64,000 nt of DNA, taken from positions 7,569 through 71,568 of the forward strand of contig JAKURM010000001.1 in assembly GCA_022449945.1 (NCBI GenBank), given 5' to 3'. Source of the stretch: Candidatus Thalassarchaeum sp. GTDB taxonomy: Archaea > Thermoplasmatota > Poseidoniia > Poseidoniales > Thalassarchaeaceae. The position numbers were made by a program, and so were the translations under genes. Under the pieces are notes generated by a model. That model was not told the origin of the DNA. It did not search any database and saw only the letters and a list, made by a program, of their open reading frames with translations. Shown piece by piece: positions 1 to 64,000 of this stretch. How positions within the stretch are numbered: position 1 is the first letter of the stretch; the number at the start of each line of letters is the position of its first letter.

Positions 1-284
1 GCCGTCCCTGAATTGCCACACCAGAGATCAGTTGGCGACCCATCTAGTCCATCCGAACTCCCTTCTATGAGCCACTTCCCGCTCTCCTTGAAAAAGCGAG
101 TCCCAAACCCCTCGAGGCATTTCGCCATATCTTCGATATCCCTTCCTGGATGTCCATCGAATATCAATTCGGTTGGAGTCGAACACTGAGAAGCCAGCAC
201 CATCCACCTAATCATGTGGCTCTTTGATGGAGGCAGCCTCCAGTGTACTTCTTCCGGCCTCGTCAAGGCCTCGATTTCTAGCAT
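1..284 (-). CDS. partial CDS (N-terminal ~94 aa, runs off left edge), function unknown
   Basis: Hand translation of minus strand: ATG at 284-282 (MLEIEALTRPEEVHWRLPPSKSHMIRW...) stays open to position 1. It starts 42 nt downstream of the stop of ORF 327..1172 in the same orientation. It is absent from the ORF track because it has no stop inside the window. Confidence 0.3.
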   Translation of the reverse strand, partial: MLEIEALTRPEEVHWRLPPSKSHMIRWMVLASQCSTPTELIFDGHPGRDIEDMAKCLEGFGTRFFKESGKWLIEGSSDGLDGSPTDLWCGNSGT

Positions 285-326
285 GCCTCTGCCATGTCCA
301 TTTTCCAGTTGAATGCTCGTATTGGG

Positions 327-1172
327 CTATTTCCTGATCCACTCGCCAAAGTCACTAATTCCATCCCATTCATTGGCCCTCCCGTCAATCAAGCTTCTCT
401 GCATCGTTTCTTCAAGGGAGCCTCGCATTTTGACCAGATTGTTCCTGTGCAGAATCTTTGGACTCAGCCCCGGAAGGAGAACTGCCAGAACCCTGGGGAC
501 TCTACCGGGATAAACCTCATTCACGTGTTTTACTATATTGGTGGTGCATGTATTTGTGATTGTATTGTACCATTCAGGAGAGTCATTAAGCTTGTTCGTT
601 CTTCGAAGATATGACTCCAGCATCCTCCTTTCGTTCCCTGGCCCTAATACCACTGCCTCGAACAGATGAGTAACCGACTTTCTCCTGCAACGTGTCCTAA
701 CTCCCACTACGTCCCTTTCGGTGGCCCAAACATAGATCAGTTCGTATTGCCTGAATAGCCCCTTGATCGGATGATAACGCTCTCCTTGTTCCCTTCTAAC
801 TTCAATCGAACATGCAATTCTGGTGCCATCCTCGGTTTCGAAACTCATTATCGTGTGGGCCATTTCCCTTCTTCCCGGGTCGAAGTACTCCAGTACGAAC
901 CAAATCTTTGTGACTTTGTCCAGCCTAATCTTGACATCGATCCATTGTTCATCGAAGTCCCGAGTGCTCCTCCAGACAAAGTCCCTTACGTTTCGGATAG
1001 TGACCACATCCCCATCGAATTCTGCTTTAGCTGTCTTCTTGTTGTCGTTTACCCATGACCTGTCGTTTGATGGTTTGAGTCTTAGGTGCCTCACAAGTAT
1101 CCACCCAAATAGGATAACCAGGAAAATAATCAGTGCAACCAGGGGGGTTGGATATCCGGACACGGACGACAC
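327..1172 (-). CDS. hypothetical membrane-anchored protein (single N-terminal TM helix, soluble C-terminal domain)
   Basis: 281-aa ORF with an N-terminal hydrophobic segment LVALIIFLVILFGWILV. No family recognised by eye. Confidence 0.45.
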   Translation of the reverse strand: MSSVSGYPTPLVALIIFLVILFGWILVRHLRLKPSNDRSWVNDNKKTAKAEFDGDVVTIRNVRDFVWRSTRDFDEQWIDVKIRLDKVTKIWFVLEYFDPGRREMAHTIMSFETEDGTRIACSIEVRREQGERYHPIKGLFRQYELIYVWATERDVVGVRTRCRRKSVTHLFEAVVLGPGNERRMLESYLRRTNKLNDSPEWYNTITNTCTTNIVKHVNEVYPGRVPRVLAVLLPGLSPKILHRNNLVKMRGSLEETMQRSLIDGRANEWDGISDFGEWIRK

Positions 1173-1215
1173 ACTCCGTAGGAAGGGCCAAGGCGCATGA
1201 ATACTCGCTTTTTGT

Positions 1216-1302
1216 TGGCGCGGCAGGGGAGATTCGAACTCCCGAGGTGAGACACCACTGGATTAGCAATCCAGCGCAATGGCCAGGCTATGCGACTGCC
1301 GC
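1216..1302 (-). tRNA. tRNA-Ser (anticodon GCT), long variable arm, genomically encoded CCA
   Basis: Reverse complement folds as acceptor GCGGCAG/CTGCCGC, anticodon stem CTGGA/TCCAG with loop TTGCTAA (anticodon GCT), variable arm GGTG-TCT-CACC, T-arm GGGAG-TTCGAAT-CTCCC, discriminator G, CCA. Confidence 0.85.
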
Positions 1303-1347
1303 AGTAAATCTTCGACCTGAGATTCGGGCTTAAGAGGAACGGTTCCA

Positions 1348-4053
1348 CTACTCTTCTTCAGAGTCATGTTCCAAGTAATCTTCAGAGTCAACCAAGTCCG
1401 ACGGTAGTCTAGCAACAAATACGATTTCGTCAACATAGCCCGTTCGTTCGGAGTTTCTTAGTTCCATTATACGAGTTCCTTTGGTAACCTTGCCCAGAGT
1501 CTCTTTGGTTTGTCCCGAGGCCATCCTAATCATCATCCCCGATCCTGTAAGCATGAATAACTGGTCCTCTAGGTCAGGAATCTGGCGGACACTTACGATA
1601 TGATCATCCTCCCTGAGTGACATCGTGCGAACGCCCTTTGTTCCTCTGTTTGTTTTCCTGTACCCGTCTCTTTCGAATAATTGCTGACCCGAATCATCCA
1701 ATTCCTGCACCCCTTCTTCGTTGACCTGCGCAATCATTTCCCCCGAACCCAATCTGCTACGCTTGGCCATCCCGAATCTTGAAATCGTCAGAACGCTAGT
1801 ATCGAAATCATCCGTGACAATCATTCCGATGACTCTGTCGCCATCCCCTAGTTTCATCCCCGAGACTCCCTGGCTAATCCTTCCTTGCACCCTGACGACG
1901 TAGGTTGTCATTTTCTCGCCGGTTTCGGGAGATTCCCTGGTTTTCTCCTCTGATGGCTTGAATCTACAGGCATTCCCTCTTGCTGAGACTAAAACCACAT
2001 GGTCAGAATCGGTCGCGGGTCTGACTGTAACAAGTGAGTCATCAGCTCCTTCGGCAAACCTTAGGGCATACTTTCCGTTTCGGTTTATCCTAGCATATTC
2101 TGAGAGCCTACTCTTCTTTATTCTGCCCTTTGAGGTTGCAAACATGAGGTAGTGCCCCTCTGGATTTTCAATTAGCGACCTATCCAACGGGAGGATAGAA
2201 ATCACCTTCTCGTCCTCTCTAATGCCTCCGAGGAGGTTTCGAATGTGGGATCCTCTACCATACCTACTCGCGGAAGGCGTCTCCCAAGCCCTAAGTCCGT
2301 ACACTCTTCCCTGATCAGTAAATATCAGCAAACGGTCCTTGGAGAAGCATGTGATAATTTTGGAAGGAGTATCCTCTTCTTTGGTCGCCACTCCCTTCAG
2401 CCCCTTTCCTCCTCGGTTCTGTAAACGGAAGGCCTCTACAGGGAGGTGCCTGATGTAGTTGTCCTGAGTTAGCGAAATCACGATGGCCTGTTCTGCCACC
2501 AGGTCTTCCCTATCCATAGACAATGGTGTCGGATCAATTGTAGTTCTCCTTTCGTCACCGTGCCTCTCGACGAGTCCGTCCAGCTCTTCCCCGATGATTC
2601 CAAGAATTCTGATCCTGCTTGATAGTATTCCTTCGTACTCTACAATTGAATCTTCTAGCTTACCAAGCTCCTCCGAAACTTCTTGTACATTCATTCTGGT
2701 GAGTTGGTAAAGCCGTCTTTCGGCAATTGCCTTGGCCTGTCTCTCGGAAAACTCGAAGCGCTTGATTTTGGGGTATTTCTCCTCCCCTCTGAGGTACTTC
2801 TCGAAATGATCTCTGGAGTCTGAATTCCTTCCCACCTCGATTATCTCGCCCATCCTATCTTGGGCCTTGATTAGCCCCTCGAGAATGTGAGCCCTGGCTT
2901 GGGCCCTTTCCAAGTCATGCTTAGTCCTTCGTTCGACAACCGACTCCCGATGGCGCACGTATGTATGTAGGATGGTCCTCAGATCGAGTTGTACTGGTTC
3001 GCCTTTCAGTATTCCCATCATGTTTGAGGAGTAAGACTCCTGGAGCCGACTGGACTGGTAAAGTTGGTTGAGAACCGCATGAGCATCTGCATTCTGCTTG
3101 ATCTCAATTACTACCCTGATGCCTTCTTTGTTGGACTCGTCTCTTATGTCCCTAATTCCCTTGATAGCCTCTTTCTGAACAAGTTCAGCAATCCCCTGCA
3201 ACATTGTCGCCTTCTTTACTTGGTATGGTATTGAGTGGATGATCAACCTCTTCCCGCTGGAGTCTTCAAGTACCTCCACTTCAGATCTAATGTGGAATTT
3301 GCCATTTCCTGTACGATACATGTCGACTATGCCATCGATACCGTAGATAGTAGCTCCCGTGGGGAAGTCCGGTCCCTTGAGGTATTCCATGTACTCTAGG
3401 GCATCAATCTTAGGGGGGTTATCAAGGCCGATTTTTCGGTTTTGCTCTATCACTCTCTCGATATGGAACTTCGTTGCTGCTACTACTTCGTTGAGGTTGT
3501 GAGGGGGAATTTTAGTTGCCATTCCGACGGCAATCCCATCACTTCCGTTCAGCAGAAGGTTAGGTAGTCTGGAGGGTAGGACTGATGGTTCCTTCTCCGT
3601 TTCGTCGAAGTTTGGCTCCATGTCAATTGTGTTTTTGTTTATGTCATCCAGCATGTGTTGAGATAACCTGTCCAGGCGACTCTCCGTGTAACGCATCGCA
3701 GCTGGCGGATCGCCGTCAATGGAGCCGAAATTTCCCTGTCCGTCAATCAATGGGTATCTCAGGGAGAAATCTTGTGCCATCCTGACCATTGTATCGTAAA
3801 GTGCCTGGTCTCCGTGTGGGTGGAACTTACCCATTACCTCGCCAACTGACCTTGCAGATTTGCTGTACCCCTTATCATGGGTGTGACCGGCCTGGTGCAT
3901 GCCCCACAGGATTCTCCTGTGAACTGGCTTCAGACCGTCCCTTGCATCGGGAAGTGCCCTGCCGATAATGACGCTCATTGCATAGTTGATGTAACTCTCC
4001 TTCATCTCATCAGAGATGTTTCTCCTAAGAAGATCTTCAGCCATTCCACTCAC
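1348..4053 (-). CDS. gyrA: DNA gyrase subunit A
   Basis: 901 aa. N-terminus [28 protein letters not shown] with the catalytic-Tyr region, C-terminal beta-pinwheel repeats. Sits 1 nt downstream of the gyrB stop. Confidence 0.95.
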
Positions 4054-4054
4054 C

Positions 4055-6047
<1,993 letters not shown>

Positions 6048-6200
6048 ACTTCATCGTCTATGTCATAATGTCGCGGTTATTCAACCTAATGGGTTTATTT
6101 CTTCCAATACCTCGATTATTCGGAAAATACTCCATCCCCGTGGACCAACCAATTTTCACTCTCGACATGGTTAAACAGGCAACTACGGTCGCATTTCCGA

Positions 6201-6998
6201 ATGAAGCATCCTTTGGTGTGCATAACCCTTAGGGGAGAAACGGCTGAACAGGTGTCTCGAGATGCCTTATCTGCAAAGGACCTCGGAGCTGATTTGGTCG
6301 AAGTCAGGATTGACATGCTATGGTTAAGGGAGGAAAGAGTACCAATTGAGAAGGAAAACGACGACAATTATGGCGATCGTAACGAGTTTAGCATCACTCA
6401 AAATTTTCTGGACGTCGAAGATGTCGACATCAAGACGGATTTGGAAACAATTTCTGCTTCCATCGATGTTCCTTTGATTTTCACCTGCCGCTCCAGGGAC
6501 CAGGGCGGATTTTTCCCCGGGGACGAGAGCCAGAGAACGGAAGTTCTGAAGGAAGCAATCTCACTAAACCCTCAGTGGGTTGATTTGGAAGTTAGCATTA
6601 ATCCTGGAATTAGAGAGGAAATCACCTCCATAATCGGTAAGGAGACCAAGATCATTGCGTCTATTCACTCCAATGAGAAAACCCCGCCTCCCTCGGAAAT
6701 AGTGCAGGACGTCTTGGACAATCAAGAACTGGGAGATATCGTCAAGGCATGTTATATCACGAAAAACAGGACGGACGGACTCAGAATTTTTGAGGCAGCC
6801 TGGGAGTTAAAAGACTCCGATACCGACTCCACTCTCATGGGACTAGGGCCCGGTGGTGACTGGTCGCGAATCCATGCGCCCCTGTTGGGCCAATTCATGG
6901 TGTATTCTACAACTGAATCGGGGTGGCACCTTGCACAGCAGGGGAGGATTAACGCCTCAGACCTGAAGACGGCATGGGGCCTTCTAGGTTATGCATAG
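6201..6998 (+). CDS. aroD: 3-dehydroquinate dehydratase, type I
   Basis: 265 aa. LVCITLRGETAEQV...DLVEVRIDML N-terminus and KIIASIHS active-site Lys region typical of type I DHQase. Confidence 0.65.
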   Translation: MKHPLVCITLRGETAEQVSRDALSAKDLGADLVEVRIDMLWLREERVPIEKENDDNYGDRNEFSITQNFLDVEDVDIKTDLETISASIDVPLIFTCRSRDQGGFFPGDESQRTEVLKEAISLNPQWVDLEVSINPGIREEITSIIGKETKIIASIHSNEKTPPPSEIVQDVLDNQELGDIVKACYITKNRTDGLRIFEAAWELKDSDTDSTLMGLGPGGDWSRIHAPLLGQFMVYSTTESGWHLAQQGRINASDLKTAWGLLGYA

Positions 6999-7916
6999 TC
7001 ATCCTTCTTTCAGGAAAGGAACCTCGCGTAGCTCTTCGCTTTCCTTTCCTTCAGATGCCGACGAATGGTATCTCGAATGGAAAACTATTGGGATGATGAT
7101 GCAAGATAATGGGAGTGAGCCAATTAGTAGGTATGCAGTGTAATTGGGGAGGGTGAACCTCTCCTCTACGTCAATCAGCACCTCAACGCTCATGTTTCCA
7201 GATGCTCCTTCGTCGTTCGGTCTCCCGTTGTCCCAACCATCCAGAATCAGATGGAACTCCTGGTAATTGCTCTCTCCTCCCAAGCCCGCGAATGACCATG
7301 ATGAACCAGAAGTGTCAATTGCAACAGAGAACTCTTCGTATGTCACTGACTCGTATGCATGGGCGTCCCGAAATGGCAACCAGATTAGCAGGTCCCTCCA
7401 CTCTACGGGTACGCTATCAAAGTCGCACAACCCCTGAATAATGTCATCATAGAAGTCATTGGTCCGGCATTCGTAGTCGAACTTGTACTGGTCCAAGTTT
7501 GAGTCGGTTAGCAGGTAGATATCCCCCCTTTCGCTAAAGTCTACGCAGAACGTGTATCGATAACCGGGAACAAGTGACATTGAGATGATTGTGGCACTTG
7601 AATTACTTACTTCAATTCCTGGGAAACCACTCCATGTTCCGTCTGACCACTCGGTACTTAGTCCCCTGTTCAGTGCCATCAAACGACCATTGTCTTCTGA
7701 GGATCTTTCCAATGACGCCTCTCCCCCATCCAGAGTCTCGATTTCAAAGAAATCTCCAGGCTTTATCCCATCAGGCCAATCACTACTGGGTGTAATGTCG
7801 CATGAACTCGATGCAGAACTGGCATTATCGGACATCAAAGACATAGAGAAAATAGAGAGTAGGATAATTAGAGGAACTCCAGATAGGGCAAATCTACTTC
7901 CAATTGACCGGTTCAC
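6999..7916 (-). CDS. exported protein with C-terminal TM anchor (hypothetical)
   Basis: 305 aa, N-terminal signal peptide, C-terminal hydrophobic helix plus short tail. Start codon overlaps the stop of the upstream giant PKD protein by 1 nt, suggesting translational coupling. Confidence 0.5.
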   Translation of the reverse strand: MNRSIGSRFALSGVPLIILLSIFSMSLMSDNASSASSSCDITPSSDWPDGIKPGDFFEIETLDGGEASLERSSEDNGRLMALNRGLSTEWSDGTWSGFPGIEVSNSSATIISMSLVPGYRYTFCVDFSERGDIYLLTDSNLDQYKFDYECRTNDFYDDIIQGLCDFDSVPVEWRDLLIWLPFRDAHAYESVTYEEFSVAIDTSGSSWSFAGLGGESNYQEFHLILDGWDNGRPNDEGASGNMSVEVLIDVEERFTLPNYTAYLLIGSLPLSCIIIPIVFHSRYHSSASEGKESEELREVPFLKEG

Positions 7917-10900
7917 TATCTCCGCCTCGTTCTGATTGGTCGTACGTAGCCCGACTCCCTATTCGTCCTCTCATCGGTTGTGAGATATGTTGGTTGCGGA
8001 GGCGGAGAGTGCTGATCCATCCCGGGCATCCCTCCTTCAGCCTGGACTTCGTCGACACCGTAATTATCTACCATTTCCATTGCATCAAGTTCATCGTCAT
8101 CTCTTTCCCTCATAACCATCCAACCCAGGATTGCAACTAGTAGGACCAGTGCCATTAGTCCTGCACTCTCTTTACCAGGAATCAGGTCATTAACGGTCAG
8201 ATCTGACAGAGTCTTCGGTGGCGCGGTATCCTGTATTGATAGTACTGTAACCACATAGTCCTTTGAAGAGCACACTCCAACCCCGTCACAGACGGTTAGT
8301 GAAATCCTGACTTCCCCCGGGCTTCCCCAGGTTTGATTATCTTCGATCCAATCGTCTCGTGTGTCACCGTCGCAACCCTCGATTGTCATGCAGTCAGAGT
8401 CATAGAATACGTCCAGATCCCAATTGAATTCTAATCCGCCAGTCAACGACCTATCCTTGTCATTCGCAGGATCTCCATCCCCGTCGCTATCGAAAAGCGC
8501 ATCCTCGTCAAGCCAAGCAGACTCGAGGAACAAATCGTCCAAATCACTAGCATTTTCCCACAATTCAACTGAATCCCCTTCGATCACGTACTCGCTGTCT
8601 ATCGGGTTTTTTGTCACAATCTTAGGAGCCTGTGAAACAATCACAACCATCTCTGTAGTGTTGGATTCGCCCTCTGCGAATCCATCAATCACAGTCAGCC
8701 TGACCACATACTCGCCAGATCTCTCATAATTGTGCCACACAACTGGTCCACTGGCGGGGGGACTAGCATCGCCAAAGTCCCAAATCCACGAAACAATTCC
8801 ATTCCATTCCGGACTGTTCATTTCGATTGAGGACTTCCCCTGGAATCCTGGATCTCCATCATGACTCCCGCTACCATCGAATCTAATCATATTGCCTGGA
8901 GCAACGAATCCACCTCCTGATGAGGTGTGGGGGACCTGCCAGACAATTGGTTCGTTGCCATCTGGAATTTCATTAATCATCTTCCCCTCCAAGCTAGGGC
9001 AACTGAAGGACAGTACTGGGATGGGAAGCGGGTTTTCTATGCTGAACAAGTATATCTTCGGAGCAGACGAAAGCCCCTTCTCGTCCAAGACTACAAGACT
9101 AACGCTGTAAAGCCCGGGTTCCGAGAATGTCCTACTAACCGACGAGGTATTCTCAATCGTACTGTCCATATCTGAAATCGTCCAAACATGTACAAGTGCT
9201 GACGAGTCCCCATCAGGGTCGAATGACGAGCTGTGGAAAATGTAGGCAGTCCCAACGTCACCATCAATTGGACGATCGAAAATAGCCACTGGGCGCTGGT
9301 TTAGGACTTCCACCTGAAAGAACGTAACAGAGGAATTTCCATCATCATCCGTAACTTCTAGTGTCACGTTCTTCAGGCCAGGTTCCCTCCAACCTACAAT
9401 CGGATTCGCCACGAATGATTTGATTTCTGAAAAATCAGATGCCAAAGAAAGTGACCCCCCTCCTAGGTTAACCCCTTCATCGAAGCTCCACCGGTACTCG
9501 ACAATGATTCCATCATCGTCAGTGAATACATCGGGCATACTGAGGGGAATCAGAGAATGAGTCTGTAGACTATCCGTTAGAATCTCCCTAGGCACTCTGT
9601 TCATCACTCTAACCAGGATTGATTTCTCTGCATATTGAGTCCCATCGCTTGCCCTTAGGGTCATTGAATACACCGTCCCATTAGCGCTTCCGTCGGCCCA
9701 GGAGTGTCCTACTTCGTAAAGTCCAACTCCCGAGTCAATCGATCCATCTCCGAAATCCCATTGGAAAGACAACTGCTCTATTGGAACGTTGTCCGATGTA
9801 CCAAATGAAGAGAACTGGACTCTCTGATTTGTATTGATAGTCAACTCATCATCTATTGAAATTCCTCCAATTGAGATATCCGGAATCGGATTTGATGAGT
9901 CATTCACGGAAATGTTCCAAGTCTGTATCTCGGAGAAATATCCACCAGCGTCTACTACTGTTAGAGAGATGGTATATTCACCTTGTTCCACATATGAATG
10001 GATGGGATTTTTGAGGCTAGAAATATTCCCGTCGCCTAGGTCCCAGATATACGATGAAGGCGTCTCATTTTGGTTGAAACTTCCATTTGATAATCCGAAC
10101 CCCCACGGATCAAACCCTCCTCCGAAAATATAGGTTGGCAACCATGTTTCGGTTAGGTTCGTTGAAATCGATCCAGACCCGAACGGCCTCATGTTAAACA
10201 CATATTCTGGAAGAGAGAGTGCTAAATCCTGCTCCTCGCCCATTATGTCGCTAATTCTGACTACAAAAGACACGTCACCGGAAAATTGCGGTGTGAACCA
10301 TATTGACTTGGTGGACGGCTCTCCGTTACTCGCAGAGAGGCCGAAACTTGCCGAGTCAACAACTGTGTTATTGGAGAATGCCTCTATTCCGACGTCTAGG
10401 GTCTCAAAGTATGCACTTGACGAAACGCTGATTGACAACTCAAGACTGTCATCTAGGCCGTCTTTGTCCCTATCGAAATCATGGATTGCGTCTATGGATA
10501 CCTCTGCTGGCTCGCTTAGTAGGTCGGCGTTAACCGTGAATGATCCGGTCGGATAAGAACCCCCAGGAAGGACTCCACAGTTTGCGAAGTCAATATCGCA
10601 ATCGTCTACCACCGAGTTGTACCAAACTAGTAGCCAAACTTCTGAGGTAGAATTTCCAAAACCGTGAATTAGTCCTGTTCCTATGCCGGTGGAACCATCT
10701 ATCCTAAGCTCGCTCATCGTCCAAGTCCCAGAAGACGCCTCTCTCACTAGTATCGCTCCTTCGAAACCGAATCTATCTGGTTGAATCATCAGATTTAGCG
10801 GATCTCCATTCCCCTGGGTGAACCTGAATGAGCTGAATCCCCAACCTTCCAAGCTGTACCCTTGTGACTGCCAAACTTCGGTCCAGACGCCATTTGACTC

Positions 10901-12052
10901 CCTAGGCGGTGCTCTGCAGAGAACTTCCGAATCACAGTCGTCCTCTAGATCTAGTTCAGAGAAACCAAATGCCCCCTGTGGGCTATCCAAGGTCATCGCA
11001 GCACTGAAGTTGGAGAATATCTCGCTCATGGTATCTCCCACAGGTGTCGATCCGGGGCCAGGGTTCCTAGCTAGGTTCTCTATCCCTGAACCGCCAATCG
11101 AAGAGTCAGACACAAGGCTCCTGATTGAAGGAGCACCCCCCAGCATGTCTGACAAGTACATCAGGAAGAGGAAGCCAGATCCCCTATCCGAAGACCTTTC
11201 ATTCCACCATCTGAGGCTCGTGCTTGTGTTCTCTGCCCATGAATTCGCATTCGACTCAAGATCAGAATTTGAACCGAAGCAAACGAACTCTGCCATCTCC
11301 GCAGCTCCTTCAACAATCCATAGGTACTCGTATGGGTCCCATGCATTGTGTATCAGTAGGCCAAACTCGTGGGCAAGAATTGGGTTCCTACTCCCAAGGT
11401 CGTCCACATCGACAAACAGGGACTCCCTGATCGAAGAAATGCTGGGCTGGAAGTACCCACCAGTTCCCCCAATTCCATCAACTGAGTGAACCACTATCTC
11501 GATTTGGCAATTGTTGTCCACATCAGGGGCGTCACCGAAGTGATTAGTATTGGTCGGATAGATTATCGATTCCCATGTCGAGGTGATGTCGTTAAGGGTG
11601 GTCGACGAAACAACCTGTCCATCCTCGACGAATACTGCGGCATTTGCAGACACCCTCTCGACCGTTGCCACGATCGTTCCATCTGTGGTTGTTATGTTAT
11701 CCGAATCACCAACGGACCACGCGCTCTCACAGCTTCTCTGATGCCCACGGGAATGTTGGCTCCCTTTTTCAAATGGGAGAAATAGGCCAGGGTATCCTTC
11801 TTTGGCCCATTCAATCTTCAAGTAGGATGAAGCTGAAAATAGCTCAACTCCCCCTTCGTTTAGTAAGTATGACCTCCCATCTTCTTCGAATTGGTAGGGG
11901 TATATCTCTCCAGAAATATCCTGATCATTTATTCCATTGTTTCCTTCTTCGGAGGTCACCACAGGTGTGGCAGTCGCAAATAGCATTGTCATCGACATGA
12001 TCAATACTCGGTGGGTTCGAGTATTTCCAGCAGCCCCATTCATGACAAACAC
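7916..12052 (-). CDS. giant exported PKD-repeat surface protein, C-terminally membrane anchored (adhesin-like)
   Basis: 1378 aa. Multiple PKD signatures (WDFGDGS, WDLGDGN, WDFGDAS), signal peptide, C-terminal TM (LMALVLLVAILGWMVM) and ~70-aa charged tail. Start uncertain (ATG at 12052, 12043 or 11998). Confidence 0.8.
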   Translation of the reverse strand: MFVMNGAAGNTRTHRVLIMSMTMLFATATPVVTSEEGNNGINDQDISGEIYPYQFEEDGRSYLLNEGGVELFSASSYLKIEWAKEGYPGLFLPFEKGSQHSRGHQRSCESAWSVGDSDNITTTDGTIVATVERVSANAAVFVEDGQVVSSTTLNDITSTWESIIYPTNTNHFGDAPDVDNNCQIEIVVHSVDGIGGTGGYFQPSISSIRESLFVDVDDLGSRNPILAHEFGLLIHNAWDPYEYLWIVEGAAEMAEFVCFGSNSDLESNANSWAENTSTSLRWWNERSSDRGSGFLFLMYLSDMLGGAPSIRSLVSDSSIGGSGIENLARNPGPGSTPVGDTMSEIFSNFSAAMTLDSPQGAFGFSELDLEDDCDSEVLCRAPPRESNGVWTEVWQSQGYSLEGWGFSSFRFTQGNGDPLNLMIQPDRFGFEGAILVREASSGTWTMSELRIDGSTGIGTGLIHGFGNSTSEVWLLVWYNSVVDDCDIDFANCGVLPGGSYPTGSFTVNADLLSEPAEVSIDAIHDFDRDKDGLDDSLELSISVSSSAYFETLDVGIEAFSNNTVVDSASFGLSASNGEPSTKSIWFTPQFSGDVSFVVRISDIMGEEQDLALSLPEYVFNMRPFGSGSISTNLTETWLPTYIFGGGFDPWGFGLSNGSFNQNETPSSYIWDLGDGNISSLKNPIHSYVEQGEYTISLTVVDAGGYFSEIQTWNISVNDSSNPIPDISIGGISIDDELTINTNQRVQFSSFGTSDNVPIEQLSFQWDFGDGSIDSGVGLYEVGHSWADGSANGTVYSMTLRASDGTQYAEKSILVRVMNRVPREILTDSLQTHSLIPLSMPDVFTDDDGIIVEYRWSFDEGVNLGGGSLSLASDFSEIKSFVANPIVGWREPGLKNVTLEVTDDDGNSSVTFFQVEVLNQRPVAIFDRPIDGDVGTAYIFHSSSFDPDGDSSALVHVWTISDMDSTIENTSSVSRTFSEPGLYSVSLVVLDEKGLSSAPKIYLFSIENPLPIPVLSFSCPSLEGKMINEIPDGNEPIVWQVPHTSSGGGFVAPGNMIRFDGSGSHDGDPGFQGKSSIEMNSPEWNGIVSWIWDFGDASPPASGPVVWHNYERSGEYVVRLTVIDGFAEGESNTTEMVVIVSQAPKIVTKNPIDSEYVIEGDSVELWENASDLDDLFLESAWLDEDALFDSDGDGDPANDKDRSLTGGLEFNWDLDVFYDSDCMTIEGCDGDTRDDWIEDNQTWGSPGEVRISLTVCDGVGVCSSKDYVVTVLSIQDTAPPKTLSDLTVNDLIPGKESAGLMALVLLVAILGWMVMRERDDDELDAMEMVDNYGVDEVQAEGGMPGMDQHSPPPQPTYLTTDERTNRESGYVRPIRTRRR

Positions 12053-12087
12053 TCCGTTAGAGACTCATTGCAATCCGTCCGAATACG

Positions 12088-12095
12088 TATTTTAA
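12088..12095. promoter_or_regulatory. candidate shared/bidirectional TATA element (TATTTTAA) between divergent giant-adhesin and glutaminyl-cyclase genes
   Basis: AT-rich octamer 24-31 nt upstream of the ATG at 12119 (leaderless-type spacing) and ~36-43 nt upstream of the minus-strand ATG at 12052. Confidence 0.3.
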
Positions 12096-12118
12096 CATCG
12101 ATGGAGCATCGTTCGTAC

Positions 12119-13069
12119 ATGGGAAGTCGCCTCGGCACTGTGTTCTGTTCGGCGATCCTGCTTCTTTCGATATCCGCCACACCACTGAATGCTTCTGAAT
12201 CAGGTGATTCCGCCGAAGAGAGAATGATTTCCGTAATCGAAACTGTCCCTCATGATCCTGGTGCCTTTACGCAAGGCTTGGAGATTTTCAACGGAATACT
12301 GTTCGAAAGCACCGGTCTGTACGGGCACTCCGGCCTAAGGAAGGTCGATACAACCGATGGAAGCGTAATCAGTCAGGTTTCCATAGATGGGACGTACTTC
12401 GGCGAGGGAATTACAATATTCAACAACTCAGTTATTATGCTGACTTGGCGTAATGGTACTGCATTGGTCTTCGATTCTGAGGATCTTTCAGTAGAAGGAG
12501 AATTCAGTTACCAAGGTGAGGGCTGGGGCATATGTTTCAATGGCGATTTCCTAGTAATGTCCAATGGGACATCCTTGCTGACTTTTCGTGACCCAGATTC
12601 CTTTGAGTTCTCTCACAGTATCTCAGTGACTTGGAATGGAAACCCAGTTACAAGATTGAATGAACTCGAGTGCGTAGGGGAACTAATATTGGCCAATGTT
12701 TGGCTCCAAGATGTAATCGTGGCAATCAACTCTACAACGGGGAATGTCGAATACTCTGCATCTGCAGGGTTTCTTTCGGAGAATCAGGGCAGCACAGCAA
12801 ATGAGGTACTAAACGGAATTGCATTTGACAGTTCACGGCAAGGATTCTGGATTACTGGCAAGAACTGGACGGAGATGTATCTGGTAACTTTCGATTCACA
12901 AAACGGCGAATTGCTATCCGAATCAGGTAGCAAGAATGGGCATATGGAAATTAGCTCTGAGTTGCTGGTAATTGCAACTGTCATGGTTTTCTTTTTTACC
13001 GTGGTAATGCAGCGAAAAATGCCCAACTTCAAGGACCCCCCTAGGGGTGATGATGATGGTGACGGATGA
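12119..13069 (+). CDS. glutaminyl-peptide cyclotransferase (beta-propeller, plant/bacterial type), membrane anchored
   Basis: VPHDPGAFTQGLEIFNGILFESTGLYGHSGLRKVD...VIMLTWRNGTALVFD matches beta-propeller QC. N-terminal signal/anchor MGSRLGTVFCSAILLLSISA, C-terminal TM VIATVMVFFFTVVM. The ORF track starts at GTG 12011; in-frame ATGs at 12101 and 12119. Confidence 0.75.
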   Translation: MGSRLGTVFCSAILLLSISATPLNASESGDSAEERMISVIETVPHDPGAFTQGLEIFNGILFESTGLYGHSGLRKVDTTDGSVISQVSIDGTYFGEGITIFNNSVIMLTWRNGTALVFDSEDLSVEGEFSYQGEGWGICFNGDFLVMSNGTSLLTFRDPDSFEFSHSISVTWNGNPVTRLNELECVGELILANVWLQDVIVAINSTTGNVEYSASAGFLSENQGSTANEVLNGIAFDSSRQGFWITGKNWTEMYLVTFDSQNGELLSESGSKNGHMEISSELLVIATVMVFFFTVVMQRKMPNFKDPPRGDDDGDG

Positions 13070-13808
13070 GGGGGACTCAACGGGAATCGACCTCGAGTAC
13101 TTCTTCGAGGACCTTTCAGGCGAGGATTCAACTAGGATTGCCGGAGCTATTTTGATAATCATTGGAAGCATCTTGGGTGTCCAGCTAGGAATAATGCTAA
13201 TCTCTGCAGACCCCGGAGAAGTCCTATCTGGAAATCTAGACTCCACGACAAAGTACGCCGATGTTTCCGGCATTGTAAGCACTGCATTGGTTGACAATAA
13301 CACCGGCGGAGATCCAGTAGAAGGGGTGAAGGTCAGACTTCTAGGATCAGATGGAACCACCACGGGAAGGGAGACTTTCACGGATTCCAACGGACGCTTC
13401 ACAATTCCAGATGTCCTGAGAGAACCCTCCATCCTATCAGTCACCCATCCTGGTAACAATACCACTAAGATTTACTTGGTTCCAGGAGATAACGCTCAGA
13501 TTGCCGTTACCCTAACTCCTGGAAACGGCGAGCAGATTATCGATATATTGGTGGAGAGTGATTTGGGAGAATCTGTATCCTTGGCCACTGCAATAGCGGC
13601 TCTGACAATTCTTCTGGGTCTTGCAGGCTGCTATGGGTGTGTGGAGGCATACAGGGGTAGCAGCTACAGGAGATCTTGGTGGCTTGCATTCCTCGGACTT
13701 TGGAGCCGTGGTATGATATTCATTGGACCTCTATTAATCCTAACGGGTATGGGCCTGGTGACCCTAACTAGAGAGCAGTTTTCCGGAGGCAAGAACTCGA
13801 ATTCTTGA
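13050..13808 (+). CDS. membrane protein with carboxypeptidase-regulatory-like (CarbopepD_reg-like) beta-sandwich domain
   Basis: N-terminal TM, VKVRLLGSDGTTTGRETFTDSNGRFTIPDV motif, C-terminal TMs. Overlaps the QC 3' end by 20 nt. Confidence 0.45.
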   Translation: MMMVTDEGDSTGIDLEYFFEDLSGEDSTRIAGAILIIIGSILGVQLGIMLISADPGEVLSGNLDSTTKYADVSGIVSTALVDNNTGGDPVEGVKVRLLGSDGTTTGRETFTDSNGRFTIPDVLREPSILSVTHPGNNTTKIYLVPGDNAQIAVTLTPGNGEQIIDILVESDLGESVSLATAIAALTILLGLAGCYGCVEAYRGSSYRRSWWLAFLGLWSRGMIFIGPLLILTGMGLVTLTREQFSGGKNSNS

Positions 13809-13814
13809 TTGATC

Positions 13815-15155
13815 ATGTATCTGTTCTCAGTAGAGGGTGGAGACGGAAGTGGCAAGGGGCTAGCCACGAAGATCGTTTCCGATGTTCTGGAAAGGGAGTT
13901 TTCGTTTTCTTCTGTTGAAATTACCGGCGAACCACGTAGGGATCATGCATTGGGCCGCTTAGCAATAGATTCAGTCAGAAAGAAGACGATGACTCCCGAA
14001 CAAGAAGCCGGACTTTTTGCTGCAGATAGGTTGGACCACTCTCATGGTTGGATACTCCCTCGTTTATTGGAGGGAAAGGCAGTAGTTAGCGAGAGGAACA
14101 TCCACTCTTCATTGGTCTACCAAGGAATAGTAGGGGATGTTGGAGTCGATAGAGTTGCCCATATGAATTCAGCAGCCCTCATTCCCGATTTGTGTATTTG
14201 GATAGATTGCGACCCTGGCGTTGCAATGAAAAGAATTAGTAGCGAGACATTGAGGGGTGTTTCTAACAAGTCTGAGTATTTCGAGACAACAGACTTGCAG
14301 AAAAGAATTAGGGAGGGCTATGCAAACCTCCTTTCCGGAGATTTGGAGATGCCCACTCCGTTCGATATGGGTGCAATATTGGGGCCAATTTCCAATGAAG
14401 GCTCGCAGGATCAACTAAGGCGCTTCATTACGGACGGAATCCGGTCATTCTTACACGGCAAGCCCCCTCCGATAAATGTGGAGAAGGAACTCGTCGATCA
14501 ATTCCAGATTCGTTCCATGGTACGATTATCTCGAGGTCAGAGCAAACTCTCCGGCCTTGGAATTGAACCAGCAAAAAGCAAGACTGACTGGCTAGATGGG
14601 AATCCTCCGTGGAAGGTACTAAAGATGGCCCAACTCGCTCATGAGAAGGTCCTATCTTCGGCTTCGGATGAAGAAAGGCAGCACATGCCAAAAAATATCC
14701 TCAACCATTCGATGTCATCTATTTGTGGTACTTTGTCTCTTGTGCACACGGCAGACATCTCTGAACTCAGGTCTGCTATGGGTCCTGTGCGGTGCGTCTC
14801 CGAAAGACATACGCAGCGGACAGTAAAATTCCTCAAAGATCACTCAGGATGGATTTCACAACATAAGTCGCTAATCGGAAGAGATGCACCGCGTTCACAA
14901 TTGAAGGAGGAAAATTTCCCTTTTGGGAGGCTCGTTCTAGCAATCTGGCCATTCAGAAGGGAGATCAGGAAATGGCAGACTGCCAATCCCGGTACACACC
15001 CGAGATTTTGCATGGGACAACTAGTCAAGTCTGAAAGGTTTGAATCAGCGACTCACGATTCGATTGCAAGACTTTCCATCCTTGGGAGTGGGAGGGGTGG
15101 GATTGATACTCCTCAAAATCCCGATTCTCTGGTGGATTGGTGGACTGGGAAGTAG
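13815..15155 (+). CDS. tmk: thymidylate kinase fused to ~250-aa uncharacterised C-terminal domain
   Basis: N-terminus LFSVEGGDGSGKG (P-loop), DRxxxS region; typical TMPK is ~200 aa but the ORF continues to 447 aa. Start ATG is 7 nt after the upstream stop. Confidence 0.7.
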   Translation: MYLFSVEGGDGSGKGLATKIVSDVLEREFSFSSVEITGEPRRDHALGRLAIDSVRKKTMTPEQEAGLFAADRLDHSHGWILPRLLEGKAVVSERNIHSSLVYQGIVGDVGVDRVAHMNSAALIPDLCIWIDCDPGVAMKRISSETLRGVSNKSEYFETTDLQKRIREGYANLLSGDLEMPTPFDMGAILGPISNEGSQDQLRRFITDGIRSFLHGKPPPINVEKELVDQFQIRSMVRLSRGQSKLSGLGIEPAKSKTDWLDGNPPWKVLKMAQLAHEKVLSSASDEERQHMPKNILNHSMSSICGTLSLVHTADISELRSAMGPVRCVSERHTQRTVKFLKDHSGWISQHKSLIGRDAPRSQLKEENFPFGRLVLAIWPFRREIRKWQTANPGTHPRFCMGQLVKSERFESATHDSIARLSILGSGRGGIDTPQNPDSLVDWWTGK

Positions 15156-15161
15156 TATTCT

Positions 15162-15932
15162 CTACTTTGTAACCAGCCTAGATTCGGCTGGAAGCAGTAC
15201 ATTACCCGGGCCTTTGAATTTGTTTGGTCGTGCAGAGAATGCCGAGCAGAACCACCATCCGCCCATTATGCCTGCTATCGCCCCAGTTAGGAGCCTAAGC
15301 GGGTTGTTCGATTCGTATGACGAAAGAAGTAGTTGGCTGAATCCATCTCTCACCATTGGAATAAGCCCCAAACCCATAATTGCAAAGACTGCAATGAGAC
15401 GCTTGTCATTGTGATACAGCGATTCCGTATTTTCGTCAGGGAGAACCGATAGGAATGTGTCCCTAATCGTCCATCTGTTGAAACCTCTGTAGTAGAATAT
15501 CGCGCATCCTATTGCAAATCCAAGGAAAATTCCTATATCTCTGGCGCATACTGGAAGCTGGTTGCCATTTATCTCCCAAGATCTGTAGTGTTTTTGATGG
15601 CAGTTGAGATCTCCAAAACCGTATGTAAAGGCAAAAACTGGATTCAGTTCCATCCAAGCAAATGAACCACCGTGCTCCGACTGATTGTGCCCTATTCCCG
15701 AACCACCCCGATGCTCTCCATTCCCCCAGCTATCGTGATAGGCATAGTCAATCGCGTTTGCCCTCCCAGAAAGCTCCGGTACAGAGCCTGCCGGTAGGAT
15801 TGCTGGAGCCAAGAAGCACAATACTAGGTAGGCCGCAGTAATCCCGCCAAGAATCTTGGAAACCCTGGTCTCCCTGAGGCGTTCTGTCAGCCCATTCTTC
15901 TGGATTTCCAATTCGTTCACTGAACTTCCCAA
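15162..15932 (-). CDS. DUF2085-family membrane protein
   Basis: 256 aa, multi-TM, conserved CHQ...PVCARD motif (LNCHQKHYRSWEINGNQLPVCARDIGIF). Confidence 0.55.
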   Translation of the reverse strand: MGSSVNELEIQKNGLTERLRETRVSKILGGITAAYLVLCFLAPAILPAGSVPELSGRANAIDYAYHDSWGNGEHRGGSGIGHNQSEHGGSFAWMELNPVFAFTYGFGDLNCHQKHYRSWEINGNQLPVCARDIGIFLGFAIGCAIFYYRGFNRWTIRDTFLSVLPDENTESLYHNDKRLIAVFAIMGLGLIPMVRDGFSQLLLSSYESNNPLRLLTGAIAGIMGGWWFCSAFSARPNKFKGPGNVLLPAESRLVTK

Positions 15933-16138
15933 TTTGACCGCAGTTATAGCCTTCTCTTAATTTTTTGAATAGTCTGGAACTCCTTCGCAGCAGGCTTCCA
16001 CTACTGTCCTACAGATAGGGCACTCCATGTGTTGTCGAACTGGCACGGCTCTACCACGGAATCCGCATAGGCAGGAAATTTCACTGCAATGGTCAACATC
16101 CATGCTCCTGCTGAGAGTAGATGGTCCAAATCAATTGC

Positions 16139-17248
16139 CTATGTTTTCTGGTACAAGCCCTCAAGCTCTTCGGTTAGCATTCCGACCAGCCAATTGTGCA
16201 TTGTCTCGCTCCCCATTTCGGAAAGAGTCGAGTTAAGGAAAGCTGCTATTAGGGCCCTTTTGGCTTCTGAACTATCGTATCCTCTTGATTCAAGGTAGAA
16301 TAACTGGTCTTCATCAATCGGCCCATTTGCAGTCCCATGCCCACATCCAACTACCTCATTCTCCATTACTTCAAGCTCTGGAATGGAGTCAGCCTCAGCA
16401 TTTGGAGAAAGCAAAAGGTTGTGGAAAATCTGGGCCGCGTCGGCCCCCCGCGATCCTTCGGCAACTCTGAGCATCCCAGTCCCAATCGTTCTGCTTTCGC
16501 CACCGCATGCAGAATGCCAAGACAATCTGCTAAAGGTTTCTGGCGCATCGTGCTGTATCTCGATGTGGTGATCTAGGTGCATCTTTTCAGCCGACATCAC
16601 AGATCCCAGAACCCTCAAGTTCCCTCCTCTTTCTCCCATCCTGAAGCGCAAGTCAGCCTTGGTTTTCTCAGAACCTGATGATATCGTCCCTGCCCTTAGG
16701 TGAGCGTCTCTTCCAACGCTAATCAAGTCAGAGCGTAGCACTGTTCCTCTATTGGCTAGGTTAATCACGATGTCATTCACGATTGACCCATTTCCAATCA
16801 GTCCAGAACGCATGAACCCAAACCAATCGCTAGCCCCCACTATCCTGGTAACAATCTCAATGTTAACTCTGCTCTCAACTTCAATACCTAGGTGAAGTAC
16901 GGACGGATTTTCCCCGACATCAATCTCTAATATCACTGGATTTTCCGATGAGAATCCAGAATCCACTTCCAAGGTGTACTGCGATTCAGTGGAGGCAGCA
17001 ATAAGGAAATTACTGGTCAACTCATCATTTTTCGGGAGTCCCGAGGGAATTGATGCACCCTTAACCAGCCTCACTCCTTCTGGCGTACCCTCTGATTCGA
17101 TGGACATCAGCTTCAAACTTGGCCCGTCGAATAGGGGTATCTCATCTATCTTGCCTGTAGGGTGCACTCTTCTCCAGGGGGTGTATCTCCAAAGATGGCT
17201 GGACCTATCCGGCTCTCCCAATGACCGGTACTCCGATGCAGCGTCCAA
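16139..17248 (-). CDS. sufD: Fe-S cluster assembly protein SufD
   Basis: 369 aa. Beta-helix repeat region and C-terminal ...FYLESRGYDSSEAKRALIAAF typical of SufB/SufD. Immediately downstream of sufB. Confidence 0.8.
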   Translation of the reverse strand: MDAASEYRSLGEPDRSSHLWRYTPWRRVHPTGKIDEIPLFDGPSLKLMSIESEGTPEGVRLVKGASIPSGLPKNDELTSNFLIAASTESQYTLEVDSGFSSENPVILEIDVGENPSVLHLGIEVESRVNIEIVTRIVGASDWFGFMRSGLIGNGSIVNDIVINLANRGTVLRSDLISVGRDAHLRAGTISSGSEKTKADLRFRMGERGGNLRVLGSVMSAEKMHLDHHIEIQHDAPETFSRLSWHSACGGESRTIGTGMLRVAEGSRGADAAQIFHNLLLSPNAEADSIPELEVMENEVVGCGHGTANGPIDEDQLFYLESRGYDSSEAKRALIAAFLNSTLSEMGSETMHNWLVGMLTEELEGLYQKT

Positions 17249-17256
17249 GCTCCCAC

Positions 17257-18669
17257 CTATCCGATGCTTCCTTCCATTTCTAGGGCCATGAGTTGGTTCA
17301 ACTCTACGGCATATTCCATCGGCAATTCCCTAGTAAATGGTTCAAAAAATCCATTGACTATCATTGCCAGAGCCTCTTCCTCTGAGTGACCCCTGCTCAT
17401 AAGGTAGAACAATTGTTCATCACTGACTTTGGATACACTTGCCTCATGTTCGCATCTTGCTGTGGGGTTGGAAACTTCCATGGTCGGATAGGTGTCTGAT
17501 CTACTGGATTCGTCAAGTATCAGGGCATCACAAACTACGTTTAACTTACAGTTTTCGGCCTTCGGCGAAACAGTAACCATTCCCCTATAGGAACCCCTTC
17601 CACCATTCTTGCTGATACTTTTCGATAAAATCTTGCTAGTGGTGTTTGAAGCTAGATGGTGAATTTTTGCACCTGCGTCCTGATGCTGACCCTCTCCGGA
17701 ATACGCTACTGAGATGACCTCTGCATGGCTCCCTTCGCCCTTGAGGATAACAGCTGGGTACTTCATCGTCAACTTGCTCCCTATGTTGCCATCAACCCAT
17801 TCAATAGTTGCATTCTCATGGGCAATCCCCCTCTTGGTAACAAGATTGTATACATTGGAGCTCCAATTTTGAACTGTGGAGTATCTGATATGCGCTCCAG
17901 GTAGAGCAATCAGTTCTACAACCGCGGAATGCAAAGAGTCAGTAGAGTATGTAGGGGCCGTGCAACCCTCGACGTAATGGATGCTGCTTCCTTCATCGGC
18001 GATGATTAGGGTTCTTTCGAACTGCCCCATGTTCTTTGCGTTAATCCTGAAGTAAGCTTGGACGGGCATTTCAACTTTAATTCCCTTTGGGACATAAATG
18101 AACGAACCCCCGGACCAAACTGCCGTGTTGAGGGCAGAGAATTTATTGTCTGTAAGTGGCACAACCGAGCAAAACCATTTCTTCACAATTTCAGGATATT
18201 CCCTTAATCCGCTGTCCATGTCAAGGAAAATCACCCCTTGCTCTTCCAAGTCCCCTCTTATGCTATGGTAAACTGCCTCTGATTCGTATTGTGCCGTAAC
18301 GCCTGAGAGCCACTTCTGCTCGGCTTCTGGAATGCCCAGCTTGTCGAATGTGTTACGGATGTCCTCCGGAACATCTTCCCAGTTTTTCTCTGTTGCATCA
18401 GATGAACGAAGGTAGTAGCAAATCTTGTCAAAGTCAATCTCTTCCAGCATCGAAGTATTGCCCCAATTTGGCATCGGCCTCTCCATGAAGTGGTGGAATG
18501 CTTTGACTCTGATTTCAGTCATCCAGGCAGGCTCATTTTTGAGGGATGAAATCTCCCTAACTACTTCCTCAGATAGCCCGAAATCAAACCTAATCGTAGA
18601 ATTCTCTGGATCATGCCATCCGGCCTTGTAGTCTCCAACAGCTTCTCGCGCTTCTTTGTTTTCGACCAT
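17257..18669 (-). CDS. sufB: Fe-S cluster assembly protein SufB
   Basis: 470 aa, strongly SufB-like (…[58 protein letters not shown]…). Confidence 0.9.
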
Positions 18670-18675
18670 TCTCTC

Positions 18676-19443
18676 TCACTCCTGTTGAAGCCATTCGTAC
18701 CCTTGTTCTTCAAGTTTTGTCGCCAGCTCAGGTCCTCCGGATGAAACGATTATACCATCCATCAGAACATGCACTTTGTCTGGATTGATGTGTTCTAGTA
18801 TTCTAGAATAGTGAGTAATAATTAGGGCTCCAGAATCGGAATCTCTGATAGCGGCATTAATGCCTTCCGAAACCGTCCTAATTCCATCTATATCCAAGCC
18901 ACTGTCCGTCTCATCCAGTACGGCCAGTTTGGGTTTCAATAGCATCAATTGGAGAATTTCGAAACGCTTCTTTTCCCCTCCACTGAATCCATCGTTTACA
19001 TATCTGGCCAAGAAGCTTCTCGGAACATCGAGAGATTCCATCGCTTTGCTAAGATCCTCTCTGAAAATCGAACCCTTCGCCGCCTCTTCGCCTCTAATGC
19101 TAGAGACTGACTTTCTGAGGAAGTTCCCAACCTGTAGCCCTGGAACTGCTTGAGGATATTGGAAGGATAGGAAAACGCCTGCCCTGGCCCTTTCCCAAGC
19201 CTCCATTTCCAGAAGGTCTTCGCCATCTAGGATCACTTCGCCTTTCTCTACCTCAAATTCCGGATGCCCCATGATTACATTTGCAGTAGTTGTCTTCCCA
19301 CTACCATTCCTTCCCATAATTGCATGAATCTCTCCGGGTCCGATTTCTAGATCGATCCCCTTCAATATTTGATTGCCATCAATCCCTGCATGCAGGCCCT
19401 TAATTTCGAGCAATGCGTTGCTTCCCGCCATGTTATCAATCAA
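18676..19443 (-). CDS. sufC: Fe-S cluster assembly ATPase SufC
   Basis: 255 aa. Walker A GRNGSGKTT, ABC signature FSGGEKKR, Walker B LAVLDETDSGLD. Confidence 0.9.
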   Translation of the reverse strand: MIDNMAGSNALLEIKGLHAGIDGNQILKGIDLEIGPGEIHAIMGRNGSGKTTTANVIMGHPEFEVEKGEVILDGEDLLEMEAWERARAGVFLSFQYPQAVPGLQVGNFLRKSVSSIRGEEAAKGSIFREDLSKAMESLDVPRSFLARYVNDGFSGGEKKRFEILQLMLLKPKLAVLDETDSGLDIDGIRTVSEGINAAIRDSDSGALIITHYSRILEHINPDKVHVLMDGIIVSSGGPELATKLEEQGYEWLQQE

Positions 19444-19518
19444 TGCGGGAATTAGGAGACTTTTGAATCTCTCTTCCCTCCCCGTTCATCCTAAATCACA
19501 CAAACATCTCGCGAATCC

Positions 19519-20016
19519 ATGGATGGCGGGGACGACTCCGATGTAAATCCCATCGAAGACCTCGAGGAACTGTACAAGGAGCAGATTCAGGAATTGATGG
19601 AGAAGGAGTCAAAGAGGATAGTCTCTGAAAACACAGATCCCTCTGAAATTAGTAGGCTACAGTCCCTTTCCGTAGTGGATTTGTTCGAACGCGGCGACAG
19701 TGATATTGTTCCCGCATTGATGGCTCGCTTAGGTCCCGTCAGAGCAGCATTGGATGGGCATGGTGGCGCATTGGTGGTTACCGATGGCGTTGTAGAGGAA
19801 TCGAATGATGGCCGAAGGGTCATCTCCCTTATTTTGGACCTTGATGGTGCATGCGTATCTTGCGGAGCGGCACCAGGTACACTGAAAGGAATCCAGGACG
19901 ACCTTCTTGCAGAGAATGAGATTTCTTCCGTACGCTTTACTTCATCTATGCTGGAATGGTTTGATGAGATTCAGAAGGAGTTTGTTCTAGAGCATGGTGG
20001 CGTGACATTCGTCTAA
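19519..20016 (+). CDS. NifU/Nfu-like Fe-S scaffold domain protein with acidic N-terminal region
   Basis: C-terminal LDLDGACVSCGAAPGTLKGIQDDL (CxxC Nfu motif). Divergent from the sufCBD operon. Confidence 0.6.
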   Translation: MDGGDDSDVNPIEDLEELYKEQIQELMEKESKRIVSENTDPSEISRLQSLSVVDLFERGDSDIVPALMARLGPVRAALDGHGGALVVTDGVVEESNDGRRVISLILDLDGACVSCGAAPGTLKGIQDDLLAENEISSVRFTSSMLEWFDEIQKEFVLEHGGVTFV

Positions 20017-20663
20017 CCAATCAAGTCAACCAACCTGTGTATTGCTCTAGGGGAAAATCCGAGAACGGCTTCATCCCTGCCTTCAATCAAGGTTACGAAA
20101 TCAGCCGCCTCTCCGGCTATATCGTAACCCCCTGCCTTGCCCATCCAGGAGCCACTGTTGACGAGCGTCACTACTCCCTCCTCCCCTATGTCCTCGAATT
20201 CAACTATGGAGAAATCGGTCCAGAGCTCTACGGCCCAACCTTTGATAAAATAAATCGAATCTCCATCCTCGCCCTTCAGAACGAAACCGGGAGGATATGC
20301 TATTGCAGTTGATGACCAAACTCTATGCCTCCTGCCGGAAAGACGGATTAGCATCCCAGCAGCCTTTAGATGACCCGTAGGTTTACCCAACGGAAGCTTC
20401 GAGTCATCGGGGTCCTCGACCAGGGTGTCTGCCACAACCATTAATCGACCCCTAGGGTTAATTTTCGCCGATTCCAATATTGCATTTTCTGCCTTGTGAA
20501 GGCAAGCTGCTTCTACTTGATTGCTTACTTCTGAACCGTATATTGGCTCGGGCTCCGGCTCCATGATCGAGCAGAACTCCAGGCTTACGCCCATCCCCTT
20601 GACTCTAGAAGAAAGCCATTCTCTTCTCCTAGTCGACTCGGAGGCGAGAATTATCGAATCCAT
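20013..20663 (-). CDS. maf: Maf-like nucleoside triphosphate pyrophosphatase
   Basis: MDSIILASESTRRREWL matches the Maf N-terminal motif. Start taken at the internal ATG (20663), 8 nt after the subtilase stop. Confidence 0.7.
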   Translation of the reverse strand: MDSIILASESTRRREWLSSRVKGMGVSLEFCSIMEPEPEPIYGSEVSNQVEAACLHKAENAILESAKINPRGRLMVVADTLVEDPDDSKLPLGKPTGHLKAAGMLIRLSGRRHRVWSSTAIAYPPGFVLKGEDGDSIYFIKGWAVELWTDFSIVEFEDIGEEGVVTLVNSGSWMGKAGGYDIAGEAADFVTLIEGRDEAVLGFSPRAIHRLVDLIG

Positions 20664-20671
20664 TTGAATCC

Positions 20672-23600
20672 TCAGAGGTCTACTCTTTCTCCGCAAACGG
20701 GGCATTTGGTAGCGACAACTCCCTCGCCCGCGGAGAACCTTCCCCCACAGTTTGCACAAATTGTCGGTTTCCCTCCGACGAACTGACTTCCGGGTGCAAT
20801 ATCGGGGAATGGCAATTTATCCGGACTAACAACTTCTCCTTCTAAGATTTCAGCATCAGAAATAGGCATGCTGCCGGACTCGGCCCTTTTCTCTCTGCGC
20901 CCCCTCCTAGCGGAGGCCCCCGTGTCTTGCTCGGAACTCGACTCTACCAACTCAACCAAATTGGCATCTACTGAAATGTCGGAATCATCGACCAAGTCAA
21001 CTATGTCATCCTCCATTCGCACTTGGGTGCCATCATCGATAGCCCTTCTCTTGCCAATCCACCTAATTCCTTGGGCAGAAAGTGATACTAGTGTCACTAG
21101 GCCAAGAATGAGAATTGCGAAGGCTACTCCAATCACTAGAATCTCAAAACTTTCCTGGTCAAGTCCCAATGATGATCTTACCCGATCAACCAGGTCAACA
21201 TCCCTGATATCGCTGTCATCGTCAATTAGGGACCTGATTTGCCAACCGCTCGGAGTAGAGACAACTAGCATGCTTTCCCCGAGTTCGGGCGATCTATCTG
21301 CCATTTCGAATTGCCCTGAGACAATGACATTGGAAAGCCCGATCCAATTCCCCTCATAGCTGACTTTTCCGAATTCCACTTGAGGCCCATATGGCCCAAC
21401 TCTGTCGAAAATCACCTGCAAGCCATTAGCCGTCTCGATGATCTCCGAACCTGTCATCCCTCTAGCAGGGATTCGAGACTCCATTCCCTCTTCAGCTTTG
21501 AATCTTGAATCCGCCACAATCGAGACCAATTCCGAGTCTTGGGGGTCTCCCTCTCTCCAGATTGCGATTATACGATCCTCCTTGTCCTCAACAACAACGG
21601 CCAATTCAGGAAATGAAGCTTCATCCCCTACTGCCTTCTTGTAACTCCATGTCGAGTCAGAAATCCCCCCATGGGCATACCATAGGCCAATCCTCTCAAC
21701 TCCTGTTGTGTCGTTCCTACTTGTCTGGTAAAGGAGATGGCCCTGTTCATGCCCGAACTCTATTGCAAGCGGTTCTGATAATGATGGTGGAACATCTATG
21801 TCCGAAATTATGCTCGGATTTTGCGTCCAATCAGAAGAAGAGACCGGAGCATCAGCGTATATGGTGAAGATGTTTGTAACATCATCCATGGTTCCTCCTG
21901 TGAAAATATCCCTGTGGTAACCTGCAACGATGATTTCTGTATCCTTAACATCCAAGTCAACTCCCCAGTATTTTCCATCCGAAAGTGGCATTCCACCTAG
22001 GAGGTCTTGAATCGGGGCCATTCTGCATGTCGGGTCAATTGTCGAGTAGCTCACTGTCTGCATTAGGAAGCCGTTCGAGTCCAAATACCTCCTAGTCCAA
22101 ACTAGATGTGCATAGCCATCTTGAGTACTATGCACTGCTAGGTCTCCCGACCAACGATCCTCCATGATGTTGGTACATTGAATTAGTGACTTTGAAGGAG
22201 TAAGGCGGTAAAGGTACAGAGTCCCTTCCTTTTCGCTAATCAATATGTCACCCTCTTTTTTGTCAATACTGATTATCTCTATGGGTTCTTCCCCGATGTT
22301 GATATCAGCCGCCCTCGGCCCGGTCAAGGTTGAGCTGTCTACAAGGATCGTCTTGGACAGGTCATTGTTTGACCAGTCCAGGTCACTTCCATCTTCCACA
22401 ATCGCATTTATCCTGATATCCCTAGGACCAGAACCGTTTGGTGTGTAGTAGAAAGAAATCGTTGAGTGGGAACCTCCCAAGACAAATGGAGTGCTAGAGT
22501 TGCCAATCTGCTCCCACCCCCTCTCGGTCTTCTCTTCGAGAATACCAATCACTTCCATTGAATCTGTGGAACCTAGATTGTCCACCCTTGCCTCTATGAT
22601 GACTTGTTCTCCCGGCCGAGGAACTGCCGGACTGGTTGATATTGAGCCAGACCTAATTGCCAGGTCGACTCCTGGTGGCCTAGGGAGAACGGCGAATGTC
22701 CCAGAAAGTTGATTGTTCGAATCGTCCAATTCTTGAATAGAGTTCAACGGATCGATTGTAATTCCAATCTGCGCATCTCCTTCTGTACTTGGGTTCCAGT
22801 ACAGTACAATCTCTACGAATTCTCCAGTGTCTATGTTCGGGATGACGTACTCGTCTCTTCTAGAACCGCTTTCCTCCAGAATCACTCCGACATCGGTTGC
22901 CGCCTTGTCGCCGGTATTGCGCATAGTTGCCCTGACTTCCAGGAAAGTGTTAACATACGCCTCTTTCATTGGTATACCAAACTCTTGGACTGAGATCGAA
23001 CTACTTACGAACTGCAAATCTGGCTGTGGAGGGACATTGTCTACTACAACGAATCTACGTATCTCATCCGTAACTACTCCCGGGGCACTGATGAGCCTGA
23101 CAGACAGCCTATACTCGTCGTCTTTGACATTAGTGGTATCCCAGTTGAAACTCCAATCTTTCCATCCATAGTCCCCTTCGACGCACCGGGTGTCGCTTTG
23201 CTCTTCCCTGAACATGTGTACGCAGTATGGGTGATCGTCTACTTCGCCCGGACTGGAGCCATGCCCTATTCCATATGCGTCCCAGGTACCATCACTGTAG
23301 AATGCCCCTTCTTCCCAGTCCTCACTATCCAACCTCCATTGAATTGTTCCATTGAAAACCGATTGGAATTGACCCCTGACCTGCACAGATCCCGATACTT
23401 CATCAAGCCCGCTTGGTGACTCCAGGGTGATGTTGACCCTCCCAACCGGGAATGAGAACTCCGTGGTATTGCTCCATCTGCCGATATCGTTTCTTGCAGC
23501 AACCTCTCCATATACCATCACTTCACTGTACTCTTCGGGCAAATTGGGGACCGTGAAGGGGACGGTCCAATTGGTGATCCCGATTGGATTAGTCCAATCT

Positions 23601-25618
23601 ACTAACATAGATGCTGTTGTCGGCTTGTTGTACTCTTCTCTGTAGTTTATCCTAACCCGAACTAGGACTTCTTCTATCGTACCATTGTCCTCCCCATCTT
23701 CATCAATGTGCCCACGGAGGTTGTATGACTCGCCCTCAATAAGCCACGAGTGCTTTGCTGGGCTCTCTATCTCGACCCAGTGTCCTTGTTGGGGGTCTCC
23801 TGGGCCCAGGCTCTGGTTTGTATTACCACCTCCGGTACCAAACATTTCGCTAGCCACTAATCCCCCATCGATTATTCCGAATCCGTATTTTTCATTCCAT
23901 GAGTAGCCTTGGTATGTATCATCAGTAGACCATTCGTCTCTAAACTCCGATCCAGCCATCAGGAACTCCCTGATTGCCTCACTCCTGCTACCATCTTCCG
24001 AATCCATGAAGTCCATTTTCCTAGACTCCCCGATTTCCATCATGATTGCTACCAGTCCCGCCACAGCAGGCGTGGACATGCTTGAACCTGACTTCTGGAC
24101 ATAGTCATCCTTGGCCCTATTGACATCAGACCCCGGGATGATGCCGGAAGACTCAGCGTGCTTGGCCGAATTGATGTTTGATCCCGGGGCCACGACCCAC
24201 GGCTTCATTTCGTCATAGGAGTCGGCATCTCCGTCGTCCTGCCTCGGACCGTAGTTTGAACTGGAAGAAATCTGGTCATCCTCCCTATCTATCGAATTTT
24301 TGTCATCTAGCCAACCAACTGTAATTGCGGTGTCAGCCGAACCAACTGAGTTTACGTTGTTCGCACCATCGTTCCCTATTGCTGCAACGCACACCAACCC
24401 ACTTTCGGAAGCCTGGTTGACCAGATTCGCCTCTGCCGAGGTCCCGTCTTCGTTGTTGTCAGATGCTCCGGTACTGGCACGGCCGAAGGACATCGAGACA
24501 ACCTGGATTCCCCTGCTTGACTCGTTATTTCCCCAGTCGGTATCTTTGTTGTTTATCACCCATTGAAGTCCGGCTAGTATCGATTGTGAATTCCCCCCGC
24601 CGTAGTCCTCCATTACCTTGACGTCAACTAGGTAGGAGCCAGGGGCGTACCCTTGTACAACTCTAGAAGAGTCGCCTGTTCCCAGTGCGATTCCGGCTAC
24701 ATGCGTACCATGCCCATCTCCGTCATCCGGGTCTTCCTCCGAGCATCCAGATTGGCCGACTCCCGTCGAATCGCATCCTGCCACCCACTTTGGATCCTCG
24801 AGGTCGTCTGGCTCGTTTGAGTTGTCATTGTTGTCATCCGAAAAATCGTCAAGGGAGAAGTGCTCGTTATCCACTCCAGTGTCCAATATAGCAATCACAA
24901 TTCCAGAACCATGGTACCCAAGACCTCTGATGGCATCATCGTACACGTCGGATTGGCGGACCTTGGATCCTTTTGCTGCCTTGTCCAAGTAGGGAACGAT
25001 TACGTTTTGCTCTTCTACCAGGACAACCCCCTCCAATCCCCAGATTTCCATCAGGGAGCTAACAGGCACGTGATCCAGAACAATTGCATCTAAGTTGTCC
25101 ATCGGCATGAACCAAGACCCATCCTGTTCCCAGCCATGGGACTCTATGACTTCCCTGATGGAATTGATATCAGAGGTCCCAGGGTGCCATGCATAGTGGA
25201 CAATTATGGCTACAGTTTGTCTTCCATCATCCCCCAATATGGAAGTCTTGGAAACCGATTCCCTCTCTTCCAAGATTATTTTTTGTAGTCTATCATCAAG
25301 TCCATTTGAGTCAGCATCTGACCAGAATCCGTACCACCAACCATATTCCATAGCAGGGGGCGAGGAGTCAAGTGGGGTGAATTCCGGTGAGCGATTCTTT
25401 TCTTCACAGAGTAAGAATTCACAGAAGGACATATCGGCATCATTGCTTGATGGCTCGTTCAATGCCTCGTTGGCATCATTGGAGAGATTTCCTGAGGCCA
25501 TTCCAACCGAAATATCGAGCACCAACAACATCAAGGCAGCGATAATTGGTGTGACTGAACCAACCCTTTTTGACATGGCTCTCGTAGAGAGCCAAAGTAA
25601 TGGCCTGTATAACTCCAA
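20672..25618 (-). CDS. giant exported subtilisin-like (S8) serine protease, single C-terminal TM anchor, cytoplasmic tail ending in C4 zinc ribbon
   Basis: 1648 aa. Catalytic triad motifs VIAILDTGVD / HGTHVAGIA / GSSMSTPAVAG. TM ILVIGVAFAILILGLVTLVSL near residue ~1480. Tail has an acidic stretch, RRGRREKR, and CANCGG...KCPVCGE. Confidence 0.85.
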   Translation of the reverse strand: MELYRPLLWLSTRAMSKRVGSVTPIIAALMLLVLDISVGMASGNLSNDANEALNEPSSNDADMSFCEFLLCEEKNRSPEFTPLDSSPPAMEYGWWYGFWSDADSNGLDDRLQKIILEERESVSKTSILGDDGRQTVAIIVHYAWHPGTSDINSIREVIESHGWEQDGSWFMPMDNLDAIVLDHVPVSSLMEIWGLEGVVLVEEQNVIVPYLDKAAKGSKVRQSDVYDDAIRGLGYHGSGIVIAILDTGVDNEHFSLDDFSDDNNDNSNEPDDLEDPKWVAGCDSTGVGQSGCSEEDPDDGDGHGTHVAGIALGTGDSSRVVQGYAPGSYLVDVKVMEDYGGGNSQSILAGLQWVINNKDTDWGNNESSRGIQVVSMSFGRASTGASDNNEDGTSAEANLVNQASESGLVCVAAIGNDGANNVNSVGSADTAITVGWLDDKNSIDREDDQISSSSNYGPRQDDGDADSYDEMKPWVVAPGSNINSAKHAESSGIIPGSDVNRAKDDYVQKSGSSMSTPAVAGLVAIMMEIGESRKMDFMDSEDGSRSEAIREFLMAGSEFRDEWSTDDTYQGYSWNEKYGFGIIDGGLVASEMFGTGGGNTNQSLGPGDPQQGHWVEIESPAKHSWLIEGESYNLRGHIDEDGEDNGTIEEVLVRVRINYREEYNKPTTASMLVDWTNPIGITNWTVPFTVPNLPEEYSEVMVYGEVAARNDIGRWSNTTEFSFPVGRVNITLESPSGLDEVSGSVQVRGQFQSVFNGTIQWRLDSEDWEEGAFYSDGTWDAYGIGHGSSPGEVDDHPYCVHMFREEQSDTRCVEGDYGWKDWSFNWDTTNVKDDEYRLSVRLISAPGVVTDEIRRFVVVDNVPPQPDLQFVSSSISVQEFGIPMKEAYVNTFLEVRATMRNTGDKAATDVGVILEESGSRRDEYVIPNIDTGEFVEIVLYWNPSTEGDAQIGITIDPLNSIQELDDSNNQLSGTFAVLPRPPGVDLAIRSGSISTSPAVPRPGEQVIIEARVDNLGSTDSMEVIGILEEKTERGWEQIGNSSTPFVLGGSHSTISFYYTPNGSGPRDIRINAIVEDGSDLDWSNNDLSKTILVDSSTLTGPRAADINIGEEPIEIISIDKKEGDILISEKEGTLYLYRLTPSKSLIQCTNIMEDRWSGDLAVHSTQDGYAHLVWTRRYLDSNGFLMQTVSYSTIDPTCRMAPIQDLLGGMPLSDGKYWGVDLDVKDTEIIVAGYHRDIFTGGTMDDVTNIFTIYADAPVSSSDWTQNPSIISDIDVPPSLSEPLAIEFGHEQGHLLYQTSRNDTTGVERIGLWYAHGGISDSTWSYKKAVGDEASFPELAVVVEDKEDRIIAIWREGDPQDSELVSIVADSRFKAEEGMESRIPARGMTGSEIIETANGLQVIFDRVGPYGPQVEFGKVSYEGNWIGLSNVIVSGQFEMADRSPELGESMLVVSTPSGWQIRSLIDDDSDIRDVDLVDRVRSSLGLDQESFEILVIGVAFAILILGLVTLVSLSAQGIRWIGKRRAIDDGTQVRMEDDIVDLVDDSDISVDANLVELVESSSEQDTGASARRGRREKRAESGSMPISDAEILEGEVVSPDKLPFPDIAPGSQFVGGKPTICANCGGRFSAGEGVVATKCPVCGERVDL

Positions 25619-25644
25619 CCTATCCGGGCCTCAATCCGGTGACG

Positions 25645-26760
25645 TTATGGCCACTCGAAATGGGAAGCGGAAACCCCACATCTTAGTGTGCAAACATCGC
25701 GTTCAACCATTGCTATAATCTCCCCATCACATTTTGGACAGATCGTGTTTTCTGCCAACTCTTCTAGCCATGCTTGCCTGGTCTCCAGTTCATCACCTTC
25801 TTGACGAAGCTTAGCCAGAACTCTAGCCGCTCGACCTTCTAACTTCTTGCCCGACAGACTCCAGGGGTCTTCTCCCAGAACACCCATGCTCTCAACCGCC
25901 CGCCTTCTTGTTCCAGGAGAAAAACCACCTGATACCGTAGCACTTTCGTATAATTCACTGGGTGCCCCTTTGGCAATTGGTCGAGCTGCCACGTAGGCCA
26001 GTAAGAAGCCACCAACATGAGCCATATGTGCCACATTACTTTCTCCCGCCGTCCCTGTCTGTATGGAGTATATCTGGAATATCTCGAGCCCCAGCCTGAA
26101 GAATGCAATGAGCCATACAGGCCATGCCCGGATCAGGAACAATAGTGGGAACTCTATCTTGTCCTCGGGCCAACATGCCATGTACGCACCGAGAATTCCA
26201 AAGGCCGCGCCGCTTGCTCCTATTGCAGGAACAGATGACTGCGGATGAGTCGCAATCCACGCTATATTGCCTCCTAGCAGACCAATGATGTATACTGCAA
26301 TCCACCTCTTTGGACCCATCCTCTGCTCAAGTGGAACCCCGGCTAGTGCAATTACCAGAACGTTACCCAAGACGTGGATGAAATCCGCATGCAACCATGC
26401 TGCCGTAATTATTCTGTGATAATGGCCAAATCCTTCTCCGATGGGGATATTTTGATCTGTAAATATAGTCGGAACCAAGCTGAAAAAATGAATTGGGTGG
26501 AAGCTAATATTGAAAGTCTCCAGGGCAAACTGCAGAAACATTACCAGCAATAGAGAAAGTACCGTTGCCAGCGCAATGCTTGTCTGATTCCGTATTGCAG
26601 ATATGTATGGCCAAATTGCAACGGTAATTATTGCTACTACCCACAGCATGTCCGTTGACTCAAGAAGTCCCCATGCCCAGTCACTATCCGATGGCGCCGA
26701 CGCCATAACGGGCCCTGCTACCTTGTCCCCAAGAGTGCTTCGTAGGACGGAACCCCTCAT
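25645..26760 (-). CDS. rhomboid-family intramembrane serine protease with C-terminal cytoplasmic zinc ribbon
   Basis: GASGAAFGILGAY (GxSG) and AHMAHVGGFLLAY (catalytic His), ~6 TM. C-terminal CPKCDG...CTLRCG. Start uncertain (alternatives at 26706). Confidence 0.8.
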   Translation of the reverse strand: MRGSVLRSTLGDKVAGPVMASAPSDSDWAWGLLESTDMLWVVAIITVAIWPYISAIRNQTSIALATVLSLLLVMFLQFALETFNISFHPIHFFSLVPTIFTDQNIPIGEGFGHYHRIITAAWLHADFIHVLGNVLVIALAGVPLEQRMGPKRWIAVYIIGLLGGNIAWIATHPQSSVPAIGASGAAFGILGAYMACWPEDKIEFPLLFLIRAWPVWLIAFFRLGLEIFQIYSIQTGTAGESNVAHMAHVGGFLLAYVAARPIAKGAPSELYESATVSGGFSPGTRRRAVESMGVLGEDPWSLSGKKLEGRAARVLAKLRQEGDELETRQAWLEELAENTICPKCDGEIIAMVERDVCTLRCGVSASHFEWP

Positions 26761-26784
26761 ACGAAGTCACTGCACCGCTCCAGC

Positions 26785-28197
26785 ATGGGCCGGCTCTCCA
26801 TTGCCGAGACTAGGGAAGTTGTCGTCCACAGGGGTTCAAGCAGGGTCCTCTCATCCACATCATTCTCCCTCGAAGAGGGACAACTAGTTGCTATCGTAGG
26901 AGAAAACGGCTCTGGGAAGACAACATTGATCGAGACTCTAGCAGGAATAATCCCTCTGAGGGAAGGTGGTGTTTATTGGAGGGGAAAAGAAGGGAAAATT
27001 GTCACAGTAAGGGACTCTGAAGGACGTAGGAATGCCCCCCCGCCGATGGGACTGACTCTTCAAAAGGATGGGATATGCGGGGATGAGACCGTCAGAGAGC
27101 GCATGTCTGCTTCTCTAGAAGTAGCCGGGCTAAAGGTAGGAAACGAGGTAATAAACAATTTATTGGAAACGTGGGGGATATACCACAGATCTGAGGATCG
27201 AGTTCTTCAACTCTCAGGAGGTCTTCGAAGGAGACTCTCGCTGTTATGCGGAATCGCACCCGCGGCACTTCGTGATGAACCAACTGCTGTACTACTTGAC
27301 GAACCTTCAGAAGGCCTTGACAAATCAGCAAAGGATACATTGGTGGGTTGGCTAAGGGCACTTTCCTCTAGGAATCACGGAGTTGTCTTTGCAACCCATG
27401 ACAGTGATTTGATCAAATGCGCAGATAGGGTATTATACATCAATGATGGGCATCTATCGGAGGAAAAGGGAGAGTCTTCAGGTAATCTCTGTGTGTTGCC
27501 AGAAACATGTACCTCGGAGGAGCCCAGCCCAATATTCTCGGCTGTAAGATGGGCTCTAAGGACGGAGTACAGGAACCCCATCGATACCATTGGCAAGGCT
27601 ACTCCAGCAGTAGTCTGCCTCTTGCTGGCATATGCCTTAGTAGGGGAATTGGATATTGATTCCCATGGTAGTGAACTTCTTGCAGCATTGGTTCTTGCCC
27701 CGGCATTCATTACGGCAATATCCTCTCCCGCAATACTGCACCGTCTTTCCGAATCAGACAGCGGTAGGTGGTGGGATGCAGTGGTGGGCCCAATGGCTCG
27801 TCCAGCCTTCTCAATCGGAGGGGCTTCGATACTATTGCCAATCCCCATTGTTTACCTCTCTTGGTTCGTCCTAGCGGGCTCGGTAGATCCTAATACTTCA
27901 TCAGAGGTACTTTGGTGGCTTTGGCTGCCTGCGCTCTCAATGTTGGACTTGGCCGTGGCAGCAACTTCACTACATCTTCTGGTTTCTGACCTATCCAGGT
28001 CAAGTGCCGTACCTGCACCTCTTCTTCTGATTGTTCTGGTTTGGCCATTCCTTGAGCTCACTGATGCATTGGCAGCAATTATCGATGGGGGGATGGAATT
28101 CAGCCTCACCCTGCAGGATCCGATAATTACGTGCCTAATCGCCAGCCTAATCTCCGCTCTAGTCTGGCTTGGAGCTGTACTGATTCCAGATTATTGA
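26785..28197 (+). CDS. CcmA-CcmB-like fusion: ABC ATPase domain fused to ABC-2/CcmB-like permease (heme exporter)
   Basis: Walker A GENGSGKTT, signature LSGGLRRRL, Walker B VLLDEPSEGLD, then ~220 aa with ~6 TM. Lies upstream of ccmC. Confidence 0.55.
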   Translation: MGRLSIAETREVVVHRGSSRVLSSTSFSLEEGQLVAIVGENGSGKTTLIETLAGIIPLREGGVYWRGKEGKIVTVRDSEGRRNAPPPMGLTLQKDGICGDETVRERMSASLEVAGLKVGNEVINNLLETWGIYHRSEDRVLQLSGGLRRRLSLLCGIAPAALRDEPTAVLLDEPSEGLDKSAKDTLVGWLRALSSRNHGVVFATHDSDLIKCADRVLYINDGHLSEEKGESSGNLCVLPETCTSEEPSPIFSAVRWALRTEYRNPIDTIGKATPAVVCLLLAYALVGELDIDSHGSELLAALVLAPAFITAISSPAILHRLSESDSGRWWDAVVGPMARPAFSIGGASILLPIPIVYLSWFVLAGSVDPNTSSEVLWWLWLPALSMLDLAVAATSLHLLVSDLSRSSAVPAPLLLIVLVWPFLELTDALAAIIDGGMEFSLTLQDPIITCLIASLISALVWLGAVLIPDY

Positions 28198-28235
28198 GGA
28201 AGAGCATTCTTGACTAGTCAAACAGTCGCAGACTC

Positions 28236-28949
28236 GTGCTTGATTCGAGGTCGGCAGCCGTCCCACTCACTGCCTTGGGCCTGCTTGGGGCTGGTACTAC
28301 TGCTATTCTAGGATTTGTTTGGGCGCCATTGGTTAACCCCGATGTATGGCATGCCCCAGAGGCATATCGGATTCTCTACTGGCACGTTCCTTTCGCATGG
28401 ACTTCTTTCCTTGCGTTCTGCCTATTGTTCGCTGGCTCTCTGTTATGGTTCCTCAGACGTTCCGAGAGGGGATGGGGGATGCTTGTCATTGGTTCCGAAC
28501 TTGGGCTCCTTTTTGGAACTGGGGTAATAATTTCTGGGCCCATTTGGGCTTCGGCGGAGTGGGGTGTTCCATGGGACTGGGGGGACGCACGGCTGAATAC
28601 GTATGCCTTGCTAACGGCTGTTGCACTTTTCCTTGTGATGTCCATCAGAAGCCAACCGGATGGTGAAGAGACCAGAGACAGCCTTTCCACCATCGGAATA
28701 TTGGGATGCGTCGTATTGGTTCCCATTACCGTATTCGCAACCACGCTTTGGCAAAATAGACACCCAGGTGTCGTCGTATTAGAGTCAGAGGAGACTGGCC
28801 TGGATCCAGATATCAAGCTAGTTTTGATGCTGGGCACGGCCTCTTTCCTAGTCTTATTTGCCGGGCTAGTGGCACTGAACGATGCGATCAGGTCGGCTTC
28901 CAAGAAAAACGAGGAATTACTGCTGTCCATCGATAAGGAGGCTCTTTGA
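28236..28949 (+). CDS. ccmC: cytochrome c-type biogenesis heme exporter protein CcmC
   Basis: 237 aa, 6 TM, WWD-domain signature WGVPWDWGDARLNTYALL (compare WGxxWxWDxRLT in CcmC). Confidence 0.75.
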   Translation: MLDSRSAAVPLTALGLLGAGTTAILGFVWAPLVNPDVWHAPEAYRILYWHVPFAWTSFLAFCLLFAGSLLWFLRRSERGWGMLVIGSELGLLFGTGVIISGPIWASAEWGVPWDWGDARLNTYALLTAVALFLVMSIRSQPDGEETRDSLSTIGILGCVVLVPITVFATTLWQNRHPGVVVLESEETGLDPDIKLVLMLGTASFLVLFAGLVALNDAIRSASKKNEELLLSIDKEAL

Positions 28950-29089
28950 TGTCTGGGACTTTCGAGGCCGTGCTTACCTATGCCATTCTCTCAACATTGC
29001 TAGGATTCTACGTGTTCGGCCGTATCAAGCTTCTTTCACAGCTAACTTCAGATATCTCTGCTAGCCGCTTGGATCTCAGTGAAGAATAG
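28949..29089 (+). CDS. small single-TM protein, candidate CcmD (46 aa), translationally coupled to ccmC
   Basis: Hand translation MSGTFEAVLTYAILSTLLGFYVFGRIKLLSQLTSDISASRLDLSEE. Its ATG overlaps the ccmC TGA (tgATG). One TM followed by a charged tail, as in CcmD. Below the 60-aa cutoff of the ORF track. Confidence 0.45.
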   Translation: MSGTFEAVLTYAILSTLLGFYVFGRIKLLSQLTSDISASRLDLSEE

Positions 29090-29149
29090 CCACCCTAAAC
29101 TCTCGGAAGCCTTCTAACGGGGAGTATTAGCGCAGAATCGGGGAAATCC

Positions 29150-30208
29150 ATGACTGGAGGGGCTTTTTGCATTATTTGTGGAGCGGAACCCCCCCTTTCT
29201 TCCGACAGGATGTGCGAGACCTGCCTCAGGGAGAGAACCGTCCTATCCATGATCCCTGAAAGGATTCAACAGGACAGATGTGCAAAGTGCTCCTCTTACG
29301 AAGTAAAGGGCAGATGGTCGAAAATGTCCGAAGATGACATCTCCGATATGAGGGTCAGAGAAAATCTAGTTCTCGAAGAGCGGGCCCTGGGGGCTAGCAT
29401 CTCATTCTCATCTCAGATTATCGATGACAGGACCATCAGGCTAGAAGTGGATGTCAGTGGAATAATCGAGGGTTACGAATTTTCCGACTCCCATTCAACC
29501 CTGCTCCAAACGAGCAATGCCGTTTGCCCCTCGTGTACTAGGAAGGCGGGTGACTACTTCGAAGCAACAGTTCAACTGCGTTCTGCTGGAAGGAAACTCG
29601 ACGCGCAGGAATTGGCCGACCTAAGGTCAACTCTGGACGAACTGATAGAGTCCATGGAATCGAACCCGATGTTCTTCGTGACAAAAGAAGGGCCAGTCCC
29701 AGGTGGCTGGGATTTGCAACTGGGCTCGAAGAGCCTTGCTAGAAGTTGGGGTCGGAATCTCGTCAAATCTTTTGGGGGTTCAGTCAAGGAAAGCTCGACA
29801 GTAGTTGGTATGAACGATGGCGTGGAGGTAACAAGGCTGACCCTCAGTTACAGGAAGCCCGCGTACGCCATCGGAGACGTGGTAAAACACAAGAAGTCAC
29901 TATGGCTTGTGTCTAATTGGCAGAAGGACGGCCCGATTCTGCGAAGGATAGACAGATTTGAGAGAAGCGGCGCTACTTGGCGAGACATGGAATCATCCTC
30001 CGTAGTGTGTTCGAAGTCCGAACAGCATGTAATACAGGTCCTGAACAGAGACAGCTCTGCTGCCGAGTTCATGGATCCATCAGACTACAAGGTCACAACA
30101 GTGGCACTTCCCTACGATGACGACGGTGAAGCGGGAGAATTGCGCATCGCCTTCATAGACGGGGGGTGGCTGGCTCTGCCTGTCTCTGACAGGAGTGGCG
30201 GGAAATGA
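29150..30208 (+). CDS. NMD3-family ribosomal large-subunit export/biogenesis protein homolog
   Basis: N-terminal four CxxC pairs (CIICG...CETC...CAKCSSY...), ~350 aa, as in archaeal Nmd3. Confidence 0.6.
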   Translation: MTGGAFCIICGAEPPLSSDRMCETCLRERTVLSMIPERIQQDRCAKCSSYEVKGRWSKMSEDDISDMRVRENLVLEERALGASISFSSQIIDDRTIRLEVDVSGIIEGYEFSDSHSTLLQTSNAVCPSCTRKAGDYFEATVQLRSAGRKLDAQELADLRSTLDELIESMESNPMFFVTKEGPVPGGWDLQLGSKSLARSWGRNLVKSFGGSVKESSTVVGMNDGVEVTRLTLSYRKPAYAIGDVVKHKKSLWLVSNWQKDGPILRRIDRFERSGATWRDMESSSVVCSKSEQHVIQVLNRDSSAAEFMDPSDYKVTTVALPYDDDGEAGELRIAFIDGGWLALPVSDRSGGK

Positions 30209-31248
30209 CTGAACCGGATTTCAACGACCTCCTGTCCCGATTTGACCTCCGTGACATGGCCGGGTTCACTAGAAAGTTCGTAGACGATCTTCGGTCCTCA
30301 ATGTCTGCCACGATAGACATAGGTGAAGATTCGGACTGGAGTGGCGTAATATGCCTGGGAATGGGTGGCTCGGGCGCCGGCGGATTGTTCCTTAGGGCTC
30401 TCTCAGATGATTCTGGAGGCCTGCCCTTCGTTGTTTGGAGGGACTATGGGCTGCCTTCTTGGTGGGGCCCGGACTGGCTTGTTATTGCAACTTCATACTC
30501 TGGAAATACTGAGGAAACTCTGGATGGAGTTAGGGAGGCAATCTCCAATGGTGGAACTGTCGTGGGAATTTGCTCAGGTGGAAAATTAGAGGACACCCTG
30601 CTGGAAAGCGAAGGCTCGGTATGTCTCAATGTCCCGACGGGTCAGATGCCACGCTCTGCATTCGGCCACATCTTCGGAACTCAACTATCGGCCTGCTGGT
30701 CGTTGGGTTTGCTTCCCGAACCGAGACCCGAGGAAATCACAGGGATGCTCAGCAGACTTTCTGAGGTTTCCGCGGATGCCGATATCTCAGATAACTCTGG
30801 AATGGCGGCGACTCTCTCTCGTTCTTTAGTTGGAAAGGAGGTGGGGATAGTTTCTCCAGCCTGCCTCGGTCCGGCTGCTTACCGATTTTCTTGCCAACTC
30901 AATGAGAATTCTGCAATACATGCAACTTCTTCCGATGTACCCGAAATGAACCACAATGAGATAGTGGCGTGGTCAATCAATGAACCAACAAACAGAGCAC
31001 TATTGTTGCTTTCAAGTGACGACTTACATCCTCGGACAACGGCTAGGATTGATTGGATGATCGACGAAGTCGAGGCCTCACCGACATGGGTCATCGACTG
31101 CGATGGCGAAAGTTTGTTGGAAAGATTACTCTATGCTGCTCACGTTACCGACTGGATATCTATCGGGCTTGCTGTCCTTACCGAAGAAGATCCCTCAGAT
31201 ATGCATGCTATTGAGTCATTGAAGTCCCACCTTGCGTCAATTCAGTAG
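30205..31248 (+). CDS. bifunctional phosphoglucose/phosphomannose isomerase-like SIS-domain protein
   Basis: ICLGMGGSGAGGLFL and ATSYSGNTEETLDGV motifs of SIS domains, ~347 aa. Confidence 0.55.
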   Translation: MTEPDFNDLLSRFDLRDMAGFTRKFVDDLRSSMSATIDIGEDSDWSGVICLGMGGSGAGGLFLRALSDDSGGLPFVVWRDYGLPSWWGPDWLVIATSYSGNTEETLDGVREAISNGGTVVGICSGGKLEDTLLESEGSVCLNVPTGQMPRSAFGHIFGTQLSACWSLGLLPEPRPEEITGMLSRLSEVSADADISDNSGMAATLSRSLVGKEVGIVSPACLGPAAYRFSCQLNENSAIHATSSDVPEMNHNEIVAWSINEPTNRALLLLSSDDLHPRTTARIDWMIDEVEASPTWVIDCDGESLLERLLYAAHVTDWISIGLAVLTEEDPSDMHAIESLKSHLASIQ

Positions 31249-31841
31249 AGCTGACCAAGCACCAGCCTAGGATCTGGATAGTCCCTGAGTGACTGATCTC
31301 TTTCTTTTGGAGAAACCACTCCCGGAAGGTCATGAGTCTCTGGCTCAATAAGGGAAAGCTGGAAGTGAAGGTGTGGCTCCCATCCTCCGTTCTCATGAAA
31401 GTCACCTAGCCACCCAATCACCTCTCCAGCAGAAATTTTCTGACCTGCATACTTACCTTCCAGAGAAGCAGCATCAAGATGGCCATAGAGTGCCCAAAAA
31501 CACTCGCCTCCGATTTCGTGCCTTGTGATGACGACGTTTCCATAATCGCCCTTTTCAGGATTATAACCAAAGTGGGAAATTTCCCCCTCCATGAATGCCA
31601 TGCATGGAGTACCTACCGGTGCCCCAATGTCGATACCGACATGTAAGAATCGCTCACCTTGAAAAATCTCTGTAGTGTACAAACCCGGCCTCAGCTCATC
31701 GTATTTCCCAACGCTGTAAACGGTTTCCGGTGTACGCCAATTTCCACCTGTTAGGTCAAGTACAGAATATTCCTCAGGCATTCTGATGACTTCTTCGAAT
31801 CGTTGCGCGCCCCAATCCACCATGGTCATCCGATGTACCAT
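31242..31841 (-). CDS. M23-family (LytM-like) metallopeptidase
   Basis: HVGIDIGAPVGTP (HxxxD), GDYGNVVITRH, PHLHFQL (HxH). Confidence 0.75.
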   Translation of the reverse strand: MVHRMTMVDWGAQRFEEVIRMPEEYSVLDLTGGNWRTPETVYSVGKYDELRPGLYTTEIFQGERFLHVGIDIGAPVGTPCMAFMEGEISHFGYNPEKGDYGNVVITRHEIGGECFWALYGHLDAASLEGKYAGQKISAGEVIGWLGDFHENGGWEPHLHFQLSLIEPETHDLPGVVSPKERDQSLRDYPDPRLVLGQLY

Positions 31842-33063
31842 CTAGCAATGATTCCTCCTCCTCGGCCCTTTCAGCAAGGCTCCTGATTCCACTCTTCTCA
31901 CGAAGGTCCTTTTTCGTCTTGGCCCCCAGATCCTTTAGTTTCTCAGTTTGCTTGATTATGCTCCCTGATCCTTCTATCAAGCGATTTTCCGCCAAATCAT
32001 ATGCCTCCTTAGCTTGGCGAAGCTCGAAGCCGACACTAGTGAAAGACTCAAGAAAAAGCACTATTTTGTCGTGGAGCTTTCCCGCTCGATCTATCAACTC
32101 AATCTGGTTTTTTGTCTGATTCTCTTTTTGCCACATTTCTTTGACCAGAAGCAATACGATATCCAGCGCACCACTGGGCGTAATCTTCACTTTGTCGTAC
32201 GAGCTAACTTCCGAATAGAGCCCCGGGTTGTACCTTATCGCGTCGTAGAATGCACTGTCAAGCGGGGGGATCATTAGTACGAATTCAAGAGTTTTGACTC
32301 CCTCTAAATGATGATAGTTCTTCGAAGCGAGTTTTTTTGCATGAGAGCGAATCGATTCGCAGTGTCTTTTCATCGCCGTATTTTTTTCTTCTTCGTCTTG
32401 AGCCTCGATAAACTCGGTATACGCCTTTAGAGAGACTTTTGAATCTAGAACAACCTGTCTATCATTTGGAAGATTAATAATGAAATCAGCTAACTTCCTT
32501 GACCCATCTGCAGCTGTTTCCGAATACTGCTTAACGTAGTCCCGACCTTCTGCAAATCCCATTCTTTGGAGGGAATTCTCCAGAACTACTTCTCCCCATG
32601 TACCCTGGACTTGAGAGTCCCCCTTCAGTGCACGTGTGAGGTTGTTTGCATCATCTGAGATCTTTATCCCTGCTTCCACCATTGAGTCCAATCTCTCTCT
32701 AAGTGCAACGTTCATGTCGTTGTTGCCCCTTTCCAAATCAAGCAGTGCCTTCTGGTATTCCCCAATACTGGTTGATAATTTTTCAGTGGCCGTTTTGAAA
32801 GAAGACTCCTTTTCTTTGTCGGCCAACTCGATTGCCGTTGAGAAAGCTTCTCCCGCTGCCAATTTATACGCATCAAGCATTTGTTCTCGAGTTCCCTCGA
32901 AAACCTCTTCTTTGGCCTCAATAAGGGCCCTGAGGCGATACAACTCTTGTTCTGATGCAGTAGACTCAGCTGACCCTTTGCCTTTGGAAAGTAACCAACC
33001 TATGCTTGTACCAAATATCAGTCCGAGGACAATATATGCCAGTCCGAGCGCTTCCACATCCAA
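31774..33063 (-). CDS. rmuC: DNA recombination protein RmuC-family
   Basis: N-terminal TM anchor, long coiled-coil, conserved QVQGTWGEVVLENSLQRMGF...YVKQ and C-terminal RmuC domain. Confidence 0.75.
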   Translation of the reverse strand: MDVEALGLAYIVLGLIFGTSIGWLLSKGKGSAESTASEQELYRLRALIEAKEEVFEGTREQMLDAYKLAAGEAFSTAIELADKEKESSFKTATEKLSTSIGEYQKALLDLERGNNDMNVALRERLDSMVEAGIKISDDANNLTRALKGDSQVQGTWGEVVLENSLQRMGFAEGRDYVKQYSETAADGSRKLADFIINLPNDRQVVLDSKVSLKAYTEFIEAQDEEEKNTAMKRHCESIRSHAKKLASKNYHHLEGVKTLEFVLMIPPLDSAFYDAIRYNPGLYSEVSSYDKVKITPSGALDIVLLLVKEMWQKENQTKNQIELIDRAGKLHDKIVLFLESFTSVGFELRQAKEAYDLAENRLIEGSGSIIKQTEKLKDLGAKTKKDLREKSGIRSLAERAEEEESLLDGTSDDHGGLGRATIRRSHQNA

Positions 33064-33143
33064 GCATTATAATCGGGAGTATTTCAACTATCATGAAGAA
33101 TAGCAACTTTAGATTAATTCAATCGTCCCCCTCCCGGGATAAC

Positions 33144-33758
33144 ATGCGCCTCCGAACCCTGGCTATCGAACTCTCAAAACTGGAGGGCTTAACTGCGCAG
33201 AAATTAGAGTTCGAGCAATACCAAACTGGTGGGGATTTGGCCGCCCGTTGGCTTAGCGATATCCTGGCTTTTGATGATATTTCTGATGATTGCAGAGTAG
33301 CTGATTTAGGATCCGGAAATGGCATTCTAGGGATAGGGGCGGTACTTTTGGGAGCGAAATCAGCATTATTAGTTGAAATTGATGAAGAATCATGCTCAGT
33401 TTGCCGGAGAAACATCGCGTCTCTGGGTTTGGAAGAGCAGGTGGAGGTCGTGCAACTAGAAATTGGAAGGGATGATTTGGAAATTGGAGATTCTGATATC
33501 ATCATTTCCAATCCTCCTTGGGGCCGGCAAACAAGGGCGTCCGACAGGCCATTTATGGAAGAAATAATTTCTACCGGAGTAAAGGCCCATTTGATGCATA
33601 GTGCAGAAGCTACCCATGTTGAGAAATTTTTCATCGGTTCAGGCTGGGGCACAGAAAAATATGGCATTGCGGACTTTGCTCTGCCTTCTGCATATGATCA
33701 TCATACCAGGGAAAGAGGGAGAACAAAGGCAGTTTTCTGGCGAATGACCCCTCCATGA
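33144..33758 (+). CDS. METTL5-like N6-adenine rRNA/nucleic-acid methyltransferase (class I SAM MTase)
   Basis: MRLRTLAIELSKLEGL...KLEFEQYQT N-terminus like archaeal MJ0882/METTL5, ADLGSGNGILG SAM motif, NPPWG catalytic motif. ATG at 33144 chosen to avoid overlap with the divergent rmuC. Confidence 0.65.
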   Translation: MRLRTLAIELSKLEGLTAQKLEFEQYQTGGDLAARWLSDILAFDDISDDCRVADLGSGNGILGIGAVLLGAKSALLVEIDEESCSVCRRNIASLGLEEQVEVVQLEIGRDDLEIGDSDIIISNPPWGRQTRASDRPFMEEIISTGVKAHLMHSAEATHVEKFFIGSGWGTEKYGIADFALPSAYDHHTRERGRTKAVFWRMTPP

Positions 33759-33814
33759 TGGACATGCCGATTTAGGCCGGACCGTTCATAGGGGGTATTC
33801 CGGTCGGCGGGCCG

Positions 33815-35068
33815 ATGGCAGCATCCATAGGTGACCACGTTACTCCCGGCTCTCCAATAGAATTTGGCCCCGGGTCAGATTTTGGCGAGGGAATTCATGT
33901 TTCAGAAAAGGGTGCCGTGGCAGTCCTTTCAGGGCAAATAGTGAGTGATTCTGGGAAAATTTCTGTCGAATCATCCGTACCACCAATAAATTCGCCGAAG
34001 ATGGGCGATGTATTGATCGGTGAGGTGAACAGACTCAACGAGAAGACTGCAGAGATCAGAGTTCTTCATATTGAGTCAAACGAAGGGGGCCATAGGGCCG
34101 TACCGGCACTGAAGCTGTTCGCTGACATCTACGTTTCCGAGATAGTGGATCGATTCATCCCATCAGCGGGGGATGCCATGAGGAAGCGCGACATCGTCAG
34201 GGCGAAAGTGATCAAGGTTGAGCCGATGTTGAAGGCCACAACCAAGGGGGACTCCAAACTCGGGGTCCTCCATGCAGCATGTCCGCCTTGCGGGGTAGAA
34301 CTAGTTGTGAGCGAAAAGACCCCTGACTTCAACGTAGAATGCCCTCGATGCGACTACAGGGGTTTCAGGGCCCTTTCAAACGGCTTCGGGCATGGATTCG
34401 ATATCCCAAAAGGCTCTGACATCCAGAGCCTAAATCGTCCTGGCCAGAGATGGTCAGAAGAAGCGGAATCAATGCTTGGTCACGATGGAGCCCGCCCGTA
34501 CCTCTCACCCGTAGCCGATCATAGGCGTGGCTGGGCCCACGAGATCCCAGCATCAGCCAGGAGATCGCAATCCACAAGGGGCGGTGGGAGGCAGAAGAGG
34601 GAGATGTTCCCTACCGAATGCACTCTTTGCGGCGACTCGACCAAGGTTCCCTTCAAACCCACGCCCGGGAAGCCAATTCGTTGTAGGGGGTGCATGGAGA
34701 AAGTAGAGTCGGGCAATGCCGACAAGGATTCCCTCGCCAAGGAAAGGAAGATCATCAAGATGGCCAGAGAGAAGTCCCAAGGCGAAATTGGTGCCAAACT
34801 CTTCGTCGGTGGAATATCCTATGACGCATCCGAGGATGACCTCAGGGAGGCGTTTTCAACCCATGGCAAACTGAAGGAAGTCCACCTGGCCATGGACAAA
34901 GAAAAGAACAGGCCAAAGGGATTCGCATTCGTGACATTCTCCAGCAAGGAAGAAGCAAAGAAGGCAATTAAGGCATTGAATAACACCGAATTCAAGGGAA
35001 GGCGGATATCTGTAGAGGAATCAAAACCCCGTGGCCGAAATCGAAGCCAGGGTCGTAGAAGAAGATAA
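33815..35068 (+). CDS. csl4: exosome RNA-binding subunit Csl4 fused to an extra zinc ribbon and a C-terminal RRM domain
   Basis: Residues ~60-200 colinear with archaeal Csl4 (S1 domain GDVLIGEVNRL...VLHIESN...DIVRAKVIKV, Zn-ribbon CPPCG...ECPRCD). Then CTLCGDS...CRGCMEK. Then a canonical RRM (RNP2 LFVGGI, RNP1 KGFAFVTF). Confidence 0.7.
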   Translation: MAASIGDHVTPGSPIEFGPGSDFGEGIHVSEKGAVAVLSGQIVSDSGKISVESSVPPINSPKMGDVLIGEVNRLNEKTAEIRVLHIESNEGGHRAVPALKLFADIYVSEIVDRFIPSAGDAMRKRDIVRAKVIKVEPMLKATTKGDSKLGVLHAACPPCGVELVVSEKTPDFNVECPRCDYRGFRALSNGFGHGFDIPKGSDIQSLNRPGQRWSEEAESMLGHDGARPYLSPVADHRRGWAHEIPASARRSQSTRGGGRQKREMFPTECTLCGDSTKVPFKPTPGKPIRCRGCMEKVESGNADKDSLAKERKIIKMAREKSQGEIGAKLFVGGISYDASEDDLREAFSTHGKLKEVHLAMDKEKNRPKGFAFVTFSSKEEAKKAIKALNNTEFKGRRISVEESKPRGRNRSQGRRRR

Positions 35069-35097
35069 GCAATCTGAAATCACCGACCACCTACGAT

Positions 35098-36867
35098 GTG
35101 CTGGTTGACATGCCAGGGTGGCTAGTACTCGATGGTTACGAGGACGAGCCTGCAGCATTCGGGGTCCCTAATTACGTGGGCTTCCACATCCGTTACATTT
35201 GCGGTGTTTTCGAAAACCGAGGAATCCCGTACGAATACCTGACAATAGACCAGCTGAGAATCAATAAGAGAAAGGGCAAATCACCAATTCCCTCAGAATT
35301 GGAGGGTGTGGTAATCCTAGCTGGAGCAGTGGTTCCGGGGAAGTACGTCAGGGGAACTCCGATTAGCAGCAGGGAACTAGACCACTTACTCGCAGATATC
35401 CCCAAGGGGATCCCGGTTCTTTGTGGGGGTTGGGCAATTAGGCAGTGGAGATATTCAGGCTGGACCCCTCTGAGGGAATCCCTATTCTGTACGGTTCAGG
35501 ATGTCGATGCAACTCTGAATCACTATTTGGAGACTGGAGTCTGGGAAAATAGGAAGAGAGATGCCAAACAATGGGGAAGATGGGCTTTGTTGGGGGCTAA
35601 ATCGAAAGCGGTCACCAATCATCCTGATCTATTTTCTGCAGACGGCTCTGCTGGTCCCCTAACCTACGAAGTCGAACTCTACCAGGGATGCGTGCGTTTC
35701 AAGCGAGGATGCAAGTTCTGCATAGAGCCAAAAAAAGGAGTCCCACTATGGAGGGAAAGGAACGATGTTATCAATGAGATCACAAGTGCTCTTGATTCTG
35801 GAGTAAGGAATGTCAGGATAGGCGGGGCAACTGACATCTACACTTACAAGGCGGAAGGAGTGGAAGAACTGGAATACCCATTGCCCAATCCCGAGCCCAT
35901 CTCGCAGATACTCTACCAACTCAGGGAGGACGAACGTGTCGAAGTACTGCATGTGGACAATGCCAATCCCTCGATTATCGCTGAAAACATGGAGCCAGCT
36001 AGGGAGATAACCCAGACCCTTGTGGATACCCTGACGGATGGGGCGGTCCTTTCCTTTGGTCTCGAATCTGCCGATACCAAGGTCCATGATGAGAACTGGT
36101 TGAATTGCAACCCGGGTCAACTTTTGGAAGCAGTTCGAATGGTGAACGAGTTCGGCCGTGAAAGAGGCGAAAGAGGACTCCCAAGACTACTTCCTGGTCT
36201 GAACTTCATCGCAGGACTAAATGGCGAGACAGAAGCAACTTATTCTGAGAACATCAGGCTGTTGAGAAAATTGAGGAGCGAGGGCCTGTGGCTTAGGAGG
36301 ATAAACATCAGGCAAGTAGAGGGGCAGGGATTCCAGGAAGTTCCGACAAGAATATTTAGAGAATTCAAGAAGAATGTGAGGGAGGAGATTGACACACCCC
36401 TCCTGGAAGAAATGCTTCCAGTCGGGACAGTTCTGAAGGACGTATGGTGGGAGTCACACAAGGATCGAATACGAAGGCCTGAGCAAGTGTTCGATCCATC
36501 TTTCAGAGACCCCCTCATTCATGGTAGTTCGGGAATCTCATTCGGTAGGCAGATTGGCGCTTATCCCATACTTGTCGGAGTTCGATACAGAATTCCTTTG
36601 GAGACACGCTCAGACATAATGGTGACGAGTCATGGGAGTAGGAGTGTCTCTGGAGTTGAGTTGGGTCTTGATGTGAATAGTGTAACACAACAGCAACTGG
36701 AGGCAATTCCTGGTATTGGAAAGAAGTCAGCCTGGGCCATCGTAAGAACTAGGGCCATGCTCGCCGGGCCCGAGTCCCAAGCATCATTCTCCACTGTAAC
36801 TGAAGCATTCGAAGAGTCAGGCCTAGATGTGCCAGAGTTGGCAACGACTGTCCTCGGGTCCCATTAG
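35098..36867 (+). CDS. putative radical-SAM-like Fe-S enzyme with C-terminal helix-hairpin-helix motif
   Basis: 589 aa. Cys cluster GCVRFKRGCKFC (Cx6Cx2C, non-canonical spacing). C-terminal LEAIPGIGKKSAWAIV HhH. Family not resolved by eye. Confidence 0.4.
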   Translation: MLVDMPGWLVLDGYEDEPAAFGVPNYVGFHIRYICGVFENRGIPYEYLTIDQLRINKRKGKSPIPSELEGVVILAGAVVPGKYVRGTPISSRELDHLLADIPKGIPVLCGGWAIRQWRYSGWTPLRESLFCTVQDVDATLNHYLETGVWENRKRDAKQWGRWALLGAKSKAVTNHPDLFSADGSAGPLTYEVELYQGCVRFKRGCKFCIEPKKGVPLWRERNDVINEITSALDSGVRNVRIGGATDIYTYKAEGVEELEYPLPNPEPISQILYQLREDERVEVLHVDNANPSIIAENMEPAREITQTLVDTLTDGAVLSFGLESADTKVHDENWLNCNPGQLLEAVRMVNEFGRERGERGLPRLLPGLNFIAGLNGETEATYSENIRLLRKLRSEGLWLRRINIRQVEGQGFQEVPTRIFREFKKNVREEIDTPLLEEMLPVGTVLKDVWWESHKDRIRRPEQVFDPSFRDPLIHGSSGISFGRQIGAYPILVGVRYRIPLETRSDIMVTSHGSRSVSGVELGLDVNSVTQQQLEAIPGIGKKSAWAIVRTRAMLAGPESQASFSTVTEAFEESGLDVPELATTVLGSH

Positions 36868-36880
36868 AAGAGTCCAATTC

Positions 36881-37623
36881 TCAAACATAGAAGTCAGTCG
36901 ATACTTCTGCCTCTTCTTCTCCTAGAATATTCTCTATCGTTCCCATAGGATCAATCTCTTTCATCAGCCTCGCTGCAGTCCTTTCTGTGGTATCTAGATC
37001 CAGGTCGAGAGGAATATCGAATGCCTGTTCAATCCATTTTGCCATTCGGTCGGCAGCCATAACGTCACAACTAGTTCCAACCGTCTCGGCTATGATTCCA
37101 GCAGCATTCACTCCCTTCAAAGAGGATAGAGCCAGCCCCATCCCTGCTATCCCAATCATTCCACTATTGGGCTGCTCCCTGGATACTATGTCCTGAATCT
37201 CGCATCCGCGCAAATTACGTGTATCGATCGATCTTCTGGGCCAGACGCTAATCCGGCTAGAACTAGCAACCTCGGGGCGGACGATTTCGATGCCAGTTCA
37301 AGTATCGATTCGGAAACCTCAAACTGGCCCGCAGCGGTCATTGGCTGCATTAGGCCAGTGATTCCAACCAGTGTTTCCCCATTGGGGATTAGAATTGACT
37401 TCAATTCCAACCTCGGCGGGCGAATCAGACCCTCCTCATCCAGGTTTGCATGGGGGGGGAAGTCCGGATGAATGATCCAACCCAACGTTCTCGATGGATG
37501 CTTCTTGACCAATCCGTCTATCACAATCTTGCCAACGTTTCCTATTCCTGGGACTGCCTCCAGAATGGTGCAGCCCTCTGGCATAGACTCCCCTTCGAGC
37601 CAGTGAACTGTGGACCGACTCAT
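36881..37623 (-). pseudogene. PAC2-family proteasome assembly chaperone (archaeal COG1938), apparently frameshifted into two overlapping ORFs (37186..37623 and 36881..37213)
   Basis: N-terminal part has the GIGNVG motif. The two frames overlap ~37186-37297. The combined length of ~255 aa equals a normal PAC2 protein. nop10 stop and PAC2 start overlap (ATGA). Confidence 0.5.
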
Positions 37624-37832
37624 TCCTCGTCACTCTTCCTAGGACTTGGTAGGGTATCGACCCACTCTTGACTGCCTGCATCGACTCTTTTCCTCCTCCT
37701 TGCACCTTGTGGGTCTTCAGGAGAGAATTTCAGGGGCGCAACGGCTTCCATGCCCCCTCCACACTGTTCGCATTTTGCCCCTAGTCCGAAATTCCTGCAC
37801 TCCTTGCACCTTTGCAACCTCGTCCTTGCCAT
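37620..37832 (-). CDS. nop10: H/ACA ribonucleoprotein subunit Nop10
   Basis: LQRCKECRNFGLGAKCEQCGG...APLKFSPEDP matches the Nop10 zinc-ribbon and FSPED motif. Confidence 0.8.
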   Translation of the reverse strand: MARTRLQRCKECRNFGLGAKCEQCGGGMEAVAPLKFSPEDPQGARRRKRVDAGSQEWVDTLPSPRKSDEE

Positions 37833-37892
37833 AGTGTTCGACCAATAGCCCCTCTAATGGGTAAATGAACTATCTTCCTTTTATGGGCATGC

Positions 37893-38681
37893 TCACAAGC
37901 GTTCTATTGCAATCGAACCCTCGACCGAAGCAATGCTTTCTTCGGCTGCATTCTGCGCTGCTTCCCAAACTTCCTCGGCAGATGGATAATCAGGGGCTTT
38001 GACATCCACCCTATAGTGGGGAGCACCATCGTAATGGCATGTTAGGACAACGTCCTCGTTACCTTCTGCACAGGCTTCTGCTGAAAGAAGGGCCTTCCGA
38101 ATCGCGTTTACCCCCTCAGGTCCCCAGACTTTGATGTCAAAGACTCCTCTGATTTCAACGAACGGGGGGACGATGTTCTCAAACGCTAACTCGGTCACCA
38201 CTTCGATCCAAGAACCTTCGAATCCAGCATCTGAAAGTGCCGAATCGCTGATTGCACACTCTTCCAAGGCACCGTACAGGGAACCGAAAGCCGACTTCAT
38301 CTCATCTGATATTGTCACTGTCTTGGATTCTTCCCACCCAATCCTTTCAGCTGCAACCCTCATGATCTGAGCTGCCCTCTGCTCGTTCTTCCAGGACTGC
38401 AGGGCACCCCTCCTTCTCTCTTCCGAAACTGATTTGATGGACAGCGTGATGCTCTCTCTTTCCAGGTTTACTCCGATTACCTTGGCAACTACCCTCTGCC
38501 CCTCTCTGATATGCGTCCTAATATTCCGGACCCATCCAGTGGCAATTTCACCTATGAAAACGAATCCATCTTTCTCGGGAAAAGTGTCGAGTGAGAGATA
38601 CGCTCCGTTCTCCTTCACACTCTTTACGGAGCAGACGACCAACTCGCCTTCTTCAGGCCAGTCGTTCGCTTCCCCACTCAA
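37893..38681 (-). CDS. eif2a: translation initiation factor aIF-2 alpha subunit
   Basis: S1 domain GELVVCSVKSVKENGAYLSL...GFVFIGEIATGWVRNIRTHIREGQRVVAKVIGVN, 262 aa. Confidence 0.9.
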   Translation of the reverse strand: MSGEANDWPEEGELVVCSVKSVKENGAYLSLDTFPEKDGFVFIGEIATGWVRNIRTHIREGQRVVAKVIGVNLERESITLSIKSVSEERRRGALQSWKNEQRAAQIMRVAAERIGWEESKTVTISDEMKSAFGSLYGALEECAISDSALSDAGFEGSWIEVVTELAFENIVPPFVEIRGVFDIKVWGPEGVNAIRKALLSAEACAEGNEDVVLTCHYDGAPHYRVDVKAPDYPSAEEVWEAAQNAAEESIASVEGSIAIERL

Positions 38682-38693
38682 GATGCCGCCCCT

Positions 38694-38888
38694 CTAATTC
38701 AGAACCTCAACCACTGTGCAGCCTGTGAGATTAGCCATTCCACCTGATGGCTCTGCAAGCGTCGAACCACAGATCGAGCAAGAAATTGATGTCGATGCTC
38801 TGTCAAAGATTGTACATTCGTTTCCGCAGTCACGACAGCTAACCTTCAGGAACCTACCAGTCACAATCTCCCCTCCTTCAATTGTCAA
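38694..38888 (-). CDS. rps27e: 30S ribosomal protein S27e
   Basis: FLKVSCRDCGNECTIFDRASTSISCSICGSTL C4 zinc-ribbon. Confidence 0.9.
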   Translation of the reverse strand: MTIEGGEIVTGRFLKVSCRDCGNECTIFDRASTSISCSICGSTLAEPSGGMANLTGCTVVEVLN

Positions 38889-39159
38889 CTAGTTCGAACT
38901 TCCTTGCCCTCTTCCCCTTTGGAGAGTGGGCCTTTCCCGTTTCAGTGCATCTGTAGACAAGATTAACTCTCTTTGTTGGCTTCTCACCCGAAGGCTTCGG
39001 TCTAGGGAAACCTCGGTATCCCGAGGTCACCCTACGGAATCTCCTCTGCCCCCACTTAAGCTCACTAGCCCTTCTCTTCTTGACTCGTTCTACAGTGTGC
39101 TCAGTGTGCTTTCCAGCATATGGGCTGTACCTCATTACCTTCCGGGGCATCTTGACCAT
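38878..39159 (-). CDS. rpl44e: 50S ribosomal protein L44e
   Basis: MVKMPRKVMRYSPYAGKHTEHTVERVKK...; start taken at the internal ATG 39159. Confidence 0.9.
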   Translation of the reverse strand: MVKMPRKVMRYSPYAGKHTEHTVERVKKRRASELKWGQRRFRRVTSGYRGFPRPKPSGEKPTKRVNLVYRCTETGKAHSPKGKRARKFELVDN

Positions 39160-39289
39160 GCTGTCACCTCGCAACTCGTGCGCGGCGAGCCACCAATGGC
39201 CCGTATATGAACTAGTCGAGCGCCGCAATTTGGGCCATTATTGGCCATGGGACAAAAAACAACATGAATCGACCTCCTAGCCCGGAGTC

Positions 39290-39859
39290 ATGGCCGCTGA
39301 CATGCCGTTGCAAATACTAGGCTCCCCTATGGTCTTCTGGCTTTCTTTATTTTTGATATTTGCAGGGATCAGCATGCACCGAATGGGACCTTCATTCGAC
39401 AGGAGCAGATTTGGATTGCCCATTGCATGCATAGGGGTAGTTTTCCTGTTCTCTCCTTCTCCCGATTCAGTTCATCCCGAGGCCACAGTAATCGACTCAA
39501 TGGCCTCTTCGTTTACTTGGTTAGTTTGTGCAATATCGGGAACTTATCTGATTGTGGGGTCATCTCCGAATTATGGAGTTTCGAACCCATTATCAACCGG
39601 GATTGGTTGGATTTTGGTAATTTCATCATGGTATTTTGCAACTCCTTCTCTAATTTCATTAGAAATTGATTTGGCATTGGATGGAATTGCGGGAATATTG
39701 GGCTTTGTGACGGGATTATTGGCATTCTCCCTAGGAATTTGGATTGCAGAGGGAAGGTCTTCAATTGTGGGGGTATCTAAGCCACTTTCCGAAGATGAAG
39801 TGCGTTTAGTCCAAACAATTCTTGTTAGGCGAATCGGGAGTGAGATGGATGACAATTGA
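39290..39859 (+). CDS. hypothetical polytopic membrane protein
   Basis: 189 aa, ~5 hydrophobic segments. The downstream gene overlaps by 11 nt (ATGACAATTGA). Confidence 0.4.
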   Translation: MAADMPLQILGSPMVFWLSLFLIFAGISMHRMGPSFDRSRFGLPIACIGVVFLFSPSPDSVHPEATVIDSMASSFTWLVCAISGTYLIVGSSPNYGVSNPLSTGIGWILVISSWYFATPSLISLEIDLALDGIAGILGFVTGLLAFSLGIWIAEGRSSIVGVSKPLSEDEVRLVQTILVRRIGSEMDDN

Positions 39860-40175
39860 ACTGCTCCCCATCTTGGAAGCATTTTCCGGAGGAATCATCA
39901 TCTCATCATTATTCTTCATTACTCACATTTTTTCTTCGATTAATCCCTATCATAAGCCGTTATTTCCTCTAGCCTCTTGTATTTCCATGATCATATTTGT
40001 CGCACTTATCGTTTCATCGACTTCGGATGAGTCCGTAATTACTTCAGTAAGGATAGTAACTTCCGATGCAGCATTAGGAATAATCGCCTTACTACCACTT
40101 TCCCTAGCCATCCTGACTTATTTCTTGATAGGGCAAACTTTCCCGAAGGGAAGATCCGGTCATGAACCCCAATGA
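39849..40175 (+). CDS. hypothetical small membrane protein (start at internal ATG MTIELLP)
   Basis: 3 predicted TM segments, coupled to the upstream membrane-protein gene. Confidence 0.35.
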   Translation: MTIELLPILEAFSGGIIISSLFFITHIFSSINPYHKPLFPLASCISMIIFVALIVSSTSDESVITSVRIVTSDAALGIIALLPLSLAILTYFLIGQTFPKGRSGHEPQ

Positions 40176-40264
40176 TTCCCCATCCCCCGGCCAATTAGCA
40201 TATTTCGTTGGATAACCCTCATATCAAGTTGGCCGGTGGCCGCGTCGTTCTAGGGTGATAGTGT

Positions 40265-40450
40265 ATGTCAAAGGGCACACCAAGTATGGGTAAGAGGCAG
40301 AAGTCTACACACATTCGGTGCAGGCGCTGTGGACGACACTCTTACCACAAGCAAAAGGGCCAATGTGCAAGTTGTGGATACGGCAGCACCTCCCGAATCC
40401 GGAAGTTCAGGTGGAATAAGAGAAGCAGAACGATGTGGCAGAAGAAGTGA
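40265..40450 (+). CDS. rpl37e: 50S ribosomal protein L37e
   Basis: [25 protein letters not shown] zinc ribbon, 61 aa. Confidence 0.9.
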
Positions 40451-40502
40451 CTCCAGTCAGAAAACCACTAAGTCCCAGTTGCATACCGAGGATCGGTATC
40501 CG

Positions 40503-42005
40503 ATGTGCGGTATCGTCGGTATTGTCGGTTTTCCGGGAACCCAAGTCGCCAGTACGCTGTACGATGCATTATTGGTTTTGCAACATCGGGGGCAGGATGC
40601 AGCAGGGATAGTGACGAGCGACTCACAGAACATTTGTCATCGAAGGGCGAATGGTCTTGTCAGGGATGTTTTCAGGGAGCGGCACATGGAAAAACTCCAT
40701 GGATCGATGGGCATTGGTCACGTGAGGTATCCAACTGCTGGCTCCAGTTCTTCAGATGAGGCCCAACCTTTCTACACAAATACTCCATTTGGGGTGAGCC
40801 TAGCACACAATGGAAACCTGAACAATACTTCGGATATAATTTCGGGATTGTTGGAATATGACCACAGGAGGATTAACACCAGTTCTGACTCGGAGGCCCT
40901 TCTCAATCTTTTTGCAGCTGAAATTCAACGTTCTGTTAATGGCCGGCCAGGCGGGATGGATGCTCTCTCGGAGGACGATATCTTTCGAGCAATTGAGAGG
41001 ACTCATCTAAGGGCAGAGGGCAGTTACAGTGTTGTTTCACTAATCACTGGATGGGGACTAGTCGCCTTCCGCGACCCGAATGGAATCAGGCCCCTGTTTC
41101 TTGGCAAGAATGAGCTGAATGGTTTCACAGAAAGGCTTGTTTCCTCAGAGAGCGTCGCCTGTAAGGCTCTAGGATTCAAGCCAGATAGGGACGTTCTGCC
41201 CGGAGAGGCAGTTGTAATCAGGATGGACGGCTCATTCCATTCAAAGTTGTGCCATGCAAAACCCTCCCATTCTCCTTGCGTTTTCGAACATGTTTACTTC
41301 GCTAGGCCCGACTCGGTAATTGACGGAATCTCAGTACACATGGCACGACTTAGGATGGGAAGGGCACTAGCAGAAGGGATCAGGTCGAAGCTACCAGATC
41401 ATGATATCGATGCAGTCATCCCTGTTCCCGATAGTGGAAGAATTGCGGCATTGGGCCTATCTAGCGAACTGGGGGTGCCATATAGGGAGGGATTCGTCAA
41501 GAACCGATACATAGGTAGGACTTTCATAATGCCCGGGCAGAGGATGAGGAAGGACTCAGTACGAAAGAAACTGAATACCATTGACGAGGAATTCAGAGGA
41601 AAGACTATCCTTATTGTCGATGACAGCATTGTCAGAGGCAACACGTCCCGAAGAATTGTAAAAATGGCAAGAGAGGCGGGCGCATCCCGTGTCCTTTTTG
41701 CATCATCATCACCCCCAATTATTCATCCAAACGTGTATGGAATTGACATGCCTGCTAGGTCAGAGTACGTAGCTTATGGGAAATCAACAGAAGAGATTTG
41801 TGATGCAATTGGTGCCGACTGGCTAATCTATCAGGAATTAGATGACCTTGTGGAGTCCTGCCTTGGTGCAGGGAAGACGAGCATTGCAAATTTCGACTGC
41901 TCTTGCTTTGATGGGATATACGTCACAGGTGGAATTTCGGAAGACTACTTGGGCAAGATTGAGAAGGTCAGAGCAGACTCTGCTAAGGAGCAGGTCTCAG
42001 TTTGA
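40503..42005 (+). CDS. purF: amidophosphoribosyltransferase
   Basis: Starts MCGIVGIVG (Ntn Cys1), PRTase motif ILIVDDSIVRGNTS. The ORF-track start 40329 would overlap rpl37e; an in-frame ATG at 40503 gives the canonical N-terminus. Confidence 0.9.
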   Translation: MCGIVGIVGFPGTQVASTLYDALLVLQHRGQDAAGIVTSDSQNICHRRANGLVRDVFRERHMEKLHGSMGIGHVRYPTAGSSSSDEAQPFYTNTPFGVSLAHNGNLNNTSDIISGLLEYDHRRINTSSDSEALLNLFAAEIQRSVNGRPGGMDALSEDDIFRAIERTHLRAEGSYSVVSLITGWGLVAFRDPNGIRPLFLGKNELNGFTERLVSSESVACKALGFKPDRDVLPGEAVVIRMDGSFHSKLCHAKPSHSPCVFEHVYFARPDSVIDGISVHMARLRMGRALAEGIRSKLPDHDIDAVIPVPDSGRIAALGLSSELGVPYREGFVKNRYIGRTFIMPGQRMRKDSVRKKLNTIDEEFRGKTILIVDDSIVRGNTSRRIVKMAREAGASRVLFASSSPPIIHPNVYGIDMPARSEYVAYGKSTEEICDAIGADWLIYQELDDLVESCLGAGKTSIANFDCSCFDGIYVTGGISEDYLGKIEKVRADSAKEQVSV

Positions 42006-42926
42006 AACCAAATTGCTAAGCTCAGATTTTAGAACCGGCAAGGCTTCTTCCCAGGTAGCCACAATTCCATAGTCTGCGACCCCGAAGATAGGGGCATCTG
42101 GATCCTTGTTTATTGCAACGATGTACTTGCTTGTTCTCATTCCTGCAAGGTGCTGAATCGCCCCGCTGATGCCCACGGCAATATACAAGCTCGGCACCAC
42201 CGTCTTCCCGGTTTGCCCCACTTGCATGCTGTGGGATATCTCTTCCCACGTGTCCACGGCCGCCCTGCTTGCCCCCACAGCAGCCCCCACAATCTCAGAT
42301 ATTTCGTAGAGATGCTCAAAGTTGGCAGGATCGCCCATCCCCCTGCCTCCTGAAATTACTATGTTAGCCTCCGAAACATCGAGCCTCTCGCTCGCCTTCG
42401 CCAGAGCTTCCTTGACGGAAATTCTGATATCCCCACTCTGGCTAACTGTACTGATTTCTGCATCCCCCTCAGAACCTGGATCGTCGAACGAATTCGCCCT
42501 AATTGAAATTGCACACGGAGGGGATACTGTAGCCTGTTCTATTGCCTTCCCAGAGTATATTGGCCGCGTAATTGAAATCCCCTCAGAAACTTCAGTTACA
42601 TCCTGCATTACCGGGATGCCCTTCATTGCCCCGATAGAAGCTACCAATTCCCTTCCCGAAGGGGAGGCAGAAGAAAGGATTAGTTCGCCATTTGCGAGTG
42701 GCTCCAATGCCTCTGCCCAAGCTCCAACGTCATATGCACCAAAGCAAGCACCCTCAACAGAAACGACCTTTGAAACCCCGGTAATTGATGACGCTTCTGA
42801 GGCACCAACTCCACCCGGGCAGAGGATAGTGGGCACACCTCCTATGGATGAAGCCGCCCCTACCAGTTGTGCAGTAACTGGATGGAGGGATCCATCTGCA
42901 ACATCTGCAATTATTGTTACTTCCAT
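41997..42926 (-). CDS. etfA: electron transfer flavoprotein alpha subunit
   Basis: 309 aa, FAD-binding C-terminal domain (...PDAPIFGVADYGIVATWEEALP...). Confidence 0.85.
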   Translation of the reverse strand: MEVTIIADVADGSLHPVTAQLVGAASSIGGVPTILCPGGVGASEASSITGVSKVVSVEGACFGAYDVGAWAEALEPLANGELILSSASPSGRELVASIGAMKGIPVMQDVTEVSEGISITRPIYSGKAIEQATVSPPCAISIRANSFDDPGSEGDAEISTVSQSGDIRISVKEALAKASERLDVSEANIVISGGRGMGDPANFEHLYEISEIVGAAVGASRAAVDTWEEISHSMQVGQTGKTVVPSLYIAVGISGAIQHLAGMRTSKYIVAINKDPDAPIFGVADYGIVATWEEALPVLKSELSNLVSN

Positions 42927-42935
42927 GGCATCCCC

Positions 42936-43691
42936 TCAGATCACATTCGCCTCATCACGAAGCTTTCCAACCACTGTCGGAACGGAGTTAGCTCCTTCGA
43001 ATTTCTGCCCGGGCGGCTTTTCCGGTGGCGGAGAATGCGAATCAATCGAAACCGAAGGAGAACCGATACTGACTCCCAGGTCATCAGGTGTCAGAACTAT
43101 GACTTCCTTCTTTTTCGCCATCATGATTCCCCTTACGTTGGGTCTCCTGAGTTCGGTAGAACCCTTGTCGAATGTGATTACGCAAGGGGGCTGAACACTG
43201 ACTCTCTCGAACCCCGAGGGGGTCGACCTCGTTGCTACCAAATCATCCCCCTCTGTGCACACTTCTGAAACAATCCCCACGCATGCTGCTCCAATGATCC
43301 TCGCTACTCCCGGTCCCGTTGAGCCACTGTTGGTGTCAGCAGCCTGCTTTCCACATAGGACCCAATCTGCCTCAGAGCGAGAAACCGCAGCAGAAAGTAG
43401 AGCCTGAACCTGGGTACTGTCTAGTGGCTCTTCGACAATAATGTGTATCAACTCGTCCGCTCCGACGGCTGCCGCCTCAGTTAGGCACTTTGCAGATCGG
43501 GTCGGGCCACAAGTTATTGCAACAAGACTACCGACCCCAGAGTCCTTCAGTTGCAAGGCAGCTTCTAGTGCATACTCGTCATACGGGCTAATGGTCCACT
43601 TGCTTACTGACGCTTCGTCAACTCTGCCATTGGAAACGGAAATCTTGGAGGTTGTATCTGGTACATGTTTTACCAGTACCGCAATCGTCAT
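42936..43691 (-). CDS. etfB: electron transfer flavoprotein beta subunit
   Basis: MTIAVLVKHVPDT..., 251 aa, immediately upstream of etfA. Confidence 0.85.
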   Translation of the reverse strand: MTIAVLVKHVPDTTSKISVSNGRVDEASVSKWTISPYDEYALEAALQLKDSGVGSLVAITCGPTRSAKCLTEAAAVGADELIHIIVEEPLDSTQVQALLSAAVSRSEADWVLCGKQAADTNSGSTGPGVARIIGAACVGIVSEVCTEGDDLVATRSTPSGFERVSVQPPCVITFDKGSTELRRPNVRGIMMAKKKEVIVLTPDDLGVSIGSPSVSIDSHSPPPEKPPGQKFEGANSVPTVVGKLRDEANVI

Positions 43692-43745
43692 GACACCTCG
43701 AAATGAAAACCCTCTATCAAGATTCGCAGGGGGGACTGAGAAGAC

Positions 43746-44930
43746 CTAAGCCTCTCTGGTGAATGCTTGTATTCCGGTAATGTGCCTTCCAAGTATCAGG
43801 TTGTGGATGTCGTGAGTCCCTTCGTATGTCTTTACCGACTCGAGGTTGGCCATATGCCTCATTACCGGGTACTCGTCCAGGATTCCATTTGCCCCATGGA
43901 TATCTCTTGCCATTCTGGCTATTTCCAGAGCAATGTCCACGTTGTTCATCTTGGCCAGAGAAATGTGTTCGGGTATCCAGGACCCGTCATCTTTCTTTTT
44001 CCCTAGGTGATATGCTAGCAGTTGGCCCTTTGTAATCTCCCTCAGCATCCAAGAGAGCTTGTTCTGGACCAGTTGGAAAGAGGCAATTGGATGCCCAAAC
44101 TGGATGCGGCTTAGTGCATACTCCTTGGCGGAACTGAAGCAAGACTGTGCTGCTCCAATTGCCCCCCATGAGATTCCGTATCTGGCATTATTTAGGCAGC
44201 TGAATGGCCCTCTAAGGCCCTTGACATCGGGAAGAATCCTATCCTTTGGAATCTCGCAGTCTTGGAAGACAAGTTCGCTCGTTACACTTGCCTTCAGGGA
44301 ATGCTTCCCCGTCATCTCCGGGGCACTGAATCCAGGGTCTCCCCTTTCCACGATGAATCCCCTAATCTCCCCGTCCAATTTAGCCCAGACAACTGCCAAA
44401 TCTGCTATGGTGCCATTGGTAATCCACATCTTTGCACCATTTAGCAGGAAGTGGCTACCCTTGTCCTCAGCTTTGGTTATCATATCCCCCGGATTTGATC
44501 CATAGTCGGGCTCAGTAAGCCCGAAACATCCTATCCACTCACCTGAAGCCATTCTTGGGAGGTAATGTTTCTTCTGCTCTTCACTTCCGAAGTCCCATAT
44601 CGGGTACATCGCCAAGGATCCCTGGACGCTAGCGAATGAACGTACACCACTGTCTCCTCTCTCTAGCTCCTGACAAATTACTCCATAGGCTACGTAAGAA
44701 AGACCAGGACACCCATAACCCTGCAGAGGTGCTCCTAGAATGCCCATTTCGCCGATGTCCTTTCGCCACTCGTCTGGGAAAACCCCGTCCCTGCAGGCTT
44801 CCTCGATATTGGGTATTATTTTGTCATCTACCCATTCCCTAACCATGTCACGAATCATTCTTTCTTCGTCACTAAGAAGTGAATCAATGTCATAGAAGTC
44901 CAATGCCTCGTACGCCATTCTATCAGACAT
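43746..44930 (-). CDS. acyl-CoA dehydrogenase (glutaryl-CoA dehydrogenase-like)
   Basis: 394 aa, ACAD N/M/C domains, C-terminal ...YEGTHDIHNLILGRHITGI. Confidence 0.85.
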   Translation of the reverse strand: MSDRMAYEALDFYDIDSLLSDEERMIRDMVREWVDDKIIPNIEEACRDGVFPDEWRKDIGEMGILGAPLQGYGCPGLSYVAYGVICQELERGDSGVRSFASVQGSLAMYPIWDFGSEEQKKHYLPRMASGEWIGCFGLTEPDYGSNPGDMITKAEDKGSHFLLNGAKMWITNGTIADLAVVWAKLDGEIRGFIVERGDPGFSAPEMTGKHSLKASVTSELVFQDCEIPKDRILPDVKGLRGPFSCLNNARYGISWGAIGAAQSCFSSAKEYALSRIQFGHPIASFQLVQNKLSWMLREITKGQLLAYHLGKKKDDGSWIPEHISLAKMNNVDIALEIARMARDIHGANGILDEYPVMRHMANLESVKTYEGTHDIHNLILGRHITGIQAFTREA

Positions 44931-44961
44931 TCGCGAGGCCCTGCCCTATCTAAGCATGTCC

Positions 44962-46188
44962 TTACTTTCTACGACCTTTCCGGCGTCCTTCCCTCTTGGC
45001 CCTTTTCCTCTCTTCTTCACTACCGATTGCTATAGCCATCCAACGACTCAATGTTTCCGAAGAACTAGTGATTAGACTCAGTACAAGCAAGCTCGCCCCT
45101 CCAAAGACTATGATCCCAATCCAAATTGTTATCACGCCCCCCTCACTCTCTTTCTCCTCTGGAGAAAAATCGATGATTTTCCCCGTGCTCGTCACAACCC
45201 ACCCCGTACTAATCCCCGTACTCCAGGTAGAAACGACCCTGTCGTTCGAGACAATTGGGTCGAACATCACGACATCTTCATTCTCCAACCATGGGTACGA
45301 AACCCTCTCTTCCAGATCGTGCTCAACCAACTCAAAGGGAGCCATAGAAATGAGTGATTTACTATTGGACTGGATCTCAATGCCATTGAATTTCCCATCG
45401 ATTCCATGGAGTTTTACAATGTCGTTCTCATAAATTTTGGAGTTTTCGGGATCATTGGTATTGATGCTGACAATCCCAATTGTCCTATCTGTGGAGATAA
45501 CCACGCACTCGTGCGACGTTCCCGTCGGGCAAACCGCATCAATCCAAGGGTACCCAACTCCTCCAATCCAGTGAATTTCATGCTCCCCGTCAATTAGTCC
45601 GACTCCATCTACACTGGAACTGATTTCGCAAACATTTGATCCCGGGAGGCATGATATGGCGTTTACGTCACTATTCCCTTTGCCCTCTAGGGGGATGACC
45701 TCTGATCCCCCTCCATCTATGCCCCTGATTCTCCATATCCATCCGCCTTCCCCTCCAACATATGCCCATGAACCATCTCCTTTCCACGAAACTGCATTTA
45801 GATTGGTTTGTCCAAGCAATATATCATCAACAGCCTCCTCTACCACATTTTGTTCTCTCATGTACCTTAGTACGGCCCCACTATCCCCTACTATCAGTGC
45901 GGTCTGGCCATTTGGATGGAAGCCCGAATCGACTAAATCCCTACTATAGTTCCACTCGATCTTCGAGAATTCTTCTGGCGATGATGAATTTACTGCGAAT
46001 ATCGCGGACTCCTTCCCGTGGACAATCACCAACTCCCCATCTGGTGAGATAGACGCCCCTTCAATTCCCAAATCCCCTTCCCCTAGGGAATGCAACCGAC
46101 CTAATTCCACAGCTGATTGGGCCTGAGCAGATTGCACCAATAATAGGACCAGGGTCATGGCAATTGCAGTCGCGCCTCTACTCGACAT
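44962..46188 (-). CDS. exported beta-propeller-like protein with C-terminal TM anchor and basic tail
   Basis: Signal peptide ending VQSAQA|QSAVE (predicted mature N-terminus is Gln). TM ITIWIGIIVFGGASLLVLSL. Tail KRAKREGRRKGRRK. Confidence 0.5.
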   Translation of the reverse strand: MSSRGATAIAMTLVLLLVQSAQAQSAVELGRLHSLGEGDLGIEGASISPDGELVIVHGKESAIFAVNSSSPEEFSKIEWNYSRDLVDSGFHPNGQTALIVGDSGAVLRYMREQNVVEEAVDDILLGQTNLNAVSWKGDGSWAYVGGEGGWIWRIRGIDGGGSEVIPLEGKGNSDVNAISCLPGSNVCEISSSVDGVGLIDGEHEIHWIGGVGYPWIDAVCPTGTSHECVVISTDRTIGIVSINTNDPENSKIYENDIVKLHGIDGKFNGIEIQSNSKSLISMAPFELVEHDLEERVSYPWLENEDVVMFDPIVSNDRVVSTWSTGISTGWVVTSTGKIIDFSPEEKESEGGVITIWIGIIVFGGASLLVLSLITSSSETLSRWMAIAIGSEEERKRAKREGRRKGRRK

Positions 46189-46286
46189 GGACTTCCGAGG
46201 CGCCCAAACCGTTTAGCAATTCTATTGATTTGGTTGGCCAGTGCCAACGGGCAGTATTGAAGTGGAACCAACCATTCGGAGGTGCA

Positions 46287-46799
46287 ATGGAGAGATTTGA
46301 CGTACGAAGGGGACTGGTTAAGGAAGTAGAAGGAAATGGTGGCTTAGCCAAACTAGCCGAGGAGTTCTTTGACTCCGTCGAGGAAACATCCGAAGCCTCT
46401 TTCAAGGCAAGTCACGGAATCATGACTTCGATAGAGGCTAGCTATCAGAACGGCGCACTGATCATCGATGTAACCAACGTACCCCCGGACTTCGATGACC
46501 CAGAAGCTATGAAATCTGCAATGGACGCTAGGAAAAGATGGACATTATTCCTTGACAAATCCACTGGCTATGACTCAAAGAAAAGGGGCGATAAAGCGAA
46601 AGAGTGGGCAAAGAAAGCATCAAAGGCGAAGTCGGCAGTTTCGGCTTCGAAACATTTCATGGAGATGTCCGATAGCATTTCGCAGGAACAAAGAAACAAG
46701 GCAAACTCTATGATCGAAGAGATTGAGTCTCTGTTGGACTCCAATGAGAACACAAAGGCCGCCGGTCGTGCTGAGAAACTGAACAAACTTTTCGGTTAG
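46287..46799 (+). CDS. hypothetical protein (start at first in-frame ATG)
   Basis: ~170 aa, charged/helical, no recognised family. Upstream part of the ORF-track entry (TTG at 46164) overlaps the divergent gene. Confidence 0.3.
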   Translation: MERFDVRRGLVKEVEGNGGLAKLAEEFFDSVEETSEASFKASHGIMTSIEASYQNGALIIDVTNVPPDFDDPEAMKSAMDARKRWTLFLDKSTGYDSKKRGDKAKEWAKKASKAKSAVSASKHFMEMSDSISQEQRNKANSMIEEIESLLDSNENTKAAGRAEKLNKLFG

Positions 46800-46801
46800 T
46801 G

Positions 46802-47923
46802 ATGAAAATGGGTGAAGACGCTATTTCTGGACTTGACAAAGAGTCTAGGGATAGTTTCGAAAGAATGTTCAATGGTTGTCAGGAAGTAATTGGGCCCGAG
46901 CACGTTGCTTCAATTCTATCTGGTGGAAAGAGCCACTCTGGCGATCAGCAAATCGTGGCATACATTGGACTCGAGCCAAGTGGAAAGGCCCACTTGGGAT
47001 ACATGATTCTCGCTGATACAATTCGAAATATGCTTGACGAAGGGATCAATGTAATCATCCTGCTAGCTGACTGGCATGCTTGGGTAAACGATAAGTTCGA
47101 TCGGGACATGGAGAAGATTTCTCTTGCTGGAGATTATCTAGCCGAGGTCTTCAGAGCCATGCTAGGATACCCCCCAGAAGGGGAGGGAGCCGGACAACTC
47201 CGATTCTTGCGCGCCTCGGAGATAATGGATTCCGGCAAGTACTGGGAACGTGTTCTAAGGTGCTCAAAGAACATGAGCCTCTCTAGAGTTCGGAGAACAT
47301 TTAGCATCATGGGAAGGGACGAGGACTCCTCTGATCACGACCTTGCCGCATTCTACTATCCTACACTCCAAGCTGCCGATATCTTTGAGCTTAAGGTAGA
47401 CATTGCATTCGGTGGAATGGACCAGCGAAAGGCGCACATGTACATGCGTGAGGTAGCGGATAAGTACGATTGGACCAAGGCGACCTGCATACACACCCCA
47501 ATGATGTCGGCATTGAAGGGACCAGGTGGAAGAATGGACTCATTTGATCACAAGATGTCCAAGTCAGACCCTGCAAACGCTATACTTCTCGATGATGATC
47601 CAGACCTAGTAAAGGCCAAGATGCGCAAGGCTTTCCTCGAGGTCGGAAACCCAAATTCTCCAGTCTTCGAGATAGCTAAGCACATCGTTCTTCCCAAGAG
47701 AGGCACAATTACGGTCACTCCCGACCCCAAATATGGTGATCCTTCCGATTGGGATGACTTGAGTGACTTCATCGAGGCAGTTTCGGACGGTTCTATCCAC
47801 CCGCTAGATGCCAAGAACGCAATCTCAAACTGCCTCTCGGAGGTCATTGAGCCTGTTTTCCAGCAATTATCCCGAAAAACAGACCTTTTAGAGGCGATGA
47901 ATCAACTAACTGGCACTAACTAG
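46802..47923 (+). CDS. tyrS: tyrosyl-tRNA synthetase (archaeal type)
   Basis: HLGY (HIGH-like) and KMSKS. ...MDSFDHKMSKSDPANAILLDDDPDLVKAKMRKAF aligns with M. jannaschii TyrRS. Confidence 0.85.
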   Translation: MKMGEDAISGLDKESRDSFERMFNGCQEVIGPEHVASILSGGKSHSGDQQIVAYIGLEPSGKAHLGYMILADTIRNMLDEGINVIILLADWHAWVNDKFDRDMEKISLAGDYLAEVFRAMLGYPPEGEGAGQLRFLRASEIMDSGKYWERVLRCSKNMSLSRVRRTFSIMGRDEDSSDHDLAAFYYPTLQAADIFELKVDIAFGGMDQRKAHMYMREVADKYDWTKATCIHTPMMSALKGPGGRMDSFDHKMSKSDPANAILLDDDPDLVKAKMRKAFLEVGNPNSPVFEIAKHIVLPKRGTITVTPDPKYGDPSDWDDLSDFIEAVSDGSIHPLDAKNAISNCLSEVIEPVFQQLSRKTDLLEAMNQLTGTN

Positions 47924-48007
47924 CCTAGCAAGTAATCGAGAATTGTGAATTATTGCTTGCACAGTACTCATATTCTAGGCCAATTCCGGCAAGTCGAGGA
48001 ATTGGTT

Positions 48008-49558
48008 ATGCCAGAGGTAGGCATCGACGATATTGCCCTGCATTTTCCGAGACTATTTTTCGCCATGCAGGACTTTGCCGAATTCCGTGGTGCGGACTAC
48101 GGGAAACTCAACAAAGGCCTCGGTCTCGAAGCGATGGCAATTCCCGATGTTCACGAGGACACTGCAACAATGGGGGCTAACGCTGTATCTCGACTAATCG
48201 ATAGAAACTCGCTGGAACCCTCTTCGATAGGGAGGATATACTTGGGAACTGAGTCGGCACTTGACGGTGCCAAGCCAACTGCAACATACATCATGGACAT
48301 GTTGGAACAGCGGTACTCCGCAAAGTTTGGCCATGATTGTTTCAGGAACTGTGACGTGGTGGATATGACGTTCGCCTGCATCGGGGCAGTCGATGCGATG
48401 CACAACACTTTGGATTGGGTGGCCCGCGGCGGGGAAAGCCGCAAACGAGTTGGCATCGTGGTCTTCGCAGACAACGCAAAGTACGATCTAGGATCTTCAG
48501 GGGAGTATACCCAAGGAGCTGGTGGCGGAGCGATTCTAATTAGGCACAATCCGAGACTGTTGGCGATTCCAGATGTCTGGGGAGTTTCCACAATGCCGGT
48601 TCACGATTTCTTCAAACCCCGCAGAGAGGTGGAAACCAGGACAGTTGTGGAAAATGTTCTGGAGCTCGCCGAGGAGTCAGGTGCCAGCATTACAGCAAAT
48701 CTAGCTGAGAGAATCCTGAAGTTTCTTCCTAGATCTAGCAAGAAGAACGATGTCCTTTTCGAAAATGAAAAACTGATGATTCACAAGGACACGCCCGTCT
48801 TTGATGGCCAGTTCTCAAACCGGTGCTATTCTGAGTCGGTCAAGCATGCCTTCATCGATTTCCGCTCAAAGGCCATAGAGGAGGGGAGATACGACCCCGG
48901 GGAAGATGAGATACTCACCAACCAATGGAGCCGGATCATAGTTCACCTGCCTTATGCATTCCAAGGAAAGCGGATGTTCCCAGATGTTTTCCGTCATGAT
49001 CGCAGACATCTCCCAATTTGGGAGAAAATCACAGCAGAAATAGGGCCAGAGCCACTCCCAGAGAACTTCCCGGATACCCCAGAAGGCATCGAAGAATTCG
49101 AAAAAGAAAATGATTCATACAGGAGGTTGATTTCTAAGACTGAGGAGTTCCGGGTTTTTGTGGAAGAGAGGATAGAAAAGACCCAGAGGGCCTCTAGCCT
49201 AATTGGAAACCAGTACACGGGTTCAATTTTCCTTGCTTTGATGTCTGCCATGGAATCCGACTATCTAGATAACACGGAAATGGAATCAAAGAGAATAGGA
49301 CTCTGTGGATACGGTTCTGGTGCCAAGGCCAAGGTCTTCGAAGGAATTGTCCAACCCAAGTGGAGGGAAATCTCCTCCCGATTCCATCTCTTTGAGAGGT
49401 TATCAACTCGCCATGCGATCAACAAGACGGTCTATGAGGCGCTCCACAAGGGAAAGAGGAAGAGGTCAGTCGTCAAACCCAAGTCCGAATTCGCTCTTGT
49501 TGGAATCGGCAAAGAGGGTGACCTCGAGGGCCAGAGAAGATACCAGTGGTTCGAATAA
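48008..49558 (+). CDS. hydroxymethylglutaryl-CoA synthase (long, eukaryote-like form)
   Basis: N-terminus VGIDDIALHFPRLFF...DYGKLNKGLGLEAMA, active-site Cys context MTFACIGAVDAM. Length 516 aa (most archaeal HMGS ~350 aa). Confidence 0.75.
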   Translation: MPEVGIDDIALHFPRLFFAMQDFAEFRGADYGKLNKGLGLEAMAIPDVHEDTATMGANAVSRLIDRNSLEPSSIGRIYLGTESALDGAKPTATYIMDMLEQRYSAKFGHDCFRNCDVVDMTFACIGAVDAMHNTLDWVARGGESRKRVGIVVFADNAKYDLGSSGEYTQGAGGGAILIRHNPRLLAIPDVWGVSTMPVHDFFKPRREVETRTVVENVLELAEESGASITANLAERILKFLPRSSKKNDVLFENEKLMIHKDTPVFDGQFSNRCYSESVKHAFIDFRSKAIEEGRYDPGEDEILTNQWSRIIVHLPYAFQGKRMFPDVFRHDRRHLPIWEKITAEIGPEPLPENFPDTPEGIEEFEKENDSYRRLISKTEEFRVFVEERIEKTQRASSLIGNQYTGSIFLALMSAMESDYLDNTEMESKRIGLCGYGSGAKAKVFEGIVQPKWREISSRFHLFERLSTRHAINKTVYEALHKGKRKRSVVKPKSEFALVGIGKEGDLEGQRRYQWFE

Positions 49559-50812
49559 CTAAGACTCTAGGATTTCTCTAACCGAAGAAACGAACTCATT
49601 CACTTCATCCATCGTGTTGTAGTGCAACACTCCAGCTCTTAGGACACCTTCTGGTTCCAAATCAAGTGCTTCGGTTAACTCTAGTGCGTAGAAATTTCCC
49701 GCCCAAGCGAAAATGCCCCTTTCGGCCAATTCCCGACATATCTCCGAGGCGCCCATCTTCGGATGAGTGAAGGATACTGTTGGTGCCCTCTCGATAATCC
49801 TCTCTGGTTCGGTAATGCCCCAAATATTGACTCCCCCAATCCCTCCTAGTCCTTCTAGCATCCTTAGGCACAGTTCACTCTCATGAGCCTCTATTGCTTC
49901 AAACGCCTTCACTAGAGCGTCTCGTCTAGAAAGCCCAACTTCACCACTGCATTCCCTACCTATCCAAGCAATGTGCTCGATCGCCGCCATTGTTCCTGAC
50001 ATCCCTTCATGACTCTGGGTTCCAGTCATCCATCTGAATGGCATTTCCTCACTAGAGACTCTGAGCTTTGCTACGGGCAACTTCGCCATCTTTTCCCCTT
50101 TCCCCCACAGTATCCCTTGATGAGGTCCGAAGAATTTGTAGGGGGAACACAGAAGATAATCGCATCCAATTCGTTCTACGTCAATTAACGAATGAGGGGC
50201 GAAATGAACTGCATCAACAACTACCTCTGCTCCGAAGTTGTGGGATATTTCCACGATTTTCCTGACATCGTTCACCGTACCAGAGAGATTTGATGCTGCT
50301 CCAACTGCCACAAGCACGGTCTTCTCCGATATCGAATCAATTACTGAATCCATGTCCAGTGTACAATCTTCTTGATTAATGTCAACTTTCCTAAGAGTGG
50401 CCCCGGACCACTCGGCAGCGAGGGACCATGGCCTGACGTTTCCATCATGGTCTAACCTAGTTACGACTACTTCGTCTCCAGGCCCCCATGTCCTGCTCAA
50501 GGCACTAGCAAGTTGGATGTTCAGGCTTGTCATATTCTGGCCGAAAACAATCTCATCTGGGTCAGAGCATCCAAGGAAGTCTGCGCAAGCTTGTAGAGTC
50601 TCAGAAATCAATTGATCCGTCTCTACAGAAGTAGCGAAAGTCATTCCAGTATTCGCATTGTGATTCAACAGGTAGTCCTTCACTGCTTCAGCGACAGAGA
50701 TTGGAACCTGGCTACCCCCGGGACCGTCAAAGAAGATCGCGCTCCTGTTGCCTACCTTTCTCTCCAAACCGGGAAAAGCCGCCCTGATTTTTGATATCGG
50801 ATACTCTCTCAA
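49559..50812 (-). CDS. class V aminotransferase / cysteine-desulfurase-like PLP enzyme
   Basis: 417 aa, PLP-fold motifs. Second class-V enzyme in the window besides sufS. Confidence 0.6.
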   Translation of the reverse strand: MREYPISKIRAAFPGLERKVGNRSAIFFDGPGGSQVPISVAEAVKDYLLNHNANTGMTFATSVETDQLISETLQACADFLGCSDPDEIVFGQNMTSLNIQLASALSRTWGPGDEVVVTRLDHDGNVRPWSLAAEWSGATLRKVDINQEDCTLDMDSVIDSISEKTVLVAVGAASNLSGTVNDVRKIVEISHNFGAEVVVDAVHFAPHSLIDVERIGCDYLLCSPYKFFGPHQGILWGKGEKMAKLPVAKLRVSSEEMPFRWMTGTQSHEGMSGTMAAIEHIAWIGRECSGEVGLSRRDALVKAFEAIEAHESELCLRMLEGLGGIGGVNIWGITEPERIIERAPTVSFTHPKMGASEICRELAERGIFAWAGNFYALELTEALDLEPEGVLRAGVLHYNTMDEVNEFVSSVREILES

Positions 50813-50821
50813 ATCATCAAC

Positions 50822-52000
50822 TCATTTTGGCGAAATAGAACGGTTGATGACGATTCTCTGGACTTCCTGAGTCCCTTCGTATATCTGCGTGATTTTTGCG
50901 TCACGGAAGAATCTCTCTACTGGGAAGTCCGTAGTGTAGCCGTAACCCCCAAGAACCTGTACAGCTCTTTCCGAGACCCACATGGCCGTGTCACCGGCGA
51001 ACAACTTCGCCATACTTGCCTCTTTGGTATGCCTGGGGGCATTGTCTTCGTAGTGCCTTTGCTTGGCCCAAGCAGCCTTGTATACCATCATCCTTGCAGC
51101 CTCAGTTCTTGTTGCCATATCAGCAAGATAGTTCCCTACGCTTTGGTGGTGGGCTATCGGTTTCCCAAATGCCACCCTCTCGTGGGCATACTTAAGGGCG
51201 GACTCGTAGGCCCCTTGGGAAATTCCAAGTGCCTGTGCAGCAATGCCGATTCTTGAGTTATCTAGGGCGTTCATTGCAATAGGGAAACCCTCTCCCGGCA
51301 ACTTTAGTACGTTACCAATTGGGACTTTGCAGTCTTCTAGTAGGAGGGAGCATGTGTCACTTGAGCGAATCCCTAGCTTGTCCTCTTTCTTCCCTACAGA
51401 AAAACCGGAAAATCCCTTTTCAACGATGAATGCAGTTGTTCCGCCATGCCTCTTTTGGCCATATTCCGGGTGATCTACATCTTTGGCGAAGAGGACGTAA
51501 ATTTCTGCACTTTCGCCGTTTGTCACCCACATCTTCTCCCCATTCAGGACGTAATGAGAACCATCCTCGCTAATCTTGGCCTTGCATCCAAGAGAAGCCG
51601 CATCGGTCCCTGCCCCCGCTTCTGAGAGGGAATATGCACCAATCTCACTCCCGGCCAATCGCGGTAGGTACTCCTCTTTCTGCTTGTCATTTCCATGCAG
51701 GGCAATCGTCTTGGAACACAAGCCGACGTGAACACAGAACATCACTGAAAAAGAAGGATCAACTCTGGCTAACTCTTCAACAATTATCGCCTCTGTTATG
51801 TCATCTACCGGGTTTCCGCCGTACTGCTCAGGAATTGTAATTCCCTGCAAACCAGTGTTCTCGCAGAATGAAGCCCACTCGTCTAGTGGTGCCTTCTGAT
51901 CCCGGTCCCGCTCGAGGCACGTCGGCGCCAGCTCTTCTTCCGCGAATCCCCTGCCCATCTCTCTGATCATTCCCTGTTCTTCGGTCTCTGCGAACTCCAT
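50822..52000 (-). CDS. acyl-CoA dehydrogenase
   Basis: 392 aa, ...GGYGYTTDFPVERFFRDAKITQIYEGTQEVQR C-terminal ACAD signature. Confidence 0.9.
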   Translation of the reverse strand: MEFAETEEQGMIREMGRGFAEEELAPTCLERDRDQKAPLDEWASFCENTGLQGITIPEQYGGNPVDDITEAIIVEELARVDPSFSVMFCVHVGLCSKTIALHGNDKQKEEYLPRLAGSEIGAYSLSEAGAGTDAASLGCKAKISEDGSHYVLNGEKMWVTNGESAEIYVLFAKDVDHPEYGQKRHGGTTAFIVEKGFSGFSVGKKEDKLGIRSSDTCSLLLEDCKVPIGNVLKLPGEGFPIAMNALDNSRIGIAAQALGISQGAYESALKYAHERVAFGKPIAHHQSVGNYLADMATRTEAARMMVYKAAWAKQRHYEDNAPRHTKEASMAKLFAGDTAMWVSERAVQVLGGYGYTTDFPVERFFRDAKITQIYEGTQEVQRIVINRSISPK

Positions 52001-52110
52001 TCTATCGATTCTGCGAGAGAGCAGAACCTGTTAATCTATTGTGGGTCCGGACTAGTCCCTCAATCGAATACTTCAAATTGGAATCTACCCGGCGGCCGGT
52101 CGGTATCAAA

Positions 52111-52620
52111 ATGAATGCGGGCGAATTTTTCGAATTCAGCATTGCTCACGACAGGAAATACACCCTTGATCATCTTTGGGTTCAATTGCTTGATGACGGC
52201 AAAAAGAAAGACGAAGAGGAGATGACGGTAAAGATAGGCATTAGCGAGTTCATCCGGGCGGAATTCGGCGACATAGTGAAGGTCGTTCTTTCCAAGCCAG
52301 AGGATGACAGCGAGTTCCAAGTAGAGCCCAGCGAAGAAGGCAACGACGACGATGCCATATCCTCTCCCCTTTCCAGGGGCGACGAGCTTGGAATTGATGA
52401 TTTGATGATCACAGTTCGGACAGTTGAGGACAGGGTACTGATTAATGCCCCCTTCCCATGCAAGATTGTCGAGCTGAACGGTGAGGTGGAGGACAATCCA
52501 GATCTCGTGAATGAGGAAGCATATGGGGATGGATGGTGCATGATTGTTAAGCCGCATGAATGGGACGAAGACATGCACCTTGACGAGGAAGAGTACATAG
52601 AATACCTGAATGAGATATAA
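52111..52620 (+). CDS. glycine-cleavage H-protein-like protein lacking the lipoyl-lysine, with acidic insertion
   Basis: YTLDHLWV N-terminus and EAYGDGWCMIVKP C-terminus match GcvH. The lipoyl motif position reads TVEDR (ESVKA in canonical H protein). ~40-aa D/E-rich insert. Confidence 0.5.
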   Translation: MNAGEFFEFSIAHDRKYTLDHLWVQLLDDGKKKDEEEMTVKIGISEFIRAEFGDIVKVVLSKPEDDSEFQVEPSEEGNDDDAISSPLSRGDELGIDDLMITVRTVEDRVLINAPFPCKIVELNGEVEDNPDLVNEEAYGDGWCMIVKPHEWDEDMHLDEEEYIEYLNEI

Positions 52621-53898
52621 TCAGGGCCACGAGAGGTTTTTCCATTTCTCTGGATCCTCTTCCTTCCAGTCGATTTCCTCCAAGAGTTCCAGAACCTGTT
52701 CTGAACTCGGCAGGTCTTCCTCTATTTGCCTACGGTGCAACCACCCCTTTAGTTTCCCAAGGCGTCTTCCGGGCTCAAGTCCAGTGACTTCGGATAGAAT
52801 ATTTCCGTCTATTAGTGGAGAATTTCCGGCGGAATTTTCCGGTAATGAATTGATGGCATCCTCCATCTCCATGGCATTTTTCCCCAATCCTTCGGAATAA
52901 AATAATAATTCTCGTTGTAGGTATTCGGGCAGAAAAGTTCTGAATCTTCTGACGCTCCCGGGAGATAAGTCGAAGTCAACGTTTTTTGTATCATGTAGGA
53001 AACTTATGGAAAGGGAATCATCATTAGAAATCTTGAGTAATTCTCTGAGGGTAAGTGACAATTCCTTTCCCGAATTTTCCTCAGGACTGCAAAGTAGGGC
53101 CAGGTTAACCCTCGGATTGTTAGAAAATTCCAAACCACAATCATGATCAATATCGGGCAATATTGAGTCCAAAATCCCATGTTCACCCATCAGTTCCAGA
53201 ATCTGTTTCACATTCCCCCCAGAGAGAATCATGCATAGTTCGCTCCAAATCCTCTCCTTTGAGACTCTTTCTAGCATTTGGACATTTGACCTGATTGCAT
53301 CACTTAGGGCTCGGTCAAGTGTTCGCATCCCTCCTTCTGAGTCATCAAGAAATCTGAATGCCCTCATAATCCTGAGGCCGTCCTCTGAAATTCTATCAGC
53401 GGCGTTTCCTACTGTTCGAATGACTCCAGCCCCTAGATCTTCCATTCCCCTTCCTTCGATGTCAATAATCTCCCCATTTTGGCTGATAGCCATTGCATTG
53501 ATTGTGAAATCGCGCCTGGACAGATCAACAAGGATGTCATCCCCAAAAGATACGTTATCGGGCCTCCTGCCATCTCCGTATCCGCCATCGCTTCGAAGGG
53601 TTGTCACTTCCCATATCCCTTCATTCGACTCCTCTTCTAGTCTAACAATCACAGTCCCATACTCCTCACCAACTAACAGTGTCCGAGGGAAAATTTCCTT
53701 GACTTCATCGGGCTTTAGCGTGGTCGCTATGTCTAAACATCCGCTTACATCCCTGCCCGAGAGAAAATCCCTGACCCATCCTCCCACAATCCAAGCTTTA
53801 CCATGTTCCCATATTTTTCCAAGTACCATTAGGTCATCATCCCCAAGGAACTCCCCAATTTCGACCTCCAATACTGGCACCTTCGCTTCACCGCGCAT
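52621..53898 (-). CDS. class II (bacterial/eukaryotic-type) tRNA nucleotidyltransferase/poly(A)-polymerase-family protein
   Basis: GGWVRDFLSGRDVSGCLDIAT resembles the GGxVRD...DxDxxT head domain, but the DxD spacing is non-canonical. 425 aa, no HD domain. Confidence 0.6.
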   Translation of the reverse strand: MRGEAKVPVLEVEIGEFLGDDDLMVLGKIWEHGKAWIVGGWVRDFLSGRDVSGCLDIATTLKPDEVKEIFPRTLLVGEEYGTVIVRLEEESNEGIWEVTTLRSDGGYGDGRRPDNVSFGDDILVDLSRRDFTINAMAISQNGEIIDIEGRGMEDLGAGVIRTVGNAADRISEDGLRIMRAFRFLDDSEGGMRTLDRALSDAIRSNVQMLERVSKERIWSELCMILSGGNVKQILELMGEHGILDSILPDIDHDCGLEFSNNPRVNLALLCSPEENSGKELSLTLRELLKISNDDSLSISFLHDTKNVDFDLSPGSVRRFRTFLPEYLQRELLFYSEGLGKNAMEMEDAINSLPENSAGNSPLIDGNILSEVTGLEPGRRLGKLKGWLHRRQIEEDLPSSEQVLELLEEIDWKEEDPEKWKNLSWP

Positions 53899-53936
53899 GG
53901 GAGCAGATATATTGAGTCACGGCTCCTGCGGGCCCT

Positions 53937-54347
53937 GTGAAGGTCGAATTGGTACCAGTGGAGATATTGCGCCCACACGAGCAAACCATCCCAAAAAAGG
54001 TCGACGAACTGGAGAAAATGACACATCGCTGGAAGGCGTACGTTCTGCCATTGGTCGTAGATAAAAACACAGGCGTGATTCTTGATGGCCACCATAGGCA
54101 CCAAGTTGCCCTGCGACTAGGTCTTCAATGCCTTCCATGTGTTCTCGTGGACTACCTTGGCGATTCTTCGGTTGAGCTTGGAGTATGGCCAAATTGCGGC
54201 CGAGAATCTTTGACAAAGCAAGAGGTAATCCAGGCAGGATTGGAAGAGGGGCTATTCTCTCCGAAGACCAGCAGGCACAGGCTGTCCGATCACCTTCCCC
54301 CAATATCGGTACCATTGACGCGTTTGCTTCTTCCAGCAGTAAACTAG
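53937..54347 (+). CDS. ParB/sulfiredoxin-like nuclease-domain protein
   Basis: VELVPVEILRPHEQ ... ILDGHHRHQVALRLG (ParB/Srx DGHHR motif), 136 aa. Confidence 0.5.
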   Translation: MKVELVPVEILRPHEQTIPKKVDELEKMTHRWKAYVLPLVVDKNTGVILDGHHRHQVALRLGLQCLPCVLVDYLGDSSVELGVWPNCGRESLTKQEVIQAGLEEGLFSPKTSRHRLSDHLPPISVPLTRLLLPAVN

Positions 54348-54357
54348 TAACATTCCA

Positions 54358-55350
54358 CTAGGGAACCAGGTCCTCGTGACCACCAAAGAAATCCCCAATC
54401 TCTACCTCAGGAGCTCCCGGACTCTCTAATTCAATTGCCAAGAATTCGCTGAAAAATGGCCATAGTGGACCAAGCCACTCTATCTCCGACATCAGCAAGT
54501 CAACAACGGGATGCTCCATCACATCTTCTTCAGTAGAGTCCTCATCTAACGAGGGTAGGTCATCTGGCATCTCTCTGAGGGACTGTACCAAATCGCAAAC
54601 CCTTGCGACAGTGTCTTCTTCTATCTCAATCAGTCCCCCAACTAGATTGAGCGCATCTTCTATGTGGTCTGCCAATGATTCAGGGTCCAATGCGCCCCTC
54701 TCTGACTCGCCAACATCCATGGGGCCAAATACGACTCCTCCGAGATCCGTATCGTACCAGTTATCGCCCTGCCTTTCCTTCTTTGTTAGCCTCTGGTGCA
54801 CTGGTCCTCCAAACGGACCAAGGATGAAACCTCCGTCCTGCACTAGGTGATCAATACCCAATGGAACAGTCCTAACTGCTCCTGTGATCAGTACCCTATC
54901 GACGGCTCGATCCATCTCATCATTGCTTTCCAAGTCAACCGGTCGAAGGACTCTCACTAAGGAAGACGAGGGATAAAACTCCAACCTCTCTTCCGTGTGA
55001 AGCCTAACTTCGTCATGTGGCTCGATTATTGTGATGGCGCCACTTGGCCCGACAATCGAATCTACTAGTGCCGCTAGGTAGCCACCCTTAGACCCCACAA
55101 TTAGGGTGTGTTGACCCTCCTGAATCTCCAAGTGATGCAAGAGTGTCACAATCATGTGCGGGGCCGAAATGGTTCTTGTCGCACCATTACTGGTGAATTG
55201 GAATGGAACAGGCCTATCATGCCAGAATGGCTCCAAGTTGAAGTCAGTGAAAATTGAAGGTTCGACATCTTCCATCGCCTCTGCAATCTCCTCATCCAAC
55301 GGTACACCGGCGTTCCTCAGCCTCTCGAGCAACTCAGACATCATCCCCAT
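54358..55350 (-). CDS. pcm: protein-L-isoaspartate O-methyltransferase with ~110-aa acidic C-terminal extension
   Basis: ISAPHMIVTLLHHLEIQEGQHTLIVGSKGGYLAALVDSIVGPSGAITIIE aligns with PIMT motifs. Confidence 0.7.
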   Translation of the reverse strand: MGMMSELLERLRNAGVPLDEEIAEAMEDVEPSIFTDFNLEPFWHDRPVPFQFTSNGATRTISAPHMIVTLLHHLEIQEGQHTLIVGSKGGYLAALVDSIVGPSGAITIIEPHDEVRLHTEERLEFYPSSSLVRVLRPVDLESNDEMDRAVDRVLITGAVRTVPLGIDHLVQDGGFILGPFGGPVHQRLTKKERQGDNWYDTDLGGVVFGPMDVGESERGALDPESLADHIEDALNLVGGLIEIEEDTVARVCDLVQSLREMPDDLPSLDEDSTEEDVMEHPVVDLLMSEIEWLGPLWPFFSEFLAIELESPGAPEVEIGDFFGGHEDLVP

Positions 55351-55414
55351 CGGCCCCCTCAGATTGAATAAATGACCATAGGGGATTTGAATGCATTGCC
55401 CCTCGGCCCTCTCA

Positions 55415-55490
55415 GGGTCCGTGGTCTAGGGGTTATGACGTCGCTCTTACAAAGCGAAGATCGCAGGTTCAATTCCTGCCGGACCCACCA
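55415..55490 (+). tRNA. tRNA-Val (anticodon TAC), encoded CCA
   Basis: Acceptor GGGTCCG/CGGACCC, anticodon stem TCGCT/AGCGA with loop CTTACAA, T-arm GCAGG-TTCAATT-CCTGC, A73, CCA. Confidence 0.85.
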
Positions 55491-55500
55491 ATAATACGTG

Positions 55501-55508
55501 ATTTTTGG
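55501..55508 (+). terminator. oligo-T tract (ATTTTTGG) 11 nt downstream of tRNA-Val, candidate archaeal terminator
   Basis: Seen in sequence; archaeal RNAP terminates on T-runs. Confidence 0.3.
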
Positions 55509-55534
55509 CAGTTTCCTCTATTATTGTCCCCTCG

Positions 55535-55542
55535 TTTATACT
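55535..55542 (+). promoter_or_regulatory. TATA-like TTTATACT ~37-44 nt upstream of the cinA/pncC-like start
   Basis: Only AT-rich box in the 88-nt gap. Confidence 0.25.
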
Positions 55543-55578
55543 GAAAAGGTCCAATAGTGAATGCCATGACAGTATTTT

Positions 55579-56271
55579 GTGGTCGAGGAGACAGCGGCCC
55601 TAGCGTCAAGGTTGACGCGACGCCTCCGCAAGAGAGGTTGGACCATATCCACAGCTGAATCCTGCACAGGGGGTTTGATTGCCTCATTACTCACTGATAT
55701 CTCCGGCGCTAGCGCTTGGTTCGTTCAGGGATGGATTGTCTATTCCAATGAGTCAAAGATGAGAGAACTAGGAGTCGAAAAGTCCGCCTTCGACAATGGA
55801 GAATCAGGTGCCGTTTCTCACAAAGTTGCAGTGCAGATGGCAAGGGGTGCAAGGTACAAGTCTGGGTCTAATCTGGCAATAGCAGTTACTGGGATTGCAG
55901 GTCCTAGTGGTTCTGAAACAGGAAAGGAGGTTGGCAGAGTCCATGTCGCTGTAATCGCCGAGGATTACTTCTTAGTTAGAAGAATGGACTTTGGGGAGAA
56001 TGATCGTTTGGACAATAAGAGGTCATTTGCTGCATTTGCCCTCAGGCTGGCAATAGAGGCCCTTGACCGGGTTGGGGACGGGGAAAAACGGGCTACTTCA
56101 CTCAGCGTGGGCCCTTCAACCACCGATGAATTACCAATCGAAGAGACGGATGACATTGAATTGGGTACAGAAGAATGGGAGGGGGCGATTTCCTGGGGTT
56201 CAGAGAAGAAGACTGTTTCCCAGTCCCTGAAAAAGATAGACCTAGCATCGTTGATTGATTGGGACGAGTAG
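55579..56271 (+). CDS. CinA C-terminal domain / nicotinamide-nucleotide amidohydrolase PncC-like protein
   Basis: ISTAESCTGGLIASLLTDISGAS...AIAVTGIAGPSGSETGKEVGRVHVAV; GTG start. Confidence 0.75.
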   Translation: MVEETAALASRLTRRLRKRGWTISTAESCTGGLIASLLTDISGASAWFVQGWIVYSNESKMRELGVEKSAFDNGESGAVSHKVAVQMARGARYKSGSNLAIAVTGIAGPSGSETGKEVGRVHVAVIAEDYFLVRRMDFGENDRLDNKRSFAAFALRLAIEALDRVGDGEKRATSLSVGPSTTDELPIEETDDIELGTEEWEGAISWGSEKKTVSQSLKKIDLASLIDWDE

Positions 56272-56327
56272 CAATGACAACGAGGTAATCGATACCATCA
56301 AGGGCGTCCGTGACCGACGTCGGCTCC

Positions 56328-57944
56328 ATGACCTCGACAGGCTGGCAAGAGACGTGCCAGACTTTGGCAGCAGCCGGCCTAGTAGTCCAGGCAAGTGCGC
56401 GAAAGGAGATAGAGGGCCTTAACAGCCTAATTCCCTTAATTGAAGCGGCAAACTCATCAGGAGTAAGGCTACTGAATGATAGTACTGTGGGAGATCTTCT
56501 GGCGATAGCCCCCAAAGAAACAGATGAGCCAATGCAAAAGGCCCCAAAGCTATCGCAGGTAACTCTGTCCGACTCAGACAGCCCGTCTCCCATCGGTAGG
56601 GTACTAGCACCGGTAGGCGATACATCGACATCACCCCAACCCCGTCCTCACGGATCATCGAATTATAGCATCGAAGACTTTCCCATGGCCGCCAGTGAGG
56701 TTGACTCTGAAATCGAGATACACTTCGACATTACGGGGAAATCCACTACCGAAGGCACACTGGGTGACATGCAATCTTGCTTCAGAAGCAGACTGTCCCA
56801 GATTCGAAACATCATGATTTCTCAAAGGGTATTGCCAAGGAGGCCAATAAACAACTCAGAGGCTTGGAGGAACAGGCAGAGGCACAACTCCAAAGACTAC
56901 GAGATTACAATAGTTGGCCTCGTTAGTGAGGTCCGGTGGGCTCGAAGTGGCAGCCTGATGTTCGACGTCGAAGACGAAACTACTAGGATTGGTTGCATAC
57001 TCAAACCACCATCTGATGCTTCCCCCCTCCATCCCTCGATGGACGGGCTGATGGATGATGAGATAGTTGGCGTAAGCGGGAATTTCCTTTCCGGCGAGAG
57101 AGACACCAAGTTCTTTGTCAGAGACATCCACAAACCACCACTCGGAAACCATTCCAAAGCACAGGCAGGCAATGCTTCGGCCGTCTCGGCCGCATTCCTT
57201 TCTGATGTCCATCTCGGGAGTAAGACGTTTCTGACTTCTCAATGGGGGAAGATGATTCATTGGTTCAACAACGATCCTCTGGCCCGTACTGTGAAGTATT
57301 TCGTCCTGAGCGGGGATGGGGTTGATGGCGTAGGAATCTACCCCGGTCAAGAGAGGCATCTGACGATCAAAGATCTCTTCAAACAATACTCGGAGCTTGC
57401 AAGGATGCTCGAGGAGATTCCCGATTGGGTGGATGTTGTCATGCTTCCCGGAAATCATGATGCTGTAAGGCCAGCAGAACCCCAGCCAGCACTAGATCCC
57501 GAGGTCCAGCAGGACTACTCAAATACGGTCTTCGTAGGGAATCCATGCGACTTCAGCTTACATGGCGTTAGGGTGCTATCCTATCACGGAAAGAGCATTG
57601 ATGACTTCGTTGCGACCCTTCGTTCCGTTACCTATTCCAGGCCCGAGATGGCGATGAAGGCCATGCTCGAGAGGAGGCATCTGGCTCCCTCATGGGGGGG
57701 AAAGACTCCACTTTCACCGGAACCCGAAGATAGGCTAGTAATACCTGTAATTCCCGATATATTCGTGACTGGGCATGTTCATGGGCACTTCGTCGGAAAC
57801 CACAAGGGCACCACAATGGTCCACAGCTCCACATGGCAGGATCAAACAGATTTCCAGAGGATGCTCGGATTCCAGCCAAAGCCATGCGTGTTGACAGTAG
57901 TCAATCTCCATACTTATGCTACAGCTTCAATCAACTTCGTGTAA
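56328..57944 (+). CDS. DNA polymerase II (PolD) small subunit DP1
   Basis: OB-fold region then calcineurin-like phosphoesterase motifs FLSDVHLGS, GNHD, GHVHG. ORF track starts at GTG 56310; first ATG 56328. Confidence 0.85.
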   Translation: MTSTGWQETCQTLAAAGLVVQASARKEIEGLNSLIPLIEAANSSGVRLLNDSTVGDLLAIAPKETDEPMQKAPKLSQVTLSDSDSPSPIGRVLAPVGDTSTSPQPRPHGSSNYSIEDFPMAASEVDSEIEIHFDITGKSTTEGTLGDMQSCFRSRLSQIRNIMISQRVLPRRPINNSEAWRNRQRHNSKDYEITIVGLVSEVRWARSGSLMFDVEDETTRIGCILKPPSDASPLHPSMDGLMDDEIVGVSGNFLSGERDTKFFVRDIHKPPLGNHSKAQAGNASAVSAAFLSDVHLGSKTFLTSQWGKMIHWFNNDPLARTVKYFVLSGDGVDGVGIYPGQERHLTIKDLFKQYSELARMLEEIPDWVDVVMLPGNHDAVRPAEPQPALDPEVQQDYSNTVFVGNPCDFSLHGVRVLSYHGKSIDDFVATLRSVTYSRPEMAMKAMLERRHLAPSWGGKTPLSPEPEDRLVIPVIPDIFVTGHVHGHFVGNHKGTTMVHSSTWQDQTDFQRMLGFQPKPCVLTVVNLHTYATASINFV

Positions 57945-58611
57945 AGAAATCCACTTCTTCAGGAAAAAGATAGGGCCAGATTCCCCTCAGATCCTTGCCC
58001 TCTACAATCGGCACACCAGCTTCTCCAAAGGCCAGAAAGGCCCTCTCTCGAGCTGGATTGAAGCCAATAAATCTAGAATTACCAACTTTCATTGAAAGAT
58101 CAGTACTGGAGTCCCCGACCGATACAACTGCCGAATCGTTGAATTCATTTATTCGAACCATTTTCTCGACCATCAGACCTTTGTTGTGCGAGAAAACCCT
58201 CGTGGGAACTCCTCCGACCAACCACCCTCCATCGTCCCATTCGAACCCATTTGAGGCCCAATCGTCTACCTTCAGCATACTTGCTATTGCCCCAACAAAC
58301 AAATCAACCCCGGATGAGATTATTGCCACGTAAACCCCTCTAGACTGCAGCTCCTCGACAACTTCTCTTGCACCCTCCATCAGTTGTGCCCCACTGTAGC
58401 AACGCATGATGTCGTCCCTGTGTATGGAAGGTCGAACTTCTCTCCATTTTCGAATGTCGTCCTCTACAAAATCGGCCTCGGAGATTCTCCCGTCAAGGAA
58501 AATCTGCAGCGTTTCCTCGTTTTCCGTGCCGAATTCTCTGTGAATCGCCTCCCACGAAGACCCGTTGTCGGCAAGCACACCATCACAGTCAAAGGCCACG
58601 GCCTGAATCAT
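57931..58611 (-). CDS. HAD-superfamily hydrolase, phosphoserine-phosphatase-like (subfamily IB)
   Basis: AVAFDCDGVLADN (DxDG), ...SVGDSSTDLSM (motif III). Confidence 0.6.
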   Translation of the reverse strand: MIQAVAFDCDGVLADNGSSWEAIHREFGTENEETLQIFLDGRISEADFVEDDIRKWREVRPSIHRDDIMRCYSGAQLMEGAREVVEELQSRGVYVAIISSGVDLFVGAIASMLKVDDWASNGFEWDDGGWLVGGVPTRVFSHNKGLMVEKMVRINEFNDSAVVSVGDSSTDLSMKVGNSRFIGFNPARERAFLAFGEAGVPIVEGKDLRGIWPYLFPEEVDFFTRS

Positions 58612-58730
58612 AGTAACTAAACAATGGTCTAGTTGGCGGCTAATAATTCGACAGGTGAGTTGATTTCACACCTCTTTCTCCGCCGATTGTGGACGACAAC
58701 CAAATACAGAAAAGGGCAATCAAGGTGAGG

Positions 58731-58955
58731 ATGCTATTTTTCGGTCCATTGGTGGAGAAGATGGGCTCACGTGAGATAGAGGTCCCCCTCAACGAAGGGA
58801 CAACTCTCCTGGAGCTCGCCGAAAAATTTCATCTTTCCAAACTGATTGGTAGCGGACTAAGAATCGCCATAGATGGGGAGATAACTGAGAAATTGGACCA
58901 ACCCCTTGCCGACGCTGCCGAAATCGCCTTCCTCCCTCCGGTTTCGGGCGGTTAG
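58731..58955 (+). CDS. MoaD/ThiS-family ubiquitin-like small archaeal modifier protein (C-terminal GG)
   Basis: MLFFGPLVEKMGSREIEV...FLPPVSGG; start taken at the internal ATG. Confidence 0.65.
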   Translation: MLFFGPLVEKMGSREIEVPLNEGTTLLELAEKFHLSKLIGSGLRIAIDGEITEKLDQPLADAAEIAFLPPVSGG

Positions 58956-59010
58956 CAGATTTCTAGGCCGAAGCATTTGAACGGAATAGCCCACACCTGG
59001 GACCGATAAC

Positions 59011-59217
59011 ATGGCGCTTGGCACGGTCGAGATAGGCATCCTTGCAATAATTGCGATTTTCCTTTTTGGGGCCAATAAGATCCCTCAACTGGCCCGGAGT
59101 GTCGGTTTGGCAAAGGGCGAGTATCAAAAGGCACTCAGCGAATCCTCAGCGAGTGAGGCAATGAGTGACATGGATAGGGGCGGAATGACGGAAGATATCG
59201 CCTCAGAGCAAGAGTGA
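59011..59217 (+). CDS. tatA: twin-arginine translocase TatA/E-family protein
   Basis: MALGTVEIGILAIIAIFLFGANKIPQLARSVGLAKGEYQKA matches the TatA TM plus amphipathic helix. Confidence 0.7.
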   Translation: MALGTVEIGILAIIAIFLFGANKIPQLARSVGLAKGEYQKALSESSASEAMSDMDRGGMTEDIASEQE

Positions 59218-59715
59218 CTACTCCATCTTCTTCACCCTTAATGGGGCCCCACAGTCCTGGCATTCTCCCAGTTCCTCTTTTTTGAGGGTGACAAAATTGG
59301 GCTGTTCCGCTTTCGATTGGCAGCCGGAGCACCTCACTTCCCATTTCCAAACCGAGGAAATCCCACCAGTCTCGACTGGCAGCCATTCAACACCGGCATT
59401 CTTGCATAGATTCTGTAGCCTGTAATCATCCGTGTGCAACCTACCATTCTTCTCGATAGCCAATGCAAGGAGGCCGAGGTCAATAGAGGACAGACCTGAA
59501 ATATCACCTGTTTTTGATGCCAATTTTCTAGCAATCTCAACGGACTCATCAGTTGGAGTTTCCCAGTTTAGGTCCGACACCTCGAGAGAAATCATCCTTT
59601 CAGGAAATTTTCTTTCTACCTCTCCTTTCTGTCCCTCAAGAACGACAGCACCCGACATCCTCTCCACGGGCCATGAGATTAGGGCCGAGGTGTCCAGTAC
59701 ATCTACAGATTCCAT
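59218..59715 (-). CDS. nob1: Nob1-like PIN-domain endonuclease with C-terminal zinc ribbon (pre-16S rRNA D-site nuclease homolog)
   Basis: N-terminal PIN (DVLDTSALIS), C-terminal CSGCQS...CQDCGA. Confidence 0.65.
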   Translation of the reverse strand: MESVDVLDTSALISWPVERMSGAVVLEGQKGEVERKFPERMISLEVSDLNWETPTDESVEIARKLASKTGDISGLSSIDLGLLALAIEKNGRLHTDDYRLQNLCKNAGVEWLPVETGGISSVWKWEVRCSGCQSKAEQPNFVTLKKEELGECQDCGAPLRVKKME

Positions 59716-59806
59716 GGCCCCGGGTCGCCGTCAAGCAATTATAGGTCTTGTAAGCCACAATAATTACATTTGTCAAAGCAACGATTATGTCAATGGCATT
59801 GGACCA

Positions 59807-60418
59807 ATGACCGTGCTCGAGGAAATTGCTGACTCAGTTATTGAGTGGGCCGATGGCTTCGGCCTACTGGGCCTGGCAATTGTTTCGGCTTCAGAGGCAG
59901 CCCTCCAACCAGTCCCCCCTGACTTACTTATTCTCCCTATGGCAATGGGTGAAGACAGCCTCATGGCCCTATTTGCAATATTCTTTGTAGCTACTATTTC
60001 CAGTGTTATTGGCTCCCTTGGTGGTTATGCAATTGGACTTTATGTCGGCCGACCTGTAATTTCGAGGTTCGCAAAACCATCAACCTCGAGAAGGCTGGAT
60101 GAGCTGATTAGAAGATATGGCGATCTGGGGGTCTTCATTGCTGCAGTCTCTCCCATTCCATACAAGGTTCTGGCATGGACTGCTGGTGCCGGGAGGATGA
60201 GAATCAGAACCTTTGTCTTCGCAGGAATAATTGGCAGGGGGATTCGTTTTGGTATGGAGGTACTTCTTCTGGGAGTCTGGGGGGATCAGTTTCTGATTAC
60301 CTTGGAAAGACCCGTTTTCTGGGTAGTAATGGGGGTAATTTCTGTTGCTGCATTCATTCCTCTGAACTCTTGGTGGAGAGATCTGGACCCCAGTCTTGAA
60401 TCAGAACAGGGCTCCTGA
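59807..60418 (+). CDS. DedA/VTT-like membrane protein (start uncertain)
   Basis: ~200 aa multi-TM. The ORF-track 5' part overlaps nob1 antisense; in-frame ATG at 59807. Confidence 0.4.
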   Translation: MTVLEEIADSVIEWADGFGLLGLAIVSASEAALQPVPPDLLILPMAMGEDSLMALFAIFFVATISSVIGSLGGYAIGLYVGRPVISRFAKPSTSRRLDELIRRYGDLGVFIAAVSPIPYKVLAWTAGAGRMRIRTFVFAGIIGRGIRFGMEVLLLGVWGDQFLITLERPVFWVVMGVISVAAFIPLNSWWRDLDPSLESEQGS

Positions 60419-60461
60419 TTTATCGAACCGATTATGAGACTCCCACCCTTCGTCACCCATA

Positions 60462-60539
60462 GCTCGTGTGGTGTAGTTCGGTCCATCATGCCGCCCTTTC
60501 GAGGCGGCGACCCGGGTTCAAATCCCGGCACGAGCACCA
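60462..60539 (+). tRNA. tRNA-Glu (anticodon TTC), encoded CCA
   Basis: Acceptor GCTCGTG/CACGAGC, anticodon stem CCGCC/GGCGG with loop CTTTCGA, T-arm CCGGG-TTCAAAT-CCCGG, A73, CCA. Confidence 0.85.
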
Positions 60540-60552
60540 TTATTGGCAGTTA

Positions 60553-61011
60553 TCATACCTCATTGACCTCTACTGGTATGCCCCTTTTCCTCGCCTGTTC
60601 AATTACCACTAGAGTCCATTTGCTCGTGGATGAAGGCATGGCCAGGATATTCGTTGCAGACTCCAGAATTTTTTCCGTCAGGGAATTCGGGGCCTCTACC
60701 CTCCCATGGTCCTCCAGAGCCCGGAAGGGGTCATCCCACTCTTCTGTGAATACGGCAATAGGGATGATGTGTGCATCGGCCCATCTCTCTGCCATGTAAT
60801 CGACTCCGCTCGCCCCACCTACAATTATCAGGTCAGGGTAGCCATTGCTTCCCACCCATTCGTGCATAATTTTCTCGAAGACTTCAAAGTTGTAGAACCT
60901 GCTTGATCCTACTACTGCAAGGTTGATTATTGACCCATCTAGGTTCAGGTCTTTTCTTCCGAGCCTGTCGACCGTTTCTTGCCCAGAGTACTCGGTCATC
61001 GCACGCTCCAA
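60553..61011 (-). CDS. SLOG-superfamily (DUF2493/DprA-like Rossmann) protein
   Basis: 152 aa, LIIVGGASGVDYMAERWA glycine-rich nucleotide-binding motif. Confidence 0.45.
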   Translation of the reverse strand: MERAMTEYSGQETVDRLGRKDLNLDGSIINLAVVGSSRFYNFEVFEKIMHEWVGSNGYPDLIIVGGASGVDYMAERWADAHIIPIAVFTEEWDDPFRALEDHGRVEAPNSLTEKILESATNILAMPSSTSKWTLVVIEQARKRGIPVEVNEV

Positions 61012-61106
61012 AACGGTATTGTCGAATAGGCTTTGTCCAATAATCCCTCAATATTAGAATACACGAGTTGAAAAATCAGCCCCAACTGGGACCCTTAGGA
61101 GATCAC

Positions 61107-62342
61107 ATGCCCCTGGACGTAGAAGCAATCAGGTCCGACTTCCCAATTCTAGGGAGGATGCTCCCCAATGGGAAGAAACTAGTCTATTTTGACAACGCTG
61201 CTACTTCTCAGAAACCTAAGTGCGTCATCGACTCAATGTCCCGGTATTATGAGGAGTACAATTCCAATGCCCATAGGGCCAATCATACCCTAGCGGACGA
61301 AGCAACAAGTGCCCTAGAGAATGCTAGGTCGGTGATTTCAGAGTTTTTCGGTACATCACCTGATCAGATGATATACACTAGCGGGGCAACCGAGGCAATA
61401 AATCTGGTTTCCTATGGCTGGGCAAGAGAGAACCTCTCAGAGGGCGACGTCATCGTACTAACCGAGATGGAGCACCACGCCGACATTGTCCCATGGCAGC
61501 AACTCTCCAAGGAGAAGGGTGTCGAGGTTAGGTATGTCCCAATAGATACAGACTCATTCACATTGGACATGGATGCGTTTGAGATAGCCGCACAGGACGC
61601 TGCTCTGGTATGTGTTGTCCCCACAAGCAATGTACTCGGGGCACGACACGCAGTAGAGTAGATAGTCGAGATTTCACACAGGGCAGGAGCCAGGGTTCTA
61701 CTTGATTGCGCACAGGGGGCGCCTCACGAGATGATTGAGTTCGACACGTCAGGAGTAGATTTCGTTGCAATCTCCGCGCATAAGATGGGCGGGCCCACGG
61801 GAATAGGGTGCCTTCTAGTTCGGCGAGATGCAATGGAGCAGATGGGGCCATTCATGACCGGAGGCTCTATGATTAAGCGAGTCAGCACAGAAGGCTCGAC
61901 ATTTCATGAAGGGCACGCAATGTTCGAGACAGGGACTCCAAGGATAGCAGAAGCAATTGGCTGGGGAGCTGCTGTTGAATGGTTGGGGCAGTTCGACATG
62001 GGGGAGGTCCATTCGCACATTAACGAAATTGCATCATGGGTAGCCGAGATGATGCATGGAATTGACGGAATCAGGGTCTATGGGGATCCAAGTAGGGATG
62101 ATAGCAGTGGTGCTGTCTCTTTCCTCCACGAGTCAATTCAATCACAGGATTTAGCACTACTCCTCGATGAGGGGGGATTTGCAGTCAGAACGGGCCATCA
62201 TTGTGCCCAGCCTCTAATGGATGCCTTGGGCGTACCTTCGACCAATAGGGCTTCTTTCTGGATTTACAATACCATGGACGAGGCCGAAGCATTCGTAAGT
62301 CACCTTAGGTATGTGGTGGATAGATTCTCAGAAAAGTCATAA
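61107..62342 (+). pseudogene. sufS: cysteine desulfurase SufS/CsdA-type, interrupted by an in-frame TAG at 61659-61661 (pseudogene, sequencing error or recoding)
   Basis: ORFs 61068..61661 and 61731..62342 are in the same frame. Translation across reads ...NVLGARHAVE*IVEISHRAGARVLLDCAQG..., colinear with SufS ([29 protein letters not shown]). PLP Lys context SAHKMGGPTGIG, active Cys GHHCAQPL. Confidence 0.6.
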
Positions 62343-62376
62343 GCAGTTTCAAGAAATCCCTTACTGACGGGAAATC

Positions 62377-62811
62377 ATGGGACGCCAGGGCACGTGGCCA
62401 GAGCATCTGGATGATATCGTGGAGGAATTCCAGAGTTGCTTTGATTCCATGGAGAGGTACGAGCTCCTATTTCAGTTTGCAAAGAGGCACCCTTCTCCAC
62501 TTCCTCCAGAGGAATGGGAAGAGTCCAATCAGGTCCACGGGTGCCAGTCTAGGGCTCACGTAATTTGCTCACTAGACGAAGAGGGGGGTTTTATCCTAAG
62601 GGGAGGGGCAGATGCGCAGATAGTCCAGGGCCTAATGGCCGTAACCGCGATAGCCGTAAATGGCATGAATCCATCAGAAGTCGAAACTCTGCCCCCTGAC
62701 TTCGCTGATGCTATGGGAATCAGGTCTTCGTTGACCCCTAGTCGTGCAAACGGTTTCCTAAACATGTTCAATAGGGTCCGAGAAGAGGCAGGAAAACTTT
62801 CAGGGGTGTAA
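62377..62811 (+). CDS. sufE: cysteine desulfuration protein SufE
   Basis: 144 aa, NQVHGCQSRAHV (conserved SufE Cys motif). Confidence 0.8.
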   Translation: MGRQGTWPEHLDDIVEEFQSCFDSMERYELLFQFAKRHPSPLPPEEWEESNQVHGCQSRAHVICSLDEEGGFILRGGADAQIVQGLMAVTAIAVNGMNPSEVETLPPDFADAMGIRSSLTPSRANGFLNMFNRVREEAGKLSGV

Positions 62812-62816
62812 ATCAG

Positions 62817-63122
62817 GTGGTCGATGAATCGGACGTTCTCTCTAAGCTATCGGAAGTTGAGGATCCAGAGATGAAAATGTCAGTGATTGACCTAGGATTG
62901 ATTTACTCCGTTTCGATTGATGACTCACACGCTGAAATTGACATGACACTCACAAGTCCCGGATGCCCAGTGGCACCAGAGATAATGGCTGCAGTCCACC
63001 GTTCGGCACTAAACACGGAGGGTATTGACTCGGTCCATGTTAATCTGACGTTCTCCCCCCCATGGGATCCAAAGTTGCATGCCTCGGAAGATGCCAAGTT
63101 CGAACTGGGAATATTCGACTAG
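62817..63122 (+). CDS. sufT: SufT/DUF59 (MIP18-family) Fe-S assembly protein
   Basis: VEDPEMKMSVIDLGLIYSV ... TSPGCPVAPEI typical of DUF59. Confidence 0.75.
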   Translation: MVDESDVLSKLSEVEDPEMKMSVIDLGLIYSVSIDDSHAEIDMTLTSPGCPVAPEIMAAVHRSALNTEGIDSVHVNLTFSPPWDPKLHASEDAKFELGIFD

Positions 63123-64000
63123 TTGTTCAGAGACTCCGCCGCCCTAATCGTATTTCTCATTAGCATTGCAATCGTCATTGGCCCCACTCCTCCTGGAACT
63201 GGGGTAATCCATCCAGCAATCTCTTCCACAGAGGGATGCACGTCTCCGGCAAGACTGCCATCATCCATTCTGGATATCCCCACATCCACGACGAATGAAC
63301 CTGGCTTAACTGAGTCCGGCCCGATGATATGGGGCCTTCCGATCGCAGAAATAATGATGTCCGCCTCCATGCAAATTTCCTCCATATCAGCCGTTTTAGA
63401 GTGTGCGATTGTTACAGTGGCATCAGCACCCTTCTGAGCCAGCATTAGTGCCATCGGCATGCCTACGATCCGTGATCTTCCTATGACTAGTGCCCTTTTT
63501 CCTTCCAATTCGAATTGGCTAGACTCGAGTATGTGCATAACACCAGTAGGCGTGCAGGGAAGCAAACCACTATTGTCCCCCTGTACCAATTTTCCGAGGT
63601 TTGCCGGGTGGAATCCGTCCACGTCTTTTGATGGCAGTATGGAGGAGGCAATGGCAAGCTCGTCCACTCCTGCCGGAGCCGGACTCTGGACCAAGATTCC
63701 ATGAATCTTCTTGTCCGCATTCAAGTCTTCGACGATGCCCAATATTTCTTCTTGGCTCGAGTCTCCTGGCATGCCTATCCTAGTGCTGAGAATTCCACAT
63801 TTCTCACATGCTCGCTCCTTGTTTCTTACGTATACATGGCTAGCCGGGTCTTCCCCTACAATTACAACAGCAAGATGCGCCTCGACCCCATTTTCAAGCA
63901 ATTTCCGAGCCCTCTTCTCCACATTGTCTAGGACATTCCGCCCAATCATCTTGCCATCTACGACAACTGCGCTCACGCTTGCTCGTGAGGACTTGCACAT
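63119..64000 (-). CDS. folD: bifunctional methylenetetrahydrofolate dehydrogenase/cyclohydrolase FolD (start at or beyond window edge)
   Basis: VVDGKMIGRNV...LAVVIVGEDPASHVYVRNKERACEKCGI, C-terminal PVPGGVGPMTIAMLMRNT. Confidence 0.85.
   Translation of the reverse strand: MCKSSRASVSAVVVDGKMIGRNVLDNVEKRARKLLENGVEAHLAVVIVGEDPASHVYVRNKERACEKCGILSTRIGMPGDSSQEEILGIVEDLNADKKIHGILVQSPAPAGVDELAIASSILPSKDVDGFHPANLGKLVQGDNSGLLPCTPTGVMHILESSQFELEGKRALVIGRSRIVGMPMALMLAQKGADATVTIAHSKTADMEEICMEADIIISAIGRPHIIGPDSVKPGSFVVDVGISRMDDGSLAGDVHPSVEEIAGWITPVPGGVGPMTIAMLMRNTIRAAESLNN

Follow-up and report, generated by a model that had tools for sequence, protein, structure and literature searches.

Marine Group II (MGII) archaea are globally abundant members of the plankton. 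The DNA analysed here, a stretch of 64,000 nucleotides that we call the window, belongs to a genome of the Thalassarchaeaceae (MGIIb), and within this stretch a gene for a rhomboid intramembrane protease stands directly before the gene for a giant subtilase, which is in turn followed by maf. We asked whether this arrangement reflects a working partnership, what kind of partnership that could be, and which of the three genes takes part in it. The initial annotation had placed three same-strand genes here, and all of them are found on the minus strand where it put them (Table 1), with two changes to its gene models. It gave the subtilase as 1648 aa and the gap after the rhomboid gene as 26 nt; since the TTG start at 25618 falls within a TATA-like element that is conserved, and the start codon kept among loci is instead the ATG at 25576, the protein has 1634 aa and the spacer 68 nt. 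For the rhomboid, M19 (26706) is the probable start, being the position at which most orthologs begin.

Table 1. Features of the rhomboid-subtilase-maf locus, in order of transcription; positions are those of the window.
Feature	Position	Strand	Basis or remark
Rhomboid intramembrane serine protease	25645..26760	-	371 aa as the ORF reads; PF01694
Rhomboid catalytic core, residues 113-259 (L1 end to TM6)	25984..26424	-	Pfam stretch 113-259, motifs
Rhomboid cytoplasmic tail domain	25648..25878	-	two helices (including EGDELETRQAWLEELAE) and a CPxC...C...H zinc-ribbon-like hairpin
GGTTGGAGTTATAC element, TATA-box-like	25607..25620	-	about 31-45 nt upstream of the subtilase ATG; putative promoter function
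Perfect palindrome GGCTCTC-TAC-GAGAGCC	25577..25593	-	abuts the subtilase start codon
Giant S8 subtilase, type-I topology	20672..25576	-	1634 aa; PF00082, ortholog comparison
Signal peptide MSKRVGSVTPIIAALMLLVLDISVGMAS	25493..25576	-	hydropathy, n/h/c-region layout; predicted cleavage
Peptidase S8 catalytic domain (D232, H289, N402, S499)	23876..24910	-	PF00082
CARDB domain inside Ig-like stalk region	22703..22978	-	PF07705, E=3.6e-16
Membrane-proximal beta-propeller, about 7 blades	21221..22297	-	AF2 model, Foldseek
Juxtamembrane motif (R..LGLD...F) and TM helix	21047..21193	-	conserved columns; candidate rhomboid recognition/cleavage region
Subtilase TM helix ILVIGVAFAILILGLVTLV	21086-21142	-	residues 1479-1497; single TM
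Subtilase cytoplasmic tail, 137 aa	20675..21085	-	acidic stretch, RRGRREKR, Pro-containing linker, terminal zinc ribbon
Subtilase terminal zinc ribbon CANCGG..KCPVC	20693-20758	-	invariant Cys; CxxC-x14-CPxC
Maf nucleotide pyrophosphatase	20013..20663	-	PF02545; 8 nt downstream of subtilase

The rhomboid matches the Pfam profile PF01694 at 93.7 bits against a cut-off of 22.6 (E=1.6e-26). Its GxSG and histidine motifs, already recognised in the initial annotation, read GASGA (Ser183) and HMAHVGG (His248), and both are invariant in 15 orthologs, as is HVLGN (H129/N133). Judged by these residues, the catalytic apparatus is complete, comprising the Ser-His dyad and the HxxxN motif of TM2. The protein is predicted to cross the membrane as 1+6 TM helices, with its C-terminus in the cytoplasm, and the AF2 model has seven TM helices. 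A six-TM core fold is indicated by the top Foldseek PDB matches, all of them GlpG or iRhom with a probability of 1.0; these matches are weak (E~1e-2, TM~0.55) because confidence in the AF2 model is moderate. Compared by sequence with PDB chains, the rhomboid gave no match at E<=0.01. The best NCBIfam match is rhombosortase (TIGR03902), at 42.3 bits and under the equivalog cut-off of 84, and a distant member of the family, P0150, scores 42.8 bits on the same model, also under that cut-off.

The subtilase matches PF00082 (134.7 bits, E=5e-39). The three catalytic motifs previously assigned to it are present, with the triad D232, H289 and S499 and the oxyanion residue N402 invariant in the ortholog alignment (1634-aa numbering). 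Orthologs of 1589-1660 aa come next after the rhomboid in every Poseidoniales locus examined. Nearer the membrane, the AF2 model contains repeated four-strand blades (pLDDT mostly 75-90), and Foldseek matched this region to PDB structures of propeller lectins and of the prolyl-oligopeptidase propeller (E ~1e-7 to 1e-8). The TM helix carries a near-invariant G1483, with RW at its inner side, and the model places a helix at 388-396 and a long helix at 400-436 over the juxtamembrane/TM segment (model positions). Conservation of this segment goes beyond simple hydrophobicity; the TM segments of MGIIa subtilases keep the MGIIb LGLD/G/RW motif poorly.

The layout first described for the C-terminus, with one TM helix followed by an acidic stretch, RRGRREKR and a ribbon, was borne out, while the tail length of ~150 aa is revised to 137. 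This tail has 25 acidic and 16 basic residues, ends in CANCGG..KCPVCGE, and is disordered in the AF2 model apart from its terminal strands (pLDDT 59-71). Its CxxC-x14-CPxC pattern is invariant across MGIIb, MGIIa and the 35%-identical ortholog of cluster L094; the two CxxC knuckles and the beta-hairpin are those of a zinc ribbon, with predicted metal binding. A search for the propeller/TM/tail module on other proteins found none, all 36 matches being fragments of orthologous subtilases, and NCBIfam sorting-signal models gave no match in the subtilase.

To what extent do the genes stay together? In a scan of genome contigs, the best 80 of 255 matches were all from Thalassarchaeaceae and all at least 54% identical, and the rhomboid gene is followed directly by the subtilase gene in 80/80 of these species-level GTDB MGIIb genomes. 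Loci beyond MGIIb were reached through 50%-identity cluster representatives and exact-protein look-ups. They show the same adjacency in four more divergent Poseidoniales clusters (L087, L090, L094 and L180), whose rhomboids are 41-47% identical to that of the window and whose subtilase, in L094, is 35% identical. The linkage that the initial annotation proposed to look for in related genomes is thus conserved across the order.

This constancy does not extend to maf, which had been counted as part of the system. Its product matches PF02545 (88.2 bits against a cut-off of 27, E=7e-25) and scores under the cut-off on all NCBIfam equivalog models. A three-gene operon acting as one functional module would fit the common strand, the 8 nt from subtilase stop to maf ATG (a distance given correctly at the outset) and the position of maf after S8 in most MGIIb loci. 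Nevertheless, maf is absent from L012, L039, L041, L053 and L068, where S8 abuts nifU, and in the MGIIa-type L087 and L180 two other genes, glmS and a kaiC-like gene (opposite strand in L180), separate it from S8. It was not seen in L090 or L094, and the 200-aa ORF at the equivalent position in L090 has no Pfam match. The gene downstream of S8 in the divergent clusters is glmS in three and an unassigned 271-aa ORF in L094. Maf, a cytoplasmic house-cleaning nucleotide pyrophosphatase, also has no evident link to the proteases. Being absent in five MGIIb loci and displaced in MGIIa, maf is by gene content a neighbour outside the conserved pair; the loci without maf or with maf displaced already contradict the three-gene module, which we regard as very improbable.

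The spacer between the two protease genes bears on the same question. Most MGIIb loci preserve the GGTTGGAGTTATAC element, and the MGIIb spacer hardly ever departs from 67-70 nt; throughout the Poseidoniales the order is rhomboid, a spacer of 31-150 nt, then S8. The palindrome is nearly invariant in 20 divergent loci, and its match is unique within the window. As RNA it folds at -12.7 kcal/mol (z=-2.5); no covariation was found in the stem, which is simply invariant. It may act in RNA, as a 5'-terminal hairpin, or in DNA, as the operator of a dimeric regulator; as it folds well but without covariation we do not claim an RNA element in preference to a DNA operator. Because the subtilase gene has its own conserved TATA-like element and the palindrome in the 68-nt spacer, the single three-gene operon of the initial annotation is doubtful.

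Stable gene order could account for part of the adjacency. All 80 MGIIb loci (the best 80 of 255 matches) show the same collinear block, nmd3-ccmC-ccmA / rho-S8-(maf)-nifU-sufC, and the upstream synteny (NMD3, PGI, M23) is kept across the order, even in L094, from which the upstream ccm genes are missing; some of the rhomboid-S8 linkage could therefore be inherited. The two proteins might then be neighbours only, with the rhomboid serving other clients and the subtilase acting as a permanently anchored surface protease, and the promoter-like element of the subtilase gene would agree with this. General membrane-protein quality control has been proposed for the rhomboids GlpG and YqgP. Conversely, the downstream side has been reshuffled (maf/nifU, glmS/kaiC-like or others) while S8 still adjoins the rhomboid, and homologous rhomboids in five other clades adjoin a different tail-anchored exoenzyme within entirely different flanks, so inertia alone is an unlikely source of the pattern. 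We hold the neighbours-only explanation to be unlikely, though one to be taken seriously.

The rhomboids of these five clades belong to the same family (29-36% identity, same tail), and their partner is a PLD-family exoenzyme. The rhomboid gene lies directly downstream of the PLD gene, often overlapping it, in L096, the P0174 locus, L178 and 9/10 informative loci of the P0150 clade; in L181 the PLD gene is two genes upstream of the rhomboid. Flanking genes are unrelated between the clades. The PLD partners end in a TM helix followed by RDWRKRKW, 7-8 residues past the TM, and have no tail, no ribbon and no Gly-Gly motif. A metagenome scan with 7 distant rhomboids returned about 14/80 loci with tail-bearing family members, the rest being generic and ignored. 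Gene order and coupling are unlike between the two kinds of pair, as the exoenzyme comes first in PLD pairs and the rhomboid comes first, with a spacer, in Poseidoniales; L092 and L179 contain family rhomboids with neither a PLD nor an S8 neighbour. A PLD C-terminal signal common to several protein families, as in a many-to-one sorting system, received no support, since a 43-aa profile of this region matched only short C-terminal fragments of PLD proteins. A literature search found no paper on rhomboid-subtilase or rhomboid-PLD pairing, or on a zinc ribbon in Thermoplasmatota rhomboids.

What these rhomboids share is the cytoplasmic tail. In the AF2 model it has a pLDDT of 80-91 over residues ~295-371, with helices at 310-321 and 325-337 and strands at 347-353 and 356-361. 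The putative metal ligands C341, C344, C361 and H367 are invariant in Poseidoniales, and the four are predicted to bind metal on a beta-hairpin (347-361). In the ribbon originally read as CPKCDG...CTLRCG, conservation does not include C357, with which 'CTLRC' begins; the pattern of the wider family is CPxC...CxxC. Pfam zinc-ribbon models match the tail only below threshold, and this helical hairpin with its zinc ribbon is an uncurated domain without a Pfam model. The helix and ribbon occur in 57-67 of the 150 best 50%-identity cluster representatives, a large tail-bearing family whose named members are Thermoplasmata and Poseidoniales. On this distribution the tail is a family-wide trait and an ancestral module, and would not have arisen as a counterpart to the tail of the subtilase.

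This distribution also weighs on a non-proteolytic partnership resembling iRhom2/ADAM17, in which the rhomboid would be a chaperone, regulator or scaffold binding the subtilase TM helix and tail, and the zinc-ribbon tails would touch each other or a common cytoplasmic factor. Each of the two tails is conserved and has zinc-ribbon-type CxxC knuckles at its end; their profiles align at 84-94% probability (hhalign). That a single-pass protease can be held by a rhomboid fold is known from the solved iRhom/ADAM17 complexes. A CxxC..CxxC-type motif is found in only 4 of about 56 crude genes of the window, and the only membrane proteins with it are the two adjacent proteases. Unlike the iRhoms, however, this rhomboid has a complete set of catalytic residues, and its tail co-occurs family-wide with PLD partners that lack a tail or ribbon, so ribbon-ribbon pairing cannot be what the ribbon evolved for. 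The likeness of the two ribbons is confined to the Cys pattern; a specific kinship was rejected as evidence of pairing, the hhalign match being driven by the Cys knuckles only. We consider a non-proteolytic partnership quite improbable. The initial annotation's argument from matching tails to pairing is not supported, and its caveat that such ribbons might be generic in the lineage applies in part: within the window they are not generic, whereas the rhomboid ribbon is generic to its own family.

We are evenly divided on whether the rhomboid is an intramembrane protease dedicated to the giant subtilase as its client. N-out/C-in single-pass proteins are the class that rhomboids cut, and both partner classes, subtilase and PLD, have this topology as predicted from sequence. 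The recurrent pairing of the family with C-terminally anchored exoenzymes supports a dedicated protease-substrate relationship, analogous to that of rhombosortase and GlyGly-CTERM proteins. The subtilase would be exported via Sec and fold outside the cell as an S8 domain, an Ig/CARDB stalk and a beta-propeller, tethered to the cell surface by its one C-terminal TM helix. With its active site facing the outer leaflet, the rhomboid would recognise the juxtamembrane/TM segment (R..LGLD...F.IL..G) and cut at a putative site there, freeing the 1450-aa protease ectodomain and leaving a cytoplasmic stub of ~140 aa; the consequence may be shedding and release, or turnover and degradation. The acidic helix of the rhomboid tail may dock the basic membrane-proximal end of its clients, and any role for either zinc ribbon is likewise conjectural. 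The conserved pair and the PLD coupling thus fit the sheddase and tethered protease suggested in the initial annotation, in which cleavage itself is a prediction. Points against a protease-client pair are the conserved 137-aa tail, which is unlike known sorting signals, the poor retention of the TM motif in MGIIa, the partnerless rhomboids of L092 and L179, and the gene order, which differs from that of the PLD pairs.

The closest parallel is the rhombosortase/GlyGly-CTERM system, in which a protease of the rhomboid family is devoted to secreted enzymes with a C-terminal TM anchor, among them serine proteases such as VesB. Rhombosortase adjoins its sole GlyGly-CTERM target in 16/21 single-target genomes (Haft & Varghese 2011, PMC3237569), and its processing of VesB, shown experimentally, is among the results of Gadwal et al. 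(2018, PMC6219818). Protease and sole target are likewise adjacent in every Poseidoniales locus examined, a likeness of logic and not of membership. Rhombosortases are bacterial (Gram-negative), and their targets finish in a short tripartite signal made up of a Gly-rich motif, a TM helix and a basic cluster, whereas the archaeal subtilase has a 137-aa ribbon tail and the archaeal rhomboid has an extra N-terminal TM helix and the helix and zinc-ribbon tail. The PLD partners resemble the tripartite signal, as motif, TM helix and basic end, much more than the subtilase does.

Other systems share fewer features. In iRhom2/ADAM17 (PDB 8snl, 9o58), a rhomboid-fold membrane protein is joined with a type-I anchored protease and cytoplasmic extensions matter, but iRhoms are catalytically dead and eukaryotic, whereas the archaeal rhomboid keeps the Ser-His dyad and HxxxN, and a complex with its subtilase is hypothetical. 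Haloferax volcanii RhoI/RhoII and the haloarchaeal rhomboids with AN1 zinc fingers are similarly archaeal, with a cytoplasmic zinc-binding domain and a link to the cell surface (PMC4343526, PMC11985538). Their AN1 finger is N-terminal and of another zinc fold than the C-terminal helical hairpin and zinc ribbon of Poseidoniales; for them the literature reports neither a conserved neighbour nor a substrate candidate, and the latest Haloferax work names substrate identification as a future task (PMC11985538). The shedding rhomboids (Drosophila Rhomboid-1/Spitz; Plasmodium ROM4/EBA-175, PMC2064393; Providencia AarA/TatA) also cut a single-pass protein near the outer leaflet and release its ectodomain, but their substrates are ligands, adhesins or TatA rather than a 1450-aa enzyme, with no co-encoded conserved pair. 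Every MGII MAG has been reported to carry 1-4 extracellular S8 peptidases (PMC6864105); the window subtilase is one of these, and its TM anchor, zinc-ribbon tail and rhomboid linkage are not described there.

Because the Poseidoniales rhomboid always adjoins it, and relatives adjoin another tail-anchored exoenzyme, the subtilase is a candidate, open to experiment, for the first natural substrate of an archaeal rhomboid. To our knowledge, natural substrates are known for a handful of prokaryotic rhomboids and for none in Archaea. The PLD-rhomboid and rhomboid-S8 pairs offer concrete, clonable substrate candidates with a defined TM/juxtamembrane segment. A broader proposal, which we advance tentatively and think somewhat unlikely in full, is that rhomboids with an acidic helix and zinc ribbon, apparently throughout the Thermoplasmatota, are dedicated to processing a co-encoded C-terminally anchored exoenzyme, a PLD of nuclease or phospholipase type in most clades, for which the Poseidoniales have swapped in S8. 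If so, the rhomboid cut would decide whether the main surface protease stays bound to the cell or goes into seawater, and the freed zinc-ribbon domain of ~140 aa could signal, reporting surface proteolysis to the cytoplasm by regulated intramembrane proteolysis. Anchoring or shedding of a large S8 peptidase bears on how MGII process high-molecular-weight protein, and on whether the products of hydrolysis stay with the cell or turn into public goods.

Homologs of the window rhomboid carry Thalassarchaeaceae (MGIIb, Poseidoniales) annotation, and one genome contig, L028 (Arabian9_MAG_35), is 95% identical. A subtilase ortholog lies ~70-220 nt past the rhomboid in 80/80 MGIIb genomes, these being species representatives and the 80 best of 255 genome-scan matches, and the nmd3-ccmC-ccmA, rho-S8-(maf)-nifU-sufC block is collinear in all of them. 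On this collinearity alone, function and inertia cannot be told apart. Synteny that is simply inherited, the two genes being functionally unconnected, would fit the conserved upstream gene order and the separate promoter-like element of the subtilase, and we consider it rather unlikely. Divergent lineages were reached by a 50%-identity representative search and exact-protein look-ups, and the pair is also adjacent in the Poseidoniales loci L087, L090, L180 and L094, bearing out the proposed linkage within the order. The L094 partner is 35% identical to the window subtilase over 1404 residues, with a complete S8 domain. The third gene, maf, is absent from five MGIIb loci and apart from S8 in L087 and L180. 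The order-wide conserved unit is therefore rhomboid plus subtilase, and maf, initially included, drops out. The ccmA-like/CcmC-like arrangement beside the rhomboid is kept in MGIIa and MGIIb and is absent from L094.

Features of the window and of compared loci (L) and proteins (P)
Feature	Location	Strand	Description
Rhomboid, subtilase, maf	window, 20013-26760	minus	three head-to-tail ORFs
Rhomboid	window, 25645-26760	minus	371 aa as ORF; Pfam Rhomboid E=1.6e-26
TATA-like element	window, 25607-25620	minus	GGTTGGAGTTATAC; conserved in most MGIIb genomes
Perfect palindrome	window, 25577-25593	minus	GGCTCTC-TAC-GAGAGCC; abuts subtilase ATG; kept in most MGIIb genomes
maf	window	minus	third gene of trio; Maf homolog by Pfam match
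CcmC-like protein; 470-aa ccmA-like ABC ATPase with a fused six-helix membrane domain	window, 26785-28949	plus	divergent from rhomboid; cytochrome c maturation-type genes
PKD-repeat surface protein	window, 7916-12052	minus	1378 aa
NMD3	window, 29150-30208		zinc-ribbon-type protein
Two CxxC..CxxC ribbons + RRM	window, 33815-35068	plus	orthologs annotated zf_Tbcl_2 + RRM_1
Rhomboid-subtilase	L087, Poseidoniaceae (MGIIa)		rhomboid 43% identical; 31 nt; 1607-aa S8; glmS; kaiC-like; maf last
Rhomboid-subtilase	L090		rhomboid 47% identical; rho, 1625-aa S8, glmS
Rhomboid-subtilase	L180		rhomboid 47% identical; rho, 1632-aa S8, glmS, kaiC-like, maf
Rhomboid-subtilase	L094		rhomboid 41% identical; NMD3 side, rho, 1660-aa protein; ccm genes absent
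Subtilase tail repeats	L094:11088-16070		LPPLGD x10
Subtilase tail repeats	P0344		ELPPLP-type
PLD-rhomboid	L096 (HGW-Thermoplasmata-1), 6963-10972		1013-aa CARDB/LTD/PLD protein; 4-nt overlap with rhomboid start
PLD-rhomboid, further loci	L099, L101, L102, L104-L109
PLD-rhomboid	P0174 locus		592-aa PLDc_2 protein overlapping rhomboid
PLD-rhomboid	L178 (Thermoplasmatales contig), 1655-4622		694-aa LTD+PLD protein; stops 1 nt short of rhomboid
PLD-rhomboid	L181, 1-6033		PLD-like protein two genes upstream of rhomboid; TM helix + HRMRRRW end

The most informative result is provided by the neighbours of related rhomboids. In five non-Poseidoniales clades the partners, as a rule directly upstream of the rhomboid gene and often overlapping it, are secreted NucT/DrmC-like PLD proteins ending in a TM helix plus RDWRKRKW(T) or similar, and the named organisms among these clades are Thermoplasmata or Thermoplasmatales. 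In the metagenome clade resembling protein P0150, a large PLD-family protein sits immediately upstream of the rhomboid and overlaps it (9/10 informative loci), terminating ...YKNTIYIVVIFTLTFALIARDWRKRKW(T), while the L096 protein closes with a TM helix and DWRRRFG. Two family members, L092 and L179, lack both a PLD and an S8 neighbour. Since the PLD partners recur with flanking genes that are wholly unlike between clades, this rhomboid family is repeatedly coupled to a secreted enzyme anchored by a single C-terminal TM helix, of which the giant subtilase is the Poseidoniales version. The PLD-rhomboid arrangement itself resembles a dedicated rhomboid-target pair that has yet to be described.

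The window rhomboid retains the expected GxSG and His motifs (GASGA, Ser183; HMAHVGG, His248), together with HVLGN in TM2. Its annotated ATG (26760) and that of the divergent ccmA-like gene (26785) are only 24 nt apart; because orthologs mostly begin at the residue matching M19 (26706), the true protein probably starts there, with 353 aa. In an AlphaFold model computed from 15 orthologs, an additional N-terminal helix precedes a six-helix core, for seven membrane helices in all, with GlpG and iRhoms as the top PDB structural matches at weak scores. The six-helix core of GlpG has a cytoplasmic end, and the rhomboid tail is therefore predicted to be cytoplasmic. This C-terminal domain is modelled at pLDDT 80-91 as two helices followed by a β-hairpin. 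Across the family the tail consensus is (D/E)EPEVRxAWLExF....CPxCGxxL......CxCG. In the window rhomboid its putative zinc ligands, invariant in Poseidoniales, are C341, C344, C361 and H367, replacing the CTLRC pair first assigned. No Pfam model matches the tail, all zinc-ribbon matches being sub-threshold. The strict helix and ribbon pattern is present in 57 of the 150 best cluster representatives, 67 have a ribbon within the last 110 residues, and tail-bearing rhomboids are the majority of full-length sequences; where an organism is given, the label reads Thermoplasmata, Thermoplasmatales or Poseidoniaceae. The domain is thus not specific to the rhomboid-subtilase pair.

The subtilase matches Peptidase_S8 (E=5e-39) and CARDB, and keeps the full catalytic set (D232, H289, N402, S499), as first described. 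An N-terminal signal-like segment and one more hydrophobic helix (1479-1497) precede a tail of 137 aa that runs, as annotated, from acidic to basic (RRGRREKR) to the terminal ribbon, CANCGGRFSAGEGVVATKCPVCGERVDL. The final 560 residues were modelled and contain a multi-bladed β-propeller, grouping with lectin and prolyl-oligopeptidase propellers (Foldseek); the chain then forms a short juxtamembrane helix and a long TM helix, and the tail is disordered up to a small β unit at its terminus. Juxtamembrane and TM conservation in MGIIb exceeds hydrophobicity (R1467, L1470-G-L-D1473, F1477, I1479-L1480, G1483, R1505-W1506). Every ortholog has the same tail plan of TM helix, acidic stretch, basic cluster, Pro-rich linker and terminal CxxC..CPxC, and a search for this module on other proteins found it on orthologous subtilases only. 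In divergent orthologs, tandem Pro-rich repeats stand ahead of the terminal ribbon. JGI gives a C-terminal fragment of one ortholog (P0336) the name ‘DNA-directed RNA polymerase subunit RPC12/RpoP’, an annotation artefact that the ribbon evidently explains.

Matching ribbons had suggested direct pairing or a shared cytoplasmic partner. Profile-profile comparison gives 84-94% probability with an alignment confined to the Cys knuckles, and the rhomboid tail is common across its family. In the PLD partners the chain stops just a few residues past the helix, so pairing with a partner ribbon cannot be what the rhomboid Zn-ribbon domain is for. A non-proteolytic, iRhom/ADAM17-like partnership via the tails is accordingly a reading we hold to be quite improbable. 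Whether ribbons are generic tails in this lineage has a divided answer: among ~56 window genes no membrane protein apart from the two proteases has ribbon-type motifs, but within the rhomboid family such tails are widespread. The PKD-repeat protein, with a signal peptide and single C-terminal TM like the subtilase, has a ~70-aa cytoplasmic tail without a zinc ribbon, an internal control for ‘generic tails’. NMD3 and the ribbon/RRM protein are the sole other zinc-ribbon-type proteins among these genes.

The subtilase had been assigned 1648 aa and a 26-nt gap from the rhomboid, with a TTG at 25618 that lies within a conserved non-coding element. The start conserved among orthologs is the ATG at 25576, giving 1634 aa and a 68-nt spacer; in MGIIb the spacer is almost always 67-70 nt. 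The spacer palindrome occurs once within the window, would fold as RNA at -12.7 kcal/mol (z=-2.5), and may be a 5' RNA hairpin or an operator; covariation was sought in it and none was seen. In either case, and with the TATA-like element in the same spacer, the subtilase probably has a regulated promoter of its own, making ‘operon’ a less secure label for the three same-strand ORFs.

Extracellular S8 peptidases are reported in all MGII MAGs (PMC6864105), some haloarchaeal rhomboids bear N-terminal AN1 zinc fingers (PMC4343526), and archaeal rhomboid substrates are still to be identified (PMC11985538). Our literature search found nothing on rhomboid-subtilase or rhomboid-PLD pairing, or on a rhomboid C-terminal helix and ribbon domain. 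In the rhombosortase/GlyGly-CTERM system the protease usually adjoins its sole target (PMC3237569). The present pair would work like it, a protease co-encoded with a single-pass client; however, it is analogous in logic and not a member, because the rhomboid scores 42 bits against a cut-off of 84 and the subtilase has no terminal tripartite signal. Co-encoding of a dedicated rhomboid and its single-pass client is a known principle, and its support here comes entirely from comparative genomics. A dedicated rhomboid/client pair is the best-supported reading, in which we place roughly even confidence. Rhomboids cut single-pass proteins of N-out/C-in topology, the topology predicted for the subtilase. 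The rhomboid tail may use its acidic helix to dock clients at their basic, membrane-proximal end, and cleavage would release the S8/stalk/propeller ectodomain, leaving the Zn-ribbon stub of the subtilase in the cytoplasm.

Follow-up and report, generated by a model that had tools for sequence, protein, structure and literature searches.

Our analysis suggests, with a probability that we put at roughly 65%, that csl4 has been extended C-terminally in Poseidoniales by a flexibly tethered arm with which the exosome cap catches or selects its RNA. The gene on which we focused occupies positions 33815 to 35068 of the window, by which we mean the whole 64-kb stretch of Candidatus Thalassarchaeum DNA that was analyzed; this gene and the two genes that flank it lie on the + strand. 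It is a single open reading frame (ORF) of 417 codons plus stop that encodes a Csl4-extension-zinc finger-RRM fusion. The ORF begins with ATG and its sole stop is the terminal one, with 23 and 16 stops in the other two forward frames, and the encoded protein contains exactly 8 cysteines, every one of them within the two C4 sites. We refer to this architecture, a zinc finger plus an RRM on Csl4, as type A; it is found in Thalassarchaeaceae (MGIIb). In Poseidoniaceae (MGIIa), the same locus encodes type B, in which two RRMs are attached to Csl4.

The initial annotation had read the first ∼200 aa as archaeal Csl4, and HMM, PDB-sequence, fold, and comparative evidence support this reading. The N-terminal domain (aa 1-60, 33815 to 33994) is colinear with A. 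fulgidus Csl4, has ECR1_N Pfam matches in homologues, and is modeled by AF2 as beta strands (pLDDT 82-87); its dN/dS is 0.14. The S1 domain (aa 61-150, 33995 to 34264) is supported by the NCBIfam Csl4 match and by Foldseek and shows the lowest dN/dS of all regions, 0.036. The C4 zinc ribbon (aa 151-194, 34265 to 34396) aligns with that of A. fulgidus Csl4, and its cysteines C156, C159, C176, and C179, which lie in the motifs CPPCG (aa 156-160) and ECPRCD (aa 175-180) quoted in the initial annotation, are invariant in 100 type A and B sequences. The NCBIfam model for Csl4 (PRK09521) matched aa 22-191 with 84.5 bits (E=7.6e-24), narrowly under the 90-bit equivalog cutoff, and the NCBI pipeline labels close homologues "exosome complex RNA-binding protein Csl4." A PDB sequence search paired aa 10-194 with positions 5-177 of A. 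fulgidus Csl4, which is 179 residues long (2BA1; E=5.8e-12). An AF2 model for which 100 type A and B sequences were aligned reached a pLDDT of 75-91 over aa 1-200, compared with 30-59 for the Csl4 part when 18 close homologues were used alone. Foldseek on this model returned 2ba1_A as the top PDB match (E=8.4e-16, TM 0.73), followed by ∼18 eukaryotic Csl4 chains. The Csl4 order of N-terminal beta domain, S1 domain, and C-terminal zinc ribbon is therefore present by sequence alignment and by fold.

The ribbon is followed by a clade-specific extension without a Pfam family (aa 195-246, 34397 to 34552; LNRPGxRWSxEAE...LGHDGARPYLSPVADHRRG), which is nearly invariant in type A (dN/dS 0.049) and among the most conserved parts of the protein. 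Its residues N207, G210, R212, W213, E218, and D235 are common to all fusion types. Because residues 195-246 are highly conserved and shared in this way, the stretch that joins Csl4 to the finger is more than a neutral linker. AF2 predicts order for aa 195-220 (pLDDT 66-86) and gives values below 50 for aa 223-241. Next comes an Arg/Gly-rich spacer (aa 247-261, 34553 to 34597; pI 12), variable in length and RGG-like among homologues, in which pLDDT is again below 50 (aa 249-260); both low-confidence segments are flanked by confidently predicted domains.

The second Cys4 site (aa 262-298, 34598 to 34708) had been described as a further ribbon. The site itself is present, with the quoted motifs CTLCGDS at aa 269-275 and CRGCMEK at aa 290-296, but it is not a ribbon: its spacing, C269-x2-C272-x17-C290-x2-C293, is that of the CxxC-x17-CxxC treble-clef finger. 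Pfam zf_Tbcl_2 (PF23477) matched aa 262-296 with 43.6 bits (E=2.4e-11; cutoff 27), NCBIfam TIGR04272 scored 44.3 bits (cutoff 36), and the AF2 model has a beta-hairpin knuckle followed by a helix (pLDDT 77-83). In type A, all cysteines and the signature CT(L/M)C...VPFKPTPGKP.RCR.C are invariant, and dN/dS is 0.038. Zinc binding has been measured by ICP-MS in two M. mazei members of the CxxC-x17-CxxC family (PMC12704099), and by analogy we regard the finger of the Csl4 fusion as a putative zinc binder.

A long connecting alpha-helix of moderate conservation (aa 299-325, 34709 to 34789; AF2 helix 304-325, pLDDT 71-83; dN/dS 0.13) leads to a canonical RRM (aa 326-404, 34790 to 35026; dN/dS 0.046). 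Pfam RRM_1 (PF00076) matched aa 329-398 with 80.3 bits (E=9.5e-23; cutoff 20.7), which disposes of the concern that no significant RRM match would be found. The motifs RNP2 (LFVGGI) and RNP1 (KGFAFVTF) are present at aa 329-334 and 368-375, respectively, spaced as is normal for an RRM. AF2 predicted strands at 327-332, 353-361, 366-375, and 399-402 and helices at 340-348 and 378-388 (pLDDT 83-89), that is, the beta-alpha-beta-beta-alpha-beta topology expected for the RRM fold. In Foldseek, the domain matched the RRMs of RBM39 and HuR with TM 0.93-0.96 and superposed on RNA-bound RRMs with an rmsd of 0.7-0.8 Å. The AlphaFold model thus agrees with A. fulgidus Csl4 in the body and with solved RRMs in the arm. 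The RNP aromatics F330, F370, and F372 are invariant in type A, and judging from these conserved RNP residues, the RRM is predicted to bind single-stranded RNA. The protein ends in an Arg-rich tail (aa 405-417, 35027 to 35065; pI 12, K/R 7/13) that AF2 leaves disordered and that is basic across all type A homologues; the C-terminal half as a whole is strongly basic (pI 10). Together, the HMM, PDB-sequence, fold, and comparative results back the central claim of a Csl4 with additional putative single-stranded-RNA-binding modules.

As to where the RRM came from, an exhaustive search was dominated by eukaryotic multi-RRM proteins, and the PDB and NCBIfam matches do not separate a bacterial from a eukaryotic origin. 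The type A RRM is 38% identical to RRM1 and RRM2 of type B alike. Two candidate standalone RRM donors were rejected: P0203 begins at an internal Met of a type A gene (...CRDCMDKV...), and the N terminus of P0170 is an adapter-derived peptide, GSEMCIRDR.

We fetched 79 complete species-representative Poseidoniales loci, single-cell genomes among them, and found that a single ORF holds all four modules in every one of 80 cases (the window plus these loci). A scan of GTDB representative genomes, SAGs included, with the type A alignment as query gave 210 tblastn-confirmed matches in total, types B to D being mapped through protein searches only. Full-length homologues fall into more than 120 clusters of 59-99% identity from independent sources. 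The S1 domain, ribbon, extension, finger, and RRM are under strong purifying selection, with dN/dS between 0.036 and 0.055. The uninterrupted reading frame from Csl4 through the second Cys4 site to the RRM is thus borne out, the suggested search of other Poseidoniales genomes recovered the same architecture, and the check for a hidden stop or frameshift came back clean, with the same ORF in 79 other loci. We give next to no credence to a merger of adjacent csl4 and RRM genes through a frameshift introduced in sequencing, loss of a stop codon, or a chimeric assembly: the window does hold at least two indel-broken genes (PAC2, 36881 to 37623, and SufS, 61068 to 62342), but a frameshift or chimera is refuted by the homologue clusters, the 80 intact loci, and the dN/dS values, the identical single ORF recurs in hundreds of independent assemblies, the junction itself is highly conserved under in-frame purifying selection, and the seeming standalone RRM proteins are miscalled fragments (internal Met start; adapter-derived peptide).

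We then considered the gene neighborhood. A methyltransferase gene (33006 to 33758; Pfam MTS/PrmA/Cons_hypoth95) is the conserved partner of csl4; its true start is probably well downstream of 33006, since its orthologues are 198-220 aa long. In 70 type A loci it immediately precedes csl4 in the same orientation, and it also lies upstream of csl4 in type B and type C loci. It also adjoins an unfused Thermoplasmata csl4, so the methyltransferase-csl4 pair is common to unfused Thermoplasmata csl4 and the fusion types, and the csl4 gene position is occupied by the fusion. The gene at 35098 to 36867, 29 nt past the fusion gene, is radical-SAM-like with a helix-hairpin-helix tail. Its matches are weak and under cutoff (Radical_SAM, 27.1 bits, cutoff 29.5; HHH_3, 21.4 bits, cutoff 27); its orthologue in loci L081/L082 carries a precomputed Radical_SAM match. 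In 54 type A loci, and also in type B loci, this gene follows csl4 in the same orientation. The suggestion that the surroundings are RNA related holds up, given a conserved methyltransferase-csl4 pair that has Nop10, eIF2-alpha, and L44e as neighbors. A second Csl4, RRM, or finger was absent from the 64-kb window and from 1.3 Mb of loci (79 loci, 10 kb either side). Among the window and the loci scanned, the fusion gene is, by gene position, the csl4 orthologue of its organism, and the finger-plus-RRM fusion is the standard csl4 of Thalassarchaeaceae, not a one-off.

The type B genes of Poseidoniaceae (e.g., P0130, P0435, and P0443) are positional orthologues, in the locus CcsA-NMD3-PGI-M23...MTase-csl4-radical SAM. 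They have the same Csl4 body and share the extension motif, LNxxGxRW...E...AD.R, but their first module is an RRM rather than a zinc finger, they carry an extra C-terminal motif (RSxRE..A..EEG), and overall identity to type A is only ∼30%. A C-terminal motif of the form S/K-R-R-E..A..EEG is common to types B to D and missing in type A. One type B lineage (P0135) has lost the ribbon cysteines. Rare Csl4 fusions carry two zinc fingers or one RRM. In other Thermoplasmata (P0478, P0480, P0481, and P0483), which have the same upstream methyltransferase gene, an RGG/GR-rich tail is joined to Csl4 at the same point, directly after the zinc ribbon; unlike in the fusion, this appendage is of low complexity and contains no folded domain, and these proteins lack the extension motif of Poseidoniales. 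The position after the ribbon thus appears to accrete putative RNA-binding elements repeatedly: RRM+RRM, two fingers, one RRM, or RGG tails.

How might such a protein work? In the reading that we favor, aa 1-194, the Csl4 body, would be seated on the Rrp41/Rrp42 ring as an ordinary Csl4 is. Order is predicted for the first ∼25 residues of the extension and disorder for the ∼40 that follow, which comprise the conserved motif and the Arg/Gly spacer; this disordered stretch would tether the treble-clef finger, the rigid helix, the canonical RRM, and the Arg-rich tail. Each Csl4 of the trimeric cap would then bear a flexible arm that catches single-stranded RNA or chooses particular RNAs and passes these on to the S1 pore, to be phosphorolyzed in the 3'-5' direction or tailed. 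Encoded in cis, the arm would correspond to the RNA-binding add-ons that are recruited in trans by other exosomes. We infer that the protein assembles on the ring, that the finger and the RRM bind RNA, and that substrates are recruited in this way; with a pTM of 0.47, the AF2 model does not position the arm reliably with respect to the pore. A Pfam search across the entire window revealed no exosome core genes, and Rrp41, Rrp42, Rrp4, and DnaG were absent from the window and from the fetched loci (10 kb either side). A phmmer search of all window and locus ORFs for RNase PH relatives, with an approximate E. coli RNase PH query, gave no match. A more specific version of the proposal, which we offer only tentatively, is that family-specific targeting arms (finger+RRM versus RRM+RRM) have been swapped at one locus, changing RNA selection, that the motif at aa 221-246 docks a partner, and that the whole is an archaeal cis equivalent, of independent origin, of the eukaryotic adaptors.

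The arm might instead serve mainly for protein docking, with the RRM and finger coupling the exosome to the ribosome, DnaG, an aRNase J/ASH-Ski2-type helicase, or Sm-like proteins and with aa 221-246 as the partner motif. This segment is nearly invariant yet predicted to be disordered, a combination typical of docking motifs, and the additional C-terminal motif of types B to D could be read in the same way. RRMs can also bind peptides, as in RBM7-ZCCHC8 (PMC5322736), and in Sulfolobus DnaG attaches to the exosome through Csl4 and raises the binding of A-rich RNA (PMC3672285). However, the RNP1 and RNP2 aromatics that would stack on RNA are invariant, the arm, with its RG and Arg-rich segments, is strongly basic, and the elements that replace one another at this position (RRM, finger, and RGG tails) have nucleic-acid binding as their common denominator. 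We therefore regard docking as the main role as unlikely.

We are more doubtful still that the fusion acts away from the exosome as a free RNA-binding protein or chaperone made of S1, ribbon, finger, and RRM, the Rrp41/Rrp42 ring being lost or unused. Such a role would fit the absence of any exosome from some euryarchaeal orders (PMC7144898) and the Csl4 score just short of the equivalog cutoff. Against it, the whole Csl4 body is kept under strong constraint in both the N-terminal domain and S1, the fold matches ring-bound Csl4 chains, and the csl4 gene position is conserved. We know of no role for the Csl4 N-terminal domain besides contacting the ring.

To a similarly slight degree we entertain the idea that the arm replaces a missing cap function, namely that of the Rrp4 KH domain or of the RNA-binding domains of DnaG, which in that case would be missing or degenerate in Poseidoniales. 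The poly(A) preference of the Sulfolobus exosome is conferred by Rrp4 and DnaG, not by Csl4 (PMC4227792), and if these were lost, a specific RNA binder built into Csl4 could make up for it; the vanished ribbon cysteines of lineage P0135 show that the cap subunit is undergoing remodeling. Replacement is, however, a variant of the RNA-capturing arm rather than an alternative to it.

The archaeal exosome is the model for how the eukaryotic exosome cap feeds RNA into the ring. To our knowledge, the caps studied so far all make do with S1, KH, and zinc-ribbon domains, to which DnaG is added in trans. Poseidoniales (Marine Group II) are among the most abundant archaea of the surface ocean, and here an entire order carries classical RNA-binding modules covalently joined to Csl4, which places a canonical RRM within a core archaeal RNA-decay machine and would provide the first functional context for the uncharacterized PF23477 zinc finger. 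Annotation pipelines already label both halves of the fusion; what is new is that it belongs to a family of Csl4 fusions (finger+RRM, RRM+RRM, and rarer forms). Our survey of the literature on archaeal Csl4 with an RRM, on RRMs in Poseidoniales, and on the MGII exosome turned up no publication that describes the fusion. The genes currently go under "hypothetical," "CxxC-x17-CxxC domain protein," "nucleolin," or "cold-inducible RNA-binding protein" and should be named csl4. As sister families carry different modules, comparing them offers a natural test of how the choice of substrate is set by cap appendages, and since the proteins are small and soluble looking, in vitro reconstitution with the cognate ring should be feasible even though the organisms are uncultured.

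Compared with canonical archaeal Csl4 (A. fulgidus AF_0206, PDB 2BA1/3M7N, and S. solfataricus Csl4), the fusion has the same N-terminal domain, S1, and C4 ribbon in the same order; the canonical protein stops directly after the ribbon (179 aa), whereas the fusion runs 223 residues further. The finger recurs in standalone CxxC-x17-CxxC proteins, among them the small zinc-binding proteins of M. mazei (PMC12704099) and bacterial proteins with RGG and two fingers (P0482, P0484, and P0485; P0484 sits in a bacterial gene context). These share the flanking signature as well, with an RGG spacer before the finger and R-E-M-x4-C-x2-C...VPFKP...C-x2-C; they are, however, free and small, whereas the finger of the fusion is embedded in Csl4. 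Archaeal DnaG likewise endows the cap, on its Csl4 side, with added RNA-binding capacity and influences which substrates are preferred (PMC3672285, PMC4227792), but as a separate polypeptide in trans with unrelated domains, whereas the putative binder of the fusion is covalently part of Csl4. In eukaryotes, NEXT (the RRM of RBM7, the zinc-knuckle protein ZCCHC8, and MTR4) and TRAMP (the zinc knuckles of Air1/2) also use an RRM and small zinc fingers to bring RNA to the exosome (PMC5322736). This likeness is a functional analogy only and implies no homology of the fingers: NEXT and TRAMP are separate, helicase-containing complexes, whereas the archaeal version is a cis fusion without a helicase.

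The csl4 fusion gene at 33815-35068 (+) starts with ATG and extends over 417 codons to a sole terminal stop; in the two remaining forward frames, 23 and 16 stops occur across the same interval. The frame is uninterrupted, as the initial annotation had proposed when it described a Csl4-zinc-RRM fusion, and each motif quoted there was found in its place in the 417-aa product: CPPCG (aa 156-160), ECPRCD (aa 175-180), CTLCGDS (aa 269-275), CRGCMEK (aa 290-296), RNP2 LFVGGI (aa 329-334) and RNP1 KGFAFVTF (aa 368-375). The only cysteines of the product are the eight that make up two C4 sites. A Pfam search gave RRM_1 at aa 329-398 (E=9.5e-23), the predicted RRM scoring far above the cutoff (80 bits versus 20.7), and zf_Tbcl_2 ("probable treble clef zinc finger") at aa 262-296 (E=2.4e-11). 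In NCBIfam, TIGR04272 ("CxxC-x17-CxxC") matched above its cutoff, and the Csl4 equivalog PRK09521 covered aa 22-191 with 84.5 bits (E=7.6e-24), slightly under the 90-bit cutoff. Among PDB sequences, the sole significant match to the N-terminal 250 aa was Archaeoglobus fulgidus Csl4 (2BA1, E=5.8e-12); the alignment spans residues 5 to 177 of 179, which bears out the suggested colinearity with archaeal Csl4. The whole fusion protein otherwise matched hundreds of RRM chains.

Two genes in the window are broken. A frameshift divides the PAC2 gene at 36881-37623 (-) between the overlapping ORFs 36881-37213 and 37186-37623; this member of the proteasome assembly chaperone family is intact, as one ORF of 254 aa, in 31 related loci (for example, 13070-13834 of locus L017, 92-94% identity), and its split marks either an indel in the assembly or a pseudogene. 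A SufS-like cysteine desulfurase (Aminotran_5) at 61068-62342 (+), followed by SufE at 62377-62811, is likewise divided into two ORFs covering profile positions 1-158 and 185-371. These two genes suggest that the window assembly carries indel errors, so the frameshift check on the fusion matters; the fusion ORF is not among the broken genes. Elsewhere in the window, a PIN_6 ribonuclease-domain ORF at 59218-59715 (-) overlaps an opposite-strand VTT-domain membrane-protein ORF at 59432-60418 (+) by ∼280 nt, and the mechanical ORF list probably has the wrong start for one or both.

The Csl4-finger-RRM fusion is real and not an artefact. Searching 5.8 billion proteins yielded >120 clusters of full-length homologues (59-99% identity) from NCBI, JGI, ENA, Logan, and Tara assemblies, all with PF00076 and PF23477. 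There were 210 tblastn-confirmed matches in GTDB species-representative genomes, and the best 80 of them were all from Poseidoniales. Many of these 80 are named Thalassarchaeaceae or Thalassarchaeum (family names as in PMC6461757), the type species Ca. Thalassarchaeum betae among them, and several are single-cell genomes (AG-343-E09, AG-422-I20, AG-313-L18, and AH-273-K03). With four local HMMs, we found Csl4, extension, finger, and RRM in one ORF in the window and in 79/79 complete loci, the 80th being cut by a contig end; the initial annotation had suggested looking for the same architecture in this order. Nei-Gojobori dN/dS over 379 sequence pairs was 0.036 for S1, 0.055 for the ribbon, 0.049 for the extension, 0.038 for the finger, 0.046 for the RRM, and 0.13-0.15 for the N-terminal domain, helix, and tail. 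With synonymous sites close to saturation, these figures are approximate in absolute terms, but the comparison between regions holds. The added modules are constrained as strongly as the S1 core. Two database proteins considered as standalone RRM proteins were rejected as fragments of the fusion gene: P0170 begins with an adapter-derived peptide (MGSEMCIRDR), and the start called for P0203 is a Met inside the zinc finger (CRDC-M-DKV). Such fragments in public collections could mislead domain-origin analyses.

The fusion gene occupies the csl4 slot. A small methyltransferase (MTase) gene with MTS/PrmA/Cons_hypoth95 matches lies immediately 5' of csl4 on the same strand in 70 loci, a radical-SAM/HhH gene lies 3' in 54, and PAC2-Nop10-eIF2alpha-L44e is convergent downstream. 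An unfused csl4 on a soil Thermoplasmata contig has the same MTase directly upstream, which places the fusion gene in the csl4 slot and implies that the MTase-csl4 pair predates the fusion. No second Csl4-like ORF, RRM, or PF23477 finger was found in the 64-kb window or in 1.3 Mb of loci, and no rrp41, rrp42, rrp4, or dnaG was found in the window or fetched loci; the exosome is absent from some euryarchaeal orders (PMC7144898). Directly upstream of the pair lies a bacterial-type gene for the DNA recombination protein RmuC (31774-33063, -; E=4e-72), which holds this position in only 37 related loci. DNA gyrase A/B at 1348-6007 (-) is also bacterial type. Two secreted-type giants, a 1378-aa protein with multiple PKD domains (7916-12052, -) and a 1648-aa protein with subtilase and CARDB (20672-25618, -), are characteristic of the protein-degrading way of life attributed to Marine Group II.

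The window fusion belongs to a modular series. Csl4 is followed by finger and RRM in type A (this window; Thalassarchaeaceae), by two RRMs in type B (Poseidoniaceae), by two fingers in type C (two clusters only, MTase again upstream), and by one RRM in the rare type D. Type B matches type A in breadth, with >120 clusters that bear Ca. Poseidonia and Poseidoniaceae names and lie on contigs of up to 2.4 Mb, and its locus is exactly that of type A (CcsA-NMD3-PGI-M23...MTase-csl4-radical SAM); the two families therefore hold positional orthologues differing in module 1. In one type B lineage, represented on ∼2.0-Mb contigs by P0135, P0322, and P0324, the Csl4 zinc ribbon has lost two of its four cysteines (CSNSG...CHTSG in place of CxxCG...CxxC), as has eukaryotic Csl4. 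In alignments, types B, C, and D share a conserved extreme C-terminal motif, (S/K)(R/S)RE..A..EEG, which the type A protein of the window lacks and which may be one more short docking motif. In other Thermoplasmata, Csl4 proteins bear 80- to 130-residue RGG/GR tails at the attachment point used by the Poseidoniales fusions. In the 360-aa Csl4 of Methanolapillus millepedarum (P0479), a ∼170-residue Arg/Gly/Glu-rich low-complexity extension is N-terminal rather than C-terminal, so Csl4 bears disordered basic appendages beyond Thermoplasmatota as well. Free proteins with two fingers, one or more of them in a bacterial gene neighbourhood, likewise contain the unit "RGG spacer - REMxxxxCxxC...VPFKP...CxxC", and two small Methanosarcina mazei proteins of the CxxC-x17-CxxC family bind zinc (PMC12704099).

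Between Csl4 and the finger, aa 195-246 (34397-34552, +) are nearly invariant (LNRPGxRWSxEAExxLGHDGARPYLSPVADHRRG) and matched no Pfam family in our search of the fusion protein. This stretch is not a mere linker. It is predicted to be half ordered and half disordered; residues N207, G210, R212, W213, E218, and D235 are common to all fusion types, as is a reduced motif, LNxxGxRW...E...AD.R. A first AlphaFold run with 18 close homologues was confident only in the finger-helix-RRM part. A second, with 100 sequences from two divergent clades, gave a mean pLDDT of 77: 75-91 in the Csl4 body, 66-86 in the ordered aa 195-220, below 50 at aa 223-241 and 249-260, and 77-89 in the finger, long helix (aa 304-325), and RRM, with a disordered C-terminal tail; mutual domain placement is unreliable (pTM 0.47). 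Foldseek ranked A. fulgidus Csl4 first in the PDB (E=8.4e-16, TM 0.73 over the whole target), followed by ∼18 Csl4 chains of eukaryotic exosome structures, and the model RRM superposed on those of RBM39 and HuR with TM 0.93-0.96 and rmsd 0.7-0.8 Å.

In archaeal exosome structures, Csl4 trimers sit on the Rrp41/Rrp42 hexamer with S1 domains lining the pore and zinc ribbons at the rim, so the ribbon C terminus would be a solvent-exposed site tolerating appendages. The introduction of PMC3672285 is consistent with this layout. Two predicted-disordered stretches, together ∼30 residues within aa 223-261, separate the ordered start of the extension from the finger, and the C-terminal half of the protein, whose pI is 10, includes an Arg/Gly spacer and a tail rich in Arg. 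From these features we infer a tethered arm on Csl4 for RNA capture or selection, in up to three copies per complex, which would raise the local RNA concentration at the pore or bias substrate choice; the invariant disordered motif at aa 221-246 would most likely dock on the ring or another partner. A bacterial-type class-II nucleotidyltransferase at 52621-53898 (-), with a PolyA_pol head domain and PolyA_pol_RNAbd, belongs to the CCA-adding enzyme or poly(A) polymerase family; the usual archaeal enzyme is class I. It may have a bearing on RNA 3'-end metabolism beside an unusual exosome cap.

Both halves of the fusion are already recognised by annotation pipelines, as [quoted passage not shown] and "nucleolin" at JGI and as "Csl4" or "CxxC-x17-CxxC domain-containing protein" at NCBI. 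A full-text search of open-access papers and bioRxiv found no paper on an archaeal Csl4 with an RRM or PF23477. Modular and lineage-wide, the fusion elaborates a well-known subunit; it should come as a moderate surprise to specialists and can be tested directly in vitro. In Sulfolobus, DnaG binds via Csl4 and raises affinity for A-rich RNA (PMC3672285, PMC4227792), and the NEXT and TRAMP adaptors of eukaryotes, which feed the exosome through an RRM protein and/or zinc-knuckle proteins, offer no more than an analogy (PMC5322736).
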